IMG/VR virus record: IMGVR_UViG_3300010376_000046
Span: 1 to 50,375 of that record
DNA from: a virus
Taxonomy: Duplodnaviria; Caudoviricetes
Direction: 5' to 3' (one strand)
DNA: 50,375 bases
Part shown: positions 1-50,375 of the stretch, piece after piece
How the letters are laid out: each line of letters opens with the position of its first letter
Position numbering within the stretch: the first letter of the stretch is position 1
Made by a program: the position numbers and the translations under genes
The notes under the pieces: model-generated
Told to the model about the DNA's origin: nothing
The model's database searches: none
Seen by the model: only the letters and a program-made list of their open reading frames with translations

Positions 1-26
1 CGAACTCCGCGAACTTGGAGAATAAC

Positions 27-236
27 ATGTCTTGTCCTCGTTGCAGTTCTGATGATTTGTGGGATGATAACCTATGGTGGGGTTGCAACTACTGCGGTTG
101 GGCAATGGGGCCGGACGGACCAACAATGTTTTTTGCCAAGGACAAACCCGGGCTGGCACGGCACCTAAAAGATATACCAACTCCAATGAACATCATTCGC
201 GTCGTACCTGATGATAATAATTCGACTGATACTTAA
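27..236 (+). CDS. small Zn-ribbon-like hypothetical protein
   Basis: GGAG RBS before ATG 27; CPRC...CNYC motif. Confidence 0.55.
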   Translation: MSCPRCSSDDLWDDNLWWGCNYCGWAMGPDGPTMFFAKDKPGLARHLKDIPTPMNIIRVVPDDNNSTDT

Positions 237-417
237 TACAATCTGGGTTCTATGGAAGATACTTAAAGTCTCTGCTATCATACTCTTTCTAGGGGTGGTC
301 ATTTTCCTTGCATACGAGTACACAAAGTATGCACGGGATATACCACCCGGGAGCGAATGTGTATGCGGTTCGATGACACAGGGTTATTCTGGTCGGATTG
401 GAAGCCCCCGAAACTAA
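211..417 (+). CDS. small membrane protein (hypothetical)
   Basis: Hydrophobic N-terminal segment; fills the gap between neighbours but overlaps the polymerase start. Confidence 0.4.
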   Translation: MIIIRLILNTIWVLWKILKVSAIILFLGVVIFLAYEYTKYARDIPPGSECVCGSMTQGYSGRIGSPRN

Positions 418-2342
418 AGAAGGAAAAAGTACTCAGAACGCCGCCAGACCCAGTCTGGCTGCGGGATGACTACCTTCCGTACCTTGACGAGGCGCTAGAG
501 TTCAACCCACTGAAGTTTAGTGACTCTGATCTTATACAAGCCGCTCTGATGAAAGAGCGGTTGGTATGGGACATTGAGTCTTATCCCAATTACTGGTGTT
601 GCTGCTTCCTGTCTATCGACAGTGGACGTTGCATCTACTTTGAATCTACGGATGAAGAACCGTGGTTCAATAAAAGCAAGCTGGACTGGATTCTAAGAAA
701 CTTTCAATTGATCGACTTCAACGGGGAAAAATATGACCGACACATTGCAGCAATTGCAGTCAAATCTCGAACAGACTGTCGCGACTATTGGGACGCTACC
801 CGAAGAATTATTCAGTTCAATGAACCTGGATGGCTGGTTGGACGAGATTACGGAACACGCAAACTCACTATTAATCACATTGACTTGTATGAACTCACCC
901 CTCTTGCACCAAGCCTTAAAACGATGGCAGGACGGTTAGGTTCACCATTGATGATGGACCTCCCGTTCAAGCCGGGAACTGAACTTAGCTACGAGCAATC
1001 AAGAATTGTGTTCTGGTATTGCTTCAACGACCTTCGCAATACTTGGTTGCTCTATGCGGCGCATCAAGAGAATATTGAACTTCGCCAGTCGCTCGGGCCG
1101 CGCTACCAGTTGGATTTGCGGTCCAAGTCTGATGCACAAATGGCCGAGGCGATTTTCAGGAAAGAAACTTATAGACGCACTGGCCAGACTCCCAAGCCGC
1201 CAGACATTAGGCCGTTCAATCGTTTTCGATTCAGAATGCCAGACTGGATCAACTACATGACTCAGGACTTGCAATGGGTTCGCAGAGCAGTCGAAACAAC
1301 TGAATTCATCATTGGAGAAAACGGCTACATACAAATGCCGGAAGTTCTTGCTGATTTGGTCATTCCAATCGGCGGTGCCTCCTATAAAATGGGCATTGGT
1401 GGGTTGCATTCGCAAGAAGAATCGCAGTCAGTCGTTGCTAATTCGCAATACAGGCTTTTCGACTTCGATGTTCCTAGCTATTATCCCAAGCTCATTCTCG
1501 GCAGCGGCATGTACCCGCCGTCGATCGGACCAGTCTTTATACCTATCTACCAGTCGATTGTTGATGAACGGCTGGCGGCGAAAGCCAATCACTTCAAAGT
1601 CAAAGCAGACGCGTTAAAGATCGTAGTCAACGGTACGTTTGGTAAGACTCTCGATCCCTACTCCATCATGTATTATCCCGAACTCGGGATTCAAACCACA
1701 ATCAGTGGTCAATTGGCATTGCTGATGTTGATTGAACGCGTGACGCTTGCGGGCTTCAATGTGGTCAGCGCAAATACTGACGGGGTGACGATACGGTGTC
1801 CAGCCGAAGCTGAGCGCTTACTTCATCAAATCGTCAAAGGATGGGAGCAGGATAGCGGGCTAGAGTTAGAGCCTACTGAATATGCCGCACTCTATAGCCG
1901 CGACGTGAATAATTACATCGCCGTCAAAACAGACGGCACGACGAAGACAAAAGGAGTATTCGGCGAAGCCGGATTGAAGAAGAACCCACAAGTTGAGATA
2001 TGTTCCGACGCTGTGGTTGCCTATCTCACAAAAGGTATCCCACTCCATGTCACTATCAACGGATGTTTGGACATTAATAAGTTTGTTTCTGTGCGTAATG
2101 TCCGTGGCGGTTGTGCTAAGGTATTTCCTGCGCATACTGAATATATTGGGAAAGTCGCACGATGGGCATACTTTGAGGGAGAGACAGGAGAGATAATCAC
2201 TTGCAACAAAGGGCATCTGGTACCGACGACAGAAAACGCTAGACCAATGATGCGCTATGATGGCGGATTGCCAGCAGGGCTAGATTATGAGTTCTATCAT
2301 AGGGTGGCTACCGACCATTTGACTTCATTGGGACTGCAATAA
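357..2342 (+). CDS. DNA polymerase, family B-like (phage type)
   Basis: Exonuclease motifs WDIESY, FNGEKYD, YCFND; polymerase motifs DFDVPSYYP, LKIVVNGTFGK, SANTDG, RDVNNY. Start may be ATG 363. Confidence 0.9.
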   Translation: MCMRFDDTGLFWSDWKPPKLKKEKVLRTPPDPVWLRDDYLPYLDEALEFNPLKFSDSDLIQAALMKERLVWDIESYPNYWCCCFLSIDSGRCIYFESTDEEPWFNKSKLDWILRNFQLIDFNGEKYDRHIAAIAVKSRTDCRDYWDATRRIIQFNEPGWLVGRDYGTRKLTINHIDLYELTPLAPSLKTMAGRLGSPLMMDLPFKPGTELSYEQSRIVFWYCFNDLRNTWLLYAAHQENIELRQSLGPRYQLDLRSKSDAQMAEAIFRKETYRRTGQTPKPPDIRPFNRFRFRMPDWINYMTQDLQWVRRAVETTEFIIGENGYIQMPEVLADLVIPIGGASYKMGIGGLHSQEESQSVVANSQYRLFDFDVPSYYPKLILGSGMYPPSIGPVFIPIYQSIVDERLAAKANHFKVKADALKIVVNGTFGKTLDPYSIMYYPELGIQTTISGQLALLMLIERVTLAGFNVVSANTDGVTIRCPAEAERLLHQIVKGWEQDSGLELEPTEYAALYSRDVNNYIAVKTDGTTKTKGVFGEAGLKKNPQVEICSDAVVAYLTKGIPLHVTINGCLDINKFVSVRNVRGGCAKVFPAHTEYIGKVARWAYFEGETGEIITCNKGHLVPTTENARPMMRYDGGLPAGLDYEFYHRVATDHLTSLGLQ

Positions 2343-2357
2343 TCTACCAAAAAACAG

Positions 2358-2386
2358 ATGCAAACTAGATTATCCTGCTTTAAAAT
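2358..2386 (+). promoter_or_regulatory. sigma70-like promoter for the secreted-protein operon
   Basis: ATGCAA-17 nt-TAAAAT, followed by an ~85-nt hairpin-rich leader. Confidence 0.5.
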
Positions 2387-2477
2387 AGCTTCATTGGAAT
2401 TAATCAAGAGATTCCCCGCAAGGGAGTTCGCAAGCCGGGGGCGACAAACTCCGGCATCCTATAGGAGCAGCACAATC

Positions 2478-2837
2478 ATGAAGAAGACCATCCTTGCAGT
2501 AGCACTGGCACTGGGTACGGCATCGGCAATGGCAGCTTCGGCTGTCGGCGGTATCGCCGGTTCCACGTCGGGCGCAAACTCGGTCGCGGCAACGGGAGTC
2601 GTCGGCAACGGCGCAGCAATCGCTGGTACGACGAACGCGACGCAGGGCACCGCCACGGTCGTCTCGGTTGCCGGTACCTCGGGCAACGGCGGCGCAGCAG
2701 GTGTTCAGACGAACGCTGGCACGACGTCGACCGGTCTTTCGGTCGGCGCTCATACCGGTGGCGGTTTCGATCTGACGGGCGGTGCGGCCGGTTCGCAAGC
2801 GGGTTCGGCTGGCTTCGGCGCATTCCTCAAGTTCTAA
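2478..2837 (+). CDS. secreted Gly/Ala/Thr/Ser-rich protein P1 (119 aa)
   Basis: AGGAG RBS; Sec signal MKKTILAVALALGTASAMA; mature part has only 1 Asp, 1 Lys, 1 His; C-terminal Phe. Confidence 0.8.
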   Translation: MKKTILAVALALGTASAMAASAVGGIAGSTSGANSVAATGVVGNGAAIAGTTNATQGTATVVSVAGTSGNGGAAGVQTNAGTTSTGLSVGAHTGGGFDLTGGAAGSQAGSAGFGAFLKF

Positions 2838-2853
2838 GCTCCACGCGTCTCGG

Positions 2854-2873
2854 TACCGCCCTTCGGGGCGGTA
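2854..2873 (+). terminator. intergenic UUCG hairpin (weak terminator or mRNA stabiliser)
   Basis: TACCGCCC-TTCG-GGGCGGTA with only a short U tail. Confidence 0.55.
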
Positions 2874-2895
2874 TTGAACTTTAGGAGCAGCGACC

Positions 2896-3231
2896 ATGAA
2901 GAAAGCACTGATTGCAGCACTACTCTGTGTCGCAGCTTCGGCCCAAGCACAGAGCGTGACCACCATTGCCACGACTGGAGTTCTCGGAAGCGGGACTTCC
3001 ATCACTGGACAATCGGTCGCAGCGTTCGGTAATCAGACTCTCACTCTCAACGTTGGGGCTGGCGGTAACAGTCTCTCGTCGGTGAAGACGGGTCCGGGTC
3101 CGGGCGTGTCTCTCAGCAGCATGTCAACTAGTCTGTCTGTCGGGGCAACTCTCGGCGGCGGAGTAGGCGGCGCAGGAAGCACAGCGGGAAGTACCGCGGG
3201 GCTTGGCCTCTCGTTACCACCGGGGTTTTAA
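2896..3231 (+). CDS. secreted Gly/Ser/Thr-rich protein P2, paralogue of P1
   Basis: RBS context TAGGAGCAGC shared with P1; signal ending AQA; aligns to P1 by eye; C-terminal Phe. Confidence 0.8.
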   Translation: MKKALIAALLCVAASAQAQSVTTIATTGVLGSGTSITGQSVAAFGNQTLTLNVGAGGNSLSSVKTGPGPGVSLSSMSTSLSVGATLGGGVGGAGSTAGSTAGLGLSLPPGF

Positions 3232-3279
3232 GGACGGAGCCGCCCCACCAGGGGCGGTTATCTTATGAATGGGGTAAAC

Positions 3280-4239
3280 ATGAAAAAGACCATCGTATTG
3301 ACCACATTGGCACTGGCGACAATGACCGCCTTTGGCCAAACTGCTGATTCGGGTTCAAGCTCGAACTCGACTTCAGGATCGACTTCAGGAGCACTCGCAG
3401 TTGGCGGGGGCTTGAGCAACGCTACTCTGAACTCGACCATTGGCGGCAATCGCAATGCAAACGCCAATCGTAACACCAACACCAACACTGCACGTGGGGG
3501 CAATGGCGGGAACGCAGCCAATACTTCGAACGTGACTGTGAACCTCGGCAGCGCGGCTGGCGACCCGAGCGGCACCGGCGCGAATGCACAGCCAGTAGCA
3601 AACGCTCAAGATCCACTTGGTTCAGCGGGCAATCCGCAGACCATCCACGAGAACATCAAGTCTGTCGGAAACCCGGGCGCAATGTCGTTCGGCGTCTCAT
3701 TCTCACAATACAACTGCGCTAATACCGCGGGTGCAGGCGTGGGTTTTATGGGTGGTGTCGTCCAGCTAGGGGGCGGACTGGAGTCGGCACCATGCAATGC
3801 ACGGGCCAACGCTTCGGCATTTTTCCAGATCGCACAGACTCTTGCGCAATCGAATCCGCAACTTTCGGCGCAATTATTTCACGCCGCAATACTTTTGATT
3901 GGCAACTCGACGAAGGACACGCAGTCCGCGCTCGCGGCGGCTGGGGTTTCTGACTGGGCCGCGGTAACTGGTCCTGCCACATATCCCAAAGCAGACCCGA
4001 CGCCGATCGTACCACCGCCAGCAGACGTGGGCAAGATTGGACCAGCTATCAGTCAACCACAGGTAGTATCGACGCCCCTCGAATCGTTGCCGCAAGCGCA
4101 ACCTCTTAGGGTCGAACCGATGCCAGCACAGCCGGATAAGACAGCAAACGAACCGGCCCCTCAAGTGCTTATAAAAAGCACGCCCGAAGCTGACGCTATT
4201 ACGGCACACGCGGCAGCTATCGCAGCGGCACAGAAGTAA
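3280..4239 (+). CDS. secreted protein P3: Ser/Asn/Gly-rich N-terminus, two-Cys domain, Pro-rich tail
   Basis: Signal MKKTIVLTTLALATMTAFG; FSQYNCANTAGAGVGFMGGVVQLGGGLESAPCNAR domain; alternative start 3265. Confidence 0.8.
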   Translation: MKKTIVLTTLALATMTAFGQTADSGSSSNSTSGSTSGALAVGGGLSNATLNSTIGGNRNANANRNTNTNTARGGNGGNAANTSNVTVNLGSAAGDPSGTGANAQPVANAQDPLGSAGNPQTIHENIKSVGNPGAMSFGVSFSQYNCANTAGAGVGFMGGVVQLGGGLESAPCNARANASAFFQIAQTLAQSNPQLSAQLFHAAILLIGNSTKDTQSALAAAGVSDWAAVTGPATYPKADPTPIVPPPADVGKIGPAISQPQVVSTPLESLPQAQPLRVEPMPAQPDKTANEPAPQVLIKSTPEADAITAHAAAIAAAQK

Positions 4240-4261
4240 CTAGAATACGTGGTGGTCTTTA

Positions 4262-4321
4262 AGCGACCAACGATATACGCGCATCACTGACCCCGGAGAG
4301 CGCAAGTTGGTCGCTCTTTTT
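4262..4321 (+). terminator. rho-independent terminator with large loop
   Basis: AGCGACCAAC...GTTGGTCGCT stem followed by CTTTTT. Confidence 0.55.
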
Positions 4322-4334
4322 CGCGGAGTCCTGT

Positions 4335-4604
4335 ATGAGCAAAGGTACCCACATGGCAAGCCTCGGACCTTGTGCAATTGATACTGTGGCTATTCGTGAT
4401 TTTTCCTCGCGCCGCTTATCGCGCGAACAGCTTCAGTTCATTTGGAAGATATGCGGGCCATCCGCGGAACTGAACTTGTCTAGAAATCCTCTGTGGATAG
4501 CACTCTGCATGGCTTATATCGAAGGTCTACAGCATGGCTCAGAGCTTGCCAAGACCGCTGAGCAACACGGAGAGAACCCACAGGGCAAGGCCCAACGCGA
4601 TTAG
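4335..4604 (+). CDS. hypothetical protein
   Basis: GGAG RBS; 89-aa ORF whose 3' end overlaps a convergent gene. Confidence 0.5.
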   Translation: MSKGTHMASLGPCAIDTVAIRDFSSRRLSREQLQFIWKICGPSAELNLSRNPLWIALCMAYIEGLQHGSELAKTAEQHGENPQGKAQRD

Positions 4605-4691
4605 ATTAACGCGCGGAATGGGAACAGCAATAGCAGCAAGAATGAATACTACAAGCGCCGCTACCAGAAGAATCATACTGACGGTAATCAT
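4539..4691 (-). CDS. 50-aa two-TM membrane protein (holin-like candidate), not in ORF track
   Basis: AAGGAG RBS; MITVSMILLVAALVVFILAAIAVPIPRVNLIALGLALWVLSVLLSGLGKL; last gene of the late strand. Confidence 0.65.
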   Translation of the reverse strand: MITVSMILLVAALVVFILAAIAVPIPRVNLIALGLALWVLSVLLSGLGKL

Positions 4692-4701
4692 ACTTCACTC
4701 C

Positions 4702-4905
4702 TTAATGCAACAAATGCGGAGCATTCCCCACATGGGAATCGCTGGCGGGCTTGGCCCCTTGCGCCCGCTCTAACTTCCCGCTCAAATCCCCACCGGTATC
4801 ATTGAACCTATTGTTGTCCCCCTCCACGTAAACAAACGTGCAACTACTTGTGATGGTGATGATAATGATGGTGATGATGCTTGTGGTGATGATACGTCGA
4901 CGCAT
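4702..4905 (-). CDS. putative lipoprotein (67 aa) overlapping the His-rich peptide gene
   Basis: MRRR + Ile/Thr h-region + TSS-C22 (imperfect lipobox); its stop overlaps the RBS of the next gene. Confidence 0.5.
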   Translation of the reverse strand: MRRRIITTSIITIIIITITSSCTFVYVEGDNNRFNDTGGDLSGKLERAQGAKPASDSHVGNAPHLLH

Positions 4906-4963
4906 CAACAGCCCCACTCATAAGCAGCAAAAGGCCAGCCATCAATCCAGCAATCCACTTCAT
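4844..4963 (-). CDS. 39-aa exported poly-histidine peptide, not in ORF track
   Basis: AGGAGG RBS overlapping the fibre stop codon; MKWIAGLMAGLLLLMSGAVDA-STYHHHKHHHHHYHHHHK. Confidence 0.65.
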   Translation of the reverse strand: MKWIAGLMAGLLLLMSGAVDASTYHHHKHHHHHYHHHHK

Positions 4964-4971
4964 AAGACCTC

Positions 4972-6498
4972 CTAGTTATTAACAAGTTTAGCAACCATAG
5001 CTTCCAGTTTTGCAAGGCGTAGCTCCTGAGCTTGAATGATTGATACAAGATAAGGCACCAACCCGATGTAATCAAGTGATTGATATGCGGGTTCTGCTTT
5101 ACCATCCACATTCGGCTGCATTGCATCCTTTTCGCCATATACCAACTCAGGAACGCTTTCAGCCGCTTCATGAGCTAATAACCCAGTACGTCGTATTTTG
5201 TTCTCTTGATCCTTCCGAATAAACGTGACTGGACGCAGTGCCATAATCGCCTTGAGTGCGTCCTTTACTACCACATTCTTTACTTTGTCCTTCAATCGGT
5301 AATCGCTTGCTTGCGTCCAGCTACCTGCATAAGTACCCACGCCGCCTTGATAGAATTGGAAATTGGGCGAAGTGTCGCTACCAATAAGAAAACCCACTAT
5401 CGGCGCAGAACTGGTTGTACCACCTTCATAGCCACCAATCATCGCCAGATGCCGACCGCCCCAACGCGTCCAGCGTATACCGATATAGGCTGACTGGTAA
5501 TTTGGACAAGAAACGCTATATGCAGCAGTTTGATTTTGCCACGCGTTCCACGAAGTACCGATATCCCCGTTCGTAACAAAAACGCCCGTTCCCGTCCCAA
5601 CTACTGCAGATTGAACATTACCGCGAGCCGTTATATTACCGTTGTCTGCTACAGTAAAATTAACAGCAGTGTTCGCGCTGTTGACCATTTCAAATGCGGG
5701 TATTCCATTGTTCGCCCGCATGTACACCACATAGCCCTGCGATGCCAGATAGAACGCCGGACTCATCTGTGCGCCACTGCTAGTATTGCCAACATATTGC
5801 GCACCTGAAACTTGCAGAATATTCTTTATATTGACTTGACCGTTTGAACGGGAAATCGTCAACGGCGAATCAAGCCATGTTCCAGAGTCATTCCACCGAT
5901 CAATCGAAAAATCTGATCCGCTGTTGCTGCTTTCTGCCGTCTGGTTCGCGCCGACTGCCCAACGATATACACCACTTGACTGCCAGTAGATGCCGCGATA
6001 GTTGCCAGCCGTGCCATTCAGCACCATGGTGGCCGCTGGAAATGCAATGACGGGTTGGCTCTGGAATGTGCCAACACCGCTTACCGTCAATGTGCCATTG
6101 ACCGTATGGGCACCACTGGTCAATGCTCCAACGGTCGCCGCGCCGCTCGACAGCGTTCCCCGAATGGTCGTGTTGCCCGCATCGTTGCAACTGATGTTCC
6201 ATGCACTGCCAGCCTTGTTGATGAAACCGAATACATCATTAACGCTGTCATAGGCAATATGTGGTCCTGTCGTACCTGCGCCCGCGCCATAGTTGAAATA
6301 CAATGTGGGTACAGTCGGTGCCTGGAGGTTGATGTTCTGCGCCTTCAAGTTGGTAGTCGCTGTGACATTCGCCGCGGTGATGGCACCCGTAACCGTGAGA
6401 GCACCACCAGCCGTAACAGACCCCGGCGTCGATACATTGCCTGACGTGTCACACGTCACCTGTTCGCTGAGGTTGACTAGATTCTGTGCTTGAGTCAT
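4972..6498 (-). CDS. tail fibre with C-terminal intramolecular chaperone (peptidase S74-like)
   Basis: Beta-rich repeats; SDYRLK cleavage motif, GLLAHE, DYIGLVPYLVSIIQ coiled coil. Confidence 0.85.
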   Translation of the reverse strand: MTQAQNLVNLSEQVTCDTSGNVSTPGSVTAGGALTVTGAITAANVTATTNLKAQNINLQAPTVPTLYFNYGAGAGTTGPHIAYDSVNDVFGFINKAGSAWNISCNDAGNTTIRGTLSSGAATVGALTSGAHTVNGTLTVSGVGTFQSQPVIAFPAATMVLNGTAGNYRGIYWQSSGVYRWAVGANQTAESSNSGSDFSIDRWNDSGTWLDSPLTISRSNGQVNIKNILQVSGAQYVGNTSSGAQMSPAFYLASQGYVVYMRANNGIPAFEMVNSANTAVNFTVADNGNITARGNVQSAVVGTGTGVFVTNGDIGTSWNAWQNQTAAYSVSCPNYQSAYIGIRWTRWGGRHLAMIGGYEGGTTSSAPIVGFLIGSDTSPNFQFYQGGVGTYAGSWTQASDYRLKDKVKNVVVKDALKAIMALRPVTFIRKDQENKIRRTGLLAHEAAESVPELVYGEKDAMQPNVDGKAEPAYQSLDYIGLVPYLVSIIQAQELRLAKLEAMVAKLVNN

Positions 6499-8000
6499 TT
6501 CAGTCTAGCCTCCAGTTCAACCACGCGAGCCGACAACTCTTTAATCGCTGCGAGCGCAAGCGGAATCAAATCCTGATACCGCAAACCAAGGGTGCCATCT
6601 TCAAGTGTATCTACTGCTTCCGGTAATACTTTCTGAACATCCTGTGCAATCACCCCAATCTTCACTCGTTCGGGGTACTTAGGATCAGCATTCTTTGCGA
6701 ATGAACTGTTTGCTTTCCACAGATATTTAACTGTCCGCAGTGTACCGATTGCATCGACTGCGCCAGTCAAATCTGACTGGATATCCTTCAGCGTCTCATC
6801 AGAGTTTGCGCCCCACGCAGTTGCACCCCACGACAGGAACACACCCTGCCCGCTGGCGTTATAGACGCAGAAGGCGTTAGTCGAGTCCGGTCCATTGGCC
6901 CAGTAGTTACCAGCTTGCCCATTCGACAGCTTAGTTGGAATAACTGAACTGCCACTAGTGATATAAAGTGGGGCTGCTGTAAGATTGTATTGTGTTCCGT
7001 CATAGTACAAATACTTACCATTGCCAGTCGGGCCAAAGTAAATCACACCATTGTTAGTATTGCCACCCCAACCTTGGATAATGACTCCACCGGCTTGAGA
7101 CAGTATGGTACCGCGTGCTGTCAGATTACCGGCAGCATCGCTGACGCTCATGTTCCACTGGTTGCCAGCCGCATTGATGATACCCATACCCAATGTGGCA
7201 TCACTGCTGACATAGCCCATACTCGCAGAGCCGTCAGACTTCTGGAAATTCATGTTGTTGCGGCAGATTATCTGTCCGATAGACAAAGTGGTACCGGCAA
7301 CTGTCAGTCCTCCGCTGATTGTCGCACCCGCACGGGTCCAGAATGCACCCGCATCAGTGATTGACATATTGACTGCGGTATTTGCACTGTTCACCCACTC
7401 CATAGAAGTATTGGTGCTGTTCGAGCGAATGTAGGGTGCATAAGTACCCGTCTGGATAATCAAGCCCTGTGGCGTTCCTGCTGGCTGGCTGATGGTCAAC
7501 GGACCTGTCATGGTATCGCCAGCTTTGGCAACTTTGGTATTGGCACTAGTTTGAACCGCATCCACATACTGCTTAGGCGCAGCACCCAACGCATTAGTCG
7601 GATTGCCAGACAGAATCAGCAAACCCGTCATCGTACCGCCAATCATCGGCACTGCGCCAATGTTTGCTAGAGCCGTTGCTGCATTAGCCACATCGGACAG
7701 ATTGTTGGCTTTCGACAGATAGAGATTCGGATTGATCGAAACTGCTTGCCCCGGTGCCCATACCAGGACTCGATACTGCGTGTTCAATGGCATCGGCGTG
7801 GTAAGCTTAATACTCATCCCATCGCTGTCATCATAATCCTTGTTTGCGCCAGTGCCTGAAAGCATGGCACCGCCTACCCACACATCGGCATAGCTAGGCA
7901 CAAAGCCACCGGGTATCCCAATGGACGTCTGATTGGTAGTCGCTGCACCCTCGACGGTAACTCGAGTGGTAGTCAGTAGTGGGTCGCCAGTCATGTACAT
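6495..8000 (-). CDS. tail fibre with C-terminal intramolecular chaperone
   Basis: LSKANNLSDV and GGTMTG..PT..A..KQYVD motifs; SDETLK, GVIAQDV, YQDLIPLALAAIKEL. Confidence 0.85.
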   Translation of the reverse strand: MYMTGDPLLTTTRVTVEGAATTNQTSIGIPGGFVPSYADVWVGGAMLSGTGANKDYDDSDGMSIKLTTPMPLNTQYRVLVWAPGQAVSINPNLYLSKANNLSDVANAATALANIGAVPMIGGTMTGLLILSGNPTNALGAAPKQYVDAVQTSANTKVAKAGDTMTGPLTISQPAGTPQGLIIQTGTYAPYIRSNSTNTSMEWVNSANTAVNMSITDAGAFWTRAGATISGGLTVAGTTLSIGQIICRNNMNFQKSDGSASMGYVSSDATLGMGIINAAGNQWNMSVSDAAGNLTARGTILSQAGGVIIQGWGGNTNNGVIYFGPTGNGKYLYYDGTQYNLTAAPLYITSGSSVIPTKLSNGQAGNYWANGPDSTNAFCVYNASGQGVFLSWGATAWGANSDETLKDIQSDLTGAVDAIGTLRTVKYLWKANSSFAKNADPKYPERVKIGVIAQDVQKVLPEAVDTLEDGTLGLRYQDLIPLALAAIKELSARVVELEARLK

Positions 8001-9646
8001 TATCTGGACTCCAAAGCTTCAACACGCCGGATCAGATCACGGATGACCGCGGCTTGTATAGCAATGATTTGTTCATAATCAATTGCCAGTTGCATGTCTT
8101 TGGGTGACTCGTATCCGTCATCATCAATTTCATACATGAGACCTTCACGCGGCGCAGCGGTCAACATTTCGGTACCGCTTGTGGATTGTTTACCCACATC
8201 TTGCGCGATGAACCCGCGTACCAAATGCTCCGTATCCCCATTCTTGAAAAACTGCATAGGCGTCACGTTCTGCACAAACCGATAGGCGTACTCAGTATCA
8301 ATCGGCACAATGTGGCTCTTAATACGCCGGTCGGAAATGGCCCAACACTGGTTGACAATCGCTGCCTGCGACGGAATATACAGCCCGGCACCTGTAGTGT
8401 TATTCGATCCCGTACCTGCGCCGCTCGTATTCAGGAAACCGAACCCGCCACTGATGGTATGAGAAGTTCCACCGTTGATGATGAACTGTCCGTTGCCATC
8501 TATCGAATTTGAAAAGTACTGCGTTGTATTGTTCTGATTGACACTGCGGAACACAAAGCCGCCTGCGCCCCCACCACGGTTGTTGACGAAATCCGTTTCA
8601 CCAACACCATTCGATTCATTCCAGTTGATGTAGGTGCCCTGACCGTAGACGCTCGCACCTCCGTTACCGACTGCGAACAGACCGCCAGCACAATGCATTG
8701 CTCCATTGGCTGAAACATCTGCGGCACCAGCAATCTGCCCGGTCGCCGTGATGTTGTTATTCGCATTGAGTGTTCCATTTACAGTCAGACCACCCGCTGC
8801 GATGGTATGCCCGGCACGCGTCCACAAGGCACCGGCATCCGTCAACGTCATGTTGACCGCCGTGTTGCCGTTGTTGACCCATTCCATCTGTCCACCGCTC
8901 GCATTATTCGAGCGGATGAACGGCGCATAGCCGTTGGCGTTCAGCATCATGCCGGGACTGAACTGACCTGATGTAGCTTGTATCTGGGTAATGCCGTTGA
9001 TATTGACTGGCCCACCCAAGACCGTGCCTGCGCCCGTCCCGTCAAGCGACAGCCCACCTGTAGCCAGATTCCAGTAGATCGGGCGATAGGTGTTCCATTG
9101 TCCGTTCTGGTTGCCACTGGCGGTCTGCATGAAGTACACCGCCGACGCATCCATATGGACCATGAAACCATAGTTGCCGTAGATCAGACGGAGGTTCGCA
9201 CCGTTCGCATCGAAGTTCGTACCAACGATGCCACCAGCCGGTACCGCCAGACCTGCGTTTGCCGTCAAGAGACCTGTGACGCCTAACGTACCGGCAATGG
9301 ACGTGTTGCCGTTGTCATCCCAACTGAAAATGGTTTTGCTGTTGGCTGCATTGGTGAAATAGGTAACTTTGGTCGTTATGTTGTAGGCCATAAGCGGGCC
9401 TGTTGCACTACCACCATAGAAAATCGGCCACGCGTAGGTCGCATTTTGTGCGCCCATGTAGATCGGACCATTCTGGTTCAATGATGCACTGTTCGTTTCA
9501 CCCGGCACAGTCAGCGGACCTGTCATCGTGTCACCGGGCCGCTGCACCGCTTGATTGATTTTGGTCTGTGTCGGAGCATCCAGCGAAGTCACCGGAATGG
9601 TATTCGGCGGAATGTTCAACGGATAGGGATTCGGTCCGAGATACAT
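8000..9646 (-). CDS. tail fibre with C-terminal intramolecular chaperone
   Basis: GDTMTGPL motif; SDRRIK, GFIAQDV, DYEQIIA. Confidence 0.85.
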   Translation of the reverse strand: MYLGPNPYPLNIPPNTIPVTSLDAPTQTKINQAVQRPGDTMTGPLTVPGETNSASLNQNGPIYMGAQNATYAWPIFYGGSATGPLMAYNITTKVTYFTNAANSKTIFSWDDNGNTSIAGTLGVTGLLTANAGLAVPAGGIVGTNFDANGANLRLIYGNYGFMVHMDASAVYFMQTASGNQNGQWNTYRPIYWNLATGGLSLDGTGAGTVLGGPVNINGITQIQATSGQFSPGMMLNANGYAPFIRSNNASGGQMEWVNNGNTAVNMTLTDAGALWTRAGHTIAAGGLTVNGTLNANNNITATGQIAGAADVSANGAMHCAGGLFAVGNGGASVYGQGTYINWNESNGVGETDFVNNRGGGAGGFVFRSVNQNNTTQYFSNSIDGNGQFIINGGTSHTISGGFGFLNTSGAGTGSNNTTGAGLYIPSQAAIVNQCWAISDRRIKSHIVPIDTEYAYRFVQNVTPMQFFKNGDTEHLVRGFIAQDVGKQSTSGTEMLTAAPREGLMYEIDDDGYESPKDMQLAIDYEQIIAIQAAVIRDLIRRVEALESR

Positions 9647-9975
9647 TATGATTGCTCCAGTTTGCTCACGATGAAGTCCGCCGTGCCAACATCTAACTGT
9701 GCTGTCAGAAAGTCTCCCGGCTGCATGATGATCTTACCTTCACCACCGACGCACGCGAGCGTATTACCCACGGGTACTGGGCCATTCGTAATGATGGAAC
9801 ATTTCGTTGAACCGCGATTGAGCCACACAGAGGCGTGCTGTGCGTTGACGGTCGTATTAGAACAAGTCAAGCCAATTACGGTAGCAGTTGTGGCCGGACT
9901 CGTAGGGGCGGTATAGAGCGTCGTAACCGTCTGTCCAACCGCCGGTGCCAATGCTGAGTTCAAGATTGAAGGCAT
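9646..9975 (-). CDS. small virion protein (fibre adaptor candidate)
   Basis: TTLYTAP...TVIGLTCSN beta-rich protein, translationally coupled within the fibre cluster. Confidence 0.65.
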   Translation of the reverse strand: MPSILNSALAPAVGQTVTTLYTAPTSPATTATVIGLTCSNTTVNAQHASVWLNRGSTKCSIITNGPVPVGNTLACVGGEGKIIMQPGDFLTAQLDVGTADFIVSKLEQS

Positions 9976-9977
9976 GA

Positions 9978-10700
9978 TTACCCACCGAGTGCGATTGCAT
10001 ATACGATAGCGGTATTATCGGCATACTGCTTTGTCGACGCCCGTAGAGGCAATGTTGGATCACCCGCCAATGTGATCGGACCAGTCATGGTGCCTCCAGA
10101 TAACGGCAAATAGCTACTCAGAGTAGCGGCTGCTTGCTGGGCATAATATTTAGCGCTGTAGTCGATCCCTTGAACCATGCCTGGTAACTGTACTGCCCAT
10201 TGCTGCGCGAGCGTTGCACTGTTAGCCGAAGCTGTTGCACTGTTGCCTGATTGCGTTGCACTCGTTGCTGCTGCGCTAGCGGAATTGCCCGCATTCGTTG
10301 CGCTAGTATTGGCGTTTGTCGCACTAGCCGCTGCGTTATTCTCGCTAGTCTTAGCGTTTGTTTCGCTAGTCTTCGCATTGGTTGCACTAGTACTTGCTTG
10401 GCCCGCACTGTTACCTGCCGCAATAGCTGAGTTCTGTGCATTGGTCGCAGATGTATCTGCGTCGCTTGCACTGGTTGCAGCTTGATTTGCGTAGTTCTGC
10501 GATTGCTGTGCGCTGCTAGCGCTCGCACTTGCGCTGCCCGCTGCATTGCTGGCGCTTTGCGCGGCTTGCGCGGCGCTTTGCGCTGCGGCATTCGCCGAGG
10601 CTTTCGCGTCGATACTCGATGTAGTAATGAATGACCCGAGGACGCCTTCGAGTCCCTGTATCCCATCACCATCAGTAAGGATCAGCCGTAGGGTTCCCAT
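9978..10700 (-). CDS. tail fibre proximal/stalk protein with Ala/Ser heptad repeats
   Basis: SATNAKTSETNAKTSE repeats typical of side-tail-fibre stalks; YSAKYYA and GGTMTG..KQYAD motifs. Confidence 0.75.
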   Translation of the reverse strand: MGTLRLILTDGDGIQGLEGVLGSFITTSSIDAKASANAAAQSAAQAAQSASNAAGSASASASSAQQSQNYANQAATSASDADTSATNAQNSAIAAGNSAGQASTSATNAKTSETNAKTSENNAAASATNANTSATNAGNSASAAATSATQSGNSATASANSATLAQQWAVQLPGMVQGIDYSAKYYAQQAAATLSSYLPLSGGTMTGPITLAGDPTLPLRASTKQYADNTAIVYAIALGG

Positions 10701-11012
10701 TTAACCCACCATTGGAGACTGGGCGATTCTAAACCAATCCGGTGGCGACGCAGTAAATTCGCCATTCGGGAAAAACAACGTGAAATCAATACGCGCTTTG
10801 CCGACTGGCCATTGACTCGTGTCTGGATAACTTAACGTAATCAAACCGTTAGTCAAATCAACTGGCGTAATCGTCATCTTGCCATACAGTGTCATACCCG
10901 ATGGATCGTACACGTTAGCTTGCAGCGTGTAATTTGTCAAATCCACAGGTACGCCGTCATCCTGCATCTGGCCGATGAACTGGAAAGTCGTACCGCGGAA
11001 ATGTGTATACAT
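10701..11012 (-). CDS. Ig-like/BppU-like tail adaptor protein
   Basis: RGTTF...PVDLTNYT...T..WPVG.A..D pattern seen in fibre-associated adaptors. Confidence 0.6.
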   Translation of the reverse strand: MYTHFRGTTFQFIGQMQDDGVPVDLTNYTLQANVYDPSGMTLYGKMTITPVDLTNGLITLSYPDTSQWPVGKARIDFTLFFPNGEFTASPPDWFRIAQSPMVG

Positions 11013-11321
11013 TTAACCCTCGATCAACTTGGCGTCTTTCATGCCATTGATGACGGGCATAAGCTGCGTCGCAACCAATGTGGTATTCAGCTTGTCCTGC
11101 CGATCAATGGACTCGTTGCGGAATGACTCCACCGCCGCCTGTACTCCTCGAGTTTGTCGTGCACCTTCTGTTAGCATGATAGGAAGCCAACGCACCGCGC
11201 AATCCCAACAATCCAGATCACCGCCAGTCTGTGGGTCTTTTCCAACAACATGTGCATACCACATGCACTCATGCTCGATGCACGGTTTTTTCAACAACGG
11301 GCATTTGGCTTGTTTACTCAT
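11013..11321 (-). CDS. Cys-rich tail fibre-associated protein
   Basis: CPLLKKPC...C.WY...WDCA..WLP...AAVESFRNE; follows the His-x-His fibres. Confidence 0.65.
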   Translation of the reverse strand: MSKQAKCPLLKKPCIEHECMWYAHVVGKDPQTGGDLDCWDCAVRWLPIMLTEGARQTRGVQAAVESFRNESIDRQDKLNTTLVATQLMPVINGMKDAKLIEG

Positions 11322-12127
11322 GATTTAATGCACACCACGCAATCCGCGAACTTCACTTGCGGAGTAGTAAAAGAGTGAACGTGGCCCGCGCCGCCGCCAT
11401 TCGCCTGAATGTTTGCATAACCAGTTCCAATGGAGCACCCGGTGCCAGATGCACTCAAATAGCAACCTGTGCCGCTACCGTTAGTTGGATTCTGTCCGCC
11501 ACGATTTGCACTATAGCCAGTAGCACAAGCAGTCCAGCAACCGTTATTATCTGAACCTGCTTGGGCTGAACCCACATTGGGCAATCCATGTGCGTGACCC
11601 GGATCATTGAACCCATGATTGTGACCAGGATCGCCAAACCCGTGCCCGTGACCTGCATCGCCGTGTCCATGTGACGGCATTTCCGATACGGTCAATACAT
11701 GTGCGTTGTCGTTGAACGTGCCACCGTAGTTCCACGATGACCATGGCGTCGAACCACCGTTGCCCGCACCAGAATTGAAACGCATGGCGCAATCCTGAAA
11801 CGTTGCACTTGCATCCACAGTCCAGCCAGCCGGTGCAGCCGCTTGTTGAAACACGATACGAGTACCTTGGGGCGCTCCAAGCACCGTGTTAAGCTGATTC
11901 AAGTTCACTGCATCAGTACCGGCAGTCCCCGGTGCCAGGTTCTGAATCTTTTGGTTATTCGCATTGACTGGCGTAATCGGAACCGCACCGCCCTGATATA
12001 GCTGTGCAATAAATGCAAACGCCGCCTGAAAGTAATCATTGGCGTAAGGACCAACAATCTCCGAACCCTGTGGAGAATTATTCCCAGGTATCGGTGACAG
12101 ATTGGTTATACTTGATGGGACTGGCAT
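11318..12127 (-). CDS. short tail fibre/needle protein with His-x-His repeats (paralogue B)
   Basis: Collar-like FQQAAAP.GW, LTVSEMPSHGH, repeated GHxH. Confidence 0.8.
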   Translation of the reverse strand: MPVPSSITNLSPIPGNNSPQGSEIVGPYANDYFQAAFAFIAQLYQGGAVPITPVNANNQKIQNLAPGTAGTDAVNLNQLNTVLGAPQGTRIVFQQAAAPAGWTVDASATFQDCAMRFNSGAGNGGSTPWSSWNYGGTFNDNAHVLTVSEMPSHGHGDAGHGHGFGDPGHNHGFNDPGHAHGLPNVGSAQAGSDNNGCWTACATGYSANRGGQNPTNGSGTGCYLSASGTGCSIGTGYANIQANGGGAGHVHSFTTPQVKFADCVVCIKS

Positions 12128-12129
12128 AA

Positions 12130-12924
12130 TTATGACTTAATGCAAATTACACAATCCGCATACTTAACCTGCGGAGTTGTGTAGGTGTGAGAGTGCGCTG
12201 CATTACCGCCTGTTGCTTGAATGTTCGCATAACCTGTACCGATACTGATGCTGGCATAGCCGACACCCACATTCGGACTTCCATTCATGCCACCTGTATT
12301 TGATCCAGAGGTATAAGGCGTACCGATACCGCCCAACCCGCCGCCACCTGAATACGAAAACTGATTCTGCGCCACATATCCGGCGTAAGCATGTGTATGA
12401 TCTGACATGGCATGCTGGTGTCCACCATCGCTCGCACCGTGTCCATGACCAGCGTCACCGTGATTATGCGACGCTATTTCAGCCACAGTCAGTTGATGCC
12501 CAGCAGTATTAAATTGAGCACCGAAGTTCCACGCACTCCATCCAGTTACACCACCATTGCCAACGCTTTGGTTGAAACGCACCGCGCAGTCAGTGAACGC
12601 GGCGTTTGTATCCACAGTCCAATAAGTCGGTGCTGCCGCTTGCTGGAACACTACACGTGTTCCGCTCGGCGCTCCCATAATGGTCAATACTTGCCCAAGC
12701 GTAGCTGCATCAGTATTATTGACTCCATTCGCCAAGTTGACAATGGTCTTATTGTTTGCATTCGGTGACGTTAGCGGCAAACCGCCATTGTCGTACAATT
12801 GCCGAATGAACGCGAACGCAGCTTGAAAATAGTCGTTCGAGTATGGACCGACAATTTCAGACCCTTGCGGCGAATTGTTGCCGGGAGTCTGAGACAGTTG
12901 CGATATACTTGTGGGGACGGGCAT
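12130..12924 (-). CDS. short tail fibre/needle protein with His-x-His repeats (paralogue A)
   Basis: N- and C-termini nearly identical to 11318..12127. Confidence 0.8.
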   Translation of the reverse strand: MPVPTSISQLSQTPGNNSPQGSEIVGPYSNDYFQAAFAFIRQLYDNGGLPLTSPNANNKTIVNLANGVNNTDAATLGQVLTIMGAPSGTRVVFQQAAAPTYWTVDTNAAFTDCAVRFNQSVGNGGVTGWSAWNFGAQFNTAGHQLTVAEIASHNHGDAGHGHGASDGGHQHAMSDHTHAYAGYVAQNQFSYSGGGGLGGIGTPYTSGSNTGGMNGSPNVGVGYASISIGTGYANIQATGGNAAHSHTYTTPQVKYADCVICIKS

Positions 12925-15900
12925 TATTTCGCTCCCGCAGCAGACACACCTGCACCGGCCACTCTACTCAGTAAGCCGGGATTATTAAACTGCTGTGCCA
13001 TCTTGCTGCCCACACTTTGCTGATTCCCTATCTGTTCCAACAGACTAGCTAACTGTTTTGGATTCTGATGCAAGTCCACCATAGACTGTTCGAGCTTACC
13101 TTGCATAGCCTTCATACCTTTGCTACCGAGAAATGACGCCGCCGCAAGCGGGAGGTTGCCATGTGCCAACGCTGTCACGAAGCCCATCGGTCCGCCCAAC
13201 TTGTGCCCAATAATATCGCCAGCCAAACCGCCCCATTGTGGAACAGTACCGTCGCCAGCTTTACTCATGCTGGCTCGGTTGTCGATACTGTTCACAAAAT
13301 CTCGTGCTGCATTGCCTTCCGCGGTGCCCGCATGTTCAGCATCGAGCAGTCCATCAAACGCCCCGCGCACATTACGTGGAGTAAACGAATTCGATAGATT
13401 CAGTTTGTCAATAGCGTCATTCAAAAGACCTTGCCGCTGCACCTTACTCGACAGATCGGTGCCTACGTTAGCCGCTGCTTGCGACTGCCTCATGTACGAG
13501 TTTGAGTTCTGACGAATGTAGTTTTGCCAGTTTTGCAACGCAGACTGCGCATCAACCGCGGCTTGGCCTTTGGCCGAGGCGGCGCGTTGCTGCAATGTGT
13601 CCAACATCTGCATCTGACCTTCACCGCTCAACCCAGTGAGGTTCGTTCTGGCACCCGCCGCATCGCTACTAAGCGAACGCAACGCATCCATATCAGCGTC
13701 AGACACTTTCATTGCGGGGTTAATGAACCCCTTCCTTTGACCTTTCTCAACAGACTTGATGGTACTATTGACTTGACTTGGTACGAGATGACCTTCGTTG
13801 TCAAACGCGTTAGCCATCTTCTGTTGAAGAAACTGCATCCGCTCAATCGGACCGCTAGCTTGTGCCCATGCTTTGTTTGCTTCATTGAACTCAGTACTGT
13901 GGTTATTCAAAGCCGTACCAAGAATCTTCTTGATACGCAGTGCTGCATTCAAATCTGTTCCAGCCGCCGGATTTTTCGCCAGCGACCCAATGGTATTGTT
14001 CAAATCAGAATAGGCGGCTTGTAGTGCCTGAATACTGATTTCCTGTTTCGGAGTCCATTGACCCGGAATTTTTTGAGGTGCCCGAATAGCCTGTGGCCGC
14101 ACGCCATTGTTGTAATTAGCGAGGTCGTCCAGCCCGTTTTCCCATGCCTGCTGGAACATCGGACGCTTAAACAATTGCGACAGAATTGGGTCATTAGCCG
14201 GAATGTATCCGCTAATGTTTCCATACTTTTGCGCAGCGTCAGCAGCACGCGCAGCTTTCATACTCGCCAACTGCTGTGGCGTACCAATTACTTGTTTGAC
14301 TCGCTTGGCTAGATCACTTTGAATCGCACCATGTGCGTCTTCAAATGCTGTGCTTCCTGCATTGCCCGCTGCAGTCGATGCACCTTTAATTGCATTGCGT
14401 GCTTCCGAGTTCGCAGTCAAATTAGCCGCGTCTGCCGCCGATAGCGGTGGCAGTTCACTTGCCACATTGGCCCCAAGATTGTCTTGTGACCGATTGAATG
14501 CACTCAGGTTACCTTCAACGTTCGGGTCTTGTGCTGCTTTCAATGCGTCCATACGGGCAACATCGTTGGCTTCATTGACACCTTGGAACACGCCTTTACC
14601 CGCTGCAGTACTTGATACAGCGTCCTGACTTGCTGCCAATCCAGTTTGACCCGGTGCAGCTTCCGAAGCTGTCATGTTTACATTGGCATGCGGATTGTTC
14701 GCCAATCCAGACCGAATGTCCTGTGCAGCTTGCGCCGGAGTGCTACCAGCGTCTGTGATATCCTTGGCGATTGCCCGCGCGGCTTGCTGCTCCATATCGG
14801 TCGAAAAATCGGCCGCGCCCTTTCCAACAAGGCTTGCCACGCCCTTTCCGGCTGCGCCTATGAGCTTTCCCGCTATTGGCCCAGCGGCCCCCAATAGCGC
14901 GCCCGTTGAAGCATTGCCACCAGCCGCCTCAGATTGCCCCGCGCCGATTCCGGCACTCAGTGCTGTCTCACCAGCTAGTCCGCCTACGCCACCGGTCATC
15001 AAATACGGCGCGACGCTGCCCACAATTCCACCGACTGTGCCGCCCACAGAGTTATCGGCACCTGCCGCTTTTGCTTCGGCTGCGTTCCGTGCAACACCTG
15101 CTTCCGCGTCTTTCTGTAGCCAATCGCCCACATCATTCAGTCCGGCTTGCTTGAGTGCGCCACCAACCAAATGTTGCACACCAAGTGCAGTATTGCCGAA
15201 CTCCTTACCGGCTGCTGCACCAGCGGCTTTCAATTGTCCACCGATACCTTGTACCGCTGGCCCCTGATCGGTAGGCGCAGTCGGCTGTTGCTGAGTTAAC
15301 TGGTTATTGAACTCATCCATCGACATATAGCCTTTGTCGGCAGTCTGAGTCCCAACTTTACCTCCATTCAATTCATCAATCTGTTGCATAATGGACTTAT
15401 TAGCCCACGGCCTATTCCCCTGTGGAGTCATAGCCACAGAATTCGGGATGCGGTTTCCACCAGGAGGCGGAACATAAGCCGACATATCCAATGGACCACC
15501 AAACGATGGCAAGCCACCGGGAGGCGTAGGTGGTCGTGCTACAACTCGAGTTGGCTGTTGCGGCGTAGCTGGCACAGGTTCGGCTTGTGCAGGTATACGC
15601 GCCGGTCCGCCAGATTGACTAGTGCCATCTGTAGTTCCACCCACATCTGTCGCACCCGGCGGTTGAGCCGGAGCTTGTGCAGGCTGAACCGGTGCCGAGA
15701 CTTGTTTATCGCTGCCACCGAAATCCTGAACATGCTGATCGAAGTTTTGCAAATACTTGAGCGTTTCCATCGGTAGCTTATTCAAATCGCCACCGGCTTT
15801 CGCCCACTTATCAGCATTACCAGGACCCCAGTTGTAAGCGATTGCCGCCATATTGGGGTCTTGGTAATGAGTATTCAACGCATTGTAGTAATCGCGCCCA

Positions 15901-16163
15901 ACCCGTGCGCGATCAGCGTCAGTACCATCCCACGGCTTAACGCCATACCCGGGGTCTTTCAACGTTGGCCCCATGGTTTGCATACTGCCTTGCGCGCCGC
16001 TGCTTGGATTGGTGATAGTCGACGTGTCACCCTTACCGTGAGACTCAATAGCGTTGATAGCGGCAGTGTAAACATTGCCGTTTCCAGTGCCAATCTGATT
16101 GTTCAATGAATTCAACTGCGTCATTGACAGATTGGCTAGATCAGGTGCGCCATTGTCAGCCAT
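12924..16163 (-). CDS. large internal virion/ejection protein with lytic transglycosylase (SLT) domain
   Basis: AIES, GAQGSMQ and AYNWGPG SLT motifs near the N-terminus; start moved to ATG 16163, which overlaps the upstream stop. Confidence 0.85.
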   Translation of the reverse strand: MADNGAPDLANLSMTQLNSLNNQIGTGNGNVYTAAINAIESHGKGDTSTITNPSSGAQGSMQTMGPTLKDPGYGVKPWDGTDADRARVGRDYYNALNTHYQDPNMAAIAYNWGPGNADKWAKAGGDLNKLPMETLKYLQNFDQHVQDFGGSDKQVSAPVQPAQAPAQPPGATDVGGTTDGTSQSGGPARIPAQAEPVPATPQQPTRVVARPPTPPGGLPSFGGPLDMSAYVPPPGGNRIPNSVAMTPQGNRPWANKSIMQQIDELNGGKVGTQTADKGYMSMDEFNNQLTQQQPTAPTDQGPAVQGIGGQLKAAGAAAGKEFGNTALGVQHLVGGALKQAGLNDVGDWLQKDAEAGVARNAAEAKAAGADNSVGGTVGGIVGSVAPYLMTGGVGGLAGETALSAGIGAGQSEAAGGNASTGALLGAAGPIAGKLIGAAGKGVASLVGKGAADFSTDMEQQAARAIAKDITDAGSTPAQAAQDIRSGLANNPHANVNMTASEAAPGQTGLAASQDAVSSTAAGKGVFQGVNEANDVARMDALKAAQDPNVEGNLSAFNRSQDNLGANVASELPPLSAADAANLTANSEARNAIKGASTAAGNAGSTAFEDAHGAIQSDLAKRVKQVIGTPQQLASMKAARAADAAQKYGNISGYIPANDPILSQLFKRPMFQQAWENGLDDLANYNNGVRPQAIRAPQKIPGQWTPKQEISIQALQAAYSDLNNTIGSLAKNPAAGTDLNAALRIKKILGTALNNHSTEFNEANKAWAQASGPIERMQFLQQKMANAFDNEGHLVPSQVNSTIKSVEKGQRKGFINPAMKVSDADMDALRSLSSDAAGARTNLTGLSGEGQMQMLDTLQQRAASAKGQAAVDAQSALQNWQNYIRQNSNSYMRQSQAAANVGTDLSSKVQRQGLLNDAIDKLNLSNSFTPRNVRGAFDGLLDAEHAGTAEGNAARDFVNSIDNRASMSKAGDGTVPQWGGLAGDIIGHKLGGPMGFVTALAHGNLPLAAASFLGSKGMKAMQGKLEQSMVDLHQNPKQLASLLEQIGNQQSVGSKMAQQFNNPGLLSRVAGAGVSAAGAK

Positions 16164-17862
16164 TTGGGTGCGTCCGTTTCCAATCAATCGCCGCTTGAAT
16201 GTCTGCTCTGCTATATTGCTTACCTCCCACATTGATTGTTCCACTCGCCGCCGATGCGACAGCTGCTGGCGTTGCTACCGGTGCTGCTGGCGCGTTTGCT
16301 GTAGCGGTCGGCTGAGTAGTGCTGCCTTTGTATTCAGCAATAGGCGTGCCCTTGACTGAGCCATTAACAATCTGGTTAATACTCGTACCTTTTGGATACA
16401 CGGTGCCATTGATGTTCGTATCACGAATCAAGTCATGCATCGACCCGTTAGTTTCATGAGCGTATGCCGCATTGATCGCAGCCCGGTTTGCAGTTACTTC
16501 CTGCAAGTGCCCGTAGGCTTGCAACCATTGCTGCAAACCTTCACTGCTCATGTTGCCAGTGAGACCGTTGTTCAGTACTTTGAACTCGCCTTGCGTAATC
16601 CGATTGACACCTTCACCCTTAAACCCTTGCAGATTCGCCTGTTGCAACTCGCGCATAATCTGTGCTTGCAACTGTTGCCCGCCAGCCGGATTACCAGTAA
16701 CATCAGCCAGATACTTCTGAGCGGTGCCGACCCAACCGGACGGAACCGGCGTATTCTTCAATTGCGTGATGTAATTCTGCGTGCGCGACAACTGCTGGTT
16801 AGCATCCTGCGAGGCTTGATCGAATGCGTCCATACGTTTTTGTTGCGCTTCGGGAATCTGAGCGCTAACTTGCTGAGTTGGACCAGTCTGATTGTTGAAC
16901 TTATCATACGGTGTTTCATACTGATTGCCATACGCATCCGTGGTCTTCTGCCGATACTCAGTTGGCAGACCACCGGCGGCTGGCGGAATGTATCCTGTGG
17001 CGTAAGAATACGCGCCCTTGCTCGGGTCGACTTCCTGCAACTTGCTGGACTCGAGTGCGAATTGCCGTGCATTCTGCAACGCTGTTTGCTGCGCTTTTTG
17101 CTGCTCAATAGCCGCCGAGCGTTCGTTCTGCACCATCGTCTGGTATTGATTCATACCCGCGATGCCACCCTCACCCACAATTTGAGCAAGGTTCCGCCCA
17201 CCGCTGTTAGCGGCGAGCATCGTCATACCGGCTGTAATCAGACTTTGGCTGGCTTCTGGACTCAAGTTCTTCATCTTGTCGCCCACATCGCTCAACCCAT
17301 CCGCAAGCCGTTGCAAGAAACCCTTAGATGTAGCCGGGTCTTGTGCAGCTTGCGGTGCTTGCGCCATAATGTTCTGCAAGATACCTGGGCCAGAACCACT
17401 ATCCGATGTTCCACCAATCTGATTGCCTTGGTCGTCCAACATCACGCCGGGGGCCATCGGTGGAGCGCCACCCGGTGCTGATGTAAGGTCCGGTCCCGGT
17501 GACTGCGTTCCCTGGTCAGGTGACAAGATAGGTGGCTGATTGCCTTGCGCATCAGTTGTCGGCGTATAAACACCCGGAGCATTGAACCCTTGTGGGCCGG
17601 GGCCGTTTGGACCGCTTGGCATAGGCGGACGCGCGTCTACACCAGCCCATCGGGCCGGATGCGCCAAGTCAATCGTACTGCCACCGGCGATGTTCTTGAT
17701 AATGTCGGTAGGCGCAGTAACGATGTTATTCAAGCCAGACGCCAAAGTAGACGCACCCTGTCCTAGCTGAGCGTCAGCTTGCTGGTTTGCCTGCATCATC
17801 GCCCGGTCTGCTGGCGTGATTTGGCTTGCTTGGTTCGCTGCGAGCCAGTCTAAGATACCCAT
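16156..17862 (-). CDS. ejection (DNA transfer) protein
   Basis: MGILD start; Gln/Gly/Ala-rich; position in the ejection cluster. Confidence 0.75.
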   Translation of the reverse strand: MGILDWLAANQASQITPADRAMMQANQQADAQLGQGASTLASGLNNIVTAPTDIIKNIAGGSTIDLAHPARWAGVDARPPMPSGPNGPGPQGFNAPGVYTPTTDAQGNQPPILSPDQGTQSPGPDLTSAPGGAPPMAPGVMLDDQGNQIGGTSDSGSGPGILQNIMAQAPQAAQDPATSKGFLQRLADGLSDVGDKMKNLSPEASQSLITAGMTMLAANSGGRNLAQIVGEGGIAGMNQYQTMVQNERSAAIEQQKAQQTALQNARQFALESSKLQEVDPSKGAYSYATGYIPPAAGGLPTEYRQKTTDAYGNQYETPYDKFNNQTGPTQQVSAQIPEAQQKRMDAFDQASQDANQQLSRTQNYITQLKNTPVPSGWVGTAQKYLADVTGNPAGGQQLQAQIMRELQQANLQGFKGEGVNRITQGEFKVLNNGLTGNMSSEGLQQWLQAYGHLQEVTANRAAINAAYAHETNGSMHDLIRDTNINGTVYPKGTSINQIVNGSVKGTPIAEYKGSTTQPTATANAPAAPVATPAAVASAASGTINVGGKQYSRADIQAAIDWKRTHPNG

Positions 17863-17869
17863 GATTCAC

Positions 17870-18433
17870 TCAATGGAACAATGTGGATAGCAAACCAGCT
17901 ACGCCGCCAACTGCGCCGCCAATAGCAGTTCCTACCCCAGGTACAATCGACCCAATTGCTGCGCCAGTACCCGCGCCTTTGAGCGCAGCGCCCGCCATAT
18001 TTCCCGCCGAGTTTCCGCTATGCTGCGGGTTGACAGTACCTTGAATGTAACTACCGGCCAGATTGCCGAGTAGCCCCAAACCGCCACCCATAGCAGCACT
18101 GCTTAGGCCCAACCCCGTGCCAGCGCCAGTCGCTGCCACATCGCCTACGCCAGCCACAGTTGGGGCCATACCCGCTGTAGCTGACCCGATATCGGCGGCA
18201 CCAGTGCCCGCGCCAAGTCCTGACAGCGCAGCCGGAGCAGTTGGAGCTACACCTAAGCCAGAACCCAACGCGGCACCAGTATTCGCACCAACGCCAGAAG
18301 TTAATCCAGAACCAAGCGTATTCATACCAGCAGCAAGCGGCTGTCGGAACTTCATGAACGCGTCGTTCATTTGTTGCGACGGCGTTGCGTTTGTCTGCCC
18401 GCCGCCCTGCCCACCACCGGCCATTGATCCCAT
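17870..18433 (-). CDS. glycine-zipper ejection protein
   Basis: GAGTGAAIGSIVPGVGTAIGGAVGGVAGLL membrane hairpin. Confidence 0.7.
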   Translation of the reverse strand: MGSMAGGGQGGGQTNATPSQQMNDAFMKFRQPLAAGMNTLGSGLTSGVGANTGAALGSGLGVAPTAPAALSGLGAGTGAADIGSATAGMAPTVAGVGDVAATGAGTGLGLSSAAMGGGLGLLGNLAGSYIQGTVNPQHSGNSAGNMAGAALKGAGTGAAIGSIVPGVGTAIGGAVGGVAGLLSTLFH

Positions 18434-19026
18434 TATCGACTCCCAGGCATAACAGCGTTGAGCTTACTGGGAGTGACACCAGGTTGATACGATTGCATCA
18501 GAGACAGTAAACTCTGACCCGCATTCGACCCTGTCGCCATCGGCAACGCTACCACAGGAGCGCCGAATGTCTGCGCTCTACCGGGAGTAACGCGACCGCT
18601 ACCACCTTGAATTTTTTGCTGACCAGTATTGTCCAAGAAAGACTTGATCTTGCCACCGGCTGCAATAGCACCTTCCAATCCACCGCCTCCACCACCGCCA
18701 GTTTGCGTACCTGGCATACCAAAACTATAGTTACCATCACCGCCCATCGCATTACTGAAGTTCGGCATAGTCATGCCTGATTGCGTACCAGTCAATCCAG
18801 CAGTAGGAGAGCTAGTATCGTTCGCAATAGCACTCTGTATATCATCAGGCAACTTGAAAGCATAAGTGTCGCCACCTTGCGTACCACCCGAACCAGCTTG
18901 GATAGCTTGAGATAGGCCACTTTGGTCTACTCCCTTTCCAACAGTATCTTGCCAGTTCTGTAGCCCTGCTGCGGCTTGTGCAGAAGTCGCGCCAGTTTGC
19001 CCACCACCGTTCATGAACGAACTCAT
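18433..19026 (-). CDS. Gly/Ser-rich putative ejection protein
   Basis: Coupled ORF in the ejection cluster; low complexity. Confidence 0.6.
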   Translation of the reverse strand: MSSFMNGGGQTGATSAQAAAGLQNWQDTVGKGVDQSGLSQAIQAGSGGTQGGDTYAFKLPDDIQSAIANDTSSPTAGLTGTQSGMTMPNFSNAMGGDGNYSFGMPGTQTGGGGGGGLEGAIAAGGKIKSFLDNTGQQKIQGGSGRVTPGRAQTFGAPVVALPMATGSNAGQSLLSLMQSYQPGVTPSKLNAVMPGSR

Positions 19027-19027
19027 T

Positions 19028-20032
19028 TTACGACCCCTTCATGTACGCGCTGTACGCACCTAGGCCCGCAGTCCCGAGACCCATAAGATTACCAAGCGTG
19101 TTCGATGTACCAGGCATCTGCTGAGTTACAGACGTACCTGCGCCTGAACCGAGCGCGCCGCTGAGAGCACTGGACAATGTGGAAAGTCCAGCGTAAGGCG
19201 CATTGACCTGATTGTACCATTGCTGATACAAAGCGTTGAGTTGATCCTGAGCGTTCTGCTGTGCGGTGCCGCCCGCAGTCATCTGCGCGCCACCGGCGCT
19301 AGTTGCGCCCTGCTGAGCCTGATTCGCACCCTGTAGAGAACTCAGGATGCTATTGATGTTGTTGAAGTAATTCTGCGAGCCTAACTGTTGCGTAGCCAGA
19401 CCCATCTGCGAACCCAACTGCTGATTGGTCAATGCAACCGCGTTCTGCTGTTGAGCAACTTGTTGAGCAGTCTGCGCGGCAGTATTGTACCCCGCGTTGT
19501 ACATGTTCGCAGTATTAGCTGATAAGGAGTCAGCGAGTTGCTTTTCTTGTGCAGCGGTCGCCTGATCTTGGGCCGAACCTCCGAATGCACCGGCATTACG
19601 GAACTGCGCAAGCGTGGTCGGCGCAGTAACGTTACTATAGGCATCGGTGATTTGTTTGTTGGCTCCGGCGACAGATGCAGCCAAATACGGGTTGTTGGCC
19701 GGGTCGGTAAACGGATTTGCAACAGTGGATGCTGTGACATCGCCTGTGTACGGGTTCGAGACTTGCGGACCCGACCCTCCAACTAAAGACTGGTAGTAAT
19801 TTGCAGCCGTGTTCGCCATACTGCCGGCGTTACCAGCCGCTTGATTAATTGTATTGATACCAGCCGATTGTGTTGGGTCCATGCCTGCGACAAGATTGCC
19901 GCCGTAGGTTGGCATGGTTTGATTTGACAGATCGGAGCCGCGCTGTAATAGCTGTTGCGCGTATGGCTGTGCCCAACCAGGGAGTTCTGTCGTAGTGGTC
20001 TGAGAACCGCCACCGCCGCCACCGCTACTCAT
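19028..20032 (-). CDS. ejection/pilot protein
   Basis: GGGGGSQTTTTELPGWAQPY start, NPYL, AGAFGGS motifs typical of podophage internal proteins. Confidence 0.75.
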   Translation of the reverse strand: MSSGGGGGGSQTTTTELPGWAQPYAQQLLQRGSDLSNQTMPTYGGNLVAGMDPTQSAGINTINQAAGNAGSMANTAANYYQSLVGGSGPQVSNPYTGDVTASTVANPFTDPANNPYLAASVAGANKQITDAYSNVTAPTTLAQFRNAGAFGGSAQDQATAAQEKQLADSLSANTANMYNAGYNTAAQTAQQVAQQQNAVALTNQQLGSQMGLATQQLGSQNYFNNINSILSSLQGANQAQQGATSAGGAQMTAGGTAQQNAQDQLNALYQQWYNQVNAPYAGLSTLSSALSGALGSGAGTSVTQQMPGTSNTLGNLMGLGTAGLGAYSAYMKGS

Positions 20033-20044
20033 TTCGGAACCCCC

Positions 20045-20079
20045 AAAAAGAAAAAGGCGGCGAACTCGCGTTCGTCGCC
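20045..20079 (-). terminator. rho-independent terminator upstream of the ejection genes
   Basis: On the - strand GGCGACGAAC-GCGA-GTTCGCCGCC followed by TTTTTCTTTTT. Confidence 0.65.
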
Positions 20080-20122
20080 CAACCTGGGTAGACCTACTTA
20101 ATAGCCAATTATAGGCGATTAT

Positions 20123-20566
20123 TTAGGCCGGTTCAACCGGTAGCTCATAAACAATCATCCGGGGCTTAAACCCCAATTCTTCGCCTACCTTTTTCCAGCC
20201 GGGGCGCGATGTGCCGAAAGTGATATGCCGCGCACCCACATTCCTACCAAGCTCCAGTAACTCCGGCTTGAACAGATGCATGCAATCGAAACCGGGCTTG
20301 TTGTATAGCTGCCACAGGTGCAGGTCCGGCAGGATCAAACGGACTACAGCATGGCCAACCGGTTCGCCGTCCAGCTTGAGGATGAACAACGTGGCCTGAT
20401 TGGTGAAGCACATTGCATAGACTTCTTCGGGAATGATGTGGTCCGGCGCTTCCGTACTTGCCACATTTTCGCGGATGGACGGCCAAACATCTTTGAGTTT
20501 GATAGGCGGTATAGCCTCGACTGCCTTTACGGGGTCGCGGCGTTGGTTCATATCATCTTCGGACAT
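20123..20566 (-). CDS. GNAT-like virion assembly protein
   Basis: LHLWQLY...GARHITFGTSRPGW; usual position before ejection genes; start trimmed to ATG 20566. Confidence 0.6.
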   Translation of the reverse strand: MSEDDMNQRRDPVKAVEAIPPIKLKDVWPSIRENVASTEAPDHIIPEEVYAMCFTNQATLFILKLDGEPVGHAVVRLILPDLHLWQLYNKPGFDCMHLFKPELLELGRNVGARHITFGTSRPGWKKVGEELGFKPRMIVYELPVEPA

Positions 20567-20568
20567 TT

Positions 20569-20895
20569 TCAAGTTCCTGTGGCGCAGCGGCATGGAACCC
20601 ATGTTCCAGGTACTCCAGCCGCCACGCAAAGCCAACCGAGTATAACGTACTGACTTCCTGCCGTCCCCGTTACGCTTGGCGCACTGTTGCGAATAAAGTC
20701 TCCCTGTGCGTAAGTCGTCTTGGAGTTCGACGGAGGTGGCCCGTTGTTCGCTGACGTGTATGCTGCAACTCTCCCGTCGCTTATACCATTGACCTCGCCC
20801 TGAACCATTCTCAAATATTTGGTCATGGCTACGACTATAGACGCAAACGGGCCGCTTACACCGGTTGTTGGTAAGTCGGGATTGGGGAGTCTCAT
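20569..20895 (-). CDS. small tail protein
   Basis: YAQGDFIRNSAP...GWLCVAAGVPGTW; coupled to the nozzle gene. Confidence 0.65.
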   Translation of the reverse strand: MRLPNPDLPTTGVSGPFASIVVAMTKYLRMVQGEVNGISDGRVAAYTSANNGPPPSNSKTTYAQGDFIRNSAPSVTGTAGSQYVILGWLCVAAGVPGTWVPCRCATGT

Positions 20896-22358
20896 ATCGC
20901 ACCCGCTTGTTCCATACGCGGTAACGCGCCGAGAATTTCATGGTCACCAGTCATAGCAAGCGTCAGTGAGCACCAACGTGTTGAGAAATCGCACGCAATT
21001 TCTCCGTCATACCACTGTGGCAGTTGAACATACGTTGCTGGCAAACCTAAAGTCTTGCACAGCGCCACTTGCCCACCACACGTTAGTGGTGCCTGAGTAA
21101 AGCGCGGCAAGATGCCTTGAATATAGGTGAAATCGTAATCATCGCCAAACCAACCAGTGGTCAGTGAACTTTGTTTAGACGCTCCTGACAATGATTGATA
21201 AGTGTTTGTCGTGTCAAAAACGGCTGGAACGACCGCGGCTTGGGACCAATATGGTGAATTATACGCGACCTGCGGCAGCGTATCCCACGTGGTGACATTA
21301 GGTAGTGAACCCATCTGATCCCACGTGATTTGTCCAGAAACCGACTGTGCGGCTACTTCAATATTCAGGTCTGCACGACCGAATTTACCCGTTGCATAGT
21401 TGTAAACTAAGCACATATCAGGCATACCAGTCGTATTTTGAATCGAACAGAAATACCAATAAATCAGGAATCGCTGTGGGTCTTTGAACGACTGAACCTG
21501 AGCTTGATACATGCTCGACCAATTCGCTCGTAACCATGAATTTACTTCATTTCCAATCGGAACAGGACGCGTACCATCGAAGCTATAAACTTGACAGTCT
21601 GAACCGAGAAAAATAATGCTAGTACCGATATTTACTGCGCATTCCTGACACGGCGTGCCGATCTGTGGCGATATCAAGTTCATCGCCCAAATAACCGGCG
21701 GACCTTGGTAAGAACCGTAGAACATCGAGAGTTTCTTGAACACAACGATGTTCGTACCAAGCTGTCGACCAGCTGTAATTGGTCCTGGAGTGTCAACAAT
21801 AACTCCGCGCGCGCATTGAGTGGCTTGTGCTGGCGTCCAGTTCGTTTGGTCATAGAGACCGGAACACCACCAGCCGTTCGGATTCGTGCCATAAGTAGGA
21901 TCAACTGTATTGAATAGGAATACAAAGCCCTGAACTACTTCAACAATTGACGCCACAGGGGAATTAGCTACTGCACTGAAATTCCCCGCACTGATCGACT
22001 GTTGAAGTAGATCGGCCCCATTGACCGCTAGCGAAGCATTGCCAAATTGTGCAAAACGCCACGGGTTACCACCGCCTTTATAAGCACCAGCCGTAGCCGA
22101 CACGTTATTATTGGCATTACCCACAATTTCCCACAAATCGGTAGCAGTTCCAGCAAACATGCGGTATGCACCGCTCAATAGCTCACAAATAGCCGCGCCA
22201 GTAGCAGGCTTACCCAACGCAGGATTGCCATACGGTGTTGGAGTTGACGCGCCACGCATACCGCGCATGGTAGGTACCATATTCACGCAGTCAATAACCG
22301 CACCGGGAATAGTGGGGTCGATGCTTGGCGTAAAGCCCTGAAACGGAATGGTAGGCAT
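20892..22358 (-). CDS. tail nozzle/tubular (DNA stabilisation) protein
   Basis: 488-aa beta-propeller-like protein (WRFAQFGN, WWCSG...W) after the adaptor. Confidence 0.75.
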   Translation of the reverse strand: MPTIPFQGFTPSIDPTIPGAVIDCVNMVPTMRGMRGASTPTPYGNPALGKPATGAAICELLSGAYRMFAGTATDLWEIVGNANNNVSATAGAYKGGGNPWRFAQFGNASLAVNGADLLQQSISAGNFSAVANSPVASIVEVVQGFVFLFNTVDPTYGTNPNGWWCSGLYDQTNWTPAQATQCARGVIVDTPGPITAGRQLGTNIVVFKKLSMFYGSYQGPPVIWAMNLISPQIGTPCQECAVNIGTSIIFLGSDCQVYSFDGTRPVPIGNEVNSWLRANWSSMYQAQVQSFKDPQRFLIYWYFCSIQNTTGMPDMCLVYNYATGKFGRADLNIEVAAQSVSGQITWDQMGSLPNVTTWDTLPQVAYNSPYWSQAAVVPAVFDTTNTYQSLSGASKQSSLTTGWFGDDYDFTYIQGILPRFTQAPLTCGGQVALCKTLGLPATYVQLPQWYDGEIACDFSTRWCSLTLAMTGDHEILGALPRMEQAGAI

Positions 22359-22993
22359 TATCCCGCCCTGATCGTAAGTGGCCCTTCCTGGTATTGTGAC
22401 TTTTCGCTATCGTTGATCTTACTAGCGATTGCCATGTCACGCAGCCCCTGCCACTGCTGAGTGCGAACATCATCCCGCATGTAAATGCCCGCGTTAGTCA
22501 GTGCGCCAAACAAATATGTGGTAGGACTGTCCTCCAGTAGCCAGTTCGACACATTGATATCGCTCAGAGGTTCAAGAGTAACATAATAGTCGATTTGACA
22601 GATAAGACCAAGAGTTGGCACATTAAGCACCAAGTTGTCACCTTCGATCTGAATAGTATTGTATTGAAGGTATGGTGCCACATTATTCGTCGTGTAAGGC
22701 GAACCGTTGGCATACGCTCCATCAACATCACTCGGATAGTACTCCATCCTAATACCGTTATACCATGCCTGAATAATACGCTTCCAATCACTCGGTGCTG
22801 CGGTGACGTTCTGCATTGCCTTGAAAATGTACGACTCACGCCGAGCTTTGGTATAGACATTATCGTCGAACCATTCTTCGGCAAGGCTGATGAAAGTCGG
22901 AATCAGATTGTTCAAATCCTGACGTTTCATATACTGCGCCATCAGTGTTTGCAACTGGGCGTAGTTTTCAATGAGAATCGGAGGACTAGCCAT
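22358..22993 (-). CDS. head-tail adaptor protein
   Basis: NYAQLQ...RQDL...IPTFISLAE and NWLL..SP..YLFGAL motifs. Confidence 0.8.
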   Translation of the reverse strand: MASPPILIENYAQLQTLMAQYMKRQDLNNLIPTFISLAEEWFDDNVYTKARRESYIFKAMQNVTAAPSDWKRIIQAWYNGIRMEYYPSDVDGAYANGSPYTTNNVAPYLQYNTIQIEGDNLVLNVPTLGLICQIDYYVTLEPLSDINVSNWLLEDSPTTYLFGALTNAGIYMRDDVRTQQWQGLRDMAIASKINDSEKSQYQEGPLTIRAG

Positions 22994-22994
22994 T

Positions 22995-23294
22995 TTAGAC
23001 CTCTCCGGGTGTCACACGAAATGCACTCAACGCTGGATCGTTACAAACTTCCTTCATATGCTTCTTGTCGGACCAAAACTCGGCCCACGAAATACCCTTA
23101 TCGAAGCAATACTTTTCGATCACGATACCAGGGATCAGTGCTTTCAACTGCATTTCATCAGTCCCATGCGCCGATTCATTCTGTTTCAGTTCCTCCAACG
23201 CGTCCCAAAAATCAGCGGCGAACTCGACCTTATGGACAACCACGGTCTCGTCTTTATCTGGATTGCTAATGAAGTCCGTGGTTATCTTTTCCAT
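22995..23294 (-). CDS. conserved head-region protein
   Basis: IPGIVIEKY...NDP..SAFRV.PG motif; start trimmed to ATG 23294. Confidence 0.65.
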   Translation of the reverse strand: MEKITTDFISNPDKDETVVVHKVEFAADFWDALEELKQNESAHGTDEMQLKALIPGIVIEKYCFDKGISWAEFWSDKKHMKEVCNDPALSAFRVTPGEV

Positions 23295-23296
23295 GA

Positions 23297-23734
23297 TTAC
23301 ACCGTTGCAGGTTGAGGTGCGGGTTGCGTCCCTGCGGAAGGTGGCGTGCTTCCGACTTCTGGCGCGACGCCGTCCTTGAACTTTGCTGCTGCTTCCGGTC
23401 CTTGCAACATGGCGATAATTTCCGCCTTGGACATGTAGCACATGGCCGAGGGATTGTCCTTGAGAAACGCCTGTACTGCATCCGGCGTACTCAAATCCGG
23501 CATTTTCGGCGCATCAGTTGAAGCCGCAGTTTGGTTTTTGTCGCTGGGGGATGCCCAACAAAGCCGATCGGATAGACTTTTTGGATCGACCTCAGGTGTC
23601 ATCCCAATCGGTTCAACCGGTTCGGTTCGCGGCGGCGTGGGGATCGGATTGGCCGCAGGTGCGGTAGATACAGTCGGGGATGCTCCTGTAGGCGCAGCCG
23701 GTGCGGAAAACGGTGTCTTGGTGGTAGTAGCCAT
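23297..23734 (-). CDS. Pro/Ala-rich hypothetical protein
   Basis: AGGAGG RBS; low-complexity 145-aa ORF. Confidence 0.65.
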   Translation of the reverse strand: MATTTKTPFSAPAAPTGASPTVSTAPAANPIPTPPRTEPVEPIGMTPEVDPKSLSDRLCWASPSDKNQTAASTDAPKMPDLSTPDAVQAFLKDNPSAMCYMSKAEIIAMLQGPEAAAKFKDGVAPEVGSTPPSAGTQPAPQPATV

Positions 23735-23774
23735 TTAAACCTCCTATAATCCAATCTCCATACAAGGAGCTAAT

Positions 23775-24092
23775 ATGCAAACTATTAAACCCACAGTTGG
23801 ACGTAAAATCTGGTTTCACCCGAGCATGAATCACTCGGAAATGAATCAGCTTTCAGACCAGCCGCTCGACGCTACTGTCATCTTCGTCCACGACGATACC
23901 TGCATCAACCTACTCGTCATTGACCACATGGGGCATCCACATTTCGTCAGCAAAGCCTACTTGCAACAACCCGGTGGCGAATCAGTTTCCGGCGGTCAAT
24001 CCTACGCCGAGTGGATGCCTTACCAAGTCAATCAACATCGCGATCAAACAGCACAGCAAGAAGCCAAAGTTCCCCATCACCACAAAGACTAG
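23775..24092 (+). CDS. conserved phage hypothetical protein, antisense to the late operon
   Basis: AAGGAG RBS with TATAAT upstream; KPTVGR..WF...QPLDA.V..V...INL.VID..G...WMPYQ. Confidence 0.7.
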   Translation: MQTIKPTVGRKIWFHPSMNHSEMNQLSDQPLDATVIFVHDDTCINLLVIDHMGHPHFVSKAYLQQPGGESVSGGQSYAEWMPYQVNQHRDQTAQQEAKVPHHHKD

Positions 24093-24583
24093 GCTTTCTT
24101 GCTGCCGGGAACCGCGACGAATGTACTTGTCGCCGACGCAATCTTGCCGCTCGTATTTTCAGTCGCAGTAATACTGACTGCTTCAGCCACGGTATCAGAC
24201 AACGTTACCGTGGCCTGACCGTTCGACAAACTGGTTTGGAGACTGGTTTGATCGAGTACTGCTGAAGCACCCTCGGCCATCGTCACCATTAGAATAACTT
24301 CCATCGGATCGCCGTTCTGGTCTTGCGCAGTAAAAGTGACGCTGTTTTTCGTCGTGCCATCGGCAGGACTGCTGTCGGTGCCAGGTACGCCAGTCAATGT
24401 GGTAAGCACTGGACTCGTCGGGCCTTGGCCGAATGTATACCATTTACCTCCAATTTTCTGGTAGTACGAGCCGGAATTCACATCGACGCCGACTTGGCCA
24501 AGCATACCGATGGATTGATCGGTAGGCGGCCCATCAAACGGCACAATGGGCTGGTAACTGTTGATTGGATAAGCTGCGGGCAT
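24089..24583 (-). CDS. Ig-like (Big_1) domain virion decoration protein
   Basis: ADGTTKNSVTFTAQDQNGDPM...NGQATVTLSDTVAEAVSITAT. Confidence 0.7.
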   Translation of the reverse strand: MPAAYPINSYQPIVPFDGPPTDQSIGMLGQVGVDVNSGSYYQKIGGKWYTFGQGPTSPVLTTLTGVPGTDSSPADGTTKNSVTFTAQDQNGDPMEVILMVTMAEGASAVLDQTSLQTSLSNGQATVTLSDTVAEAVSITATENTSGKIASATSTFVAVPGSKKA

Positions 24584-24592
24584 GGTGCTCTC

Positions 24593-24799
24593 CTACGTGT
24601 TCGGGAAGTGATTGCCGAGCGCCCGCCCCGCAAAACCCTTCGCGCCGACCGCACGCGGAGTCTTTTTCGGTTTCTGCGACCCTTTCATACCCGGCATTTT
24701 CGCAGTCGTATCACCCGGTGCTTTGACTGCGTTCATACCGCTGCTGGGCATGGTATCGTTCGGGAGACTCGGCGGCTTGTTTCCTGAAAAACCGGCCAT
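24593..24799 (-). CDS. small basic disordered protein
   Basis: AGGG RBS; Lys/Gly/Pro-rich. Confidence 0.55.
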   Translation of the reverse strand: MAGFSGNKPPSLPNDTMPSSGMNAVKAPGDTTAKMPGMKGSQKPKKTPRAVGAKGFAGRALGNHFPNT

Positions 24800-24808
24800 G
24801 ATGTTCCC

Positions 24809-25108
24809 CTACGAGTTGCTGTAGTGGTTCCCGAGTTTCTTGCCCTTACCAAAAGCCTCACCGGGCTGTTGGTTCTTGCCAGAAGTCCCAGAAACCTTGT
24901 CAGCTTTGCCACCACCATGCTGTGGCGGCACGCTGTAACCTTTGCCGCTGCTGCCGCTGCTGCCCGCATTGGGCGAAGTTTTCCCTTTCATACTCGGTGC
25001 CTTTGGGTCGAATGAAGCCGCCGCACCCTTTTGCTGACCGCGCACGGATGCGTCCTTGCTACTCCCGATGGTGTACTTGCCACCGGCGTTTCCACCACCT
25101 TTTGGCAT
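24809..25108 (-). CDS. basic Gly/Lys-rich disordered protein
   Basis: GAGGG RBS before ATG 25108 (MPKGGG). Confidence 0.6.
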   Translation of the reverse strand: MPKGGGNAGGKYTIGSSKDASVRGQQKGAAASFDPKAPSMKGKTSPNAGSSGSSGKGYSVPPQHGGGKADKVSGTSGKNQQPGEAFGKGKKLGNHYSNS

Positions 25109-25120
25109 GATATCCCTCAC

Positions 25121-25159
25121 GAAAAAAGACCCGGTTCCGCTGTCCCGTCGTCACCGGGT
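25121..25159 (-). terminator. terminator after the major capsid gene
   Basis: On the - strand ACCCGG...CCGGGT stem followed by CTTTTTT. Confidence 0.55.
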
Positions 25160-25182
25160 GGACCTAACTACCGCCATAATCG

Positions 25183-26139
25183 TTACGTGAGGTCGCGGAT
25201 TTGCGCACTCGACGCTTCATTGCGTGCTTCAAGTGTGCCTTCATACACGATCTGCCAGTTGCGAGCATCACCGGTTTGAGCCAGTTCAGTCTTTTCGAAA
25301 CCGCGCAGCGTGGCGAGTGCCCACATTGCAGTGTCGATGCAGTATACCGACTTGTCCGGGGTCACTTGCGCTGCCATGACGCGGTTCGGGATCATTGCCA
25401 CATTCCCGAAATCACTTGCGTACACGGCGTAGGCCGTTTGCAAGATGGCAGTTTTCCCGTTGCCTTCGACTTCTTGCATACGGGTGGCATTGCCCGCGAA
25501 TGCGCTGGACAGCACCTTGTCCGACGGCCGCATATGGACTTGCGTCACATTACCGCCAGCCGTATAGGCGTTCATCAACGCGGTCTTGAGCATGGGTTCG
25601 GTGAATGCCACAGCCGTGCCAGCTACCGGCGGGGTATTCGTAGGCGGGACCGGAGCGGAACCACCCGCGCCGCCGACATAGTTGGTAGCAATCCAGCCAC
25701 CGCAGCCGCGAAGTGTACGAGCCACAGTGGTTGATCCAGATACGCTGGTCGTGTTGGAGAGACTTGCCGCTTCGACATCTTTCTTCAGTTCCACGGACTT
25801 CTTGGCCGACAGACGCGCGACTTCCTTCGGACCCGCTTTCTTCACCGCTTCCTGCGTATTGGACACCGAAAACGTGTCCTTGATGATCTGAGTGCGGTTG
25901 CCGATGCGAGTAGTCGGCGTTTGAGCGACAAAAGTCGCATCTGCGCCTTCAACCGAAGCGTTCTGTGCGTTAGGAGCACGCAACGAATCAGTTTGCCATT
26001 CATGGTACACCCCGTCGCAGCCGGTCTTGGCAATGGCGGACGTGAACGGGGTATCCGAAGGGGAAATCATGAAGACTTTGTCGATCAAGTCTTCACGATT
26101 GCCCACGGTCGTGTAAGTTGTTACGGTATTTGCAGGCAT
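25183..26139 (-). CDS. major capsid protein (SU10/DUF5309-type)
   Basis: GNREDL.D....ISP.DTPF, HEWQTDSL, EGADA, ELAQTGD, TLEARNE. Confidence 0.9.
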   Translation of the reverse strand: MPANTVTTYTTVGNREDLIDKVFMISPSDTPFTSAIAKTGCDGVYHEWQTDSLRAPNAQNASVEGADATFVAQTPTTRIGNRTQIIKDTFSVSNTQEAVKKAGPKEVARLSAKKSVELKKDVEAASLSNTTSVSGSTTVARTLRGCGGWIATNYVGGAGGSAPVPPTNTPPVAGTAVAFTEPMLKTALMNAYTAGGNVTQVHMRPSDKVLSSAFAGNATRMQEVEGNGKTAILQTAYAVYASDFGNVAMIPNRVMAAQVTPDKSVYCIDTAMWALATLRGFEKTELAQTGDARNWQIVYEGTLEARNEASSAQIRDLT

Positions 26140-26156
26140 GATGCCCCCTGTGTAGA

Positions 26157-27176
26157 CTAGCTTTCAAAGAAAGCAGCCAACGTGTTCACACCGGGGTTCT
26201 GTTTGAATGCCTTGTCGGCCTTCTGGAGTCTTGCGACTTCCTTCGTGGAGGCAGTAGGCACACCTCTCCCAGCACCCGGACGCTCAACCTGCCGCGCTTG
26301 CTGCTGGTTCTTCAACAAACCAGCCTTACGCGCCGCAGCCTGTTTAGCCAACGCTCTGTCATAGAGCATCGCCTTACGGGCGATCAGTACGACCTTAGCG
26401 GTATCAATCTGCGCCCGCATTTCGGGTGGCACGCCTTGATCGGCTAGGTACTGATCCAACTCCCGAGCGCCCTGTGCTGCCTTTTGAGGGTCCGACCACT
26501 CTGGTAGCGCCTGAATAAGAAGTGCCTTCTGTTCAGCCGCAAACTGAGTCATGGATGCCTGTCGAGCTTCTGCATCACGGCGTTGCAACTCTTGCTGAAT
26601 ACCTCGCGCTTGACTCAGTTCGGTTTGCTTCTGTTCCCAAACGTGTCGTTGCTTGAGATACTCAGTAGGGTCTTCCTCCAGCAGCTTAGCCCAGTTGGGC
26701 TGTTGGGTCTGCATAAACTGTTGGGATTGCTGGATATAGTACTCGAGTACTTGTCCCAACTGTTTCTCGCGTTCTGGCAGGATAGCCAACTTTGTTTCGG
26801 CGTCCTTTCTGATCGCGGCGGCTTCCTCAAACTTCTTGTTAGCTCCTGCATACTTCTGTGCGTCAGCTTTCAATTGTCCGAAAGTCGTTTGGACCGATGC
26901 ACCATCAATGTTCAACACAACCACCGTTTCATCCTTGATCGCTCCGGTGTCCTGTGGAGTCTCGGCGTTCAAGTCTAATTCGAGGTCTTCATCACCTGCC
27001 GGTACTTCATCACCAACGTGTACTTCTTCACCATCTGGCGTTTCAACTTCAACGCCAGTTTCTACTACTTGGCCTTCGGACTCCCCGTCTGGATTGCCGT
27101 CTGCCGGGTCCATAAAGAAGTCATCGAGTTCAGGTTCAGCGCCCGCTTGTGGGGTAGCTGTAGTGGTCTCGGCCAT
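26157..27176 (-). CDS. capsid scaffolding protein
   Basis: Acidic N-terminus, PNWAKLLEEDP.EY, LPEW.DP, ARKAMLYD; sits between portal and capsid. Confidence 0.85.
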   Translation of the reverse strand: MAETTTATPQAGAEPELDDFFMDPADGNPDGESEGQVVETGVEVETPDGEEVHVGDEVPAGDEDLELDLNAETPQDTGAIKDETVVVLNIDGASVQTTFGQLKADAQKYAGANKKFEEAAAIRKDAETKLAILPEREKQLGQVLEYYIQQSQQFMQTQQPNWAKLLEEDPTEYLKQRHVWEQKQTELSQARGIQQELQRRDAEARQASMTQFAAEQKALLIQALPEWSDPQKAAQGARELDQYLADQGVPPEMRAQIDTAKVVLIARKAMLYDRALAKQAAARKAGLLKNQQQARQVERPGAGRGVPTASTKEVARLQKADKAFKQNPGVNTLAAFFES

Positions 27177-27203
27177 GGTGGACTCCTAAAAATATAATGC
27201 AAG

Positions 27204-29984
27204 TTAATCCTTTTTTCCACCGCTAGGCGATGGTTTAGGCTTTTGGCGTGCCATTTTCTCTTGTGACTTCAACTGTTCCTGCTGCATGTCACTTTGATTC
27301 TGGCGGTCTGCTTCATTCTGCGCAGCTTCGTGTTGTCGATCTGCTTCCTGCTGGTTCGCATCGTGTTGTCTATCAGCATTTTGGTGCGCAGAGTCGAGAT
27401 TTTGCTGACGCATGGCCACTGCCGTATCTGCTGGCATCGAAACGCTACTTCCGTCGATATCATGTAGGACAACTTGCTCGCCTTGACCCGCTGTTTGAGC
27501 GTCTGCACCGGCTTTCATCGCCGCTGCTTGCAAATTAGACGCTTGTTGCGCGTAGAATTTCTCGCGTTCCCACGCCTGTTGTTGCTGGAATTGGTCACGT
27601 TGACGCTTGTCAAGCAACTGTTCCTTCAAAATCAACATTTGCATGCGATTTTGTGCGTCGCGCTCGTCATTTTGTGCTTGCGCGTTAATCTTCATCTGTT
27701 CAATCTGTTGATCGAACTGGAATTTTTGCTGTTCAAGCTGTTGCTGGCCCTGAACTGCGGCCATCTGTGGATTCGGCGGTTGCGGGAACGGCGTTCCGGG
27801 CTGAGGTGCAGTAAAATACTGCGATGGGTCGCCGCGCTGCATTGCGCGCACCAAATCCGACAGTGAATTGAACATATTTGCAGGCGTTACAAGCCCGCCT
27901 GCAATAGCTTGCTGCTGAACCCCGAGAAGTTGCAAAATTTGGGCGATTAGCGCCGCTTGGTCGCCTGTTCCAAGCCCAATGGTGCACTTCATCGTGTATT
28001 TATTGTGCCAAACACGCGGGTCCACATCAGTCCATTTACCGTTCAACTCGAACGCAATGGACTTATCCTGGTGCCGCATGAGCGTTTTCTGCACCAGTTG
28101 ACACATATCTTTCACACCGCCTTCGCCGAACAGGCGGGCGATGAGCTTAACACGCATATCAGCGCGCTGAGTAATACGAGCAAGACCAGAAGCAGTATGG
28201 TTGAGAGTATCGGCATCCATACCCTGCGTGTATTTCGTGACGCCCGACTTCTCTTGAGCGGCGGCGTCGAGATATTCGAGCAGTTGGTATCCACCTTGAG
28301 CGTCCGCCATACCTTGTTGAAGTACGCCGACAGCATTCGCCGATTTGACACGAACCACCCCACCCGGTCGATTAGTCAGTAGATCGTTGATGTTGACCTG
28401 ATTTTCAATCGCCCATGTCCGTCCGTTGATCTGAACATTCATGTTGTCGACTAGAGAGCGCAAAACTCCCGTTTTTGCCAGTTGCATCGGCATTTCGAGG
28501 TCGGCAATTGAACGTCCATAGAACAAACCCGGAATGGGGACCGGGCACAACGCCGCAAACGGTGGCCCATCAACCACCACATTTTCCAGTAGTGCGTTAC
28601 CAGCACGGACGATTTTACGCCACTCGCTGATTCCGTCGCCGTCTGCGTCGATTGGAAGGTAGCATTCGTACAACCATACGAGTCGCATAGACTCGTCGCC
28701 GTAATCATCAAATTGAGACGGCTTATAGACTGTTTGGAGCGACTCTCTGGCCCACATGACCTCTGAGGTTTCGACCGTCAGTGCATCATTGTCACTCGTA
28801 ATCTGGTCCAGATCAATCTCATCGACTCGGTCGCCATACTTGACGCGCAAATCGCTGATGGTTTTTTTCACTCGGTGAGCGCAGAACCCGTCGCTGATAC
28901 GCTTGGAGCGTTCATCAATCAAGAAATCTTCCGGGTTCATCGACTCGATAGCCACATGTCCGCTACGCTGCGACCTCGTCACTACCACATTGTGCAATTG
29001 TGGTAAAGTGGAAACGTCAATCGGTTTCGGCGGTGGCGGTGGCTGCATCGCTGGGCCTTGCGGGGCCATTCCCGGCGGCATCGCACCCGGAGTGCCAGGT
29101 GGGCGTGGGCCACCCATCGGTGGAGGTGCGCCACCAGGTGCGCCACCCGGAGCCGGTGGAGGACTTACTCCCATCGGACCCTGTACTGCTCCAGGTTGCG
29201 GCGGTGGAAACGGCAAACCTTGTGCCTGTGCCATCGCTTTCGCTTCGTTCCATTGGCGCACTGCATCCTGTTGCTGCTTATATTGCGCCATCGCGGCCCG
29301 CTCGGCATTGGGGTCGATGTAACTTGTGAGCTTGGTAATGGTAACTTCGGGGTCATCTGAAATGATAGCCAATTGGCCGTCGTCCAGTTGGTCATACTCT
29401 TCACGCGTCACGTCAGTATACTCGTCCCAAAAGACTTTAGCTATACCGACTTTATTCAGCAAGGAGTTTTTAAACCACTCCAAGAAGAACATGAACCCCG
29501 GATTGTCCTCCATAATGATCCAGTTGACCAAGTTCGTCATTTGCTGCGCTGCATCCACATCACCAGCCTTGCGTGGACCGTACTTGGTAACACAACCCGA
29601 TGCGAGGAACATTTCCATCAACGCGGGCATCATCCACTCAATCTGATCCGACACTGTCGTATCGACCAAATTGGACCTGCCCATAATACCAGGAGGCGAT
29701 AAGTCACCCTCGGCTAGACCGAGATAGTACTGCATCGCCTTGGCTTGTTGAACACTGATTTCAGCACCGAGCCATGTGGTGCTGTTTTTGATACGCGAGC
29801 CGAGAATACTGTCTATCTCAGCATCGGTCATCACCAAGTCTTCTTCTTTCAGATTGGTGGGGTCGTCCTTGGCTTCCTGAACGTGTATAATCTGCACTGG
29901 CACACCCGGCATCGGAATGTTTCCGGGGTGCGTATCGGGACGCCGGTCGTCTCTAAACAGTTCCTCTAGTTCATCGAGTTCCAT
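27204..29984 (-). CDS. portal protein
   Basis: V.DQIEWMMPALM..F, PEDFLID, P.P..FYG.S, DLL..RPGGVVR; Gln-rich C-terminus. Confidence 0.9.
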   Translation of the reverse strand: MELDELEELFRDDRRPDTHPGNIPMPGVPVQIIHVQEAKDDPTNLKEEDLVMTDAEIDSILGSRIKNSTTWLGAEISVQQAKAMQYYLGLAEGDLSPPGIMGRSNLVDTTVSDQIEWMMPALMEMFLASGCVTKYGPRKAGDVDAAQQMTNLVNWIIMEDNPGFMFFLEWFKNSLLNKVGIAKVFWDEYTDVTREEYDQLDDGQLAIISDDPEVTITKLTSYIDPNAERAAMAQYKQQQDAVRQWNEAKAMAQAQGLPFPPPQPGAVQGPMGVSPPPAPGGAPGGAPPPMGGPRPPGTPGAMPPGMAPQGPAMQPPPPPKPIDVSTLPQLHNVVVTRSQRSGHVAIESMNPEDFLIDERSKRISDGFCAHRVKKTISDLRVKYGDRVDEIDLDQITSDNDALTVETSEVMWARESLQTVYKPSQFDDYGDESMRLVWLYECYLPIDADGDGISEWRKIVRAGNALLENVVVDGPPFAALCPVPIPGLFYGRSIADLEMPMQLAKTGVLRSLVDNMNVQINGRTWAIENQVNINDLLTNRPGGVVRVKSANAVGVLQQGMADAQGGYQLLEYLDAAAQEKSGVTKYTQGMDADTLNHTASGLARITQRADMRVKLIARLFGEGGVKDMCQLVQKTLMRHQDKSIAFELNGKWTDVDPRVWHNKYTMKCTIGLGTGDQAALIAQILQLLGVQQQAIAGGLVTPANMFNSLSDLVRAMQRGDPSQYFTAPQPGTPFPQPPNPQMAAVQGQQQLEQQKFQFDQQIEQMKINAQAQNDERDAQNRMQMLILKEQLLDKRQRDQFQQQQAWEREKFYAQQASNLQAAAMKAGADAQTAGQGEQVVLHDIDGSSVSMPADTAVAMRQQNLDSAHQNADRQHDANQQEADRQHEAAQNEADRQNQSDMQQEQLKSQEKMARQKPKPSPSGGKKD

Positions 29985-30014
29985 GGTGCCGTCCTGAGTT
30001 CAGGGCGGGACAGA

Positions 30015-31346
30015 TTAGCCAGTAATCAAACGCGGGTAGTCCAGTTCACGTCCCCAGCCACTCATACCACCCCAGCCTCCACCATGGAAACTGGTATCCA
30101 TCAGTGGTGCATGGACAGCGGCATAGCGTACCATATCGGACGCGTGGGAGTGTTCATCGTGCTGTGGATGCCCATATTTGTTACGCCTATAGCGTTTTAG
30201 GTGCTCCAACAGCTGCTCGCATCTGACCTTGTCAATAAACATCTTCGGCATGGTTTCACGGCAAAGCCTGATGCCGTTTTCCACCCCTAGATTATCCACG
30301 ATTTCGACCGGCCAGCCATAACCCTGCATCATTTCCTGCGGGGTTTCACTGATGAGGATACCGTGGTTCCGCGCATCATGTGGCATGACAACGATTGCGT
30401 TCTCATACCCGCGTCCGCGCAACTCTTCATCGAACCACGACAGCTTCACCCGATTGTTTTCGATGTAATCAACGCACCGGAAGTCCATCACCGTTGCTTG
30501 CCATACGCCACAGGTCATGGCGTCATCGAAACCCAAGTCGAAGACTGCATACGGTTGAATCAACGGGTCGAGAGTGAGTAGGCGCGTGCGTTCTTGACGC
30601 TCCATCTCCACAATTTCATCGAAGTATATTGCACCCTCGACCGCGGCCAGTGGCATTCCCATCCATACATGCTTGTGCAATATCGGATTGCGGCCAAGCA
30701 TATGTTGTTCTTCAAGCTGAAGTACTTTCGGGAACCACGGATTCTGGTCGAAGTTCACGAAAAGACTTGCACAAGCTGGTAAACCTTCCTTGATGACCAG
30801 TTCATAAATTGGGTCAGTTTCCAGAATGGGGTTCCAGCTAAACCAGATTTGCGAACCCTCGGCACGAATGGTAGGAAAAAGGAGTCGAAGTGACTTGAGA
30901 GATACCGACTGTGCCTCCTCGACCCACGCAATATCAATGTCGGCCATTGACTTGATACTATCCACCGTTTCGGCCGTCAGCCCGCGAAAGATGAACGCGC
31001 CGCCGGCGTACCTCTTACTGCGTATTTCATTCGTGAGAATGTCGAACTCACTGGTCAAGCCCAACTCGTTAATCTCATTAACCACATTAGCATAGACTGA
31101 GTCGCGAATCGACAGTTGAACCTCACGCGTGCAGAGTACTCTCAGTTTCCGCTCTGTCGACTTCATTACGAGCGCGCGAGCGAAGTTTTTCGTTTTGCCG
31201 CTGCCGCGCCCGCCGCGCACGCTGATGTAACGCCATTGAGGCTCGAACAAAACTCGAGACCAAGCGGGCATTTTCGCATTCGCGTTAGGTACCGCAACTG
31301 GGGCTAGTGATCGTGCCCAAGGTGGCGGAGTTTGTACATTTGCCAT
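30015..31346 (-). CDS. terL: terminase large subunit
   Basis: Walker A GGRGSGKT, Walker B WVEEA, SWNP, FDLG nuclease motif, SH.SD..RY; start trimmed to ATG 31346. Confidence 0.92.
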   Translation of the reverse strand: MANVQTPPPWARSLAPVAVPNANAKMPAWSRVLFEPQWRYISVRGGRGSGKTKNFARALVMKSTERKLRVLCTREVQLSIRDSVYANVVNEINELGLTSEFDILTNEIRSKRYAGGAFIFRGLTAETVDSIKSMADIDIAWVEEAQSVSLKSLRLLFPTIRAEGSQIWFSWNPILETDPIYELVIKEGLPACASLFVNFDQNPWFPKVLQLEEQHMLGRNPILHKHVWMGMPLAAVEGAIYFDEIVEMERQERTRLLTLDPLIQPYAVFDLGFDDAMTCGVWQATVMDFRCVDYIENNRVKLSWFDEELRGRGYENAIVVMPHDARNHGILISETPQEMMQGYGWPVEIVDNLGVENGIRLCRETMPKMFIDKVRCEQLLEHLKRYRRNKYGHPQHDEHSHASDMVRYAAVHAPLMDTSFHGGGWGGMSGWGRELDYPRLITG

Positions 31347-31406
31347 GTTCAGGGTTGCTCCCTGCCAGTTGAGCCTATAATAGGTGGACAATAGGAGGAA
31401 ATCAAC

Positions 31407-31706
31407 ATGCCAATGAGTGATGAAGACCGCAGAGCTAGACAGAGCGAGACGTGGGCCGGTGAACGTATGTCGCAGTTCCTGAATGATGAACTCATGCAGA
31501 AACATTTTAACGACTTACTTCACGGCTGGCAGAACCAGTGGCTCGACGCACCCACAGTTGAGCAGCGGGAAGAGTTGTGGGCACGCACGCGGGCATTGCG
31601 TGACTTTTTGGAGTCCCTGCAATCAGTTATCAACACCGGCGAAATGGCTGCTGTTCAACTGAAACAGGATAACATGGAACGGCGAGGTGAACAAGATGAG
31701 TCTTAA
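31407..31706 (+). CDS. small helical head-assembly-associated protein
   Basis: AGGAGG RBS; FLND...F...W......REELW...RAL......L......G pattern of the small gene usually found after such portals. Confidence 0.7.
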   Translation: MPMSDEDRRARQSETWAGERMSQFLNDELMQKHFNDLLHGWQNQWLDAPTVEQREELWARTRALRDFLESLQSVINTGEMAAVQLKQDNMERRGEQDES

Positions 31707-31995
31707 CTTTGGCGATGCACTCGCCCTTTTGAAGGTAGGCAAACAAGTTGCCCGTGAAGGCTGGAACGGGAAGAATATGTATCTCTACCTGGTGCCGGGC
31801 CACATGTTCGCAGTGGACAAGGCAAGACCGCCCCTCGACAAGTTGGCGTCGACTGCAACGGTGAGCTATCGCAGCCACATTGATATGCGCACAGCTCAAG
31901 GCGACTTCGTGCCGTGGGTCGCGTCGCAAACAGATCTGCTGGCCGAGGACTGGGTAATTGTGGACGTAGTGGGAGACAATCATGGCAACCGGTAA
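31696..31995 (+). CDS. tad2: DUF2829 / Tad2-like anti-defence sponge protein
   Basis: NFGDAL..LK.G..VAR.GWNGK.M and VPWVASQTDLLAEDW. Confidence 0.8.
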   Translation: MSLNFGDALALLKVGKQVAREGWNGKNMYLYLVPGHMFAVDKARPPLDKLASTATVSYRSHIDMRTAQGDFVPWVASQTDLLAEDWVIVDVVGDNHGNR

Positions 31996-32488
31996 ACAAG
32001 TGACGCCCGCATGGGCACAAGACAAGCCGCGGACACCGGTAGAGTTGGAGAACGATGCGGCCGTGCGTGGCATGAAGGAAGGTTCGGGCACATTGGGCGG
32101 CTTCGCATTGGGCAACAAGAGTCAGCCCACATTGGTTGGTGAAGGCAACACCTTGCAGCCGGGGGAAAACCCGTTCACCAAAAAGGCACCGGAGCCAGTG
32201 GTGGTGCAAGAGGAAGTCATCATCGCGCCCGATGGCACTCCAATGTGGGGCGACTTCGTGAAGTTTGTGATGAAGCACGGCGACCACATTCAACGGGTTG
32301 AGTATCCGAATCCACCAAAGAACACGGACATGGAAGAGTTCTTCCGGGGCAAGCCCGTACCCGCAGGAGGTCGGCCCGTGAATGTAATCGACACCCAGTG
32401 GAAAGGCATACCTGTCTTCCAAGGTGGAGCCGCACGGATCATGCACGACGTATATGGTTGGGCCACATGGGAGGATTGCCAAACATGA
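31982..32488 (+). CDS. hypothetical protein
   Basis: GGGAG RBS; 168-aa ORF coupled to the upstream gene. Confidence 0.6.
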   Translation: MATGKQVTPAWAQDKPRTPVELENDAAVRGMKEGSGTLGGFALGNKSQPTLVGEGNTLQPGENPFTKKAPEPVVVQEEVIIAPDGTPMWGDFVKFVMKHGDHIQRVEYPNPPKNTDMEEFFRGKPVPAGGRPVNVIDTQWKGIPVFQGGAARIMHDVYGWATWEDCQT

Positions 32489-32580
32489 AATGGCGTCGTA
32501 TCTACCACATTGAATACACCATCAGTGGGCACTGGTGGGTGACGATCTATGAGTGCTTTAGGAGATAGGGGGAAATAGGC

Positions 32581-33198
32581 ATGAGTGAGAACAACTGGAA
32601 AGCGGGTGAGAGTGAGGAAGGTTTGGCACCCAGAGACTTCCCGCGCGGTGACGCGTATAATGTGGGAACCGTGGGTGAAGTGGCTGCAAGAGGTCAGCGG
32701 GCCGAGTTGATACGACAGATGGAGGCGGACCGGGCGGAAAGGGGCACCCGGAAGGGTTCGCCGAATAGATTGGCGCGGTATGATATCACCGCAAGCGCCA
32801 AGGTCTATGGACTGCGTGCGCTGGCCACCATTGTCGAGATTATGGAAGACGCCGAGGAAGCCGCACCCGTGCGACTAGCCGCAGCCAAGGAGGTATTGGA
32901 CCGGGCGTTTGGACGACCGAAGCAAATCACCGAGATTGGGGGACTGGATGGAGATGAAATCCGTAATCGACTGGTGATTGAGTTCGTGGGCGCGGGGGCG
33001 GGGCCATTGCCAAGCAGGGTGGAAAACCGGCCGAAGTCGGAAGTGGATCACAGGTGGAACAGCAAAGTGTTGGAGGAAGGCGTAACTCAGGTGGAGGAAG
33101 TTAACCGGGTTGGGGCAAGTGGAGCGGTGGAACCTGCCAGCGATGTGAGTGAAGTGGTGGGAGTGAAACCCAGCTTTGTTAACCCTTGGGCGAAGTAA
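32581..33198 (+). CDS. putative terminase small subunit
   Basis: GTRKGSPN...AL.TIVEIM......VRLAAAKEVLDRAFGRPKQ..EIGG.DG pattern. Confidence 0.65.
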   Translation: MSENNWKAGESEEGLAPRDFPRGDAYNVGTVGEVAARGQRAELIRQMEADRAERGTRKGSPNRLARYDITASAKVYGLRALATIVEIMEDAEEAAPVRLAAAKEVLDRAFGRPKQITEIGGLDGDEIRNRLVIEFVGAGAGPLPSRVENRPKSEVDHRWNSKVLEEGVTQVEEVNRVGASGAVEPASDVSEVVGVKPSFVNPWAK

Positions 33199-33421
33199 AG
33201 GGATGCGAGCGGTGGAAGATAAGAGATTTTCAGCACTCTTGGGATTCTAGAAATTTTTAACTAATCGGTACTCCACTGACCTGCACAAGGTACCCTAGCA
33301 GGGTTTAAGAGGACCCAGTGGCTCTGATTCGGTGTGGTGGGGGTCTCTGGCCCCGTTTTCGCCCGTGTTCGCGGGTCCGGTGGGCGCTCGGTCGCGCCCC
33401 CGTTCCTGTTATGTAAACAGT

Positions 33422-33631
33422 TCACCAATACTGCATCTCGAACGAGTGAAGTGAGTGCTTAAGTCGCTGTGCTTCGGCCCAGTCGCGCGCTTCAGTCTCT
33501 GTTCGCTCCCTAATGTCCCATTCGCCATTAGGGCCAAAAGGTCCGTCTATCATCGGGGGTTGCTCGCGGCAATAGTCCCGCACGATTCCGTCGTCATTCT
33601 TAATACGAAAGATGATTTGCCAGCATGCCAT
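33422..33631 (-). CDS. hypothetical protein
   Basis: GGGAG RBS; own promoter TTGCGA-17-GATAAT on the - strand (33695-33667). Confidence 0.55.
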   Translation of the reverse strand: MACWQIIFRIKNDDGIVRDYCREQPPMIDGPFGPNGEWDIRERTETEARDWAEAQRLKHSLHSFEMQYW

Positions 33632-33690
33632 TTTGTTTGCTCCCTGCATCCGTTGAAAGAGATTCTATTATCGTGAAATTATAGAATTCT

Positions 33691-33809
33691 CGCAACCTAG
33701 GGGAAACCCTAATAGCGCTGTTTCTAGAATTCTGATATTCGCGCATCCGCGCGCATTCCCAAAAAGATTTTAGATTTTTTTCGAAACATAGGGTTTTCCC
33801 TAGGTCGCG
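33691..33809. promoter_or_regulatory. 21-bp inverted repeat pair at divergent promoters
   Basis: 33691-33711 CGCAACCTAGGGGAAACCCTA vs reverse complement of 33789-33809: 19/21 identical. Confidence 0.6.
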
Positions 33810-33913
33810 CGAGCCGATTTAATCTCTAATATTCTATCCATACCAGCGCAATAGGGCGCTAGGCAAAAAATGCAGGGCAATCAAGCCCTAGCGAATTTTT
33901 AGGATTATATATC

Positions 33914-34429
33914 ATGGCAAATCGTTCCAATCGTCGCGCCCAAGCCGCTCAAGCCGCTATTGATCCGCAAGCAAGCGCGGATGCAATCATTGCGGAGCAA
34001 GCCGCTATCCAAGCCGCTGAGCAAGCGCCGCAAGCCGCTGAGCAAGCCGCAATCGTCGCATGGCCTTTCCCCCGCTCCCCTATCGAAGCGCCTAGCGCGG
34101 AGGAAATTGAAGCGGAGCAAGCGGAGGAAAATGAAGCGCTCGCAATGGCGCAGCGCCGCGCGGATGCAATCGCTAATGCCATGCTTGCCGCTGAAAATGC
34201 GCCGAGCAATCGCAGCGCCGCGAAGAAAGAATATATTCATCGCTCAAGCATTCTCAAGCCCACGAAAAAAGTTTGGGCAATCGCAGATGCAATGATTGCG
34301 CATGCGGATGAAAATAATCTGCCGCGCCCAAGCCGCGCGGAGATTATCGCGGAATGCATTGATCGCGGCATCGCAAGCGGAACGAGCGCGACCCAATATC
34401 AGGCATGGAAAAAAGCTATGGGATATTAA
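33914..34429 (+). CDS. Ala/Glu-rich protein with C-terminal helical domain (candidate first-expressed gene)
   Basis: Own promoter, AGGA RBS and double terminator; PTKKVWAIADAM...R.EII..C...GIA..T..TQYQ.W. Confidence 0.8.
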   Translation: MANRSNRRAQAAQAAIDPQASADAIIAEQAAIQAAEQAPQAAEQAAIVAWPFPRSPIEAPSAEEIEAEQAEENEALAMAQRRADAIANAMLAAENAPSNRSAAKKEYIHRSSILKPTKKVWAIADAMIAHADENNLPRPSRAEIIAECIDRGIASGTSATQYQAWKKAMGY

Positions 34430-34443
34430 AATGCATAGCTTTC

Positions 34444-34508
34444 AATGGGGCTTCGGCCCCATTTTTTTCGCCCAGCCGATAGCTAAAATCTATCGGCTTT
34501 TTGCTTTT
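34444..34508 (+). terminator. tandem rho-independent terminators
   Basis: AATGGGGC-TTCG-GCCCCATT + T run, then AGCCGATAG...CTATCGGCT + T run. Confidence 0.75.
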
Positions 34509-34679
34509 CATAGCTCCCGCGCCAATCGCATTTTTAGCCCCGCCAAGCCGCTAGGCATAGAAGCGCATAGGGATATATTGCCAGCGCCGAGCAAGCCGCG
34601 CCACGCGCCTAAAAATGCCCCTAGCGCCGATGTTTTGAGCCGAGCAAGCCCCGCATTTTCGCTCGCCAGCCGCGCACTG

Positions 34680-34745
34680 AATGACAATCGTTCGCATTCC
34701 AGTCTGTGAATGCACATCAGTCTCATTCGCCACTCGATTCGCATT
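34680..34745. promoter_or_regulatory. tandem Fur-box-like sites
   Basis: AATGACAATCGTTCGCATT, AATGCACATCAGTCTCATT and a third half-site. Confidence 0.4.
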
Positions 34746-34989
34746 CAATGTTACATACATGGTTACTTAGACCGACCCGCTAACCGCACCAACCAGACGC
34801 CAAAAATGTACAAGATGAAAACGCAATCGACGTACCGAAAAACATAAACTGGGAAACTGTTTAATAAACACAATTGCCAACTGTTTTCATATTTGTCAGT
34901 TTCATTTTCATGTTTTCAAAAAACCCAAAACCAAAACGAGTTTAAACAACTTGGTCTATGAACATAAGTATCTAACCGTGGTCTGCTAA

Positions 34990-35406
34990 CTATTTGTACC
35001 ACAGTATGTCTGACGGCACGCGGATATCGAGGTACCACACGAGCGCATCGAATGCCGCGCGCCAGTGATGAAAAACCCCGTAGAGATACCCTTGGCTCGC
35101 AACAAAGGTTTCGAACTCTTTCTGCACTTTACTTTGCGTACCATGTGCGTTCTTCATTTCTAGAAAGAAGCCGTGATAACCTTTGCGTGCAACAGGTAAT
35201 AATAAATCCGCAACTCCAGGTTTCACTCCTTCGGCTTTTAACATACTCGCCACCGCCAGGTTTCGGTCACCACCATTCGGTATAGCGAACAACCATTTCA
35301 ACTCAGGTGCCACTTCCCATAGACGGGGTAAACTCGACAAAAGTGCCGCTTGCTGGCTATGTTCCGATACTCCCGCTATACTGTCTGGATCAGACATGTC
35401 TCTCAT
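34990..35406 (-). CDS. VRR-NUC domain nuclease / Holliday junction resolvase
   Basis: EHSQQ, FAIPNGG.R, LKAEGVKPGVADL, FLEMK...G.QS..QK. Confidence 0.85.
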   Translation of the reverse strand: MRDMSDPDSIAGVSEHSQQAALLSSLPRLWEVAPELKWLFAIPNGGDRNLAVASMLKAEGVKPGVADLLLPVARKGYHGFFLEMKNAHGTQSKVQKEFETFVASQGYLYGVFHHWRAAFDALVWYLDIRVPSDILWYK

Positions 35407-35554
35407 TTTTCACTTCCTCATCTTGTGTCAAAACCGCCGTACCACAATCACTATGCACGCCCAAGCGCCCACATGGATCACCAGCAGCCGCTCAACTTCG
35501 TCACGACCGCAATAATCAGCACCCATGCTATTACCCACAGTACATCATGCTTAC

Positions 35555-35821
35555 TCATTTCATTACATACCCACCAGTTTCATGATCCCATCGCCACTCG
35601 CGTCCATCATACTCACTAATCGTGTCATCAAGACTTACTTCACTATGCCTACTCCACTTTATCCACTCTTCTTGCGCAGCTTCCATAACTTTGTCTCGAT
35701 CCTTGTTAATCTTGATATTGTAAATCCACACCCATCGATCACTGCCATTCAGTCTAACTTGCAATTCCGCATGGCTCGATTGATCGAAATGCACAACAAT
35801 AATTCTCACATTAGCATCCAT
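35555..35821 (-). CDS. hypothetical protein
   Basis: GGGTG RBS-like sequence; 88-aa ORF on the replication strand. Confidence 0.5.
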   Translation of the reverse strand: MDANVRIIVVHFDQSSHAELQVRLNGSDRWVWIYNIKINKDRDKVMEAAQEEWIKWSRHSEVSLDDTISEYDGREWRWDHETGGYVMK

Positions 35822-35839
35822 GTTTCACCCAGATTATAA

Positions 35840-36010
35840 AAGTTTAGAATTGCTTAATTAAGCAAGCTAATTTAGGCACTGCTAATTTAAGCGCTGCTAA
35901 AATTAAATAAGGGGGGGGGGCAAGCCCCCCCTATCCCCCTAATTTTAGCTATTAGCCCGTGAGTTATTTCAGCAGGTTAACTTCAGCTAATTTCAGCGCT
36001 ATTTCAGCCG
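35840..36010. repeat. putative replication origin (AT-rich iterons and hairpin)
   Basis: 16-bp palindrome TTGCTTAATTAAGCAA, repeated GCTAATTT, G10-CAAG-C7 hairpin, four TTCAGC repeats, directly after the primase gene. Confidence 0.5.
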
Positions 36011-38119
36011 ATACAGCTGTGATCCGTTTCCATCAGGTTTTACTTCGATGCGTTTCAGCGAATCCCACTTCTCTAACACTCGGCCCAAACTGGCGACTTT
36101 GTTGTTATCTCGGGTGCCGGCAAAATACTCGGTTGCCCATTTTTCCAGCGCCCACATTGGTACCCATTCTCCATGTTGCGCCTTGAGTCCTTTCCACGCG
36201 TCAGCCAATTTCACTTCATTCTCACTCGTTCTAAACGCACGTTCTGACTTTGCGCCGTTCATGGGTGCGTCATCTTTGTGAGTGCGTGGGTTGCTTTTCT
36301 TCGTGCGACCGCGGCGTGGCGCTTCCTGTGAATGCTCCCAAGGTTTCGCATCTTCGGTTGCATCTACAGCTGATTCCAGCCCGCTCTCAAAAGCAACTGC
36401 CAATGAACTGATAGGCTCGTTGTACTCATCCATCCCCACAATGTGGGCATTCAGAGTGAATTGCCGCGACCACTTACTGACTCCATCCTTCACTTTCTCT
36501 GCAAACAGTTCACGCCCCATTTCATCGTCAGTTTCGCGTATTTCAATATCTGCGTCGAAATTAGCGTACAAACCTCCCCATCCACGCGGATATCCTGTGG
36601 TCTCGCCTGTCTTTGCATCGGGTTTTGTAGAATGGTGAACTACGATGACTGCTGAATTGGTTGCAATGCTTAGATATTTTGCAGCATCGGTAATTGGCTG
36701 CATGTCTTCAGACTTAGTTTCGCTGCGTCCACCCATTGCTTGTGCCAGCGTATCAATGATAATCACGCCGTTTAGGTCTTTTAGCGCGTCTGCGATCAAC
36801 TTCCAGTCTTTTACCAAGTCGACGCCTTGCTCTGAAATCTCCACTCGATTATCGCGCGGATATTGGCGCGCATTCTGGCGCTCCCATGCGAGCACACGCT
36901 GCTGCAAACCTTGTACGCCTTCCAGCGAAAAATACCGGACTGGCATAGGTGTAGTTCGCAGGTTCAACCATTTGCGTCCAGTAGCGATTGCCTCCATCAT
37001 GTCAAGCACAAGGAATGTCTTACCAACCCCGCTCCATCCGTACAGAATTGCTGTTTTGCCTTGTTGCAACATATCTTTGATAACCCATTTCACCGGCGGA
37101 CGCGATAACAACTCATCAATGCCGAAAAACGTGTTTACAAATGGGTTGAGTGCCGGTAGCTGTCTTGGGAATTGACGTTGGAACTGCTGCGGATATACCA
37201 CATTGCCATTCGAGTGCTGTACATTGTTGAATGTATTATTCAACATGGTTTGCAATGCCTCGGATGAAACCGCGCGTTCACCAATTTGCTTGTTAGCCAA
37301 TGCGCGTGCTTTTCTGCACGCGTTCGCCATAAAGTTTGCTGAGTTTGGGTGCCGCGGTTTGCCGTCCTTGAGTCTTTGTCCTAACGGCAGTTTACTGAAG
37401 ATGTTCCAGATTTGCTGATTTGATGTGGTAAACTCCGCTAGCATGCAAGCGAAAGCGAAATCGGCCACACTTGGGTCGTCACCCCACTCATAAACCCACT
37501 CAGAGCTAATGAGCTTCAAAAACTTGTCGTGATACTTGGAATTGCAAAGTTGTTCGTACAGCCACATATCGTCAACTGATGGGCCGTCGGGTTCGTCCGG
37601 TAGGTCGTGGTGCACTCCACCGCACCATTGCACCAAATACTGCAAGTTGTGATCGTCGTGTCCAATTGGCAACTTTTTTAGCGTATCGCCAGTCATCAGA
37701 ATGAATCTGTCCTGACTGTATACTTCAATATTTTCGTGTCTACAGCCACCACCAATATCGCCCAACAATACCACATGAATGCCTTGACCGCTCACGGATA
37801 CTTCGATGTATGTATCCATTTCCTGCGCGGCTTGTATGCGCTCAGCATGGAGCGGCAATCCCTGTTTGTTATCTACATCAATAATTGCATAGGGATCGCT
37901 ACTTGAAAGGCAAAAGCCCGGCCATACGCGACCTGGATACTGACTCGCGTAAAAATGGGCTTTGCCGAAGCTACTCCAGTTGTCAGGATTTGTGTGTCCA
38001 CCGGGGAGTGTCGTACCGTTTACGCTAAACGGTGCTTTGTCAACTCCACAAACCATCCAATGCGGTATGTTCTGTAATTCATTCGGTATCTCCATCCATT
38101 GCTCTGGATTCCAGTGCAT
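35999..38119 (-). CDS. primase-polymerase (NrS-1-like) fused to RecA-like AAA helicase
   Basis: IIDVD, EVSVSGQGIH, IEVYSQDRF; Walker A GWSGVGKT, IIIDTL, VHHSTK. Confidence 0.88.
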   Translation of the reverse strand: MHWNPEQWMEIPNELQNIPHWMVCGVDKAPFSVNGTTLPGGHTNPDNWSSFGKAHFYASQYPGRVWPGFCLSSSDPYAIIDVDNKQGLPLHAERIQAAQEMDTYIEVSVSGQGIHVVLLGDIGGGCRHENIEVYSQDRFILMTGDTLKKLPIGHDDHNLQYLVQWCGGVHHDLPDEPDGPSVDDMWLYEQLCNSKYHDKFLKLISSEWVYEWGDDPSVADFAFACMLAEFTTSNQQIWNIFSKLPLGQRLKDGKPRHPNSANFMANACRKARALANKQIGERAVSSEALQTMLNNTFNNVQHSNGNVVYPQQFQRQFPRQLPALNPFVNTFFGIDELLSRPPVKWVIKDMLQQGKTAILYGWSGVGKTFLVLDMMEAIATGRKWLNLRTTPMPVRYFSLEGVQGLQQRVLAWERQNARQYPRDNRVEISEQGVDLVKDWKLIADALKDLNGVIIIDTLAQAMGGRSETKSEDMQPITDAAKYLSIATNSAVIVVHHSTKPDAKTGETTGYPRGWGGLYANFDADIEIRETDDEMGRELFAEKVKDGVSKWSRQFTLNAHIVGMDEYNEPISSLAVAFESGLESAVDATEDAKPWEHSQEAPRRGRTKKSNPRTHKDDAPMNGAKSERAFRTSENEVKLADAWKGLKAQHGEWVPMWALEKWATEYFAGTRDNNKVASLGRVLEKWDSLKRIEVKPDGNGSQLYRLK

Positions 38120-38140
38120 TTTCGGTTGTCCAGGTTGAGG

Positions 38141-38353
38141 CTATACGTTCAGTTTGCTCCCCGAAAGACATTCGTACAGTCGCTCGATTTTGTCCACGGC
38201 CGGAAATTTTGTTCCATTGTGGCCGCCCTTCAGTGCCATCAACCACGGATAGCCAACATCGGCTTCTCTGCAAATCTGTGCAGCACCCTTATTGGTCTTA
38301 TAAAGCAGGTCCATGGTCTTATCCAGCAGTTTGCAACCGGTCATGTTGCCCAT
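38141..38353 (-). CDS. small HTH-like DNA-binding protein
   Basis: GAGGA RBS; QICREADVGYPWL...P.VDKIERLYECL. Confidence 0.6.
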   Translation of the reverse strand: MGNMTGCKLLDKTMDLLYKTNKGAAQICREADVGYPWLMALKGGHNGTKFPAVDKIERLYECLSGSKLNV

Positions 38354-38429
38354 ATCATTCCTCATTTCATGAAAATTTCATCTTAGCAAGTCTGCTTGAT
38401 GTTCGCTAGAAATATATCCCAGTATTTTG

Positions 38430-38600
38430 AACAGGCGTCCTAGCGCGCCTATCTCAGCTATATTATAATAGCATTCTCTCGCTTAATTCAAGAGTTAGAC
38501 TGCTCTACTGAACCAAAAGACTCATTGTTTATGGTGAGTTTCTAAATCGCTCCTATATAATTATATCTATGGCGCGGCATTGGCTAGCGCCCCAATCGCA
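38430..38600. promoter_or_regulatory. divergent early/replication promoters
   Basis: - strand TTGAAT...TATAAT with leader hairpin; + strand GTGAGT-16-TATAAT (38534-38561). Confidence 0.55.
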
Positions 38601-38620
38601 AGACTGAACAGGAGATAGCG

Positions 38621-39160
38621 ATGACTGATAAACTCAAACAATGGATCGAGACCAGCGATCATAGCTGGGCCGTTCGTATGCGCGATGTGCTTGCGCAATA
38701 TGGTTCGCTGACGCAAAAGCAACTCGATGTTTCTTTTCGTATCATGCACGAATTGCAACAGCCGAAGGCCGAAGCAAAAGAACTGAACATCGGCGCAATC
38801 GAAGAAGCATTCAAGCGCGCGAAACTGGTCGTGAAACGCCCCAAGATGACCTTGAAGCATTTCACCTTCAAATGCGCACCGGAACATGGCAAGAACCCGG
38901 GCGCTATCTACATCACTGACACTGATAATAACGACCAATATCTCGGCAAAGTGCTGAACGGCTTTCTGACGCAATCGCGCGACTGCACTGAGCAGCAATT
39001 GCACGAAATCCAACAAATCGCAGCAGACCCCAAGCAAGCCGCTATTGCTTATGGCAAGGAATGGGGAATTTGTTGCGTTTGCAACCGCACGCTGACTGAC
39101 CCGATTTCCGTACAAAACGGCATCGGCCCTATCTGCGCTGAACGCTTCGGCTGGAACTGA
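38621..39160 (+). CDS. DUF6011-like Zn-finger protein
   Basis: AGGAG RBS; CCVCNRTLTDPISVQNGIGPIC. Confidence 0.8.
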   Translation: MTDKLKQWIETSDHSWAVRMRDVLAQYGSLTQKQLDVSFRIMHELQQPKAEAKELNIGAIEEAFKRAKLVVKRPKMTLKHFTFKCAPEHGKNPGAIYITDTDNNDQYLGKVLNGFLTQSRDCTEQQLHEIQQIAADPKQAAIAYGKEWGICCVCNRTLTDPISVQNGIGPICAERFGWN

Positions 39161-39193
39161 AGCAAACTTAATCTGACTATTCAGGATAGAAAC

Positions 39194-39436
39194 ATGAAGA
39201 AAGTACTTATCATTGCGCTTCTCGCGCAACTGACTGGCTGCGCTGCATTCTGCAACAGCGAAGACCAAGGTTGCATCAACAAGATGAACGCCGTATCAGC
39301 GGGCATTGCCGCGGTAGGTGTCGCTACATTGGGTGCTGCCGCAGCATATGAAGCAAGCAAGCCGAGCGTGGTTTATGTGCGCCCTGCTCCCGTTTATGTT
39401 TGCAACGGATGGGGATACTGCCATTATGTCTACTAA
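39194..39436 (+). CDS. lipoprotein (superinfection-exclusion candidate)
   Basis: MKKVLIIALLAQ-LTGC lipobox; extra Cys pairs. Confidence 0.7.
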   Translation: MKKVLIIALLAQLTGCAAFCNSEDQGCINKMNAVSAGIAAVGVATLGAAAAYEASKPSVVYVRPAPVYVCNGWGYCHYVY

Positions 39437-39722
39437 ACCGGATTGGAGCGACCTGGAATCGCTACGCGCGCTGCGCCGCGATTGGATGACATACTCGCGC
39501 GATTTGCGGGAGTATGTGGACTGCAAGGTCGCACCGGAAGTCATCGTACATGATGATGGCACTATTCATATCTCTGGCGAGGATGGATTGTACTGGTGCG
39601 ACTACTATGGCGAATTGAACGGCGGATTGCCCTATATCGCACCGATTCTCGAACAATGGGCCGCTGAACGCGGTTTCTATTGGGAATGGGATCACCCTGG
39701 TTCTATTTGCTTGAGTTGGTGA
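39426..39722 (+). CDS. hypothetical protein
   Basis: Start trimmed to MSTKPDW; DYYGE..GG.P.I...LE.WA...G.YWEW..PG. Confidence 0.65.
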   Translation: MSTKPDWSDLESLRALRRDWMTYSRDLREYVDCKVAPEVIVHDDGTIHISGEDGLYWCDYYGELNGGLPYIAPILEQWAAERGFYWEWDHPGSICLSW

Positions 39723-39725
39723 ACC

Positions 39726-39848
39726 ATGCGTTTCCTAATCAAAACGATACTCACATTGTGGGCAATCATCCTGCTAATCAGGATTTGTTTAGCGCTCACA
39801 CCTATCGCATACTTGATCCTTTCTCACTTCGGTATCGTACCCAAATGA
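39726..39848 (+). CDS. 40-aa membrane peptide, not in ORF track
   Basis: MRFLIKTILTLWAIILLIRICLALTPIAYLILSHFGIVPK; ATGA overlap with the next gene. Confidence 0.45.
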   Translation: MRFLIKTILTLWAIILLIRICLALTPIAYLILSHFGIVPK

Positions 39849-40096
39849 AACTGATCCTCGCACTCGCGCTCTGCGCATCTATATCCGCGCAAGCCGAAGA
39901 CATTAATGTCTATATCAACCCGCAGAATTATACCGCTCAGCAACTGCAACGGCATGCTGATGACATGAATCGGCGAATCGAAGATGGACGCAGAAATGTG
40001 GACGCACTGGACGACCACATTTTTCAGCGCTCGCAAGCTCAATACAATCAAATGCAACAGAATGCATGGAATTGGGCGCGCGGCCAACGCGACTAG
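39845..40096 (+). CDS. small secreted protein
   Basis: Signal MKLILALALCASISAQA. Confidence 0.6.
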   Translation: MKLILALALCASISAQAEDINVYINPQNYTAQQLQRHADDMNRRIEDGRRNVDALDDHIFQRSQAQYNQMQQNAWNWARGQRD

Positions 40097-40103
40097 AAAA
40101 CGC

Positions 40104-40132
40104 TTGCAATACCGATCCGCTGGCTTTATAAT
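40104..40132 (+). promoter_or_regulatory. sigma70-like early promoter
   Basis: TTGCAA-17-TATAAT. Confidence 0.75.
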
Positions 40133-40161
40133 ATCCTATAAATTGATTTTTAGGAGGCAAT

Positions 40162-40461
40162 ATGAGCAAGCATTATACAGAGGATGTACGGGCAGGCGGA
40201 CCGACCCAGATTCATCCGAACAATGACACTGGCGGCATTCTGTGGTTCGACTGCAATGAAGTGATTGCAGAATGCGGACCGGAAGAATCGCACCAATTGC
40301 ATCTGACTCGCCCGCTCACTGACGATGAACACGATCAGTTCGACAATCTGCTCGGCGGGCATGGACCCTGTATGTACAACGACGATGGCGACCGCTGGTG
40401 GATCGACTGTGGCGTTTGCACTTGCTCTGCTGCTGCTTATCTGCTTTCTCTGCGAGGCTAA
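40162..40461 (+). CDS. hypothetical protein (Cys/Asp-rich)
   Basis: AGGAGG RBS behind the promoter. Confidence 0.7.
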   Translation: MSKHYTEDVRAGGPTQIHPNNDTGGILWFDCNEVIAECGPEESHQLHLTRPLTDDEHDQFDNLLGGHGPCMYNDDGDRWWIDCGVCTCSAAAYLLSLRG

Positions 40462-40558
40462 ACATGTTACACGCAATCGGACTTTTCATCGTACTTTGCA
40501 TGGGCGCTTCCATGCTGGAAGACCATATTAAAGACATCGTTCGCAAGGAACAGAAGAA

Positions 40559-40765
40559 ATGAACTTCGATAAAGCAACTCTCGAAGCGAAAATGCTTGCA
40601 AACGGGCATTTTACCGAGGAAGAATTTGCATACCAGGTGGGTGAACTGGCGCGCGATTTCTTCAAGAACCAAGGCTATGGCTATGTGGGCGAAACTCCCG
40701 GCCCGCTGACTTACACTGATCTAATGAACGGATTGGCTACTTATATCAAGGAGAATTGCCTGTGA
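40559..40765 (+). CDS. hypothetical protein
   Basis: AAGGA RBS; coupled ORF. Confidence 0.6.
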   Translation: MNFDKATLEAKMLANGHFTEEEFAYQVGELARDFFKNQGYGYVGETPGPLTYTDLMNGLATYIKENCL

Positions 40766-41241
40766 TACTCGAACTCTCAAACGAACAAGCTATCGCTCTG
40801 CAACTCTTCATTGAGCGCTACAATCGCGGCCATTCGGTTCTTCTGAAACAAGTGCAAGACCGAATCGAGCACGAAGACAAGCAAGAACAGAAATTCGACC
40901 AGATGCACGACCTGGCCGAGCACTTCGCCGCTGACAACAGCTATTCCGACTTTGAGGGAATGGCCGATCCCGCAGAAGTACTGAAAGTTTGCCGCGATCC
41001 CGAATCGGGCAAATACGTGTGGGACGACATTAAGCTCGACCGACCCGAGCAAAGCGACATTAACCGTTCGCTGCTGCTCCATTATCTCTACACGCGCGCA
41101 GACACTTATCAGGTATCTGATCTGAGCTACAAGGATGCCTGCAACTTTTGGGAATTACTCATGATTGCGACGCAATCGCGCCGATTCTCGAAAGTGACTG
41201 ACGATCAAATCAAACTGCTTGAACAAGGAACTGAAGAATGA
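40762..41241 (+). CDS. hypothetical protein
   Basis: AAGGAG RBS; GTGA overlap with the upstream stop. Confidence 0.65.
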   Translation: MILELSNEQAIALQLFIERYNRGHSVLLKQVQDRIEHEDKQEQKFDQMHDLAEHFAADNSYSDFEGMADPAEVLKVCRDPESGKYVWDDIKLDRPEQSDINRSLLLHYLYTRADTYQVSDLSYKDACNFWELLMIATQSRRFSKVTDDQIKLLEQGTEE

Positions 41242-41450
41242 AAAATGTTGAATGGACTCATCTGACACCGGCTACGGCCAAATTCTCGACTGAAGCCAGC
41301 ACCATTGGCTTGCGACCGGGCGAATGGCCACATCATCTGGACACTGCTCTCGGCAATGGCCAGCCGCTTATCCGCCAATATCGGGAAGGCGACGGCTATC
41401 TGTACCGACAGCGCGGAAGCGACTTTCAAGTGTACGTTATCAACGACTGA
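41238..41450 (+). CDS. hypothetical protein
   Basis: EAS.IGL.PG.WP...T.LGNGQP...V.ND; coupled ORF. Confidence 0.65.
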   Translation: MKNVEWTHLTPATAKFSTEASTIGLRPGEWPHHLDTALGNGQPLIRQYREGDGYLYRQRGSDFQVYVIND

Positions 41451-41451
41451 C

Positions 41452-41823
41452 ATGGAGCGAAAGATGATACAAGACTTGCTGGAGCTACAAGAGCAACAGG
41501 CATTGCGGGAGCTACTGACACTCCAAGAAATACGGGAGCGCAAAGACCGCTTGGCGCGACGAGAGCAATTGGACAAACGATTGCTACAGGTACTCAAGGA
41601 CCGGCGAGAGTTTCTGGGCCTATGGGTGCAACTGGTACTTAAGGAGAATAAAGACGTACAGGTGCCATTGGCGCAACTGGGGAGGCGGGACCGGCGAGCG
41701 TATAGAGTAACTAGAGACTGTTGGGCGATACAAGTCCAACTGGGAGAACTGGTGCAATTGGAGCAACAAGTGCTACATGGGCTACTAGTGCGACGAGAGC
41801 TACAAGTCTTACCGGTACATTGA
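41452..41823 (+). CDS. Leu/Gln/Arg/Glu-rich protein read from the alternative frame of a decayed collagen-like repeat
   Basis: Open 123-aa frame fitting exactly between neighbours; the shifted frame is a G-X-Y pattern with stops. Confidence 0.55.
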   Translation: MERKMIQDLLELQEQQALRELLTLQEIRERKDRLARREQLDKRLLQVLKDRREFLGLWVQLVLKENKDVQVPLAQLGRRDRRAYRVTRDCWAIQVQLGELVQLEQQVLHGLLVRRELQVLPVH

Positions 41824-41824
41824 C

Positions 41825-42085
41825 ATGAATACAACTGAGCGTATTGGGTGGGATAACTCCTGTAATAAGGGAATTAAGTTTACCGTTGAGTCTAGTTATA
41901 ACGGCCAATGGCACAGATTGTTCATAGCCGAAGTCTTTATCGGATATGTGGAAAAGTATGATCGCAGCTATTGGAGATTTGCGCCAGTTATCGGCGGCCC
42001 AACTGGCCGGTTCAATCATGGGCAAGAATGCCTAGATTGGGTTATCAACCAAATCACGATTAACAACCGACTAGGAGACCGCTGA
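41825..42085 (+). CDS. hypothetical protein
   Basis: Coupled ORF, 86 aa. Confidence 0.5.
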   Translation: MNTTERIGWDNSCNKGIKFTVESSYNGQWHRLFIAEVFIGYVEKYDRSYWRFAPVIGGPTGRFNHGQECLDWVINQITINNRLGDR

Positions 42086-42091
42086 AAACAG

Positions 42092-42120
42092 GTGAGATGA
42101 CTAGAAAAATCGGCTAGAAT
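42092..42120 (+). promoter_or_regulatory. sigma70-like early promoter
   Basis: GTGAGA-17-TAGAAT. Confidence 0.45.
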
Positions 42121-42151
42121 TATCTATATTCAATCAATGGAGGGTAAGACA

Positions 42152-42343
42152 ATGGAACGGGGCACATTCGTAAAAGTACTGGAATTGCCGAAGTGCGACA
42201 TTTGCGGCGAAACTGCAAAATATGACGCCGCTTCGTTGGACGGCCGTTGGGGTTACTTCTGTAAAGAGCACTTCGATAGCCATACGCGCGGCATGCTTGG
42301 CACCGGCTATGGACAAGAACTCATTCTGGAGACCAAGGAATGA
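42152..42343 (+). CDS. small Zn-finger protein
   Basis: GGAGG RBS; CDIC...YDA....G.W...C..H......LG.G.GQ. Confidence 0.7.
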   Translation: MERGTFVKVLELPKCDICGETAKYDAASLDGRWGYFCKEHFDSHTRGMLGTGYGQELILETKE

Positions 42344-42612
42344 CTATCATCAAGCACTCCGAGGCATCCGAGAATTCGCCGGACTGGCAAGAAGTACTTG
42401 ACGATGCGCACCCGGGCGATATTACCCCCGGCGATGGACGCATTTTCGTTCTCACGCGCGCTCTCGAACCGCGCGAAGCACTGCCGATTTCCGATCTGGA
42501 ATTGGCAGTTACCTGTGATATCGACTTCGGTTGGCTCAATGGAGAGCCATCTGTTCGTGTCGACCAACCGCTTGTGCTAATCGTGCAAGCCTACTTGCAT
42601 TCATTGAACTAA
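42340..42612 (+). CDS. acidic hypothetical protein
   Basis: ATGA overlap with the upstream gene. Confidence 0.55.
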   Translation: MTIIKHSEASENSPDWQEVLDDAHPGDITPGDGRIFVLTRALEPREALPISDLELAVTCDIDFGWLNGEPSVRVDQPLVLIVQAYLHSLN

Positions 42613-42627
42613 CAGGAGAGCATCAAC

Positions 42628-42921
42628 ATGGCATTCGCTACCAACGCTCAAGGCACGCCAATTCGCCACATTTCCGGCGGGCGAGAATTGCGCCAATATC
42701 AGGGATACTGGTATGTGCGCCTGACGGCGAAGGAACTGGACGAATACCCGGGTGTGAACTGGAGCGGCTACGTTCTAGTCCACAAATGGAAATGGTGGTT
42801 GAAATACGGCGAGTGGTTCGGCCAGCACGAAGCGCGCTATCGCTACCTCGACGGCGATACCAACAATATCCGAATCACCAATATCTGCGTTCTGGAAGTC
42901 GGCACTGGAACATGGCTGTAA
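42628..42921 (+). CDS. HNH-like domain protein (degenerate)
   Basis: AGGAG RBS; LVHKW.W...YG......YLDGDTNNIRITNI. Confidence 0.6.
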   Translation: MAFATNAQGTPIRHISGGRELRQYQGYWYVRLTAKELDEYPGVNWSGYVLVHKWKWWLKYGEWFGQHEARYRYLDGDTNNIRITNICVLEVGTGTWL

Positions 42922-43145
42922 TCGTCAAATTTGGACATATCGGCGGGGTCCACTCAGACCCCATCGTATGCAAGAGCCGCACTGATGCCGCCACATTGGC
43001 GGCTAACCTCGCTTTCGTACACGGAGGATATTCCTCAGACGCGCATAACGAACGCTTCTGGACGCTGGACAATACCACGAAACGGATTAATTGGGAAACC
43101 CGAGATAAATCCTACTTCATCGAAGTCTATAGACAAGATAAATGA
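42912..43145 (+). CDS. hypothetical protein
   Basis: Start trimmed to MAVIVKF; overlaps the upstream stop. Confidence 0.5.
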   Translation: MAVIVKFGHIGGVHSDPIVCKSRTDAATLAANLAFVHGGYSSDAHNERFWTLDNTTKRINWETRDKSYFIEVYRQDK

Positions 43146-43369
43146 AACCGCTTTCAACTTCCGCCATTCGCATATTCGCCCTTATCAGCGCAAATGTAGG
43201 CAATTTAGGCCATATCCACATACGCGTTTTGATGCACATTTTAAAGGCGCCGAAATCGGAAGTTGAGTGCGCGATCATTGAGTTGTTGTCGCACGAATAC
43301 ATTCATTACAACATTGATACACAGTATATTCACCTGGTAAAGACCAAAACAAGGAGCAAAACATCATGA
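43142..43369 (+). CDS. hypothetical protein
   Basis: ATGA overlaps at both ends. Confidence 0.45.
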   Translation: MKPLSTSAIRIFALISANVGNLGHIHIRVLMHILKAPKSEVECAIIELLSHEYIHYNIDTQYIHLVKTKTRSKTS

Positions 43370-43677
43370 CAATGGTATGGGAATTTTTGGACCCGCGCAT
43401 GACTGAAGACGCACTCGGATTCATCCCTGAATTTTTCAACGATGAAGACCCGCGTTGTGCACGCGATCAAATTGACAGCGCGTATGTGAGCGGCTGGCAT
43501 TCGTTCAAAGGGTTTGAAATGGACTCGAAAACGCGCGCGCTGAAATATCCCGAAGACCCGGCATTGCCACCGCTGGCGCGCTCTATGATGCGCGATGAAC
43601 TGATCCTGTTCTACGATTGCGCATGGGTGGCTATCGTACAGAAGGATGGCACTTTTGATGTAGCACGCATCGACTAA
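43366..43677 (+). CDS. conserved phage hypothetical protein
   Basis: AAGGAG RBS; LGFIP.F...DPR.A..Q...YP.DP...WVAIVQ.DG.F.VARID. Confidence 0.7.
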   Translation: MTMVWEFLDPRMTEDALGFIPEFFNDEDPRCARDQIDSAYVSGWHSFKGFEMDSKTRALKYPEDPALPPLARSMMRDELILFYDCAWVAIVQKDGTFDVARID

Positions 43678-43693
43678 CAACAAGGAGCAGAAC

Positions 43694-44017
43694 ATGTCCC
43701 TCAAAATGGTTCACTTGCACTCAATCCGCTGGCCCGATGGTATCGAAATCGGAGTCTTCGAGAACCATACGGATCGAGACGACGTGATCGAGAAATTCAC
43801 TGGTATGTGGAACTCCGATCCTGAAATGTTGGAACTCGGCAAGCCGCCGATCAGCAAACTGGACATTCTGGTAAACGCGGACCAGACGTTTGAACAGACT
43901 CGCGAGTATGTCCATAAAGCGGTGCGGAACTTGTTGATTCGCACAGCAGTTGAAGGATTCCTGCACGATATGTTCTGCCCCTGTATGGACCACGAACAAG
44001 AAGAAGAACGCGACTAG
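43694..44017 (+). CDS. hypothetical protein
   Basis: AAGGAG RBS. Confidence 0.65.
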   Translation: MSLKMVHLHSIRWPDGIEIGVFENHTDRDDVIEKFTGMWNSDPEMLELGKPPISKLDILVNADQTFEQTREYVHKAVRNLLIRTAVEGFLHDMFCPCMDHEQEEERD

Positions 44018-44024
44018 AGAACTC

Positions 44025-44079
44025 TTGAGTAAAATCGTGGTCTAGGATAATATAAGCGCTAGGGCAATTTTGCCCTAGC
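44025..44079 (+). promoter_or_regulatory. early promoter with leader hairpin
   Basis: TTGAGT-17-TAATAT, then GCTAGGGCAA-TT-TTGCCCTAGC. Confidence 0.6.
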
Positions 44080-44094
44080 CTATAGGAGATAAAC

Positions 44095-44400
44095 ATGCGT
44101 GTGATCGTTTTTGCTGAGAACTTCGAGTGCAGCCATTCCGAGATTCAACAAATGATTGACGACCGGGTTTCGCCAGCCCCCGCAATCGTCGGTATTCAGG
44201 AAATCTGGTGGGATGGTCAAGATTCGCCGTCTGTCAATCAGGAAAACGAGTCGTGGCTCAGTATGGGTCTGACGATCAAGGGGCTGGAAGAGTTCACGCA
44301 AGCCGAGTTGAATGTTTTCACGACGTATCTGTTCTGCGAAGGCCAGTATTTGACCCGCGAGCAGCTACACGAGAAAGAACCGCAAGCAAGCACGCATTAA
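44095..44400 (+). CDS. acidic hypothetical protein
   Basis: AGGAG RBS. Confidence 0.65.
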   Translation: MRVIVFAENFECSHSEIQQMIDDRVSPAPAIVGIQEIWWDGQDSPSVNQENESWLSMGLTIKGLEEFTQAELNVFTTYLFCEGQYLTREQLHEKEPQASTH

Positions 44401-44403
44401 TGC

Positions 44404-44464
44404 TTGCATAGGATTCTGTTTTAGGATATTATATAGCCATGCGCTAGGGAATTCCCCCTAGCGC
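44404..44464 (+). promoter_or_regulatory. early promoter with leader hairpin
   Basis: TTGCAT-17-TATTAT, then GCGCTAGGG-AATTCC-CCCTAGCGC. Confidence 0.65.
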
Positions 44465-44484
44465 GATTTTTCAGGATACAGACC

Positions 44485-45180
44485 ATGAACGAAGAACGCG
44501 TACTGAACAAGATTCAAAAGCTGCTGGCACTGGCTAACGACCTGCGCGGCAATGAAACCGAGCGCGACACCGCGCTGCGCCAAGCCTACGCACTCATGGC
44601 GAAGCACAACATCGAACTGGCCGACATGGAAGCGCACGGCCGCAAGATCGAAGAAGAACGTATCAACTTCACCAACGACAGCTGGAGTTGGACCTGGGCG
44701 CGACAAACGAGCATGATTGTTGCAGAACTCTTTTTCTGCAAATATTATACTTCGTACAAAATCAACGGCACGCAATGCCGTCACCATTTCGTCGGACGCG
44801 AATCGAACGCGATGACGGCCGCTGCGATGGCAAACTGGATCGTGAACGCGATTCTCAAGGAAGGACGCAAAATCTACAAGCAGAATACTGCTCCGGGTAC
44901 GCGCGCCTTCGCAATCGGCGCGATGCAGAAACTCAACGAACGCGTCAAACAGATCATTGCACAGACGCAGCACGAAGCCACTCCCGGCAATGCACTCGTT
45001 CTGGCGAACCTCTATATCACCGAGGCAGACGCCAATGAAGAACTCATGCCGGAAAATCTCCGCACACGCAAAGCACGACGCACGAGCGTAGACATGAATG
45101 CCTACGCGCGCGGGCAAGCCTTCGGCGCTGGAATCAATTTGAACCGCCAAGTTGGCGAAGAAGCCCGCAAACTGAAGTAA
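44485..45180 (+). CDS. DUF2786-domain protein
   Basis: RVLNKIQKLLALA...NETE...AL..A..LMAKHNI; C-terminal AY..G...G..INL.RQV. Confidence 0.8.
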   Translation: MNEERVLNKIQKLLALANDLRGNETERDTALRQAYALMAKHNIELADMEAHGRKIEEERINFTNDSWSWTWARQTSMIVAELFFCKYYTSYKINGTQCRHHFVGRESNAMTAAAMANWIVNAILKEGRKIYKQNTAPGTRAFAIGAMQKLNERVKQIIAQTQHEATPGNALVLANLYITEADANEELMPENLRTRKARRTSVDMNAYARGQAFGAGINLNRQVGEEARKLK

Positions 45181-45189
45181 CCACATGGG

Positions 45190-45210
45190 AGCCGCTGAAA
45201 AGCGGCTTTT
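45190..45210 (+). terminator. rho-independent terminator
   Basis: AGCCGCT-GAAA-AGCGGCT-TTT. Confidence 0.55.
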
Positions 45211-45413
45211 GTCTATGGCTGGTATGAAGTTTGATAGCTGGCTGGGTTACGATGACAACTACAAATCTAACGAAGAAACTCGCCACATGTACCAAGCTAC
45301 ATGGAACAGCATGTGCTGGCTCCCATGTGGTCATCTCAACTTGACTTCTCTGCTTGTGCTTATCGCGCCGGAACCCACCTTGTACTCAAAAGAAACGACG
45401 GAGTTTATCTATC

Positions 45414-45866
45414 ATGTCAAATAATTACAATACCATTCCGCGAGACATTTACCCGATGTTGGACTTCATTACTGAGACAGCGACGACAATGCTCAAGGAT
45501 AAAGAATACTTGCAGCCGGTTTGGTTTCTTATCAACCGAGCGGATGGAAACATGATTCCAGTTATGTCCAACTTTTTCGATCATGGAGACAAACATGCTA
45601 TAGCACAATTCGTTCGTCACATCGTCAAACAAGAGAAAGCGGACGCGGTCATTTTTCTGGCCGAGGCGTTCAGCAATCCGGGTCGAGAAGACATAATTTC
45701 AATAACGGTCGAGACCTATGATGGAATATGGGTGGCTGGCCCTGTCGTTACTGGTCAGCCTGGCGAGTGTCGCAAACTTGCTTCGATTAACTTCGAAGCA
45801 TTGGACGCAATCGGGGGAGACCTCGGGAACTATCTCCCACCCCGAAACAAAAACGAGATCAACTGA
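45414..45866 (+). CDS. hypothetical protein
   Basis: GGAG RBS before MSNNYN; ADAVIFLAEA motif. Confidence 0.65.
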   Translation: MSNNYNTIPRDIYPMLDFITETATTMLKDKEYLQPVWFLINRADGNMIPVMSNFFDHGDKHAIAQFVRHIVKQEKADAVIFLAEAFSNPGREDIISITVETYDGIWVAGPVVTGQPGECRKLASINFEALDAIGGDLGNYLPPRNKNEIN

Positions 45867-46081
45867 TGGACTCACTAATTCGAACACTGCAGAATGCACA
45901 GGAGCATCTAAGGAATGCCCGTGCGGATGCGGTTGAAGTACATGTCAAAATACAAGAAGTAGTCGACTTCATTCAATACAATGAAACGTTGACTCCGAAA
46001 ACTGGCTACATGCATCCGTCTATTATACAAGAAATTAAACAGAAGCTGGCTGATATACAGAAGTATATTGGTGCGCATTAG
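45866..46081 (+). CDS. hypothetical protein
   Basis: TGATG overlap with the upstream gene. Confidence 0.5.
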   Translation: MDSLIRTLQNAQEHLRNARADAVEVHVKIQEVVDFIQYNETLTPKTGYMHPSIIQEIKQKLADIQKYIGAH

Positions 46082-46125
46082 CGGATAATCGGCTATAATC
46101 CTATTTAGATTTTTGGAGAAAAATT

Positions 46126-46593
46126 ATGGCAGCGCCTCGACCCACAATAGATATTGAACAGACGAAAGAACTTGATTCGCTCGTCGGCGAATGGTTCGAC
46201 CTGAGCCAAAAACTGGCAAGCATCAAGCAATTGGAAGCCGAGGCGCGCGACAAGCTGTTCTCGTACTTCTACAAGCCCGATGATCCCAAACGCAATGTGG
46301 GTGGGACGGAAAAGTTCGGAATGCCGGGCGGATGGACGCTAGAAGTTGAACGGCGTATCAATTGGAAAGTGGATGAAGCCGCGCTACCGGCTTGTTTGGA
46401 AGCAATCAACGAGCTAAAAGCCGATCCTGAAACTGGTGAAGAACCGACGGTCGATGCGTGCATCAAATTCAAGCCCACTTTCAGCGAAAGCGGCTATAGA
46501 GCATTGCGCGATGATGTTAGAACGATTCTGGATGGGGCACTGGAACATAAGCCCGGACAGCCAGCCATCACACTCAATCGCCCAAAGCAATAA
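46126..46593 (+). CDS. conserved phage protein of the recombination module
   Basis: TATAAT promoter at 46094 and GGAG RBS; N-terminal coiled coil, VDEAAL, KP..SESGYR.L, KPGQP. Confidence 0.7.
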   Translation: MAAPRPTIDIEQTKELDSLVGEWFDLSQKLASIKQLEAEARDKLFSYFYKPDDPKRNVGGTEKFGMPGGWTLEVERRINWKVDEAALPACLEAINELKADPETGEEPTVDACIKFKPTFSESGYRALRDDVRTILDGALEHKPGQPAITLNRPKQ

Positions 46594-46749
46594 TGGAGCA
46601 CATCAACACACAGATTTTCCTTGCATGGTGCGAATACCGGCAATGGCATGCTGAGTGGGGTGGACAGGGCGTCGTTCGGGAATTTGCCGAATGGCGCACC
46701 ATCATGTTGCGACATTATTCGCTGATACATATGTGGCTGAATCAAGGAG

Positions 46750-47055
46750 TTGGAAGACATGACCAAAATGACAGAGATATTCGAACGACAGGGGGTAGCA
46801 TTAGACCAAGAATCATACGCCGAAGCTAAAACAGCGCGGCGCGCGAAGAATATCGCCGCTGCACACGAAGTTCTTACTCGTAATGGTATTCCTTACGTGG
46901 AACTGGACAACCAAATTTTTCGTGTCGAATGCGAAAAGGGACTGATCTATTACCATCCGCCCACTGGCGAATGGAAGGAAGTCAGTAACGAACTCGGGCA
47001 TCGTGGATTTGGTATTCGGAACCTCGTGAGGCACATAAAAGGCGAAGTAAAATGA
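46750..47055 (+). CDS. hypothetical protein
   Basis: AAGGAG RBS; YHPPTGEW...RGFGIRNL. Confidence 0.6.
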   Translation: MEDMTKMTEIFERQGVALDQESYAEAKTARRAKNIAAAHEVLTRNGIPYVELDNQIFRVECEKGLIYYHPPTGEWKEVSNELGHRGFGIRNLVRHIKGEVK

Positions 47056-47181
47056 TTACAACGAGACTGGTGTATGACTGGCTTTATACCTATAAGATGA
47101 TTGGAGCGCATCCCGATCATATGGCGTTGCGCGCGCGTGTAGACGCTCGACTAGCAGCGCTCAAACAAAAGGGAAAACTCT

Positions 47182-48027
47182 ATGAATCGCCCGATGAACG
47201 CGTTTCCCGGACAGCTGAAGCCACCTGCGCCGGTCTCTCAGCAACCGCAGCAGCAGGCACCAGCGGCCAATCTGATGTGGTCGACAATTGGGGAACAAGC
47301 CACTGACAGTGGCATCAAAACGCTGGTTTACGGACAAGCTGGCGTGGGCAAAACGGTATTATGTGCTACGCTGCCCATGCCTATCGTGTTCGTTAATGCG
47401 GAAAGCGGCGCGCTATCCCTGCGTGAACAGAATTTGTTCAAGATTTTCGTTGAACATCATGGGATGCACCCCGATCTGGCAACAGATCGGGCGAAACTGG
47501 TGGCTAAATCGCCAAGCGTGCTAGTGCGTAATGGAGCGGAGTTGCGACGAGTGCATGAAGACTTGCTTCGCAATCCGACCCATTACAAATCGGTAGCATT
47601 AGACAGCCTTTCGGAAATTGCCGAGGCAATGTTGGCATCAATTATACCAACAACGACGAATCTACAAAAAGCATACGGAGAAATGGCGGCAACTGTGGAC
47701 GAATATGTTCGCAAATTCAGGAATGGATTGGTGGGCAAACACGTCTGCTTTACTGCCAAAATGGAACCGACGAAAGATGAAGTAACTGGCGTTATCAAAT
47801 GGGGTCCATCTTTCCCCGGTCAACAGCTTGGCAAATTATCGCCATACTGGTTAGATGAAACTTTCTTTATGGGAGTATGGACCGATCCGACGAACCAGCA
47901 GCCATCACAGCGCTTTTTGCTAACTCAACCAGATCAGAATTACACCGCAAAGGATCGCAGTGGAGCACTGAATCTGATGGAACAACCCGATCTATCGTAC
48001 ATTATCGAAAAGATCACCACATCTTGA
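47182..48027 (+). CDS. AAA_24 / Sak4-like ATPase recombinase
   Basis: LVYGQAGVGKT, AESG.LSL, LDSLSEIAE, AKDRSG.L...E.PDL. Confidence 0.85.
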   Translation: MNRPMNAFPGQLKPPAPVSQQPQQQAPAANLMWSTIGEQATDSGIKTLVYGQAGVGKTVLCATLPMPIVFVNAESGALSLREQNLFKIFVEHHGMHPDLATDRAKLVAKSPSVLVRNGAELRRVHEDLLRNPTHYKSVALDSLSEIAEAMLASIIPTTTNLQKAYGEMAATVDEYVRKFRNGLVGKHVCFTAKMEPTKDEVTGVIKWGPSFPGQQLGKLSPYWLDETFFMGVWTDPTNQQPSQRFLLTQPDQNYTAKDRSGALNLMEQPDLSYIIEKITTS

Positions 48028-48034
48028 GGACCAT

Positions 48035-48772
48035 ATGGACCAGAGTCTTTTGGCATTCCCGTTCGATGCCACTCAGTACGAGCCGTATGTCGGCGGCTTC
48101 AAAATTTACGAAGCCGGTACCTATGTCATGGCGATCACAGACATGGTGCCGCAACTCGTGAAAGGCGACGCCAGTAGTGGTTTGCTGCGCGTGGAATACA
48201 CCATCGCAAGCGAACCCCACCAGAATGAGAAATTTATCGAGTTTCTCAACCTGTGGAATCAAAGCGATGCAGCACGCGAAATCGCACTGCGTCAGCTTTC
48301 CTCGATTTGCTATGCTGTTGGAAGACTGCAAGTCGAGAACCTGGCCGAATTGGCGAATCAGTGGATGCTGGTAGAAATTGACTACCAGGAAGCTGTTCAA
48401 GGCGGAATTGATGCCGCAGGTCGCGACATTAAGCCACAACCGGCCCGTAACCGGGTCGTGCGGCGCTCCCCTTATGAGCAGCAAGCCGCAGCCCAAGCCC
48501 AGCCACATATCCCTCAACAGGGCGGATTTACGCCCAATCACAATGCAGCAGCAGCGGCGCAAGCCCCCGCCATGCATAGCCCTATGCAGCAAGCCGCGCC
48601 CGCTCAGCAAGCCCCGCAGCAAGCCCCGCAGCGGCAAACTCCGCCCCCATTCGCAGCGCGCGGAAATGGCGCAGCAGGGCCGGTCCAGACTGCTCCCGCT
48701 GCACAGCAGCAGACCGTAGCGGCGCAACCCATGCAGGGCACGCAAGCAGTTCCGCCTTGGCAACAGCGTTGA
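48035..48772 (+). CDS. DUF669-like single-stranded DNA-binding protein
   Basis: FDA, AGTY...I, LNLWN....A.EIA..QLS.IC.AVG; Gln/Pro tail ending PPW. Confidence 0.8.
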   Translation: MDQSLLAFPFDATQYEPYVGGFKIYEAGTYVMAITDMVPQLVKGDASSGLLRVEYTIASEPHQNEKFIEFLNLWNQSDAAREIALRQLSSICYAVGRLQVENLAELANQWMLVEIDYQEAVQGGIDAAGRDIKPQPARNRVVRRSPYEQQAAAQAQPHIPQQGGFTPNHNAAAAAQAPAMHSPMQQAAPAQQAPQQAPQRQTPPPFAARGNGAAGPVQTAPAAQQQTVAAQPMQGTQAVPPWQQR

Positions 48773-48805
48773 GGATGGAAGGGGGAAACCCCTTCCTACC
48801 ACATT

Positions 48806-49753
48806 ATGCCCGAAGTTATTTTAGCTACCCAAACTCTTGAGGCGATAGATGCGGCCATATACCGGGATCAGGGGCGCATGTTCAGACACCATCTACGCGA
48901 GCATATACTTGATGTTGATGATGCGTACAACGACGAAGAACACGACCGATTCCGTACCCACCTGGGCATTAGTATGTCGGGCCGCGAATGTGCCCGTGAG
49001 CTATGGTATCAGTTCAGATGGGCAACTGAAACTGTACTCAGTGGCAAGACTCTTCGACTATTCAACCGGGGCCACCTTGAAGAAGCCCGTTTTGTCGCAA
49101 TGCTTCGTACCATTGGGTGCGAACTATGGCGGGAGGAAGCACCTGGTAAGCAGTTTCGCGTATCATTGTACGGCGGCCATTATGGCTCAGCCATTGACGG
49201 GGTGGTTCTCGGCATACCTGAAATGCCTACGGTTCCGCTACTTGCTGAGTTCAAAACACACAACGATAAATCGTTCAAGAAACTAGCAGGGGAGAAAGAC
49301 TCAAGTGGTCAAATTTTGGTTCCTGCCGCAGGTGTTCGCAAAGCTAAAGTCGAACACTACGCACAGATGCAGCAATACATCGGCTATTATAAACTTGAAG
49401 CCGGGTTGTACGGAGCCGTTAACAAAGACACCGATGAACTCTACTTCGAAATTGTTCCCTATGACCGACCCACAGACGAAGGGTATCGGGAACGGTCGCA
49501 CCGCATCATGTGGGCCAACGAAGCGCCGACGCGCATTAGTCCAAATCCGACGTTCTGGAAATGCCGTTTTTGCGACCAACGGCGTGTATGCCACTACGAC
49601 GCGACACCAGCGTTTAATTGCCGTACATGCGCAGCTAGTCGACCTCTTGACGATGGCACCTGGTGGTGTAATACGCATCAAGCTACCCTCGACAAAAAAC
49701 GACAGCTATCCGGTTGTCCTGACTGGCAGCAGCACCAGAGTTTCGGATCATGA
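48806..49753 (+). CDS. Cas4-like PD-(D/E)XK exonuclease
   Basis: R.HLG.S..G.EC.R.LWY, IDG, EFKT, HYAQMQ.Y, C-terminal Cys clusters. Confidence 0.85.
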   Translation: MPEVILATQTLEAIDAAIYRDQGRMFRHHLREHILDVDDAYNDEEHDRFRTHLGISMSGRECARELWYQFRWATETVLSGKTLRLFNRGHLEEARFVAMLRTIGCELWREEAPGKQFRVSLYGGHYGSAIDGVVLGIPEMPTVPLLAEFKTHNDKSFKKLAGEKDSSGQILVPAAGVRKAKVEHYAQMQQYIGYYKLEAGLYGAVNKDTDELYFEIVPYDRPTDEGYRERSHRIMWANEAPTRISPNPTFWKCRFCDQRRVCHYDATPAFNCRTCAASRPLDDGTWWCNTHQATLDKKRQLSGCPDWQQHQSFGS

Positions 49754-50256
49754 AAAAATATACATCAGAATTCGAACGCGCATTGAAAGAATTCATTCAG
49801 TACGATCCAGAAACTGGAATCCTGCGATGGATAAAACGGCCTGGTCAACGAGTAAATGTGGAAGACGTTATAGGATCACCAACTAAAGATGGTCATTTAC
49901 AAATGTCTTTTAGAGGACAAAAATTAATAGTCCATCGAGTTGCTTGGTTTTTATATTACGGTTATTGGCCTACTGAAGTAGATCATTGGGATACCAATGG
50001 GTTCAACAACGCTTTATGGAATTTGCGAGACGCTGACCATAAGATCAACGCAGAAAATAAACGTCGAGCAAATATAAATAATAGAACTCAACTTTTAGGA
50101 GTTCATTTTCGTACTGATTGTTTAGCAAATCCATACAGAGCTATCATCGGACTTAATGGAAAAACAGTTTCATTGGGTCAATATGCTACTGCGGAAGAAG
50201 CCCATTGGGCTTACATTGAAGCTAAACGGAAATTGCATGCTGGAAACACTTTGTAG
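49750..50256 (+). CDS. HNH homing endonuclease with AP2-like DNA-binding domain
   Basis: YDPETG, HRVAW, VDH.D.N..NN...NLR, LGQY.TAEEA..AY. Confidence 0.85.
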   Translation: MKKYTSEFERALKEFIQYDPETGILRWIKRPGQRVNVEDVIGSPTKDGHLQMSFRGQKLIVHRVAWFLYYGYWPTEVDHWDTNGFNNALWNLRDADHKINAENKRRANINNRTQLLGVHFRTDCLANPYRAIIGLNGKTVSLGQYATAEEAHWAYIEAKRKLHAGNTL

Positions 50257-50265
50257 GAGGCTACC

Positions 50266-50375
50266 GTGCCTAAAACGTTCGCTTCACAAGCCCAAGCCCG
50301 TTTGTTTCACGCGGCTACCGAGAAACCAATCAAAGGTCTCAAGCAATCAGTGGCAAAGAAGGTGGTGAAAGAGAC
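50266..50375 (+). CDS. small basic protein, truncated by the window end
   Basis: AGGAGG RBS + GTG; MPKTFASQAQARLFHAATEKPIKGLKQSVAKK. Confidence 0.5.
   Translation, partial: MPKTFASQAQARLFHAATEKPIKGLKQSVAKKVVKE

Follow-up and report, generated by a model that had tools for sequence, protein, structure and literature searches.

The closest described relatives of the three-gene cassette analysed here (P1, P2 and P3) are uncharacterised genes of cultured phages: orf51/orf52 of phiAxp-2, gp71/gp72 of vB_Ade_ART, ORF070 of RSL1 and gp25 of JWDelta, which share with P3 a hairpin closed by a Cys-x25-Cys pair and followed by helices. In the portion of the phiAxp-2 report available to us orf51 and orf52 are listed without function (PMC5037462). 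Nor is a function assigned to any member that we saw of the wider family, PHROG 20531. The Achromobacter phages of this group have the same small uncharged gene upstream as the present cassette. Most PHROG 20531 relatives carry a second Cys pair, which P3 lacks, and the presence of two upstream paralogues sets the cassette further apart from them.

The window, by which we mean the whole stretch of 50,375 nucleotides analysed, holds a virus record whose completeness as a phage genome is estimated at 86%. Its PolB and that of Burkholderia phage BcepGomr share 52% identity; in BcepGomr comparable genes are absent downstream of the polymerase. PHROG matches in the window to portal, capsid, DNA ejection protein and tail fibres, and the lack of any to tail-tube, tape-measure or integrase among 50 further ORFs scanned there, suggest a podovirus of uncertain lifestyle. 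Of 692 candidates, 37 were picked up by a search with the P3 core; three of the 37 bear Paraburkholderia names, from which we infer a host among the Burkholderiales. The cassette genes lie immediately 3' of the PolB gene, all on the + strand, opposite to that of the structural genes (Table 1). A program-made ORF list puts the starts of P1 and P3 at 2358 and 3265; the MKK starts were used instead, because homologues begin there. The original prediction had set the cassette between the DNA polymerase and the convergent late genes: its position after the polymerase holds, but an 89-aa + strand ORF follows the terminator, ahead of the convergent tail-fibre genes. This ORF (4335-4604) has no leader; clear homologues are also found 3' of P3 in the related locus L010 and in the differently flanked L006, so that in this subgroup it may move together with the cassette. 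The tail-fibre genes themselves, three in tandem on the - strand (4972-9646), encode proteins of about 500-550 aa, each with an intramolecular chaperone domain at its C-terminus.

Table 1. Features of the cassette, in window coordinates.
Feature	Coordinates	Strand	Description
Likely promoter, ATGCAA-N17-TAAAAT	2358-2386	+	below scan threshold; long form unique in the window
P1	2478-2837	+	119 aa; signal peptide, then uncharged beta-rich chain; predicted major subunit; family alignments
GC-rich stem-loop 3' of P1	2852-2875	+	z -3.51; 0/200 shuffles
P2	2896-3231	+	111 aa; P1 paralogue; predicted minor or second subunit
GC-rich stem-loop 3' of P2	3239-3258	+	z -2.35; 6/200 shuffles; hairpins in relatives, several with T-runs
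P3	3280-4239	+	319 aa; signal peptide, uncharged N-terminal segment, Cys146-x25-Cys172 hairpin, three helices, Pro/Ala tail
P3 Cys-Cys beta-hairpin coding region	3715-3795	+	fixed length, amphipathic; 27-residue span in 127/130 aligned sequences
Likely terminator	4261-4321	+	long stem, internal hairpin, T-run; paired changes relative to L010

ORF coordinates and residue counts of the mature proteins confirm that the three genes are present with the nearly uncharged composition claimed for them. Signal peptides were called by eye with a crude hydrophobicity filter, and are Sec-like by pattern only. Mature P1 contains one Asp, one Lys and one His, and 71% of it is G/S/T/A; mature P2 contains a single Lys (G/S/T/A 64%), and both proteins terminate in Phe. 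The earlier view of the two as a paralogous pair is borne out: hhalign relates them at 97.9%, leaders included, and none of 1000 shuffles matches the score of mature P2 against the mature P1 profile; we take them to be paralogues. A match to a known family would have told against the original prediction; none is significant for P1, P2 or P3 in Pfam, PHROGs or NCBIfam. Searches of the phage collection by tblastn with P1 and P3 gave no match, and those of PDB sequences with the P3 and P1 profiles gave chance matches only. ESM Atlas offered unnamed clusters below 0.9, and a lead to DUF6322, at 0.77, was unsupported by Pfam. The AF2 model of P1 is all-beta but of low confidence (pLDDT 45.9), too poor to inform mechanism; a fold search with it reached a best Z of 4.3 and no clear solved match, which does not of itself make the fold new.

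Two readings of P1 and P2 can be weighed on these data. An exported paralogous pair of near-zero charge, predicted to be all-beta and adjoined in some chromosomal copies by biofilm-type regulators, could make a genuine cross-beta functional amyloid, nucleated by P3 in the manner of CsgB. Neither curli nor Fap families are matched, however; Asn and Gln together make up only 8% of P1 and 6% of P2; the two halves of P1, aligned with each other, score no higher than shuffles (35 versus 41 +/- 6), so that no internal repeat is detected; and the conserved core of P3 resembles a membrane hairpin with helices, not repeats. Amyloid, which was part of the original prediction, thus goes unsupported, and we judge it rather improbable. 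Small, uncharged, Gly-rich exported chains might otherwise be secreted membrane-active antibacterial peptides of the microcin type, for which P3 would be exporter or immunity protein; the composition of P1 and P2 is one that we take to resemble that of channel-forming microcins. The leaders, though, are of Sec type and not double-glycine, the neighbours scanned include no ABC exporter, and P3 often occurs alone with a long uncharged N-terminus of its own; we regard this as the least probable of the readings considered.

Mature P3 has two Cys, a NRNANANRNTNTNT ladder and a Pro-rich tail. In the P3 family the Cys pair is invariant across 130 aligned sequences, and exactly 25 residues lie between the two in 127 of them. 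Alternate positions of the hairpin so delimited form two faces, 59% bulky hydrophobic on one versus 3% on the other, the small face being 92% G/S/A/T. No charged residue occurs at positions 2-18 anywhere in the alignment; at position 21 Trp or some other hydrophobic residue predominates, and charges begin at 22. The two-face pattern was equalled in none of 1000 column permutations, the faces having been defined after the sequences were viewed. The AF2 monomer places the hairpin in the same register, at pLDDT <50, followed by three helices at pLDDT 80-95. Foldseek gave no match to this model at E 0.001, and the best Z in the fold search, 6.2, concerned the helices only; the solved-fold searches covered mainly the helices, and the folds are not thereby new. 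Ahead of the first Cys lies a segment with 2-10% charged residues in all 27 P3-family proteins examined; uncharged like the partner proteins, it would suit passage through a lumen lined with Gly and Ser.

Where this hairpin resides is indicated by fusions. Among the relatives listed, 9 of 120 carry an OmpA peptidoglycan-binding domain, which sits after a Pro-rich linker in the five that were read and was confirmed in Novosphingobium (L036). Such a domain would put the helices, tail and C-terminus of the P3 family in the periplasm, the outer membrane being then the most plausible site of the hairpin. In barrels to which each chain contributes two strands, a transmembrane hairpin makes a barrel only as an oligomer; the amphipathic, charge-free P3 hairpin, of membrane-spanning length, has the pattern that we would expect of this class, with the proviso that its faces were set post hoc. 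Counting the OmpA fusions of relatives as evidence beside the fixed-length, two-faced and charge-free hairpin, we predict P3 to be an outer-membrane anchor or channel, likely an oligomeric barrel. The earlier remark that no CsgG-like pore is encoded is correct in that P3 has no CsgG match, but with P3 resembling an outer-membrane hairpin oligomer the cassette may have a pore or anchor after all. P3 has no C-terminal aromatic beta-signal, which leaves its route of membrane insertion unexplained, and a hairpin returns both its ends to one side, so that exposure at the surface would need an extra threading step.

These features could also serve a structure internal to the envelope, strands of P1 and P2 combining with P3 in a composite outer-membrane pore or plug, or in a periplasmic scaffold, that alters permeability or envelope strength during infection. 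An envelope role is suggested by the OmpA fusions and by P3 relatives that stand alone; the alternating hydrophobics and final Phe of the P1 C-terminus form a pattern that we liken to the outer-membrane beta-signal motif; and parts of porin and TonB-receptor barrels give weak alignments with the Atlas model of P1 (TM 0.43-0.55, all below the tool's bar). Terminal Phe is not general, however, many partners ending in His or Pro, the strands of P1 have small residues on both faces, and a partner length of 105 to 243 aa better suits a passenger than a fixed part of a barrel. We consider such a structure unlikely.

The promoter and terminator ascribed to the cassette were partly upheld. A sigma70 scan found no site, but both boxes of the likely promoter are kept around an altered spacer in L010; no clear retention was seen in L006, L008 or L012. 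Two adjacent hairpins occupy the P1 leader (2409-2454), the second of which is retained with changed sequence in L010 and L012. The terminator is missing from the program scan listing and its stem folds no better than shuffles (z -0.99), but the same long 3' stem, with paired changes and a T-run, is present in L010. Within this element the long stem and inner hairpin are accompanied by a conserved CCCCGGAGA stretch, and it could be more than a terminator; Rfam gave no match within 2200-4700, and no RNA holder is listed for the cassette. The gaps 3' of the small genes contain GC-rich hairpins, unrelated in sequence, in all 17 that were folded from the present and related loci, a count made without shuffle control. 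The position of a stem-loop after each small gene suggests that P1 and P2 may be produced in excess over P3.

The trio P1-P2-P3 recurs in the same order in five other phage or prophage loci (L006, L007, L008, L010 and L012), the flanking genes varying from locus to locus; two contigs cut upstream hold P2-P3 (L014, L016), and one locus has a single small gene with P3 (L009). Searched with a P3 profile, 1.84 billion representatives yielded 36 matches, and none of 65 candidate stretches was confirmed as close P3 family in a scan of genome contigs; further searches added 12 viral loci and one genome locus. P3 itself matches no PHROG family at E up to 1. Its distant relatives match phrog_20531, of unknown function, at E down to 5.5e-14, and through them alone we assign P3 to the PHROG 20531 superfamily, whose features (leader, uncharged segment, Cys-x25-Cys hairpin and helices) are all found in it. 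The cultured phages were likewise reached only via distant homologues. Four Achromobacter phages, phiAxp-2, AXY1, vB_Ade_ART and 2-1, carry a P3 relative, related to P3 by hhalign at 99.5%, in a two-gene form of the cassette. When the P3 model is compared with predicted viral structures, phiAxp-2 orf51 ranks first (prob 0.99, E 0.086). Their upstream gene, translated in three cases, encodes a leader and an uncharged G/S/T/A chain; its products are related to P1 by hhalign at only 26%, and against the P1 profile 1, 0 and 11 of 1000 shuffles score as high.

A small uncharged exported ORF lies no more than 1.3 kb upstream of the P3-family gene in 29 of 35 distinct loci, and the same filter passed none of 544 other ORFs (80-300 aa, any frame). 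RSL1, RsoM2USA and JWDelta were added later; none has a small partner, making 29 of 38. Duplicates and re-fetches (L001, L002, L005, L011, L013, L016, L021, L033, L040-L047) were left out of the count, as were L027, on the same contig as L031, and L015, with no upstream DNA; L051, at 9% charged residues, fell just outside the filter. The statistic is descriptive, since the thresholds were set after examples had been seen and the loci are related. Homologues do, then, co-occur, the first check that the original prediction had proposed for itself.

Seven loci have a P3-like gene without a small partner, including those of RSP15, RSL1, RsoM2USA, JWDelta, EBPR podovirus 1 and L054, so that the small subunits are dispensable; in the first four of these the stand-alone protein has an uncharged N-terminus of 194-256 residues. 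For many partners (e.g. L028, L029, L034, L035 and L049) similarity to P1 is not significant, and some thus share its composition only. In the pelagiphages HTVC023P and Mosig a large, very acidic and likely exported protein is encoded 3' of the P3-family gene, replacing the small partner (L038:4514-5899, L039:2080-3915). One phage contig has, about 1 kb upstream of its cassette, a gene (L029:233-949) whose C-terminus we take to be PEP-CTERM-like. A prophage with the cassette carries a reverse-transcriptase-like ORF with a small ORF upstream (L024:516-2281), by eye resembling a diversity-generating retroelement.

That the cassette borders tail-fibre genes and has bacterial copies as a possible source might mean that its products are virion components, or neutral host DNA that the phage carries. 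The leaders resemble signal peptides, however, and the strand is opposite to that of the structural genes; the chromosomal copies lie outside prophages, and intact frames with conserved stem-loops are maintained in many unrelated phages. In the part of the RsoM2USA report available, none of the 10 identified virion bands corresponds to ORF147 (PMC8504454), a weak argument, these being abundant bands only. Either origin seems to us decidedly improbable.

Bacterial copies show that the module is not specific to phages, and on this point the original prediction needs changing; nor is the trio its usual form, which has one small gene, two, or none. The P3 family was found in 6 of 301 Burkholderiales genomes, and in one genus, that of genome G037, in 50 of 81, only the P3-family gene being searched. 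The G037 operon matches that of Burkholderia cenocepacia (L034), which begins with two small uncharged genes and continues with a 93-aa gene, then the P3-like gene, then one for 194 aa; next come a sigma54 activator, which has a VpsR domain by Pfam, and a LuxR regulator. Chromosomal copies sit among housekeeping genes outside prophages. A VpsR-domain sigma54 activator and a LuxR regulator also adjoin L050, and a LuxR regulator L051; in Variovorax (L035) the pair is flanked by response regulators and a diguanylate cyclase, and L053 has a diguanylate cyclase and a collagen-domain gene nearby. According to the part of the source available, VpsR regulates biofilm genes in Vibrio cholerae, and BerB lacks an N-terminal input domain (PMC5552954); the activator beside the Burkholderia operon has a VpsR domain, and on that account we do not equate it with BerB. 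The link to biofilm is suggestive only, since four of the seven Burkholderiales regions (L048, L049, L052 and L054) have no biofilm-type neighbour among the genes scanned. Two copies, in Variovorax and in genome G155, have 3' of the P3-like gene a likely exported gene of 110-114 aa with a shared VWHVPQ motif (L035:7795-8139, L044:1941-2273), possibly an accessory factor. One genome, G001, contains both a chromosomal (L051) and a prophage (L033) copy.

The reading we prefer is that the cassette builds a polymer on the surface of the infected cell with P3 as its outer-membrane anchor, for which we put the chance a little short of even. The earlier scheme of major and minor subunits plus an anchor fits the stem-loops and the OmpA fusions, but P3 now looks like an outer-membrane hairpin oligomer, and the module is shared with bacteria. 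The Sec pathway would take P1, P2 and P3 across the inner membrane. In an oligomer of P3 the Cys-closed hairpins would make a small outer-membrane beta-barrel, with the helices in the periplasm. Through unequal expression P1 and P2 would outnumber P3, and would stack by beta-strand addition onto its uncharged N-terminal segment; either that N-terminus or P1 and P2 would pass through the Gly/Ser-lined lumen. The barrel would thus anchor, and perhaps export, an uncharged beta-polymer that starts from the P3 N-terminus and grows by addition of P1 and P2; a stand-alone P3 form with a long N-terminus would combine the roles of anchor and passenger. In bacteria the module seems to be a system of the cell surface or of biofilms, one that phages have repeatedly taken up. 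For the phage, the most likely benefit would be masking of receptors against competing phages, or sticking of the infected cell to neighbouring hosts.

Drawn to its full extent, the proposal is of a minimal secretion-and-assembly system, in which chains with one disulfide-closed hairpin each come together as an outer-membrane barrel. This barrel would pass the uncharged N-termini of its own chains outwards and nucleate a fibre made of small Gly/Ser/Thr/Ala subunits. Bacteria would use the system for a surface structure or biofilm; phages from podoviruses to jumbo phages, lytic ones included, would have captured it to coat the infected cell. This fuller version is tentative, and more doubtful than a surface polymer as such. 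If true, it would provide a new and very small route for protein onto the Gram-negative cell surface, and would mean that phages, lytic ones among them, remodel the exterior of the infected cell with a captured host surface system. The different partner gene of the pelagiphage hairpin protein suggests a general anchor for surface display. Even should the fibre reading fail, there would stand a conserved, likely outer-membrane family common to phages and bacteria and without assigned function. Experimental access is offered by the cultured Achromobacter phages with the two-gene form, and by the genus with a B. cenocepacia-like operon in which 50 of 81 genomes have a P3-family gene.

No paper describing the cassette or a function of its family was found in a search that covered main texts, mostly outside the subscription literature; the function proposed here is a predicted one. 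New in the present analysis are the hairpin pattern with its numbers, the form with two paralogues, and how widely chromosomal copies occur. The likeness to curli (CsgA/CsgB/CsgG, type VIII secretion) is one of logic only, Sec-exported paralogous subunits in excess with an outer-membrane partner, and in some bacteria LuxR or c-di-GMP-type regulators near the cassette copies. P1 and P2 differ from curlins in having no curlin repeats (Pfam, NCBIfam) and little Asn or Gln; CsgG is unmatched, the neighbours being PolB, the 89-aa ORF and tail fibres, and no equivalents of CsgE, CsgF or CsgC were recognised. With Pseudomonas Fap (FapB/C/F/D) it has in common major and minor exported subunits in one operon; P1-P3, however, match neither the Fap repeat nor the FapF barrel nor the FapD peptidase, P1 and P2 are much shorter and rich in Gly/Ser/Thr/Ala, and no Fap genes occur among the scanned neighbours of the chromosomal copies. 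To OmpA-family proteins and trimeric autotransporters the P3 family is likened by its order, in some relatives, of membrane part, Pro-rich linker and OmpA peptidoglycan-binding domain, and by the predicted oligomeric barrel with an N-terminal passenger; P3 differs in having no OmpA barrel or YadA anchor match and no C-terminal beta-signal, and in its single disulfide-closed hairpin per chain, followed by helices. In its anchor, too, the cassette departs from curli: the predicted barrel takes two strands from each chain, and each chain would bring its own uncharged passenger segment.

Follow-up and report, generated by a model that had tools for sequence, protein, structure and literature searches.

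Phage lipoproteins such as Cor and T5 Llp block the phage receptor, and His-rich proteins such as the cytoplasmic Helicobacter Hpn and the histatins bind metal. To our knowledge, no phage encodes either of these two or the BRANT family (PF28279), and in none of them do codons double as a lipoprotein signal, and the open literature that we searched contained no report of a phage-encoded exported His-rich peptide and nothing relevant that links the BRANT family with His-rich peptides. In gene layout, the closest described systems are the overlapped spanins (the P2 LysB/LysC, T5 and Jersey families), in which the upstream gene encodes the lipoprotein signal at its 3′ end in a shifted frame (Kongari et al. 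2018, PMC6139136). According to that survey, relatives with separated or overlapped spanin genes conserve the periplasmic part and differ in the signal, the combined periplasmic length ranges from 62 to 300, two-component spanins carry periplasmic cysteines for intermolecular disulfides, and the lipobox follows the consensus [LVI][ASTVI][GAS]C, from which deviations are also reported (PMC6139136). Outer-membrane disruption without spanins has a precedent in the disruptin phiKT gp28, described as a cationic peptide, 56 aa long, for which amphipathic helices are predicted (bioRxiv 10.1101/515445).

Here we describe a locus in which a predicted exported poly-His peptide and a lipoprotein signal appear to be encoded in the same nucleotides. 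It lies in a 50,375-nt stretch of DNA, analysed whole and called the window below: a linear record of a soil tailed phage, 86% complete, that carries terminase, portal, major head, DNA polymerase and three tail fibre genes. Among cultured phages, the closest DNA polymerase is that of Burkholderia phage BcepGomr, at 52%. The locus forms the end of the late (− strand) block, directly behind the last tail fibre gene (Table 1). A contig of run X1 equals positions 4521–5600 of the window with 0 differences at depth 37; an assembly slip is thereby less likely, although X1 is possibly the window's own source and the match then no independent evidence. A scan of the locus gave no promoter-like site and terminator-like sites at chance level, and the interval between the stop of the His ORF and the 50-aa gene, searched for structured RNA, folds no better than its shuffles (z 0.08).

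Table 1 Features of the dual-coded locus and of the corresponding genes in the related locus L001
Feature	Coordinates	Strand	Remarks
His ORF, 39 aa	4844..4963	−	Predicted 21-aa Sec signal and 18-aa His12/Lys2/Tyr2 peptide
Shine-Dalgarno site AGGAGGT of the His ORF	4967..4973	−	Duplex −10.9 kcal/mol, strongest of 35 starts tested
His run	4851..4894	−	15-nt unit, 2.9 copies; +1 frame reads Ile/Thr/Ser
Embedded Shine-Dalgarno-like site for the lipoprotein start	4912..4921	−	His-ORF codons 15–17
Lipoprotein ORF, 67 aa	4702..4905	−	ATG 4905; in +1 relative to the His ORF
Predicted lipoprotein signal, 21 codons	4843..4905	−	+1 frame of the His ORF; does not align with the signal in the relative
Mature lipoprotein, 46 aa from Cys	4702..4842	−	Conserved, purifying selection
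Two-helix membrane protein, 50 aa	4539..4691	−	Conserved in G001, dN/dS 0.29
Convergent ORF, 89 aa	4335..4604	+	Antiparallel; 66-nt overlap with the 3′ part of the 50-aa gene
508-aa tail fibre gene, last of three	4972..6498	−	PHROG tail fibre matches; belongs to a module differing from G001
73-aa holin-like one-helix membrane gene	L001 2263–2484		Ends with 4 His in 9 residues
165-aa lysozyme-fold gene	L001 2474–2971		phrog_3108 (unknown function)
L001 lipoprotein	L001 2968–3153		His-rich tail, 3 His in 11

A first-pass annotation of the sequence had marked on the − strand an AGGAGG-led 39-aa ORF with 12 His in its last 18 residues, and both its sequence and its coordinates (4963..4844) hold. 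The ORF starts 8 nt past the stop of the 508-aa tail fibre gene. Its signal peptide and topology are predictions from our own pattern test. A Shine-Dalgarno (SD) site, an ATG and a signal-peptide-like beginning coincide at 5 starts in the window, against 0.054 per simulated genome (1,414 genomes); of the other four, three plausibly begin exported proteins, whereas the fourth, antisense within a tail fibre gene, is a false positive and shows that the real rate by chance lies above this simulated null. Judged by these sequence signals, the His ORF start is real. His density reaches 12 of 15 codons, against at most 6 elsewhere in the six frames of the window and of the related record G001. The predicted mature 18-mer consists of Ser, Thr, Tyr, His and Lys only, with no aliphatic residue and no Cys; its charge, computed from textbook pKa values, is +2.3 at pH 7.4, +4.9 at pH 6.5 and +11.1 at pH 5.5.

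The peptide has no homolog among 1.84 billion representatives and none in phages or plasmids, in searches that are weak for a 39-aa low-complexity query. It has no significant family match in PHROG, Pfam or NCBIfam: Pfam gave nothing at E 10 (the PF28279 model may be missing from the set), and NCBIfam gave one unrelated match at E 0.34. Three DNA pattern scans returned 12, 28 and 18 loci, and none of these 58 shares the anatomy of His ORF and lipoprotein, judging the translations by eye. Gene calling splits at the locus, the lipoprotein alone being present in the protein collection and the His peptide in the Atlas.

The shifted frame, previously described as a 67-aa ORF that reaches the ribosome-binding site of the next gene, does run from ATG 4905 to 4702, and its TAA stop is part of that gene's TAAGGAG. 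It could be extended to TTG 4908 or to GTG 4917, the GTG having no ribosome-binding site. The two ORFs overlap by 62 nt, the 3′ end of the His ORF spanning in its +1 frame all 21 codons of the predicted lipoprotein signal, and a single nucleotide past the His ORF stop comes the Cys codon of the lipoprotein (4842..4840). The embedded SD, at −7.6 kcal/mol, ranks 7th of the 35 starts, and Gly17 of the His ORF, which lies within it, uses GGG, the rarest Gly codon (12%). On this strand the other two frames are interrupted by stops. The signal is the sole hydrophobic stretch of the lipoprotein; the 46-aa body is polar, has no Cys after the lipidated one, lacks the C-terminal transmembrane helix of a unimolecular spanin, and ends with 3 His in its last 11 residues, in the window phage as in the L001 phage. 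The lipobox has Thr at −3, outside the spanin consensus, yet passes our own looser scan; the relative has Val. Lipobox ORFs with a start signal number 2 in the window and 2 in G001, and the lipoprotein is one of each pair; the second in G001 is off-frame and runs off the record, which leaves the lipoprotein as the sole credible one in the complete G001. A separate 80-aa lipoprotein of the window (39194–39436, +) has a clean lipobox, an aromatic Cys-containing C-terminus and no match in G001.

One related phage was found, at locus L001 of record G001, with a polymerase 87% identical to that of the window. There, the 73-aa one-helix gene, the 165-aa gene, the lipoprotein and the 50-aa membrane gene follow one another, with no His ORF. 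The relative's lipoprotein has a plain 15-residue signal peptide, and its start has no SD (−0.5 kcal/mol, against −7.6 at the window's embedded start); it is instead coupled to the 165-aa gene by an ATGA overlap. Between the two phages the lipoprotein body differs by 13 synonymous and 9 non-synonymous changes (dN/dS 0.13, Fisher p 2e-5), which bears out the earlier reading of the shifted frame as a lipoprotein gene. The search for further lipoprotein relatives returned only P0002, with none among longer proteins or cultured phages; 6 candidate loci from metagenomes were set aside, 2 being the L001 sequence and 4 spurious. The first-pass annotation had proposed an overprinted lipoprotein and asked for conservation of both frames. 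By the comparison of the two phages, the body is a real, older, conserved gene and no newcomer, and only the signal would be overprinted; conservation was seen for the lipoprotein body, and a His ORF was found in no relative. Any current expression of the lipoprotein in the window would depend on the new signal.

The 165-aa protein of the relative matches phage genes annotated as lysozyme or endolysin at 37–45% (106 records). Its structural model (pLDDT 88) is closest to muramidases and lytic transglycosylases, with a middling best Z of 9.1 (rmsd 3.1, 121 aligned) and mostly lysozyme-fold enzymes in the top rows. The family to which it belongs, phrog_3108, has a lysozyme-like fold, 1,166 homologs at E 1e-20 and no Pfam model, which makes it a big endolysin family with poor annotation. 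Two other viral contigs carry Pro-rich lipoproteins with His/Tyr/Arg-rich tails upstream of a member of this family (L037 1387–1714 and L038 about 1690–2011). The other match for the 73-aa gene (L109) was spurious. No homolog of the relative's lysozyme family was found in the six frames of the window (50 kb of a record that is 86% complete). The holin-like and lysozyme-fold genes are absent from the window's slot and the His ORF occupies the same place; as far as the compared sequences tell, the His gene is an orphan standing where the relative has two lysis genes.

DNA homology between the window and G001 ends at window position 4848, at the lipobox, and resumes at 9637. From two lipobox Ser codons on, 125 of 147 nt are identical to L001; upstream of the junction, 6–10 of 30 nt are. 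A third haplotype (run X1; one 200-nt contig, depth 3) combines upstream sequence of the L001 type with, among the differences listed, 6 alleles in the mature lipoprotein that it has in common with the window, so the window arrangement is likely the derived state. Among the listed changes within the cover of this haplotype, 4 synonymous and 1 non-synonymous are unique to the window. The dN/dS of 0.13 may mostly be older than the swap.

Several neighbouring features were noted in passing. The family of the 50-aa membrane protein has neither a Pfam nor a PHROG model and was found at 32 other viral loci (L003–L034) on unrelated contigs and in very different gene contexts. The convergent 89-aa ORF is conserved in G001 (83% amino acid identity, dN/dS 0.14) and has no Pfam or NCBIfam match; its overlap with the 50-aa gene makes a second dual-coded patch, 100 nt from the first. 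Upstream of the locus, the three tail fibre genes in a row (4972–9646, −; about 500–550 aa each) are largely unrelated to their four counterparts in G001. Behind the DNA polymerase, three Gly/Ala/Ser-rich, export-like proteins (2358–2837, 2896–3231 and 3265–4239, +; the first probably starting at ATG 2478) are conserved in G001 and have no significant PHROG, Pfam or NCBIfam match. The last 123 nt of the window (50253–50375) are 100% identical to G001 45791–45913, other matches being 67–90%; this record end adjoins an HNH gene and reflects either a recent exchange or an assembly artefact. About 13–14 kb is missing from the window record, including some 13 kb that G001 carries between 45913 and 59251. 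By eye, that stretch of G001 shows no lysis gene, and the window's lineage may differ; an endolysin could sit in the 13–14 kb missing from the window. Of the 1,166 homologs of the lysozyme family, none of the best 120 is listed for a 64,435-base contig that has the same proteins as the window. Also in G001, the stretch 51357–58121 (L066), which belongs to the part missing from the window, has genes that by eye resemble a TROVE-type protein and enzymes of the 7-deazaguanine/queuosine pathway.

Recoding tests addressed the use of both frames. We kept the His protein, redrew its codons by phage usage in 100,000 recodings, and scored the lipoprotein frame by lenient criteria (an in-frame start, an SD, a basic n-region and a hydrophobic h-region) or strict ones (ATG, a stronger SD and three basic residues), both set after the sequence was seen. 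The lenient criteria were passed by 0.69% of recodings with independent codons and by 0.53% with repeat units copied together; the strict ones were passed by 0.016% and 0.009%, respectively. When the His run and the stop were held as they are in the window, these rates rose to 10.9% (lenient) and 0.19% (strict). A separate version of the test, free of the SD term, was passed by 1.1% or 4.3%, depending on the codon table. In the converse test, 90 of 200,000 recodings of the lipoprotein signal gave at least 12 His in the upstream frame, a figure that is too small because tandem duplication makes the codons non-independent. Among 28 genomic pattern matches unrelated to the locus, one (L106) also has by chance a +1 frame that spells a start of Met and three Arg. 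The earlier suggestion that both frames are constrained thus finds signs in its favour in the recoding tests, the SD strength and the start statistics. We think it probable that both frames are translated, and unlikely that the His frame is a pure by-product.

Our preferred reading, which as a whole we rate slightly above an even chance, is that a module swap gave the lipoprotein a new overprinted signal and that both products are late envelope accessories. Upstream of the lipoprotein, the swap would have replaced the holin-like and lysozyme-fold genes by a 39-codon exported poly-His gene, whose +1 frame would supply the older lipoprotein with a start, a ribosome-binding site and a signal peptide.

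The same junction could instead be the scar of a lost gene: the swap recently cut off the lipoprotein signal, only the His peptide is made, and the Ile/Thr stretch is a by-product of the His codons. Every His run reads Ile/Thr in the +1 frame, and this account is further helped by the 10.9% lenient pass rate with the run fixed, the chance Arg-rich start of L106, the Thr at −3 of the lipobox and the loss of the lysis partners from the slot. It is nonetheless unlikely: the strict rate stays at 0.19% even with the His run fixed, the junction is in frame and exactly at the lipobox, a dedicated SD stands where the relative has none, and the 46 codons carry no stop or indel, the window-only changes listed being mostly synonymous.

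How the junction arose bears on a second alternative. Either recombination at the lipobox may have joined a new tail module to the lipoprotein, or a 70-nt insertion may have split an ancestral lipoprotein gene, whose old signal would now export the His peptide. Both routes yield the present anatomy. The insertion is weakly supported: the His-ORF signal and the L001 lipoprotein signal agree in 8 nt at and about the start codon, and the alignment of their DNA beats 96% of 5,000 codon shuffles, a borderline result with the start anchored. If the insertion was simply expanded by repeats, the His frame could be without function, a stranded ancestral signal upstream of a rescued lipoprotein on which alone selection acts. 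Besides the likeness of the two signals, the tandem-repeat nature of the run and the failure to find any homolog of the peptide agree with this; we hold it improbable, as the lipoprotein frame by itself hardly accounts for an h-region without Leu, Ala or Val (the 90 in 200,000 above), the strongest SD tested has been retained, the h-region leads into a site of the signal-peptidase-I type, and the His frame ends precisely ahead of the Cys.

Under the preferred reading, in which both frames are used, the gene position suggests that both products would be made late in infection and act in the envelope. Signal peptidase I would free the predicted 18-aa peptide into the periplasm, and the lipoprotein would be lipidated and then sent to the outer membrane. 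Given its 12 imidazoles and computed charge, the 18-mer would bind transition metals (Zn, Cu or Ni) near neutral pH and, as a polycation, LPS in acid; by binding LPS or by stripping stabilising metal, it would contribute to outer-membrane breakdown at lysis beside the lipoprotein. This accessory role in outer-membrane weakening is the weakest step, possible rather than probable. As no homolog of the relative's lysozyme is found in the window's six frames, the link to lysis is one of gene position only. Against it, the mature peptide differs from known membrane-disrupting peptides in containing no aliphatic residue, nor is it amphipathic, and the family of the 50-aa neighbour lies near a lysin domain at only 5 of the 32 loci, in a scan of 104 ORFs (103 from a list of 148, one added by hand) that omitted duplicate loci and some overlapping frames. 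A bolder version is doubtful: a newborn lysis gene, in which the exported poly-His would be an acid-switched or metal-bridged outer-membrane disruptor with the lipoprotein as partner, would replace the holin/endolysin pair, and would have His codons selected to double as the partner's signal.

Both products could also be made and have no part in lysis, the peptide serving as a periplasmic metal sink or buffer and the lipoprotein blocking the receptor as Cor or T5 Llp do. The window lacks the relative's endolysin family, its lipoprotein follows the tail fibre block, several other exported proteins without family occur in this phage, and the Atlas neighbours of the His peptide are small bacterial proteins, including the His-rich BRANT family PF28279 at a feature score of 0.77 (below the 0.9 lead line; a lead only). 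We give this account little credence: a blocker fitted to the receptor of the fibre would not be expected to persist through an exchange of all three tail fibres, as the lipoprotein did, and the ATGA overlap ties its gene to the lysozyme-fold gene in the relative.

The comparison with known systems narrows what the locus may be. The His peptide is, like Hpn and Hpn-like proteins of Helicobacter, the histatins and BRANT PF28279, very short and His-dense; none of these showed a sequence relationship to it. Like Cor and T5 Llp, the window's lipoprotein is a small phage lipoprotein that adjoins receptor-binding genes, but unlike them it has been kept through a tail fibre exchange and is lysozyme-coupled in the relative; it matched no cultured-phage sequence, Cor and Llp included, at E 1. 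With disruptin gp28, the His peptide has in common its small size, its lack of homologs, a potentially cationic character and a place in a lysis slot; it differs in its predicted export signal, in being strongly cationic only in acid and in not being amphipathic, the 18-mer having no aliphatic residue. Should the peptide act at lysis, small phage peptides that disrupt the outer membrane would be of two types, this being the second.

The fullest parallel is with the overlapped spanins, which show the same re-encoded-signal pattern, so the layout is already known. As in those spanins, the window and L001 keep the lipoprotein body and differ in the signal (PMC6139136), which lies in the +1 frame of the upstream 3′ end with a 62-nt overlap. 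The first-pass annotation had held the upstream protein far too short for an inner-membrane spanin (i-spanin); length by itself is no bar to a spanin pair, the combined periplasmic length being 64–68 residues, borderline but inside the 62–300 range (PMC6139136). A lysis-cassette position, by linkage to holin-like and lysozyme-fold genes, is seen in the relative only. By contrast, the upstream partner in the window is, judged by pattern, no type II membrane protein but a 39-aa product that ends in a poly-His tail and whose signal is predicted to be cleavable; neither product has a periplasmic Cys or sequence similarity to spanins, and in L001 no i-spanin separates the lipoprotein from the lysozyme-fold gene just before it. 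With a partner of this kind and the cysteines missing, the pair would fall outside the spanins. An atypical overlapped spanin, with the first signal uncleaved and the His tail as an inner-membrane partner bridged by metal to the lipoprotein's His C-terminus in place of coiled coils or disulfides, is very improbable, for all that the gene architecture and periplasmic length fit (PMC6139136) and that the lipoprotein ends in 3 His among 11 residues in both phages and the replaced 73-aa protein in 4 among 9: the hydrophobic stretch of the His ORF is short and weak (best 19-residue mean hydropathy 1.71, against 2.58 in the 73-aa protein) and is followed by a cleavage-like site and 18–22 polar residues, the cysteines are absent, and the Atlas score for Rz1, 0.80, is at chance level, with no similarity to spanin families.

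What the locus offers is a small, well-bounded case in which overprinting would have created a signal peptide and in which a close relative shows the state without overlap. It also suggests a general route to such signals: His codons read in the +1 frame give an Ile/Thr core, and codon choice for Asp-Ala-Ser-Thr gives a start and three Arg. In this way the overlapped-spanin layout would extend to a partner that is no i-spanin.

Follow-up and report, generated by a model that had tools for sequence, protein, structure and literature searches.

Phages with a distinct early-entering region or early gene are exemplified by T5, with its first-step-transfer DNA, and by T7, with its ocr gene. The leading region of Murciavirus (Autographiviridae) is reported to avoid a motif through which the Type I RM system Mme2I acts (PMC12455610). 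The closest described systems in terms of DNA chemistry are the phages CAjan and iggy. Modification at GA/GGC (dPreQ0) was measured in CAjan (PMC7544227), and the DpdA enzyme of iggy modifies GA only, with 97% of GA sites modified (PMC10484667). The tRNA transglycosylases, the parent family of DpdA, are described as taking the G in UGU (PMC10103133). Host enzymes directed against such DNA have also been reported: the Dag1/Dag2 glycosylases cut preQ0 DNA (10.1101/2025.10.29.685425), and END nucleases restrict Seuratvirus and Nonagvirus (10.1101/2025.03.31.646159). The locus described here resembles the Murciavirus leading region, the T5 first-step-transfer DNA and T7 ocr in that it is a short, predicted first-entering segment with its own sequence rule and small early genes. 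Unlike the avoidance of Type I RM in Murciavirus, the word cleared here is a dinucleotide and likely the phage's own modification target, and the clearance is thorough enough to alter the amino acids of the encoded protein.

The window, by which we mean the whole 50,375-nt stretch of DNA that was analysed, represents a lytic podovirus-like phage and is 86% complete. Positions 33845-34675 (831 nt), hereafter the island, contain 4 AC and 5 GT dinucleotides, with observed-to-expected ratios (O/E) of 0.06 and 0.12, respectively, and mononucleotide shuffling of the same segment yielded a mean of 103.7 AC and GT steps and a minimum of 74 in 20,000 shuffles. This is the sole such hole within the window (z -6.8, log10 P -28.8 in 800-nt windows), and neither another dinucleotide pair nor another position in the window approaches this depletion. 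The steps GC, AT and CG, which make up common type II sites, are enriched in the island. The right edge at 34676 is abrupt, with 48 AC/GT sites in the next 314 nt compared with 38.5 expected, and a left shoulder (33600-33844) is partially depleted (11 sites vs. 29.2 expected). The 69-nt leader of the island gene has no AC/GT site (8.2 expected), the 246-nt 3′ flank has two (30.0 expected), and the seven sites of the coding sequence correspond to three Thr, two Val and two Arg CGT codons. The first-pass annotation had counted 5 GT and 4 AC in about 830 nt, which is exact (about 104 are expected in total), and had described a depletion that covers the leader, the coding sequence and about 250 nt of non-coding DNA and stops abruptly near 34676, with five of the seven coding sites forced by three Thr and two Val; the recount agrees with it on all of these points.

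The avoidance is also evident at the level of synonymous choice. The island protein yielded 33.5 ± 4.1 sites (minimum 19) when its codons were resampled from genome usage and 16.3 ± 2.2 sites (minimum 9) when the existing codons of the gene were shuffled, compared with the seven observed; neither procedure reproduced the depletion (0 of 20,000 each). Within codons, NAC occurs 0 times vs. 19 for NAT, so that Asp, Asn, His and Tyr use NAT codons only, as had been claimed, and NGT occurs twice vs. 19 times for NGC. At codon junctions, A before C occurs 0 times vs. 16 for G before C, and G before T 0 times vs. 6 for A before T. The same four synonymous alternatives are used near-evenly genome-wide, and the islands of three related genomes, labelled G001, G002 and G004, show the same avoidance as the window. 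Because both the G and the T of the step are altered, a single mutable base cannot account for the depletion. Furthermore, because the synonymous choices drop both bases and the two non-coding flanks are cleared, the AC/GT clearance is the result of selection on the DNA step, and this selection is strand-symmetric; the first-pass annotation had proposed as much, and the codon tests and the cleared flanks support it. A by-product of a low-complexity Ala/Gln/Glu protein, of repeats or of local mutational bias has next to no probability as an explanation. Thr and Val are scarce in the island protein (1.8% and 1.2%; approximately 2% each in G001, G002 and G004), and comparable low-complexity genes in iggy and Vid5 show shallow dips, but the codon shuffles, the non-coding flanks and the four classes of synonymous avoidance contradict this reading, as does the normal AC/GT content of the protein's family at its other locus. 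We therefore consider it refuted by the codon-shuffle and synonymous-avoidance results.

The AC/GT-free core (33845..34675), delimited by dinucleotide counts, comprises the leader, the gene, a terminator and approximately 200 nt beyond. The island gene (33914..34429, + strand) encodes a 171-aa HTH-like protein of the phrog_7864 family, a homologue of BcepGomr gp65, and is followed by an intrinsic-terminator-like hairpin and a second hairpin (34444..34498, + strand), the first of which is conserved in G001. The shoulder (33600..33844), recognized from its counts, carries divergent sigma70-like promoter matches, which are consensus matches only, at 33653-33682 (+) and 33695-33667 (-). A 24-nt inverted repeat in the sequence at 33688..33812 is a candidate operator, and each of its arms holds the palindrome TAGGG-N4-CCCTA (33698, 33789); this palindrome also occurs inside the island, or at its border, in G001, G002, G004 and G005, and in none of the islands of G003, G036, G037 and BcepGomr. 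At the left edge of the depletion lies a divergent 75-aa ORF (33422..33649, - strand) that is 86% identical in G001. Beyond it, the motif GGTACC...GGGGGT (33267..33345, + strand) is, by its position only, a candidate genome-end or packaging-site sequence; it precedes the island in the window and in G001-G005, and in its loose form it has further matches at other places in many genomes. A probable small terminase (phrog_15261; 32581..33198, + strand), so named for its position and conservation, and the large terminase gene terL (30015..31505, - strand) follow in this direction, and the island lies approximately 2.5 kb upstream of the likely terL start. On the other side, a small nuclease/resolvase-like gene (phrog_824; 34990..35406, - strand) with a weak Holliday-junction resolvase match flanks the island gene, as it does in all nine genomes of the clade described below. 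Four + strand genes that include the probable small terminase occupy 31407-33198, opposite to terL, and likewise in G001; the same four genes are on the terL strand in G002-G004, which represents an inversion beside the presumed genome end.

In the island protein, a variable helical N-terminus rich in Ala, Gln and Glu is followed by a conserved C-terminal domain of 60 residues and three helices, and the predicted model of the protein has a pLDDT of 96-98 across most of residues 121-170. The best structural matches are HTH, winged-helix and RecX domains (Z 5-6.6, rmsd about 2), and the predicted fold of the C-terminal domain is HTH-like. Foldseek gave no significant match and Pfam no match, no named family was obtained from Pfam, Foldseek, VIA-align or the ESM Atlas, and no known defence inhibitor was matched. 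The family is closely associated with dpdA, which was found in 4 of 4 and 14 of 15 viral genomes reached through the island protein family; conversely, a family member is present in 18 of 24 dpdA genomes. Among 44 family loci, the 35 located away from terL or the nuclease gene, mostly between the helicase and que genes, have AC/GT O/E values of 0.64-1.01, whereas the nine beside terL or the nuclease gene, which represent seven contigs of the clade's terminal copy, some of them near-duplicates, have values of 0.22-0.49. Depletion in this family is thus a property of the genomic position and not of the protein. Paralogues of the HTH domain also occur: a second short copy lies within the islands of G002 (15682-15993), G004 (2509-2847) and G005, a further one is located between the helicase and que genes of G001 (8228-8941), and many dpdA genomes carry two to four copies.

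We determined the deepest 800-nt dinucleotide hole in each of 55 other genomes, 40 with dpdA and 15 without. The nine deepest AC/GT holes among the 55 belong to all nine sampled members of one DpdA clade, counts that are not independent trials because the scanned genomes are related and were picked through homology. The log10 P values are -26.3 (G004), -24.6 (G002), -21.3 (G001), -16.2 (G005), -10.6 (BcepGomr), -10.3 (G036), -8.9 (G037), -7.1 (ART) and -6.8 (G003). The clade received a FastTree support of 0.978 in a tree of 80 loci and 20 named rows, with Dp-1 and TA17A left out; IQ-TREE on 22 DpdA rows left most branches open and grouped six island genomes at 89/90. The DpdA loop of the clade reads W-x4-[HF]GN, with VQISAHGN in G001. 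The holes of G036 and G037 were forecast with their positions ahead of the scan and both were found, and the forecast that eight named out-of-clade genomes would lack an AC/GT hole also held. In 28 of 31 out-of-clade dpdA genomes, no hole falls below -9. The holes of the weakest clade members, G003 and ART, are only slightly deeper than those of the DpdA-negative phages RcPutin (-6.3, at the right end) and PB1 (-5.5), and the cut-off was chosen after the data were seen. The clade's nine holes are spread over two virion types and several hosts. Four of the nine clade genomes (BcepGomr, ART, G036 and G037) have another terminase family, and no AC/GT hole was found in the DpdA-negative phages KL1 and BcepB1A of Burkholderia (-2.0 each) and Axy20 of Achromobacter (-2.5). 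Because the clade's holes span terminase families and DpdA-negative phages of the same hosts lack the hole, neither virion type nor host genus provides an explanation. RcPutin, which carries a DNA methylase gene, shows an AC/GT gradient over 27000-31606 down to 0.4-0.5 at its right end, together with a milder loss of GA/TC and AG/CT. Three divergent dpdA-like genes in a row were observed at 86516-89577 of the 97-kb phage record G028.

The window record, which covers 86% of the genome, lacks dpdA. However, the window is colinear with G001 (63.6 kb), the only genome recovered when pol and DpdA each served as a single-protein query; identity is 80-97% in pol, terL, portal, capsid, Cas4 and Sak4, and the 13.5 kb of G001 beyond the reach of the window contain the helicase, queE, queC, queD, folE, dpdA and a clamp gene. 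The G001 dpdA stops approximately 1.1 kb short of the gene that corresponds to the first ORF of the window. A blastn search of the island region against annotated phages gave no match. The run X1 contains 98% of the words of the island region, and in this run a 2651-nt contig with a depth of 38.3 spans all of the G001 dpdA, from which it differs at 149 positions in 952 nt (approximately 84% identity); the window's own contigs in the run have depths of 40 and 34. At 80% likeness, no X1 contig at the window's depth covers the que/folE genes; folE, queD, queE and queC are present in G001, G036 and G037. Given the matching contig depth and the synteny with G001, the phage of the window very likely carries dpdA. 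The same run also contains a G001-identical strain at a depth of 5-6. Directly before queE, G001 has a gene for a phrog_850 RNA-binding protein (11357-12769), which presumably resembles TROVE/Ro60.

Compared with CAjan and iggy, the enzyme belongs to the same family (phrog_887), the G001 DpdA is 44-46% identical to those of the two phages, G001 has the same queE/queC/queD/folE set, and iggy has the same kind of island. The differences are a predicted GT rather than GA target, a separate DpdA clade and a different loop sequence. The deepest hole of iggy is in GA/TC (20 sites vs. 77.6 expected); it lies across the record ends, in GT/AC-rich DNA, upstream of small leftward genes. Two further genomes, G043 and G049, have GA/TC holes (-21.9 and -28.5), each over a small gene, and the DpdA loop of both is of the CAjan type, IQAAAFGS. 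The hole protein of G043 matches the family profile at an E value of 2e-8; that of G049 matches weakly, at 0.04, but visibly aligns with that of G043. The composition of these proteins is reversed: Asp and Glu together number 8 in G043, 2 in G049 and 22 in the window, and Thr and Val number 19, 27 and 5, respectively. Judged from these sequences, one kind of small gene is rewritten under two opposite dinucleotide bans, GT/AC and GA/TC. The missing dinucleotide tracks the DpdA type, being AC/GT in the one clade and GA/TC in iggy, G043 and G049. Of the two traits of the GA type, the IQxAAFG[ST] loop is absent from G001, and the genome-wide GA/TC deficit is absent from G001 and the window, in which the genome-wide GA/TC rho is 0.95-0.97, compared with 0.80 in iggy and 0.87 in CAjan; within islands, G is followed by A at 18-27%. 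A strong GA/TC hole is present in only 3 of 12 genomes with a GA-type loop, and CAjan has none despite its measured GA modification (best -4.0). The searched passages of the CAjan and iggy papers contain no mention of a motif-free region (PMC7544227, PMC10484667).

Some minor observations relate to these comparisons. A genome-wide GA/TC deficit of 0.80-0.87 is found in the GA-loop phages iggy, CAjan, Vid5 and R7M, and PaMx25 and MMDA13 have values of 1.11-1.12 although their loop is of the same type as in iggy and CAjan; these two may have another motif. An AC/GT dip in iggy (38.5 kb) and a GA/TC dip in Vid5 (38.7 kb) were rejected as islands and represent low-complexity or duplicated genes. 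In the Wifcevirus ECML-117, a CA/TG hole spans 6500-8500 (27 sites vs. 115, log10 P -22.3). Pbunaviruses, which share 7 of 10 tested ECML-117 genes, carry hypermodified thymine in TG according to two sources (10.1101/2025.03.31.646159; for TG also PMC13458397), and PB1 shows no CA/TG hole. By analogy, thymine hypermodification in a TG context may explain the CA/TG holes of Wifceviruses.

Upstream of terL, at a distance of 2.5-8 kb from its start, the hole is found in the window, G001-G005, BcepGomr, ART, G036, G037, iggy, G043 and G049, and the island separates the late (terminase) arm from small early genes that have host-type promoter-like sites. In phage 9g, the mapped end and divergent promoters are reported at the late/early junction (PMC4276943), and the genome of iggy has a 1091-bp terminal repeat (PMC10484667). 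In G002, G004 and G005, the depletion sets in sharply on the terminase side, no more than approximately 100 nt from the GGTACC...GGGGGT motif, and fades over 3-5 kb. In the window, the depletion is shorter, it breaks off sharply on the side facing away from terL, and approximately 250 nt of normal sequence separate the end-like motif from the shoulder. The placement at the late/early junction upstream of terL fits a leading or terminal segment, as far as gene order can suggest.

In our view, the island is a real feature, selected and conserved, and it most likely reflects a phage that leaves its first gene clear of the base modification that it makes itself. From the clade-wide comparison, it appears probable that GT is the target of this clade's DpdA and that the island is left unmodified. 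According to this proposal, the clade's DpdA would insert preQ0 at the G of GT on both strands, the target being read from the hole itself, and because tRNA transglycosylases act on UGU, a GT target is chemically plausible. DpdA would replace G by preQ0 at its motif after replication, and a segment without the motif would then be plain DNA inside an otherwise modified virion genome. The island, predicted to enter first, would carry no 7-deazaguanine and might thereby escape host nucleases and glycosylases of modified guanine long enough to express the small HTH protein. This protein could protect or license the modified rest of the genome, a guess suggested by its steady dpdA/que linkage. That the island is unmodified so that the predicted first-entering segment escapes modification-sensing host defence is a tentative reading, to which we would assign a little less than an even chance. 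Dag1/Dag2, the END nucleases with anti-END1, and GmrSD with T4 IPI* provide precedents for a cost of 7-deazaguanine and for small phage counter-proteins. In contrast to anti-END1 or T4 IPI*, the island protein does not resemble any known inhibitor, and the phage has not been linked to a defence.

A close rival is that the island is unmodified to allow initiation and elongation of the first transcripts by the host RNA polymerase, after which the HTH product would aid the modified remainder; taken alone, we regard it as rather unlikely. Transcription by the E. coli and B. subtilis RNA polymerases is reported to be almost blocked by 7-ethynyl-7-deazaG, which is similar in shape to preQ0, with initiation as the probable step affected; the -35 element includes a contacted G (PMC4838386), which in TTGACA belongs to a GT step. 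A need of this kind would agree with the divergent promoter-like sites and candidate operators within the island, as well as with the minor dips at the second divergent intergenic region of G001 (35451-36001). However, approximately 80 clean bases would suffice for initiation, which is less than an entire coding sequence with altered amino acids and a further 250 nt beyond the terminator. Moreover, in a crude test on pooled sites, AC/GT O/E is 0.96 at 79 AT-rich TATAAT sites outside the islands of 10 clade genomes, GA/TC O/E is 0.99 at 178 TATAAT sites of 12 GA-type genomes, and such sites lean to depletion only in the window (43 vs. 68.7) and G001 (109 vs. 140). Our preference for escape from host defence is based on the clearance of the entire gene together with its 3′ flank, on a gradient that starts at one end, and on the other TATAAT-like sites, which are not depleted when pooled; the whole-gene and 3′ clearance, the sharp terminase-side edge and the slow decay in G002, G004 and G005 fit a cost that is timed to entry. 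A different use of plain DNA, namely that phage or host proteins need it for genome-end handling (terminal-repeat regeneration, replication start or packaging), would agree with a hole that adjoins the end-like motif and that, in iggy, extends across both record ends, the genome being terminally repeated over 1091 bp (PMC10484667). Nevertheless, the end-like motif is itself GT-rich, and the hole is centred on the gene and its leader and occurs with two terminase families, and we consider this use very unlikely.

The remaining alternatives dispense with DpdA as the agent. The members of the clade are kin, related through the replication module, so that the gene responsible could be any that was inherited together with dpdA; the island might thus avoid another enzyme, a nuclease, nickase or methylase that reads GT/AC. 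The milder AC/GT gradient at the right end of RcPutin, which has a methylase gene and no dpdA, points in the same direction. We nevertheless judge this quite unlikely, because the hole of iggy is exactly the measured DpdA motif, the GA/TC holes of G043 and G049 would be left unexplained, and no methylase was found among 57 window proteins or 13 scanned G001 proteins. The first-pass annotation had attributed the island to avoidance, in a first-injected segment, of a dinucleotide shared by many defence targets, such as RM or phosphorothioate sites, or to a packaging signal. Precedent exists in the action of Type I RM through leading-region motifs in Autographiviridae (PMC12455610), and the end gradient of RcPutin is independent of DpdA. 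This attribution is not supported: the avoided step switches with the DpdA type and not with host genus or terminase family, and KL1, BcepB1A and Axy20, which lack dpdA and infect the same host genera, have no AC/GT hole. In addition, the clearance of a whole dinucleotide far exceeds what 4-7-bp sites would need, and GC, AT and CG steps are enriched. Avoidance of host RM or phosphorothioate targets is therefore highly improbable.

Base modification shields phage DNA from restriction, exposes it to modification-sensing defences and may hinder the host RNA polymerase, and a modification-free leading island would represent a trade-off solved through genome layout. DpdA modification itself is known; the GT form and the switch of the dinucleotide with the DpdA clade, seen across 55 genomes, are new here, and neither a GT-specific DpdA nor a motif-free leading island was found in the literature searched, which includes few subscription papers. 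More broadly, DNA-modifying phages may generally purge the dinucleotide of their own enzyme from the first-entering gene, and the HTH family may read or shield 7-deazaguanine DNA, a generalization that we hold to be possible but doubtful. If it is true, the missing dinucleotide would reveal enzyme specificity (GT for this DpdA clade, GA for the iggy type and TG for Wifceviruses), and the HTH family of the island would be a so far undescribed factor that recognizes or shields 7-deazaguanine DNA and so overcomes modification-dependent immunity. This would provide a sequence-only route to the modification motifs of uncultured phages and would assign to the 7-deazaguanine system an HTH family that is widespread and has no name. 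For the cultured phages BcepGomr and vB_Ade_ART, the prediction is a DpdA that modifies GT.

Elsewhere in the window, positions 4972-10700 contain four tandem tail-fibre-like genes with related C-termini.
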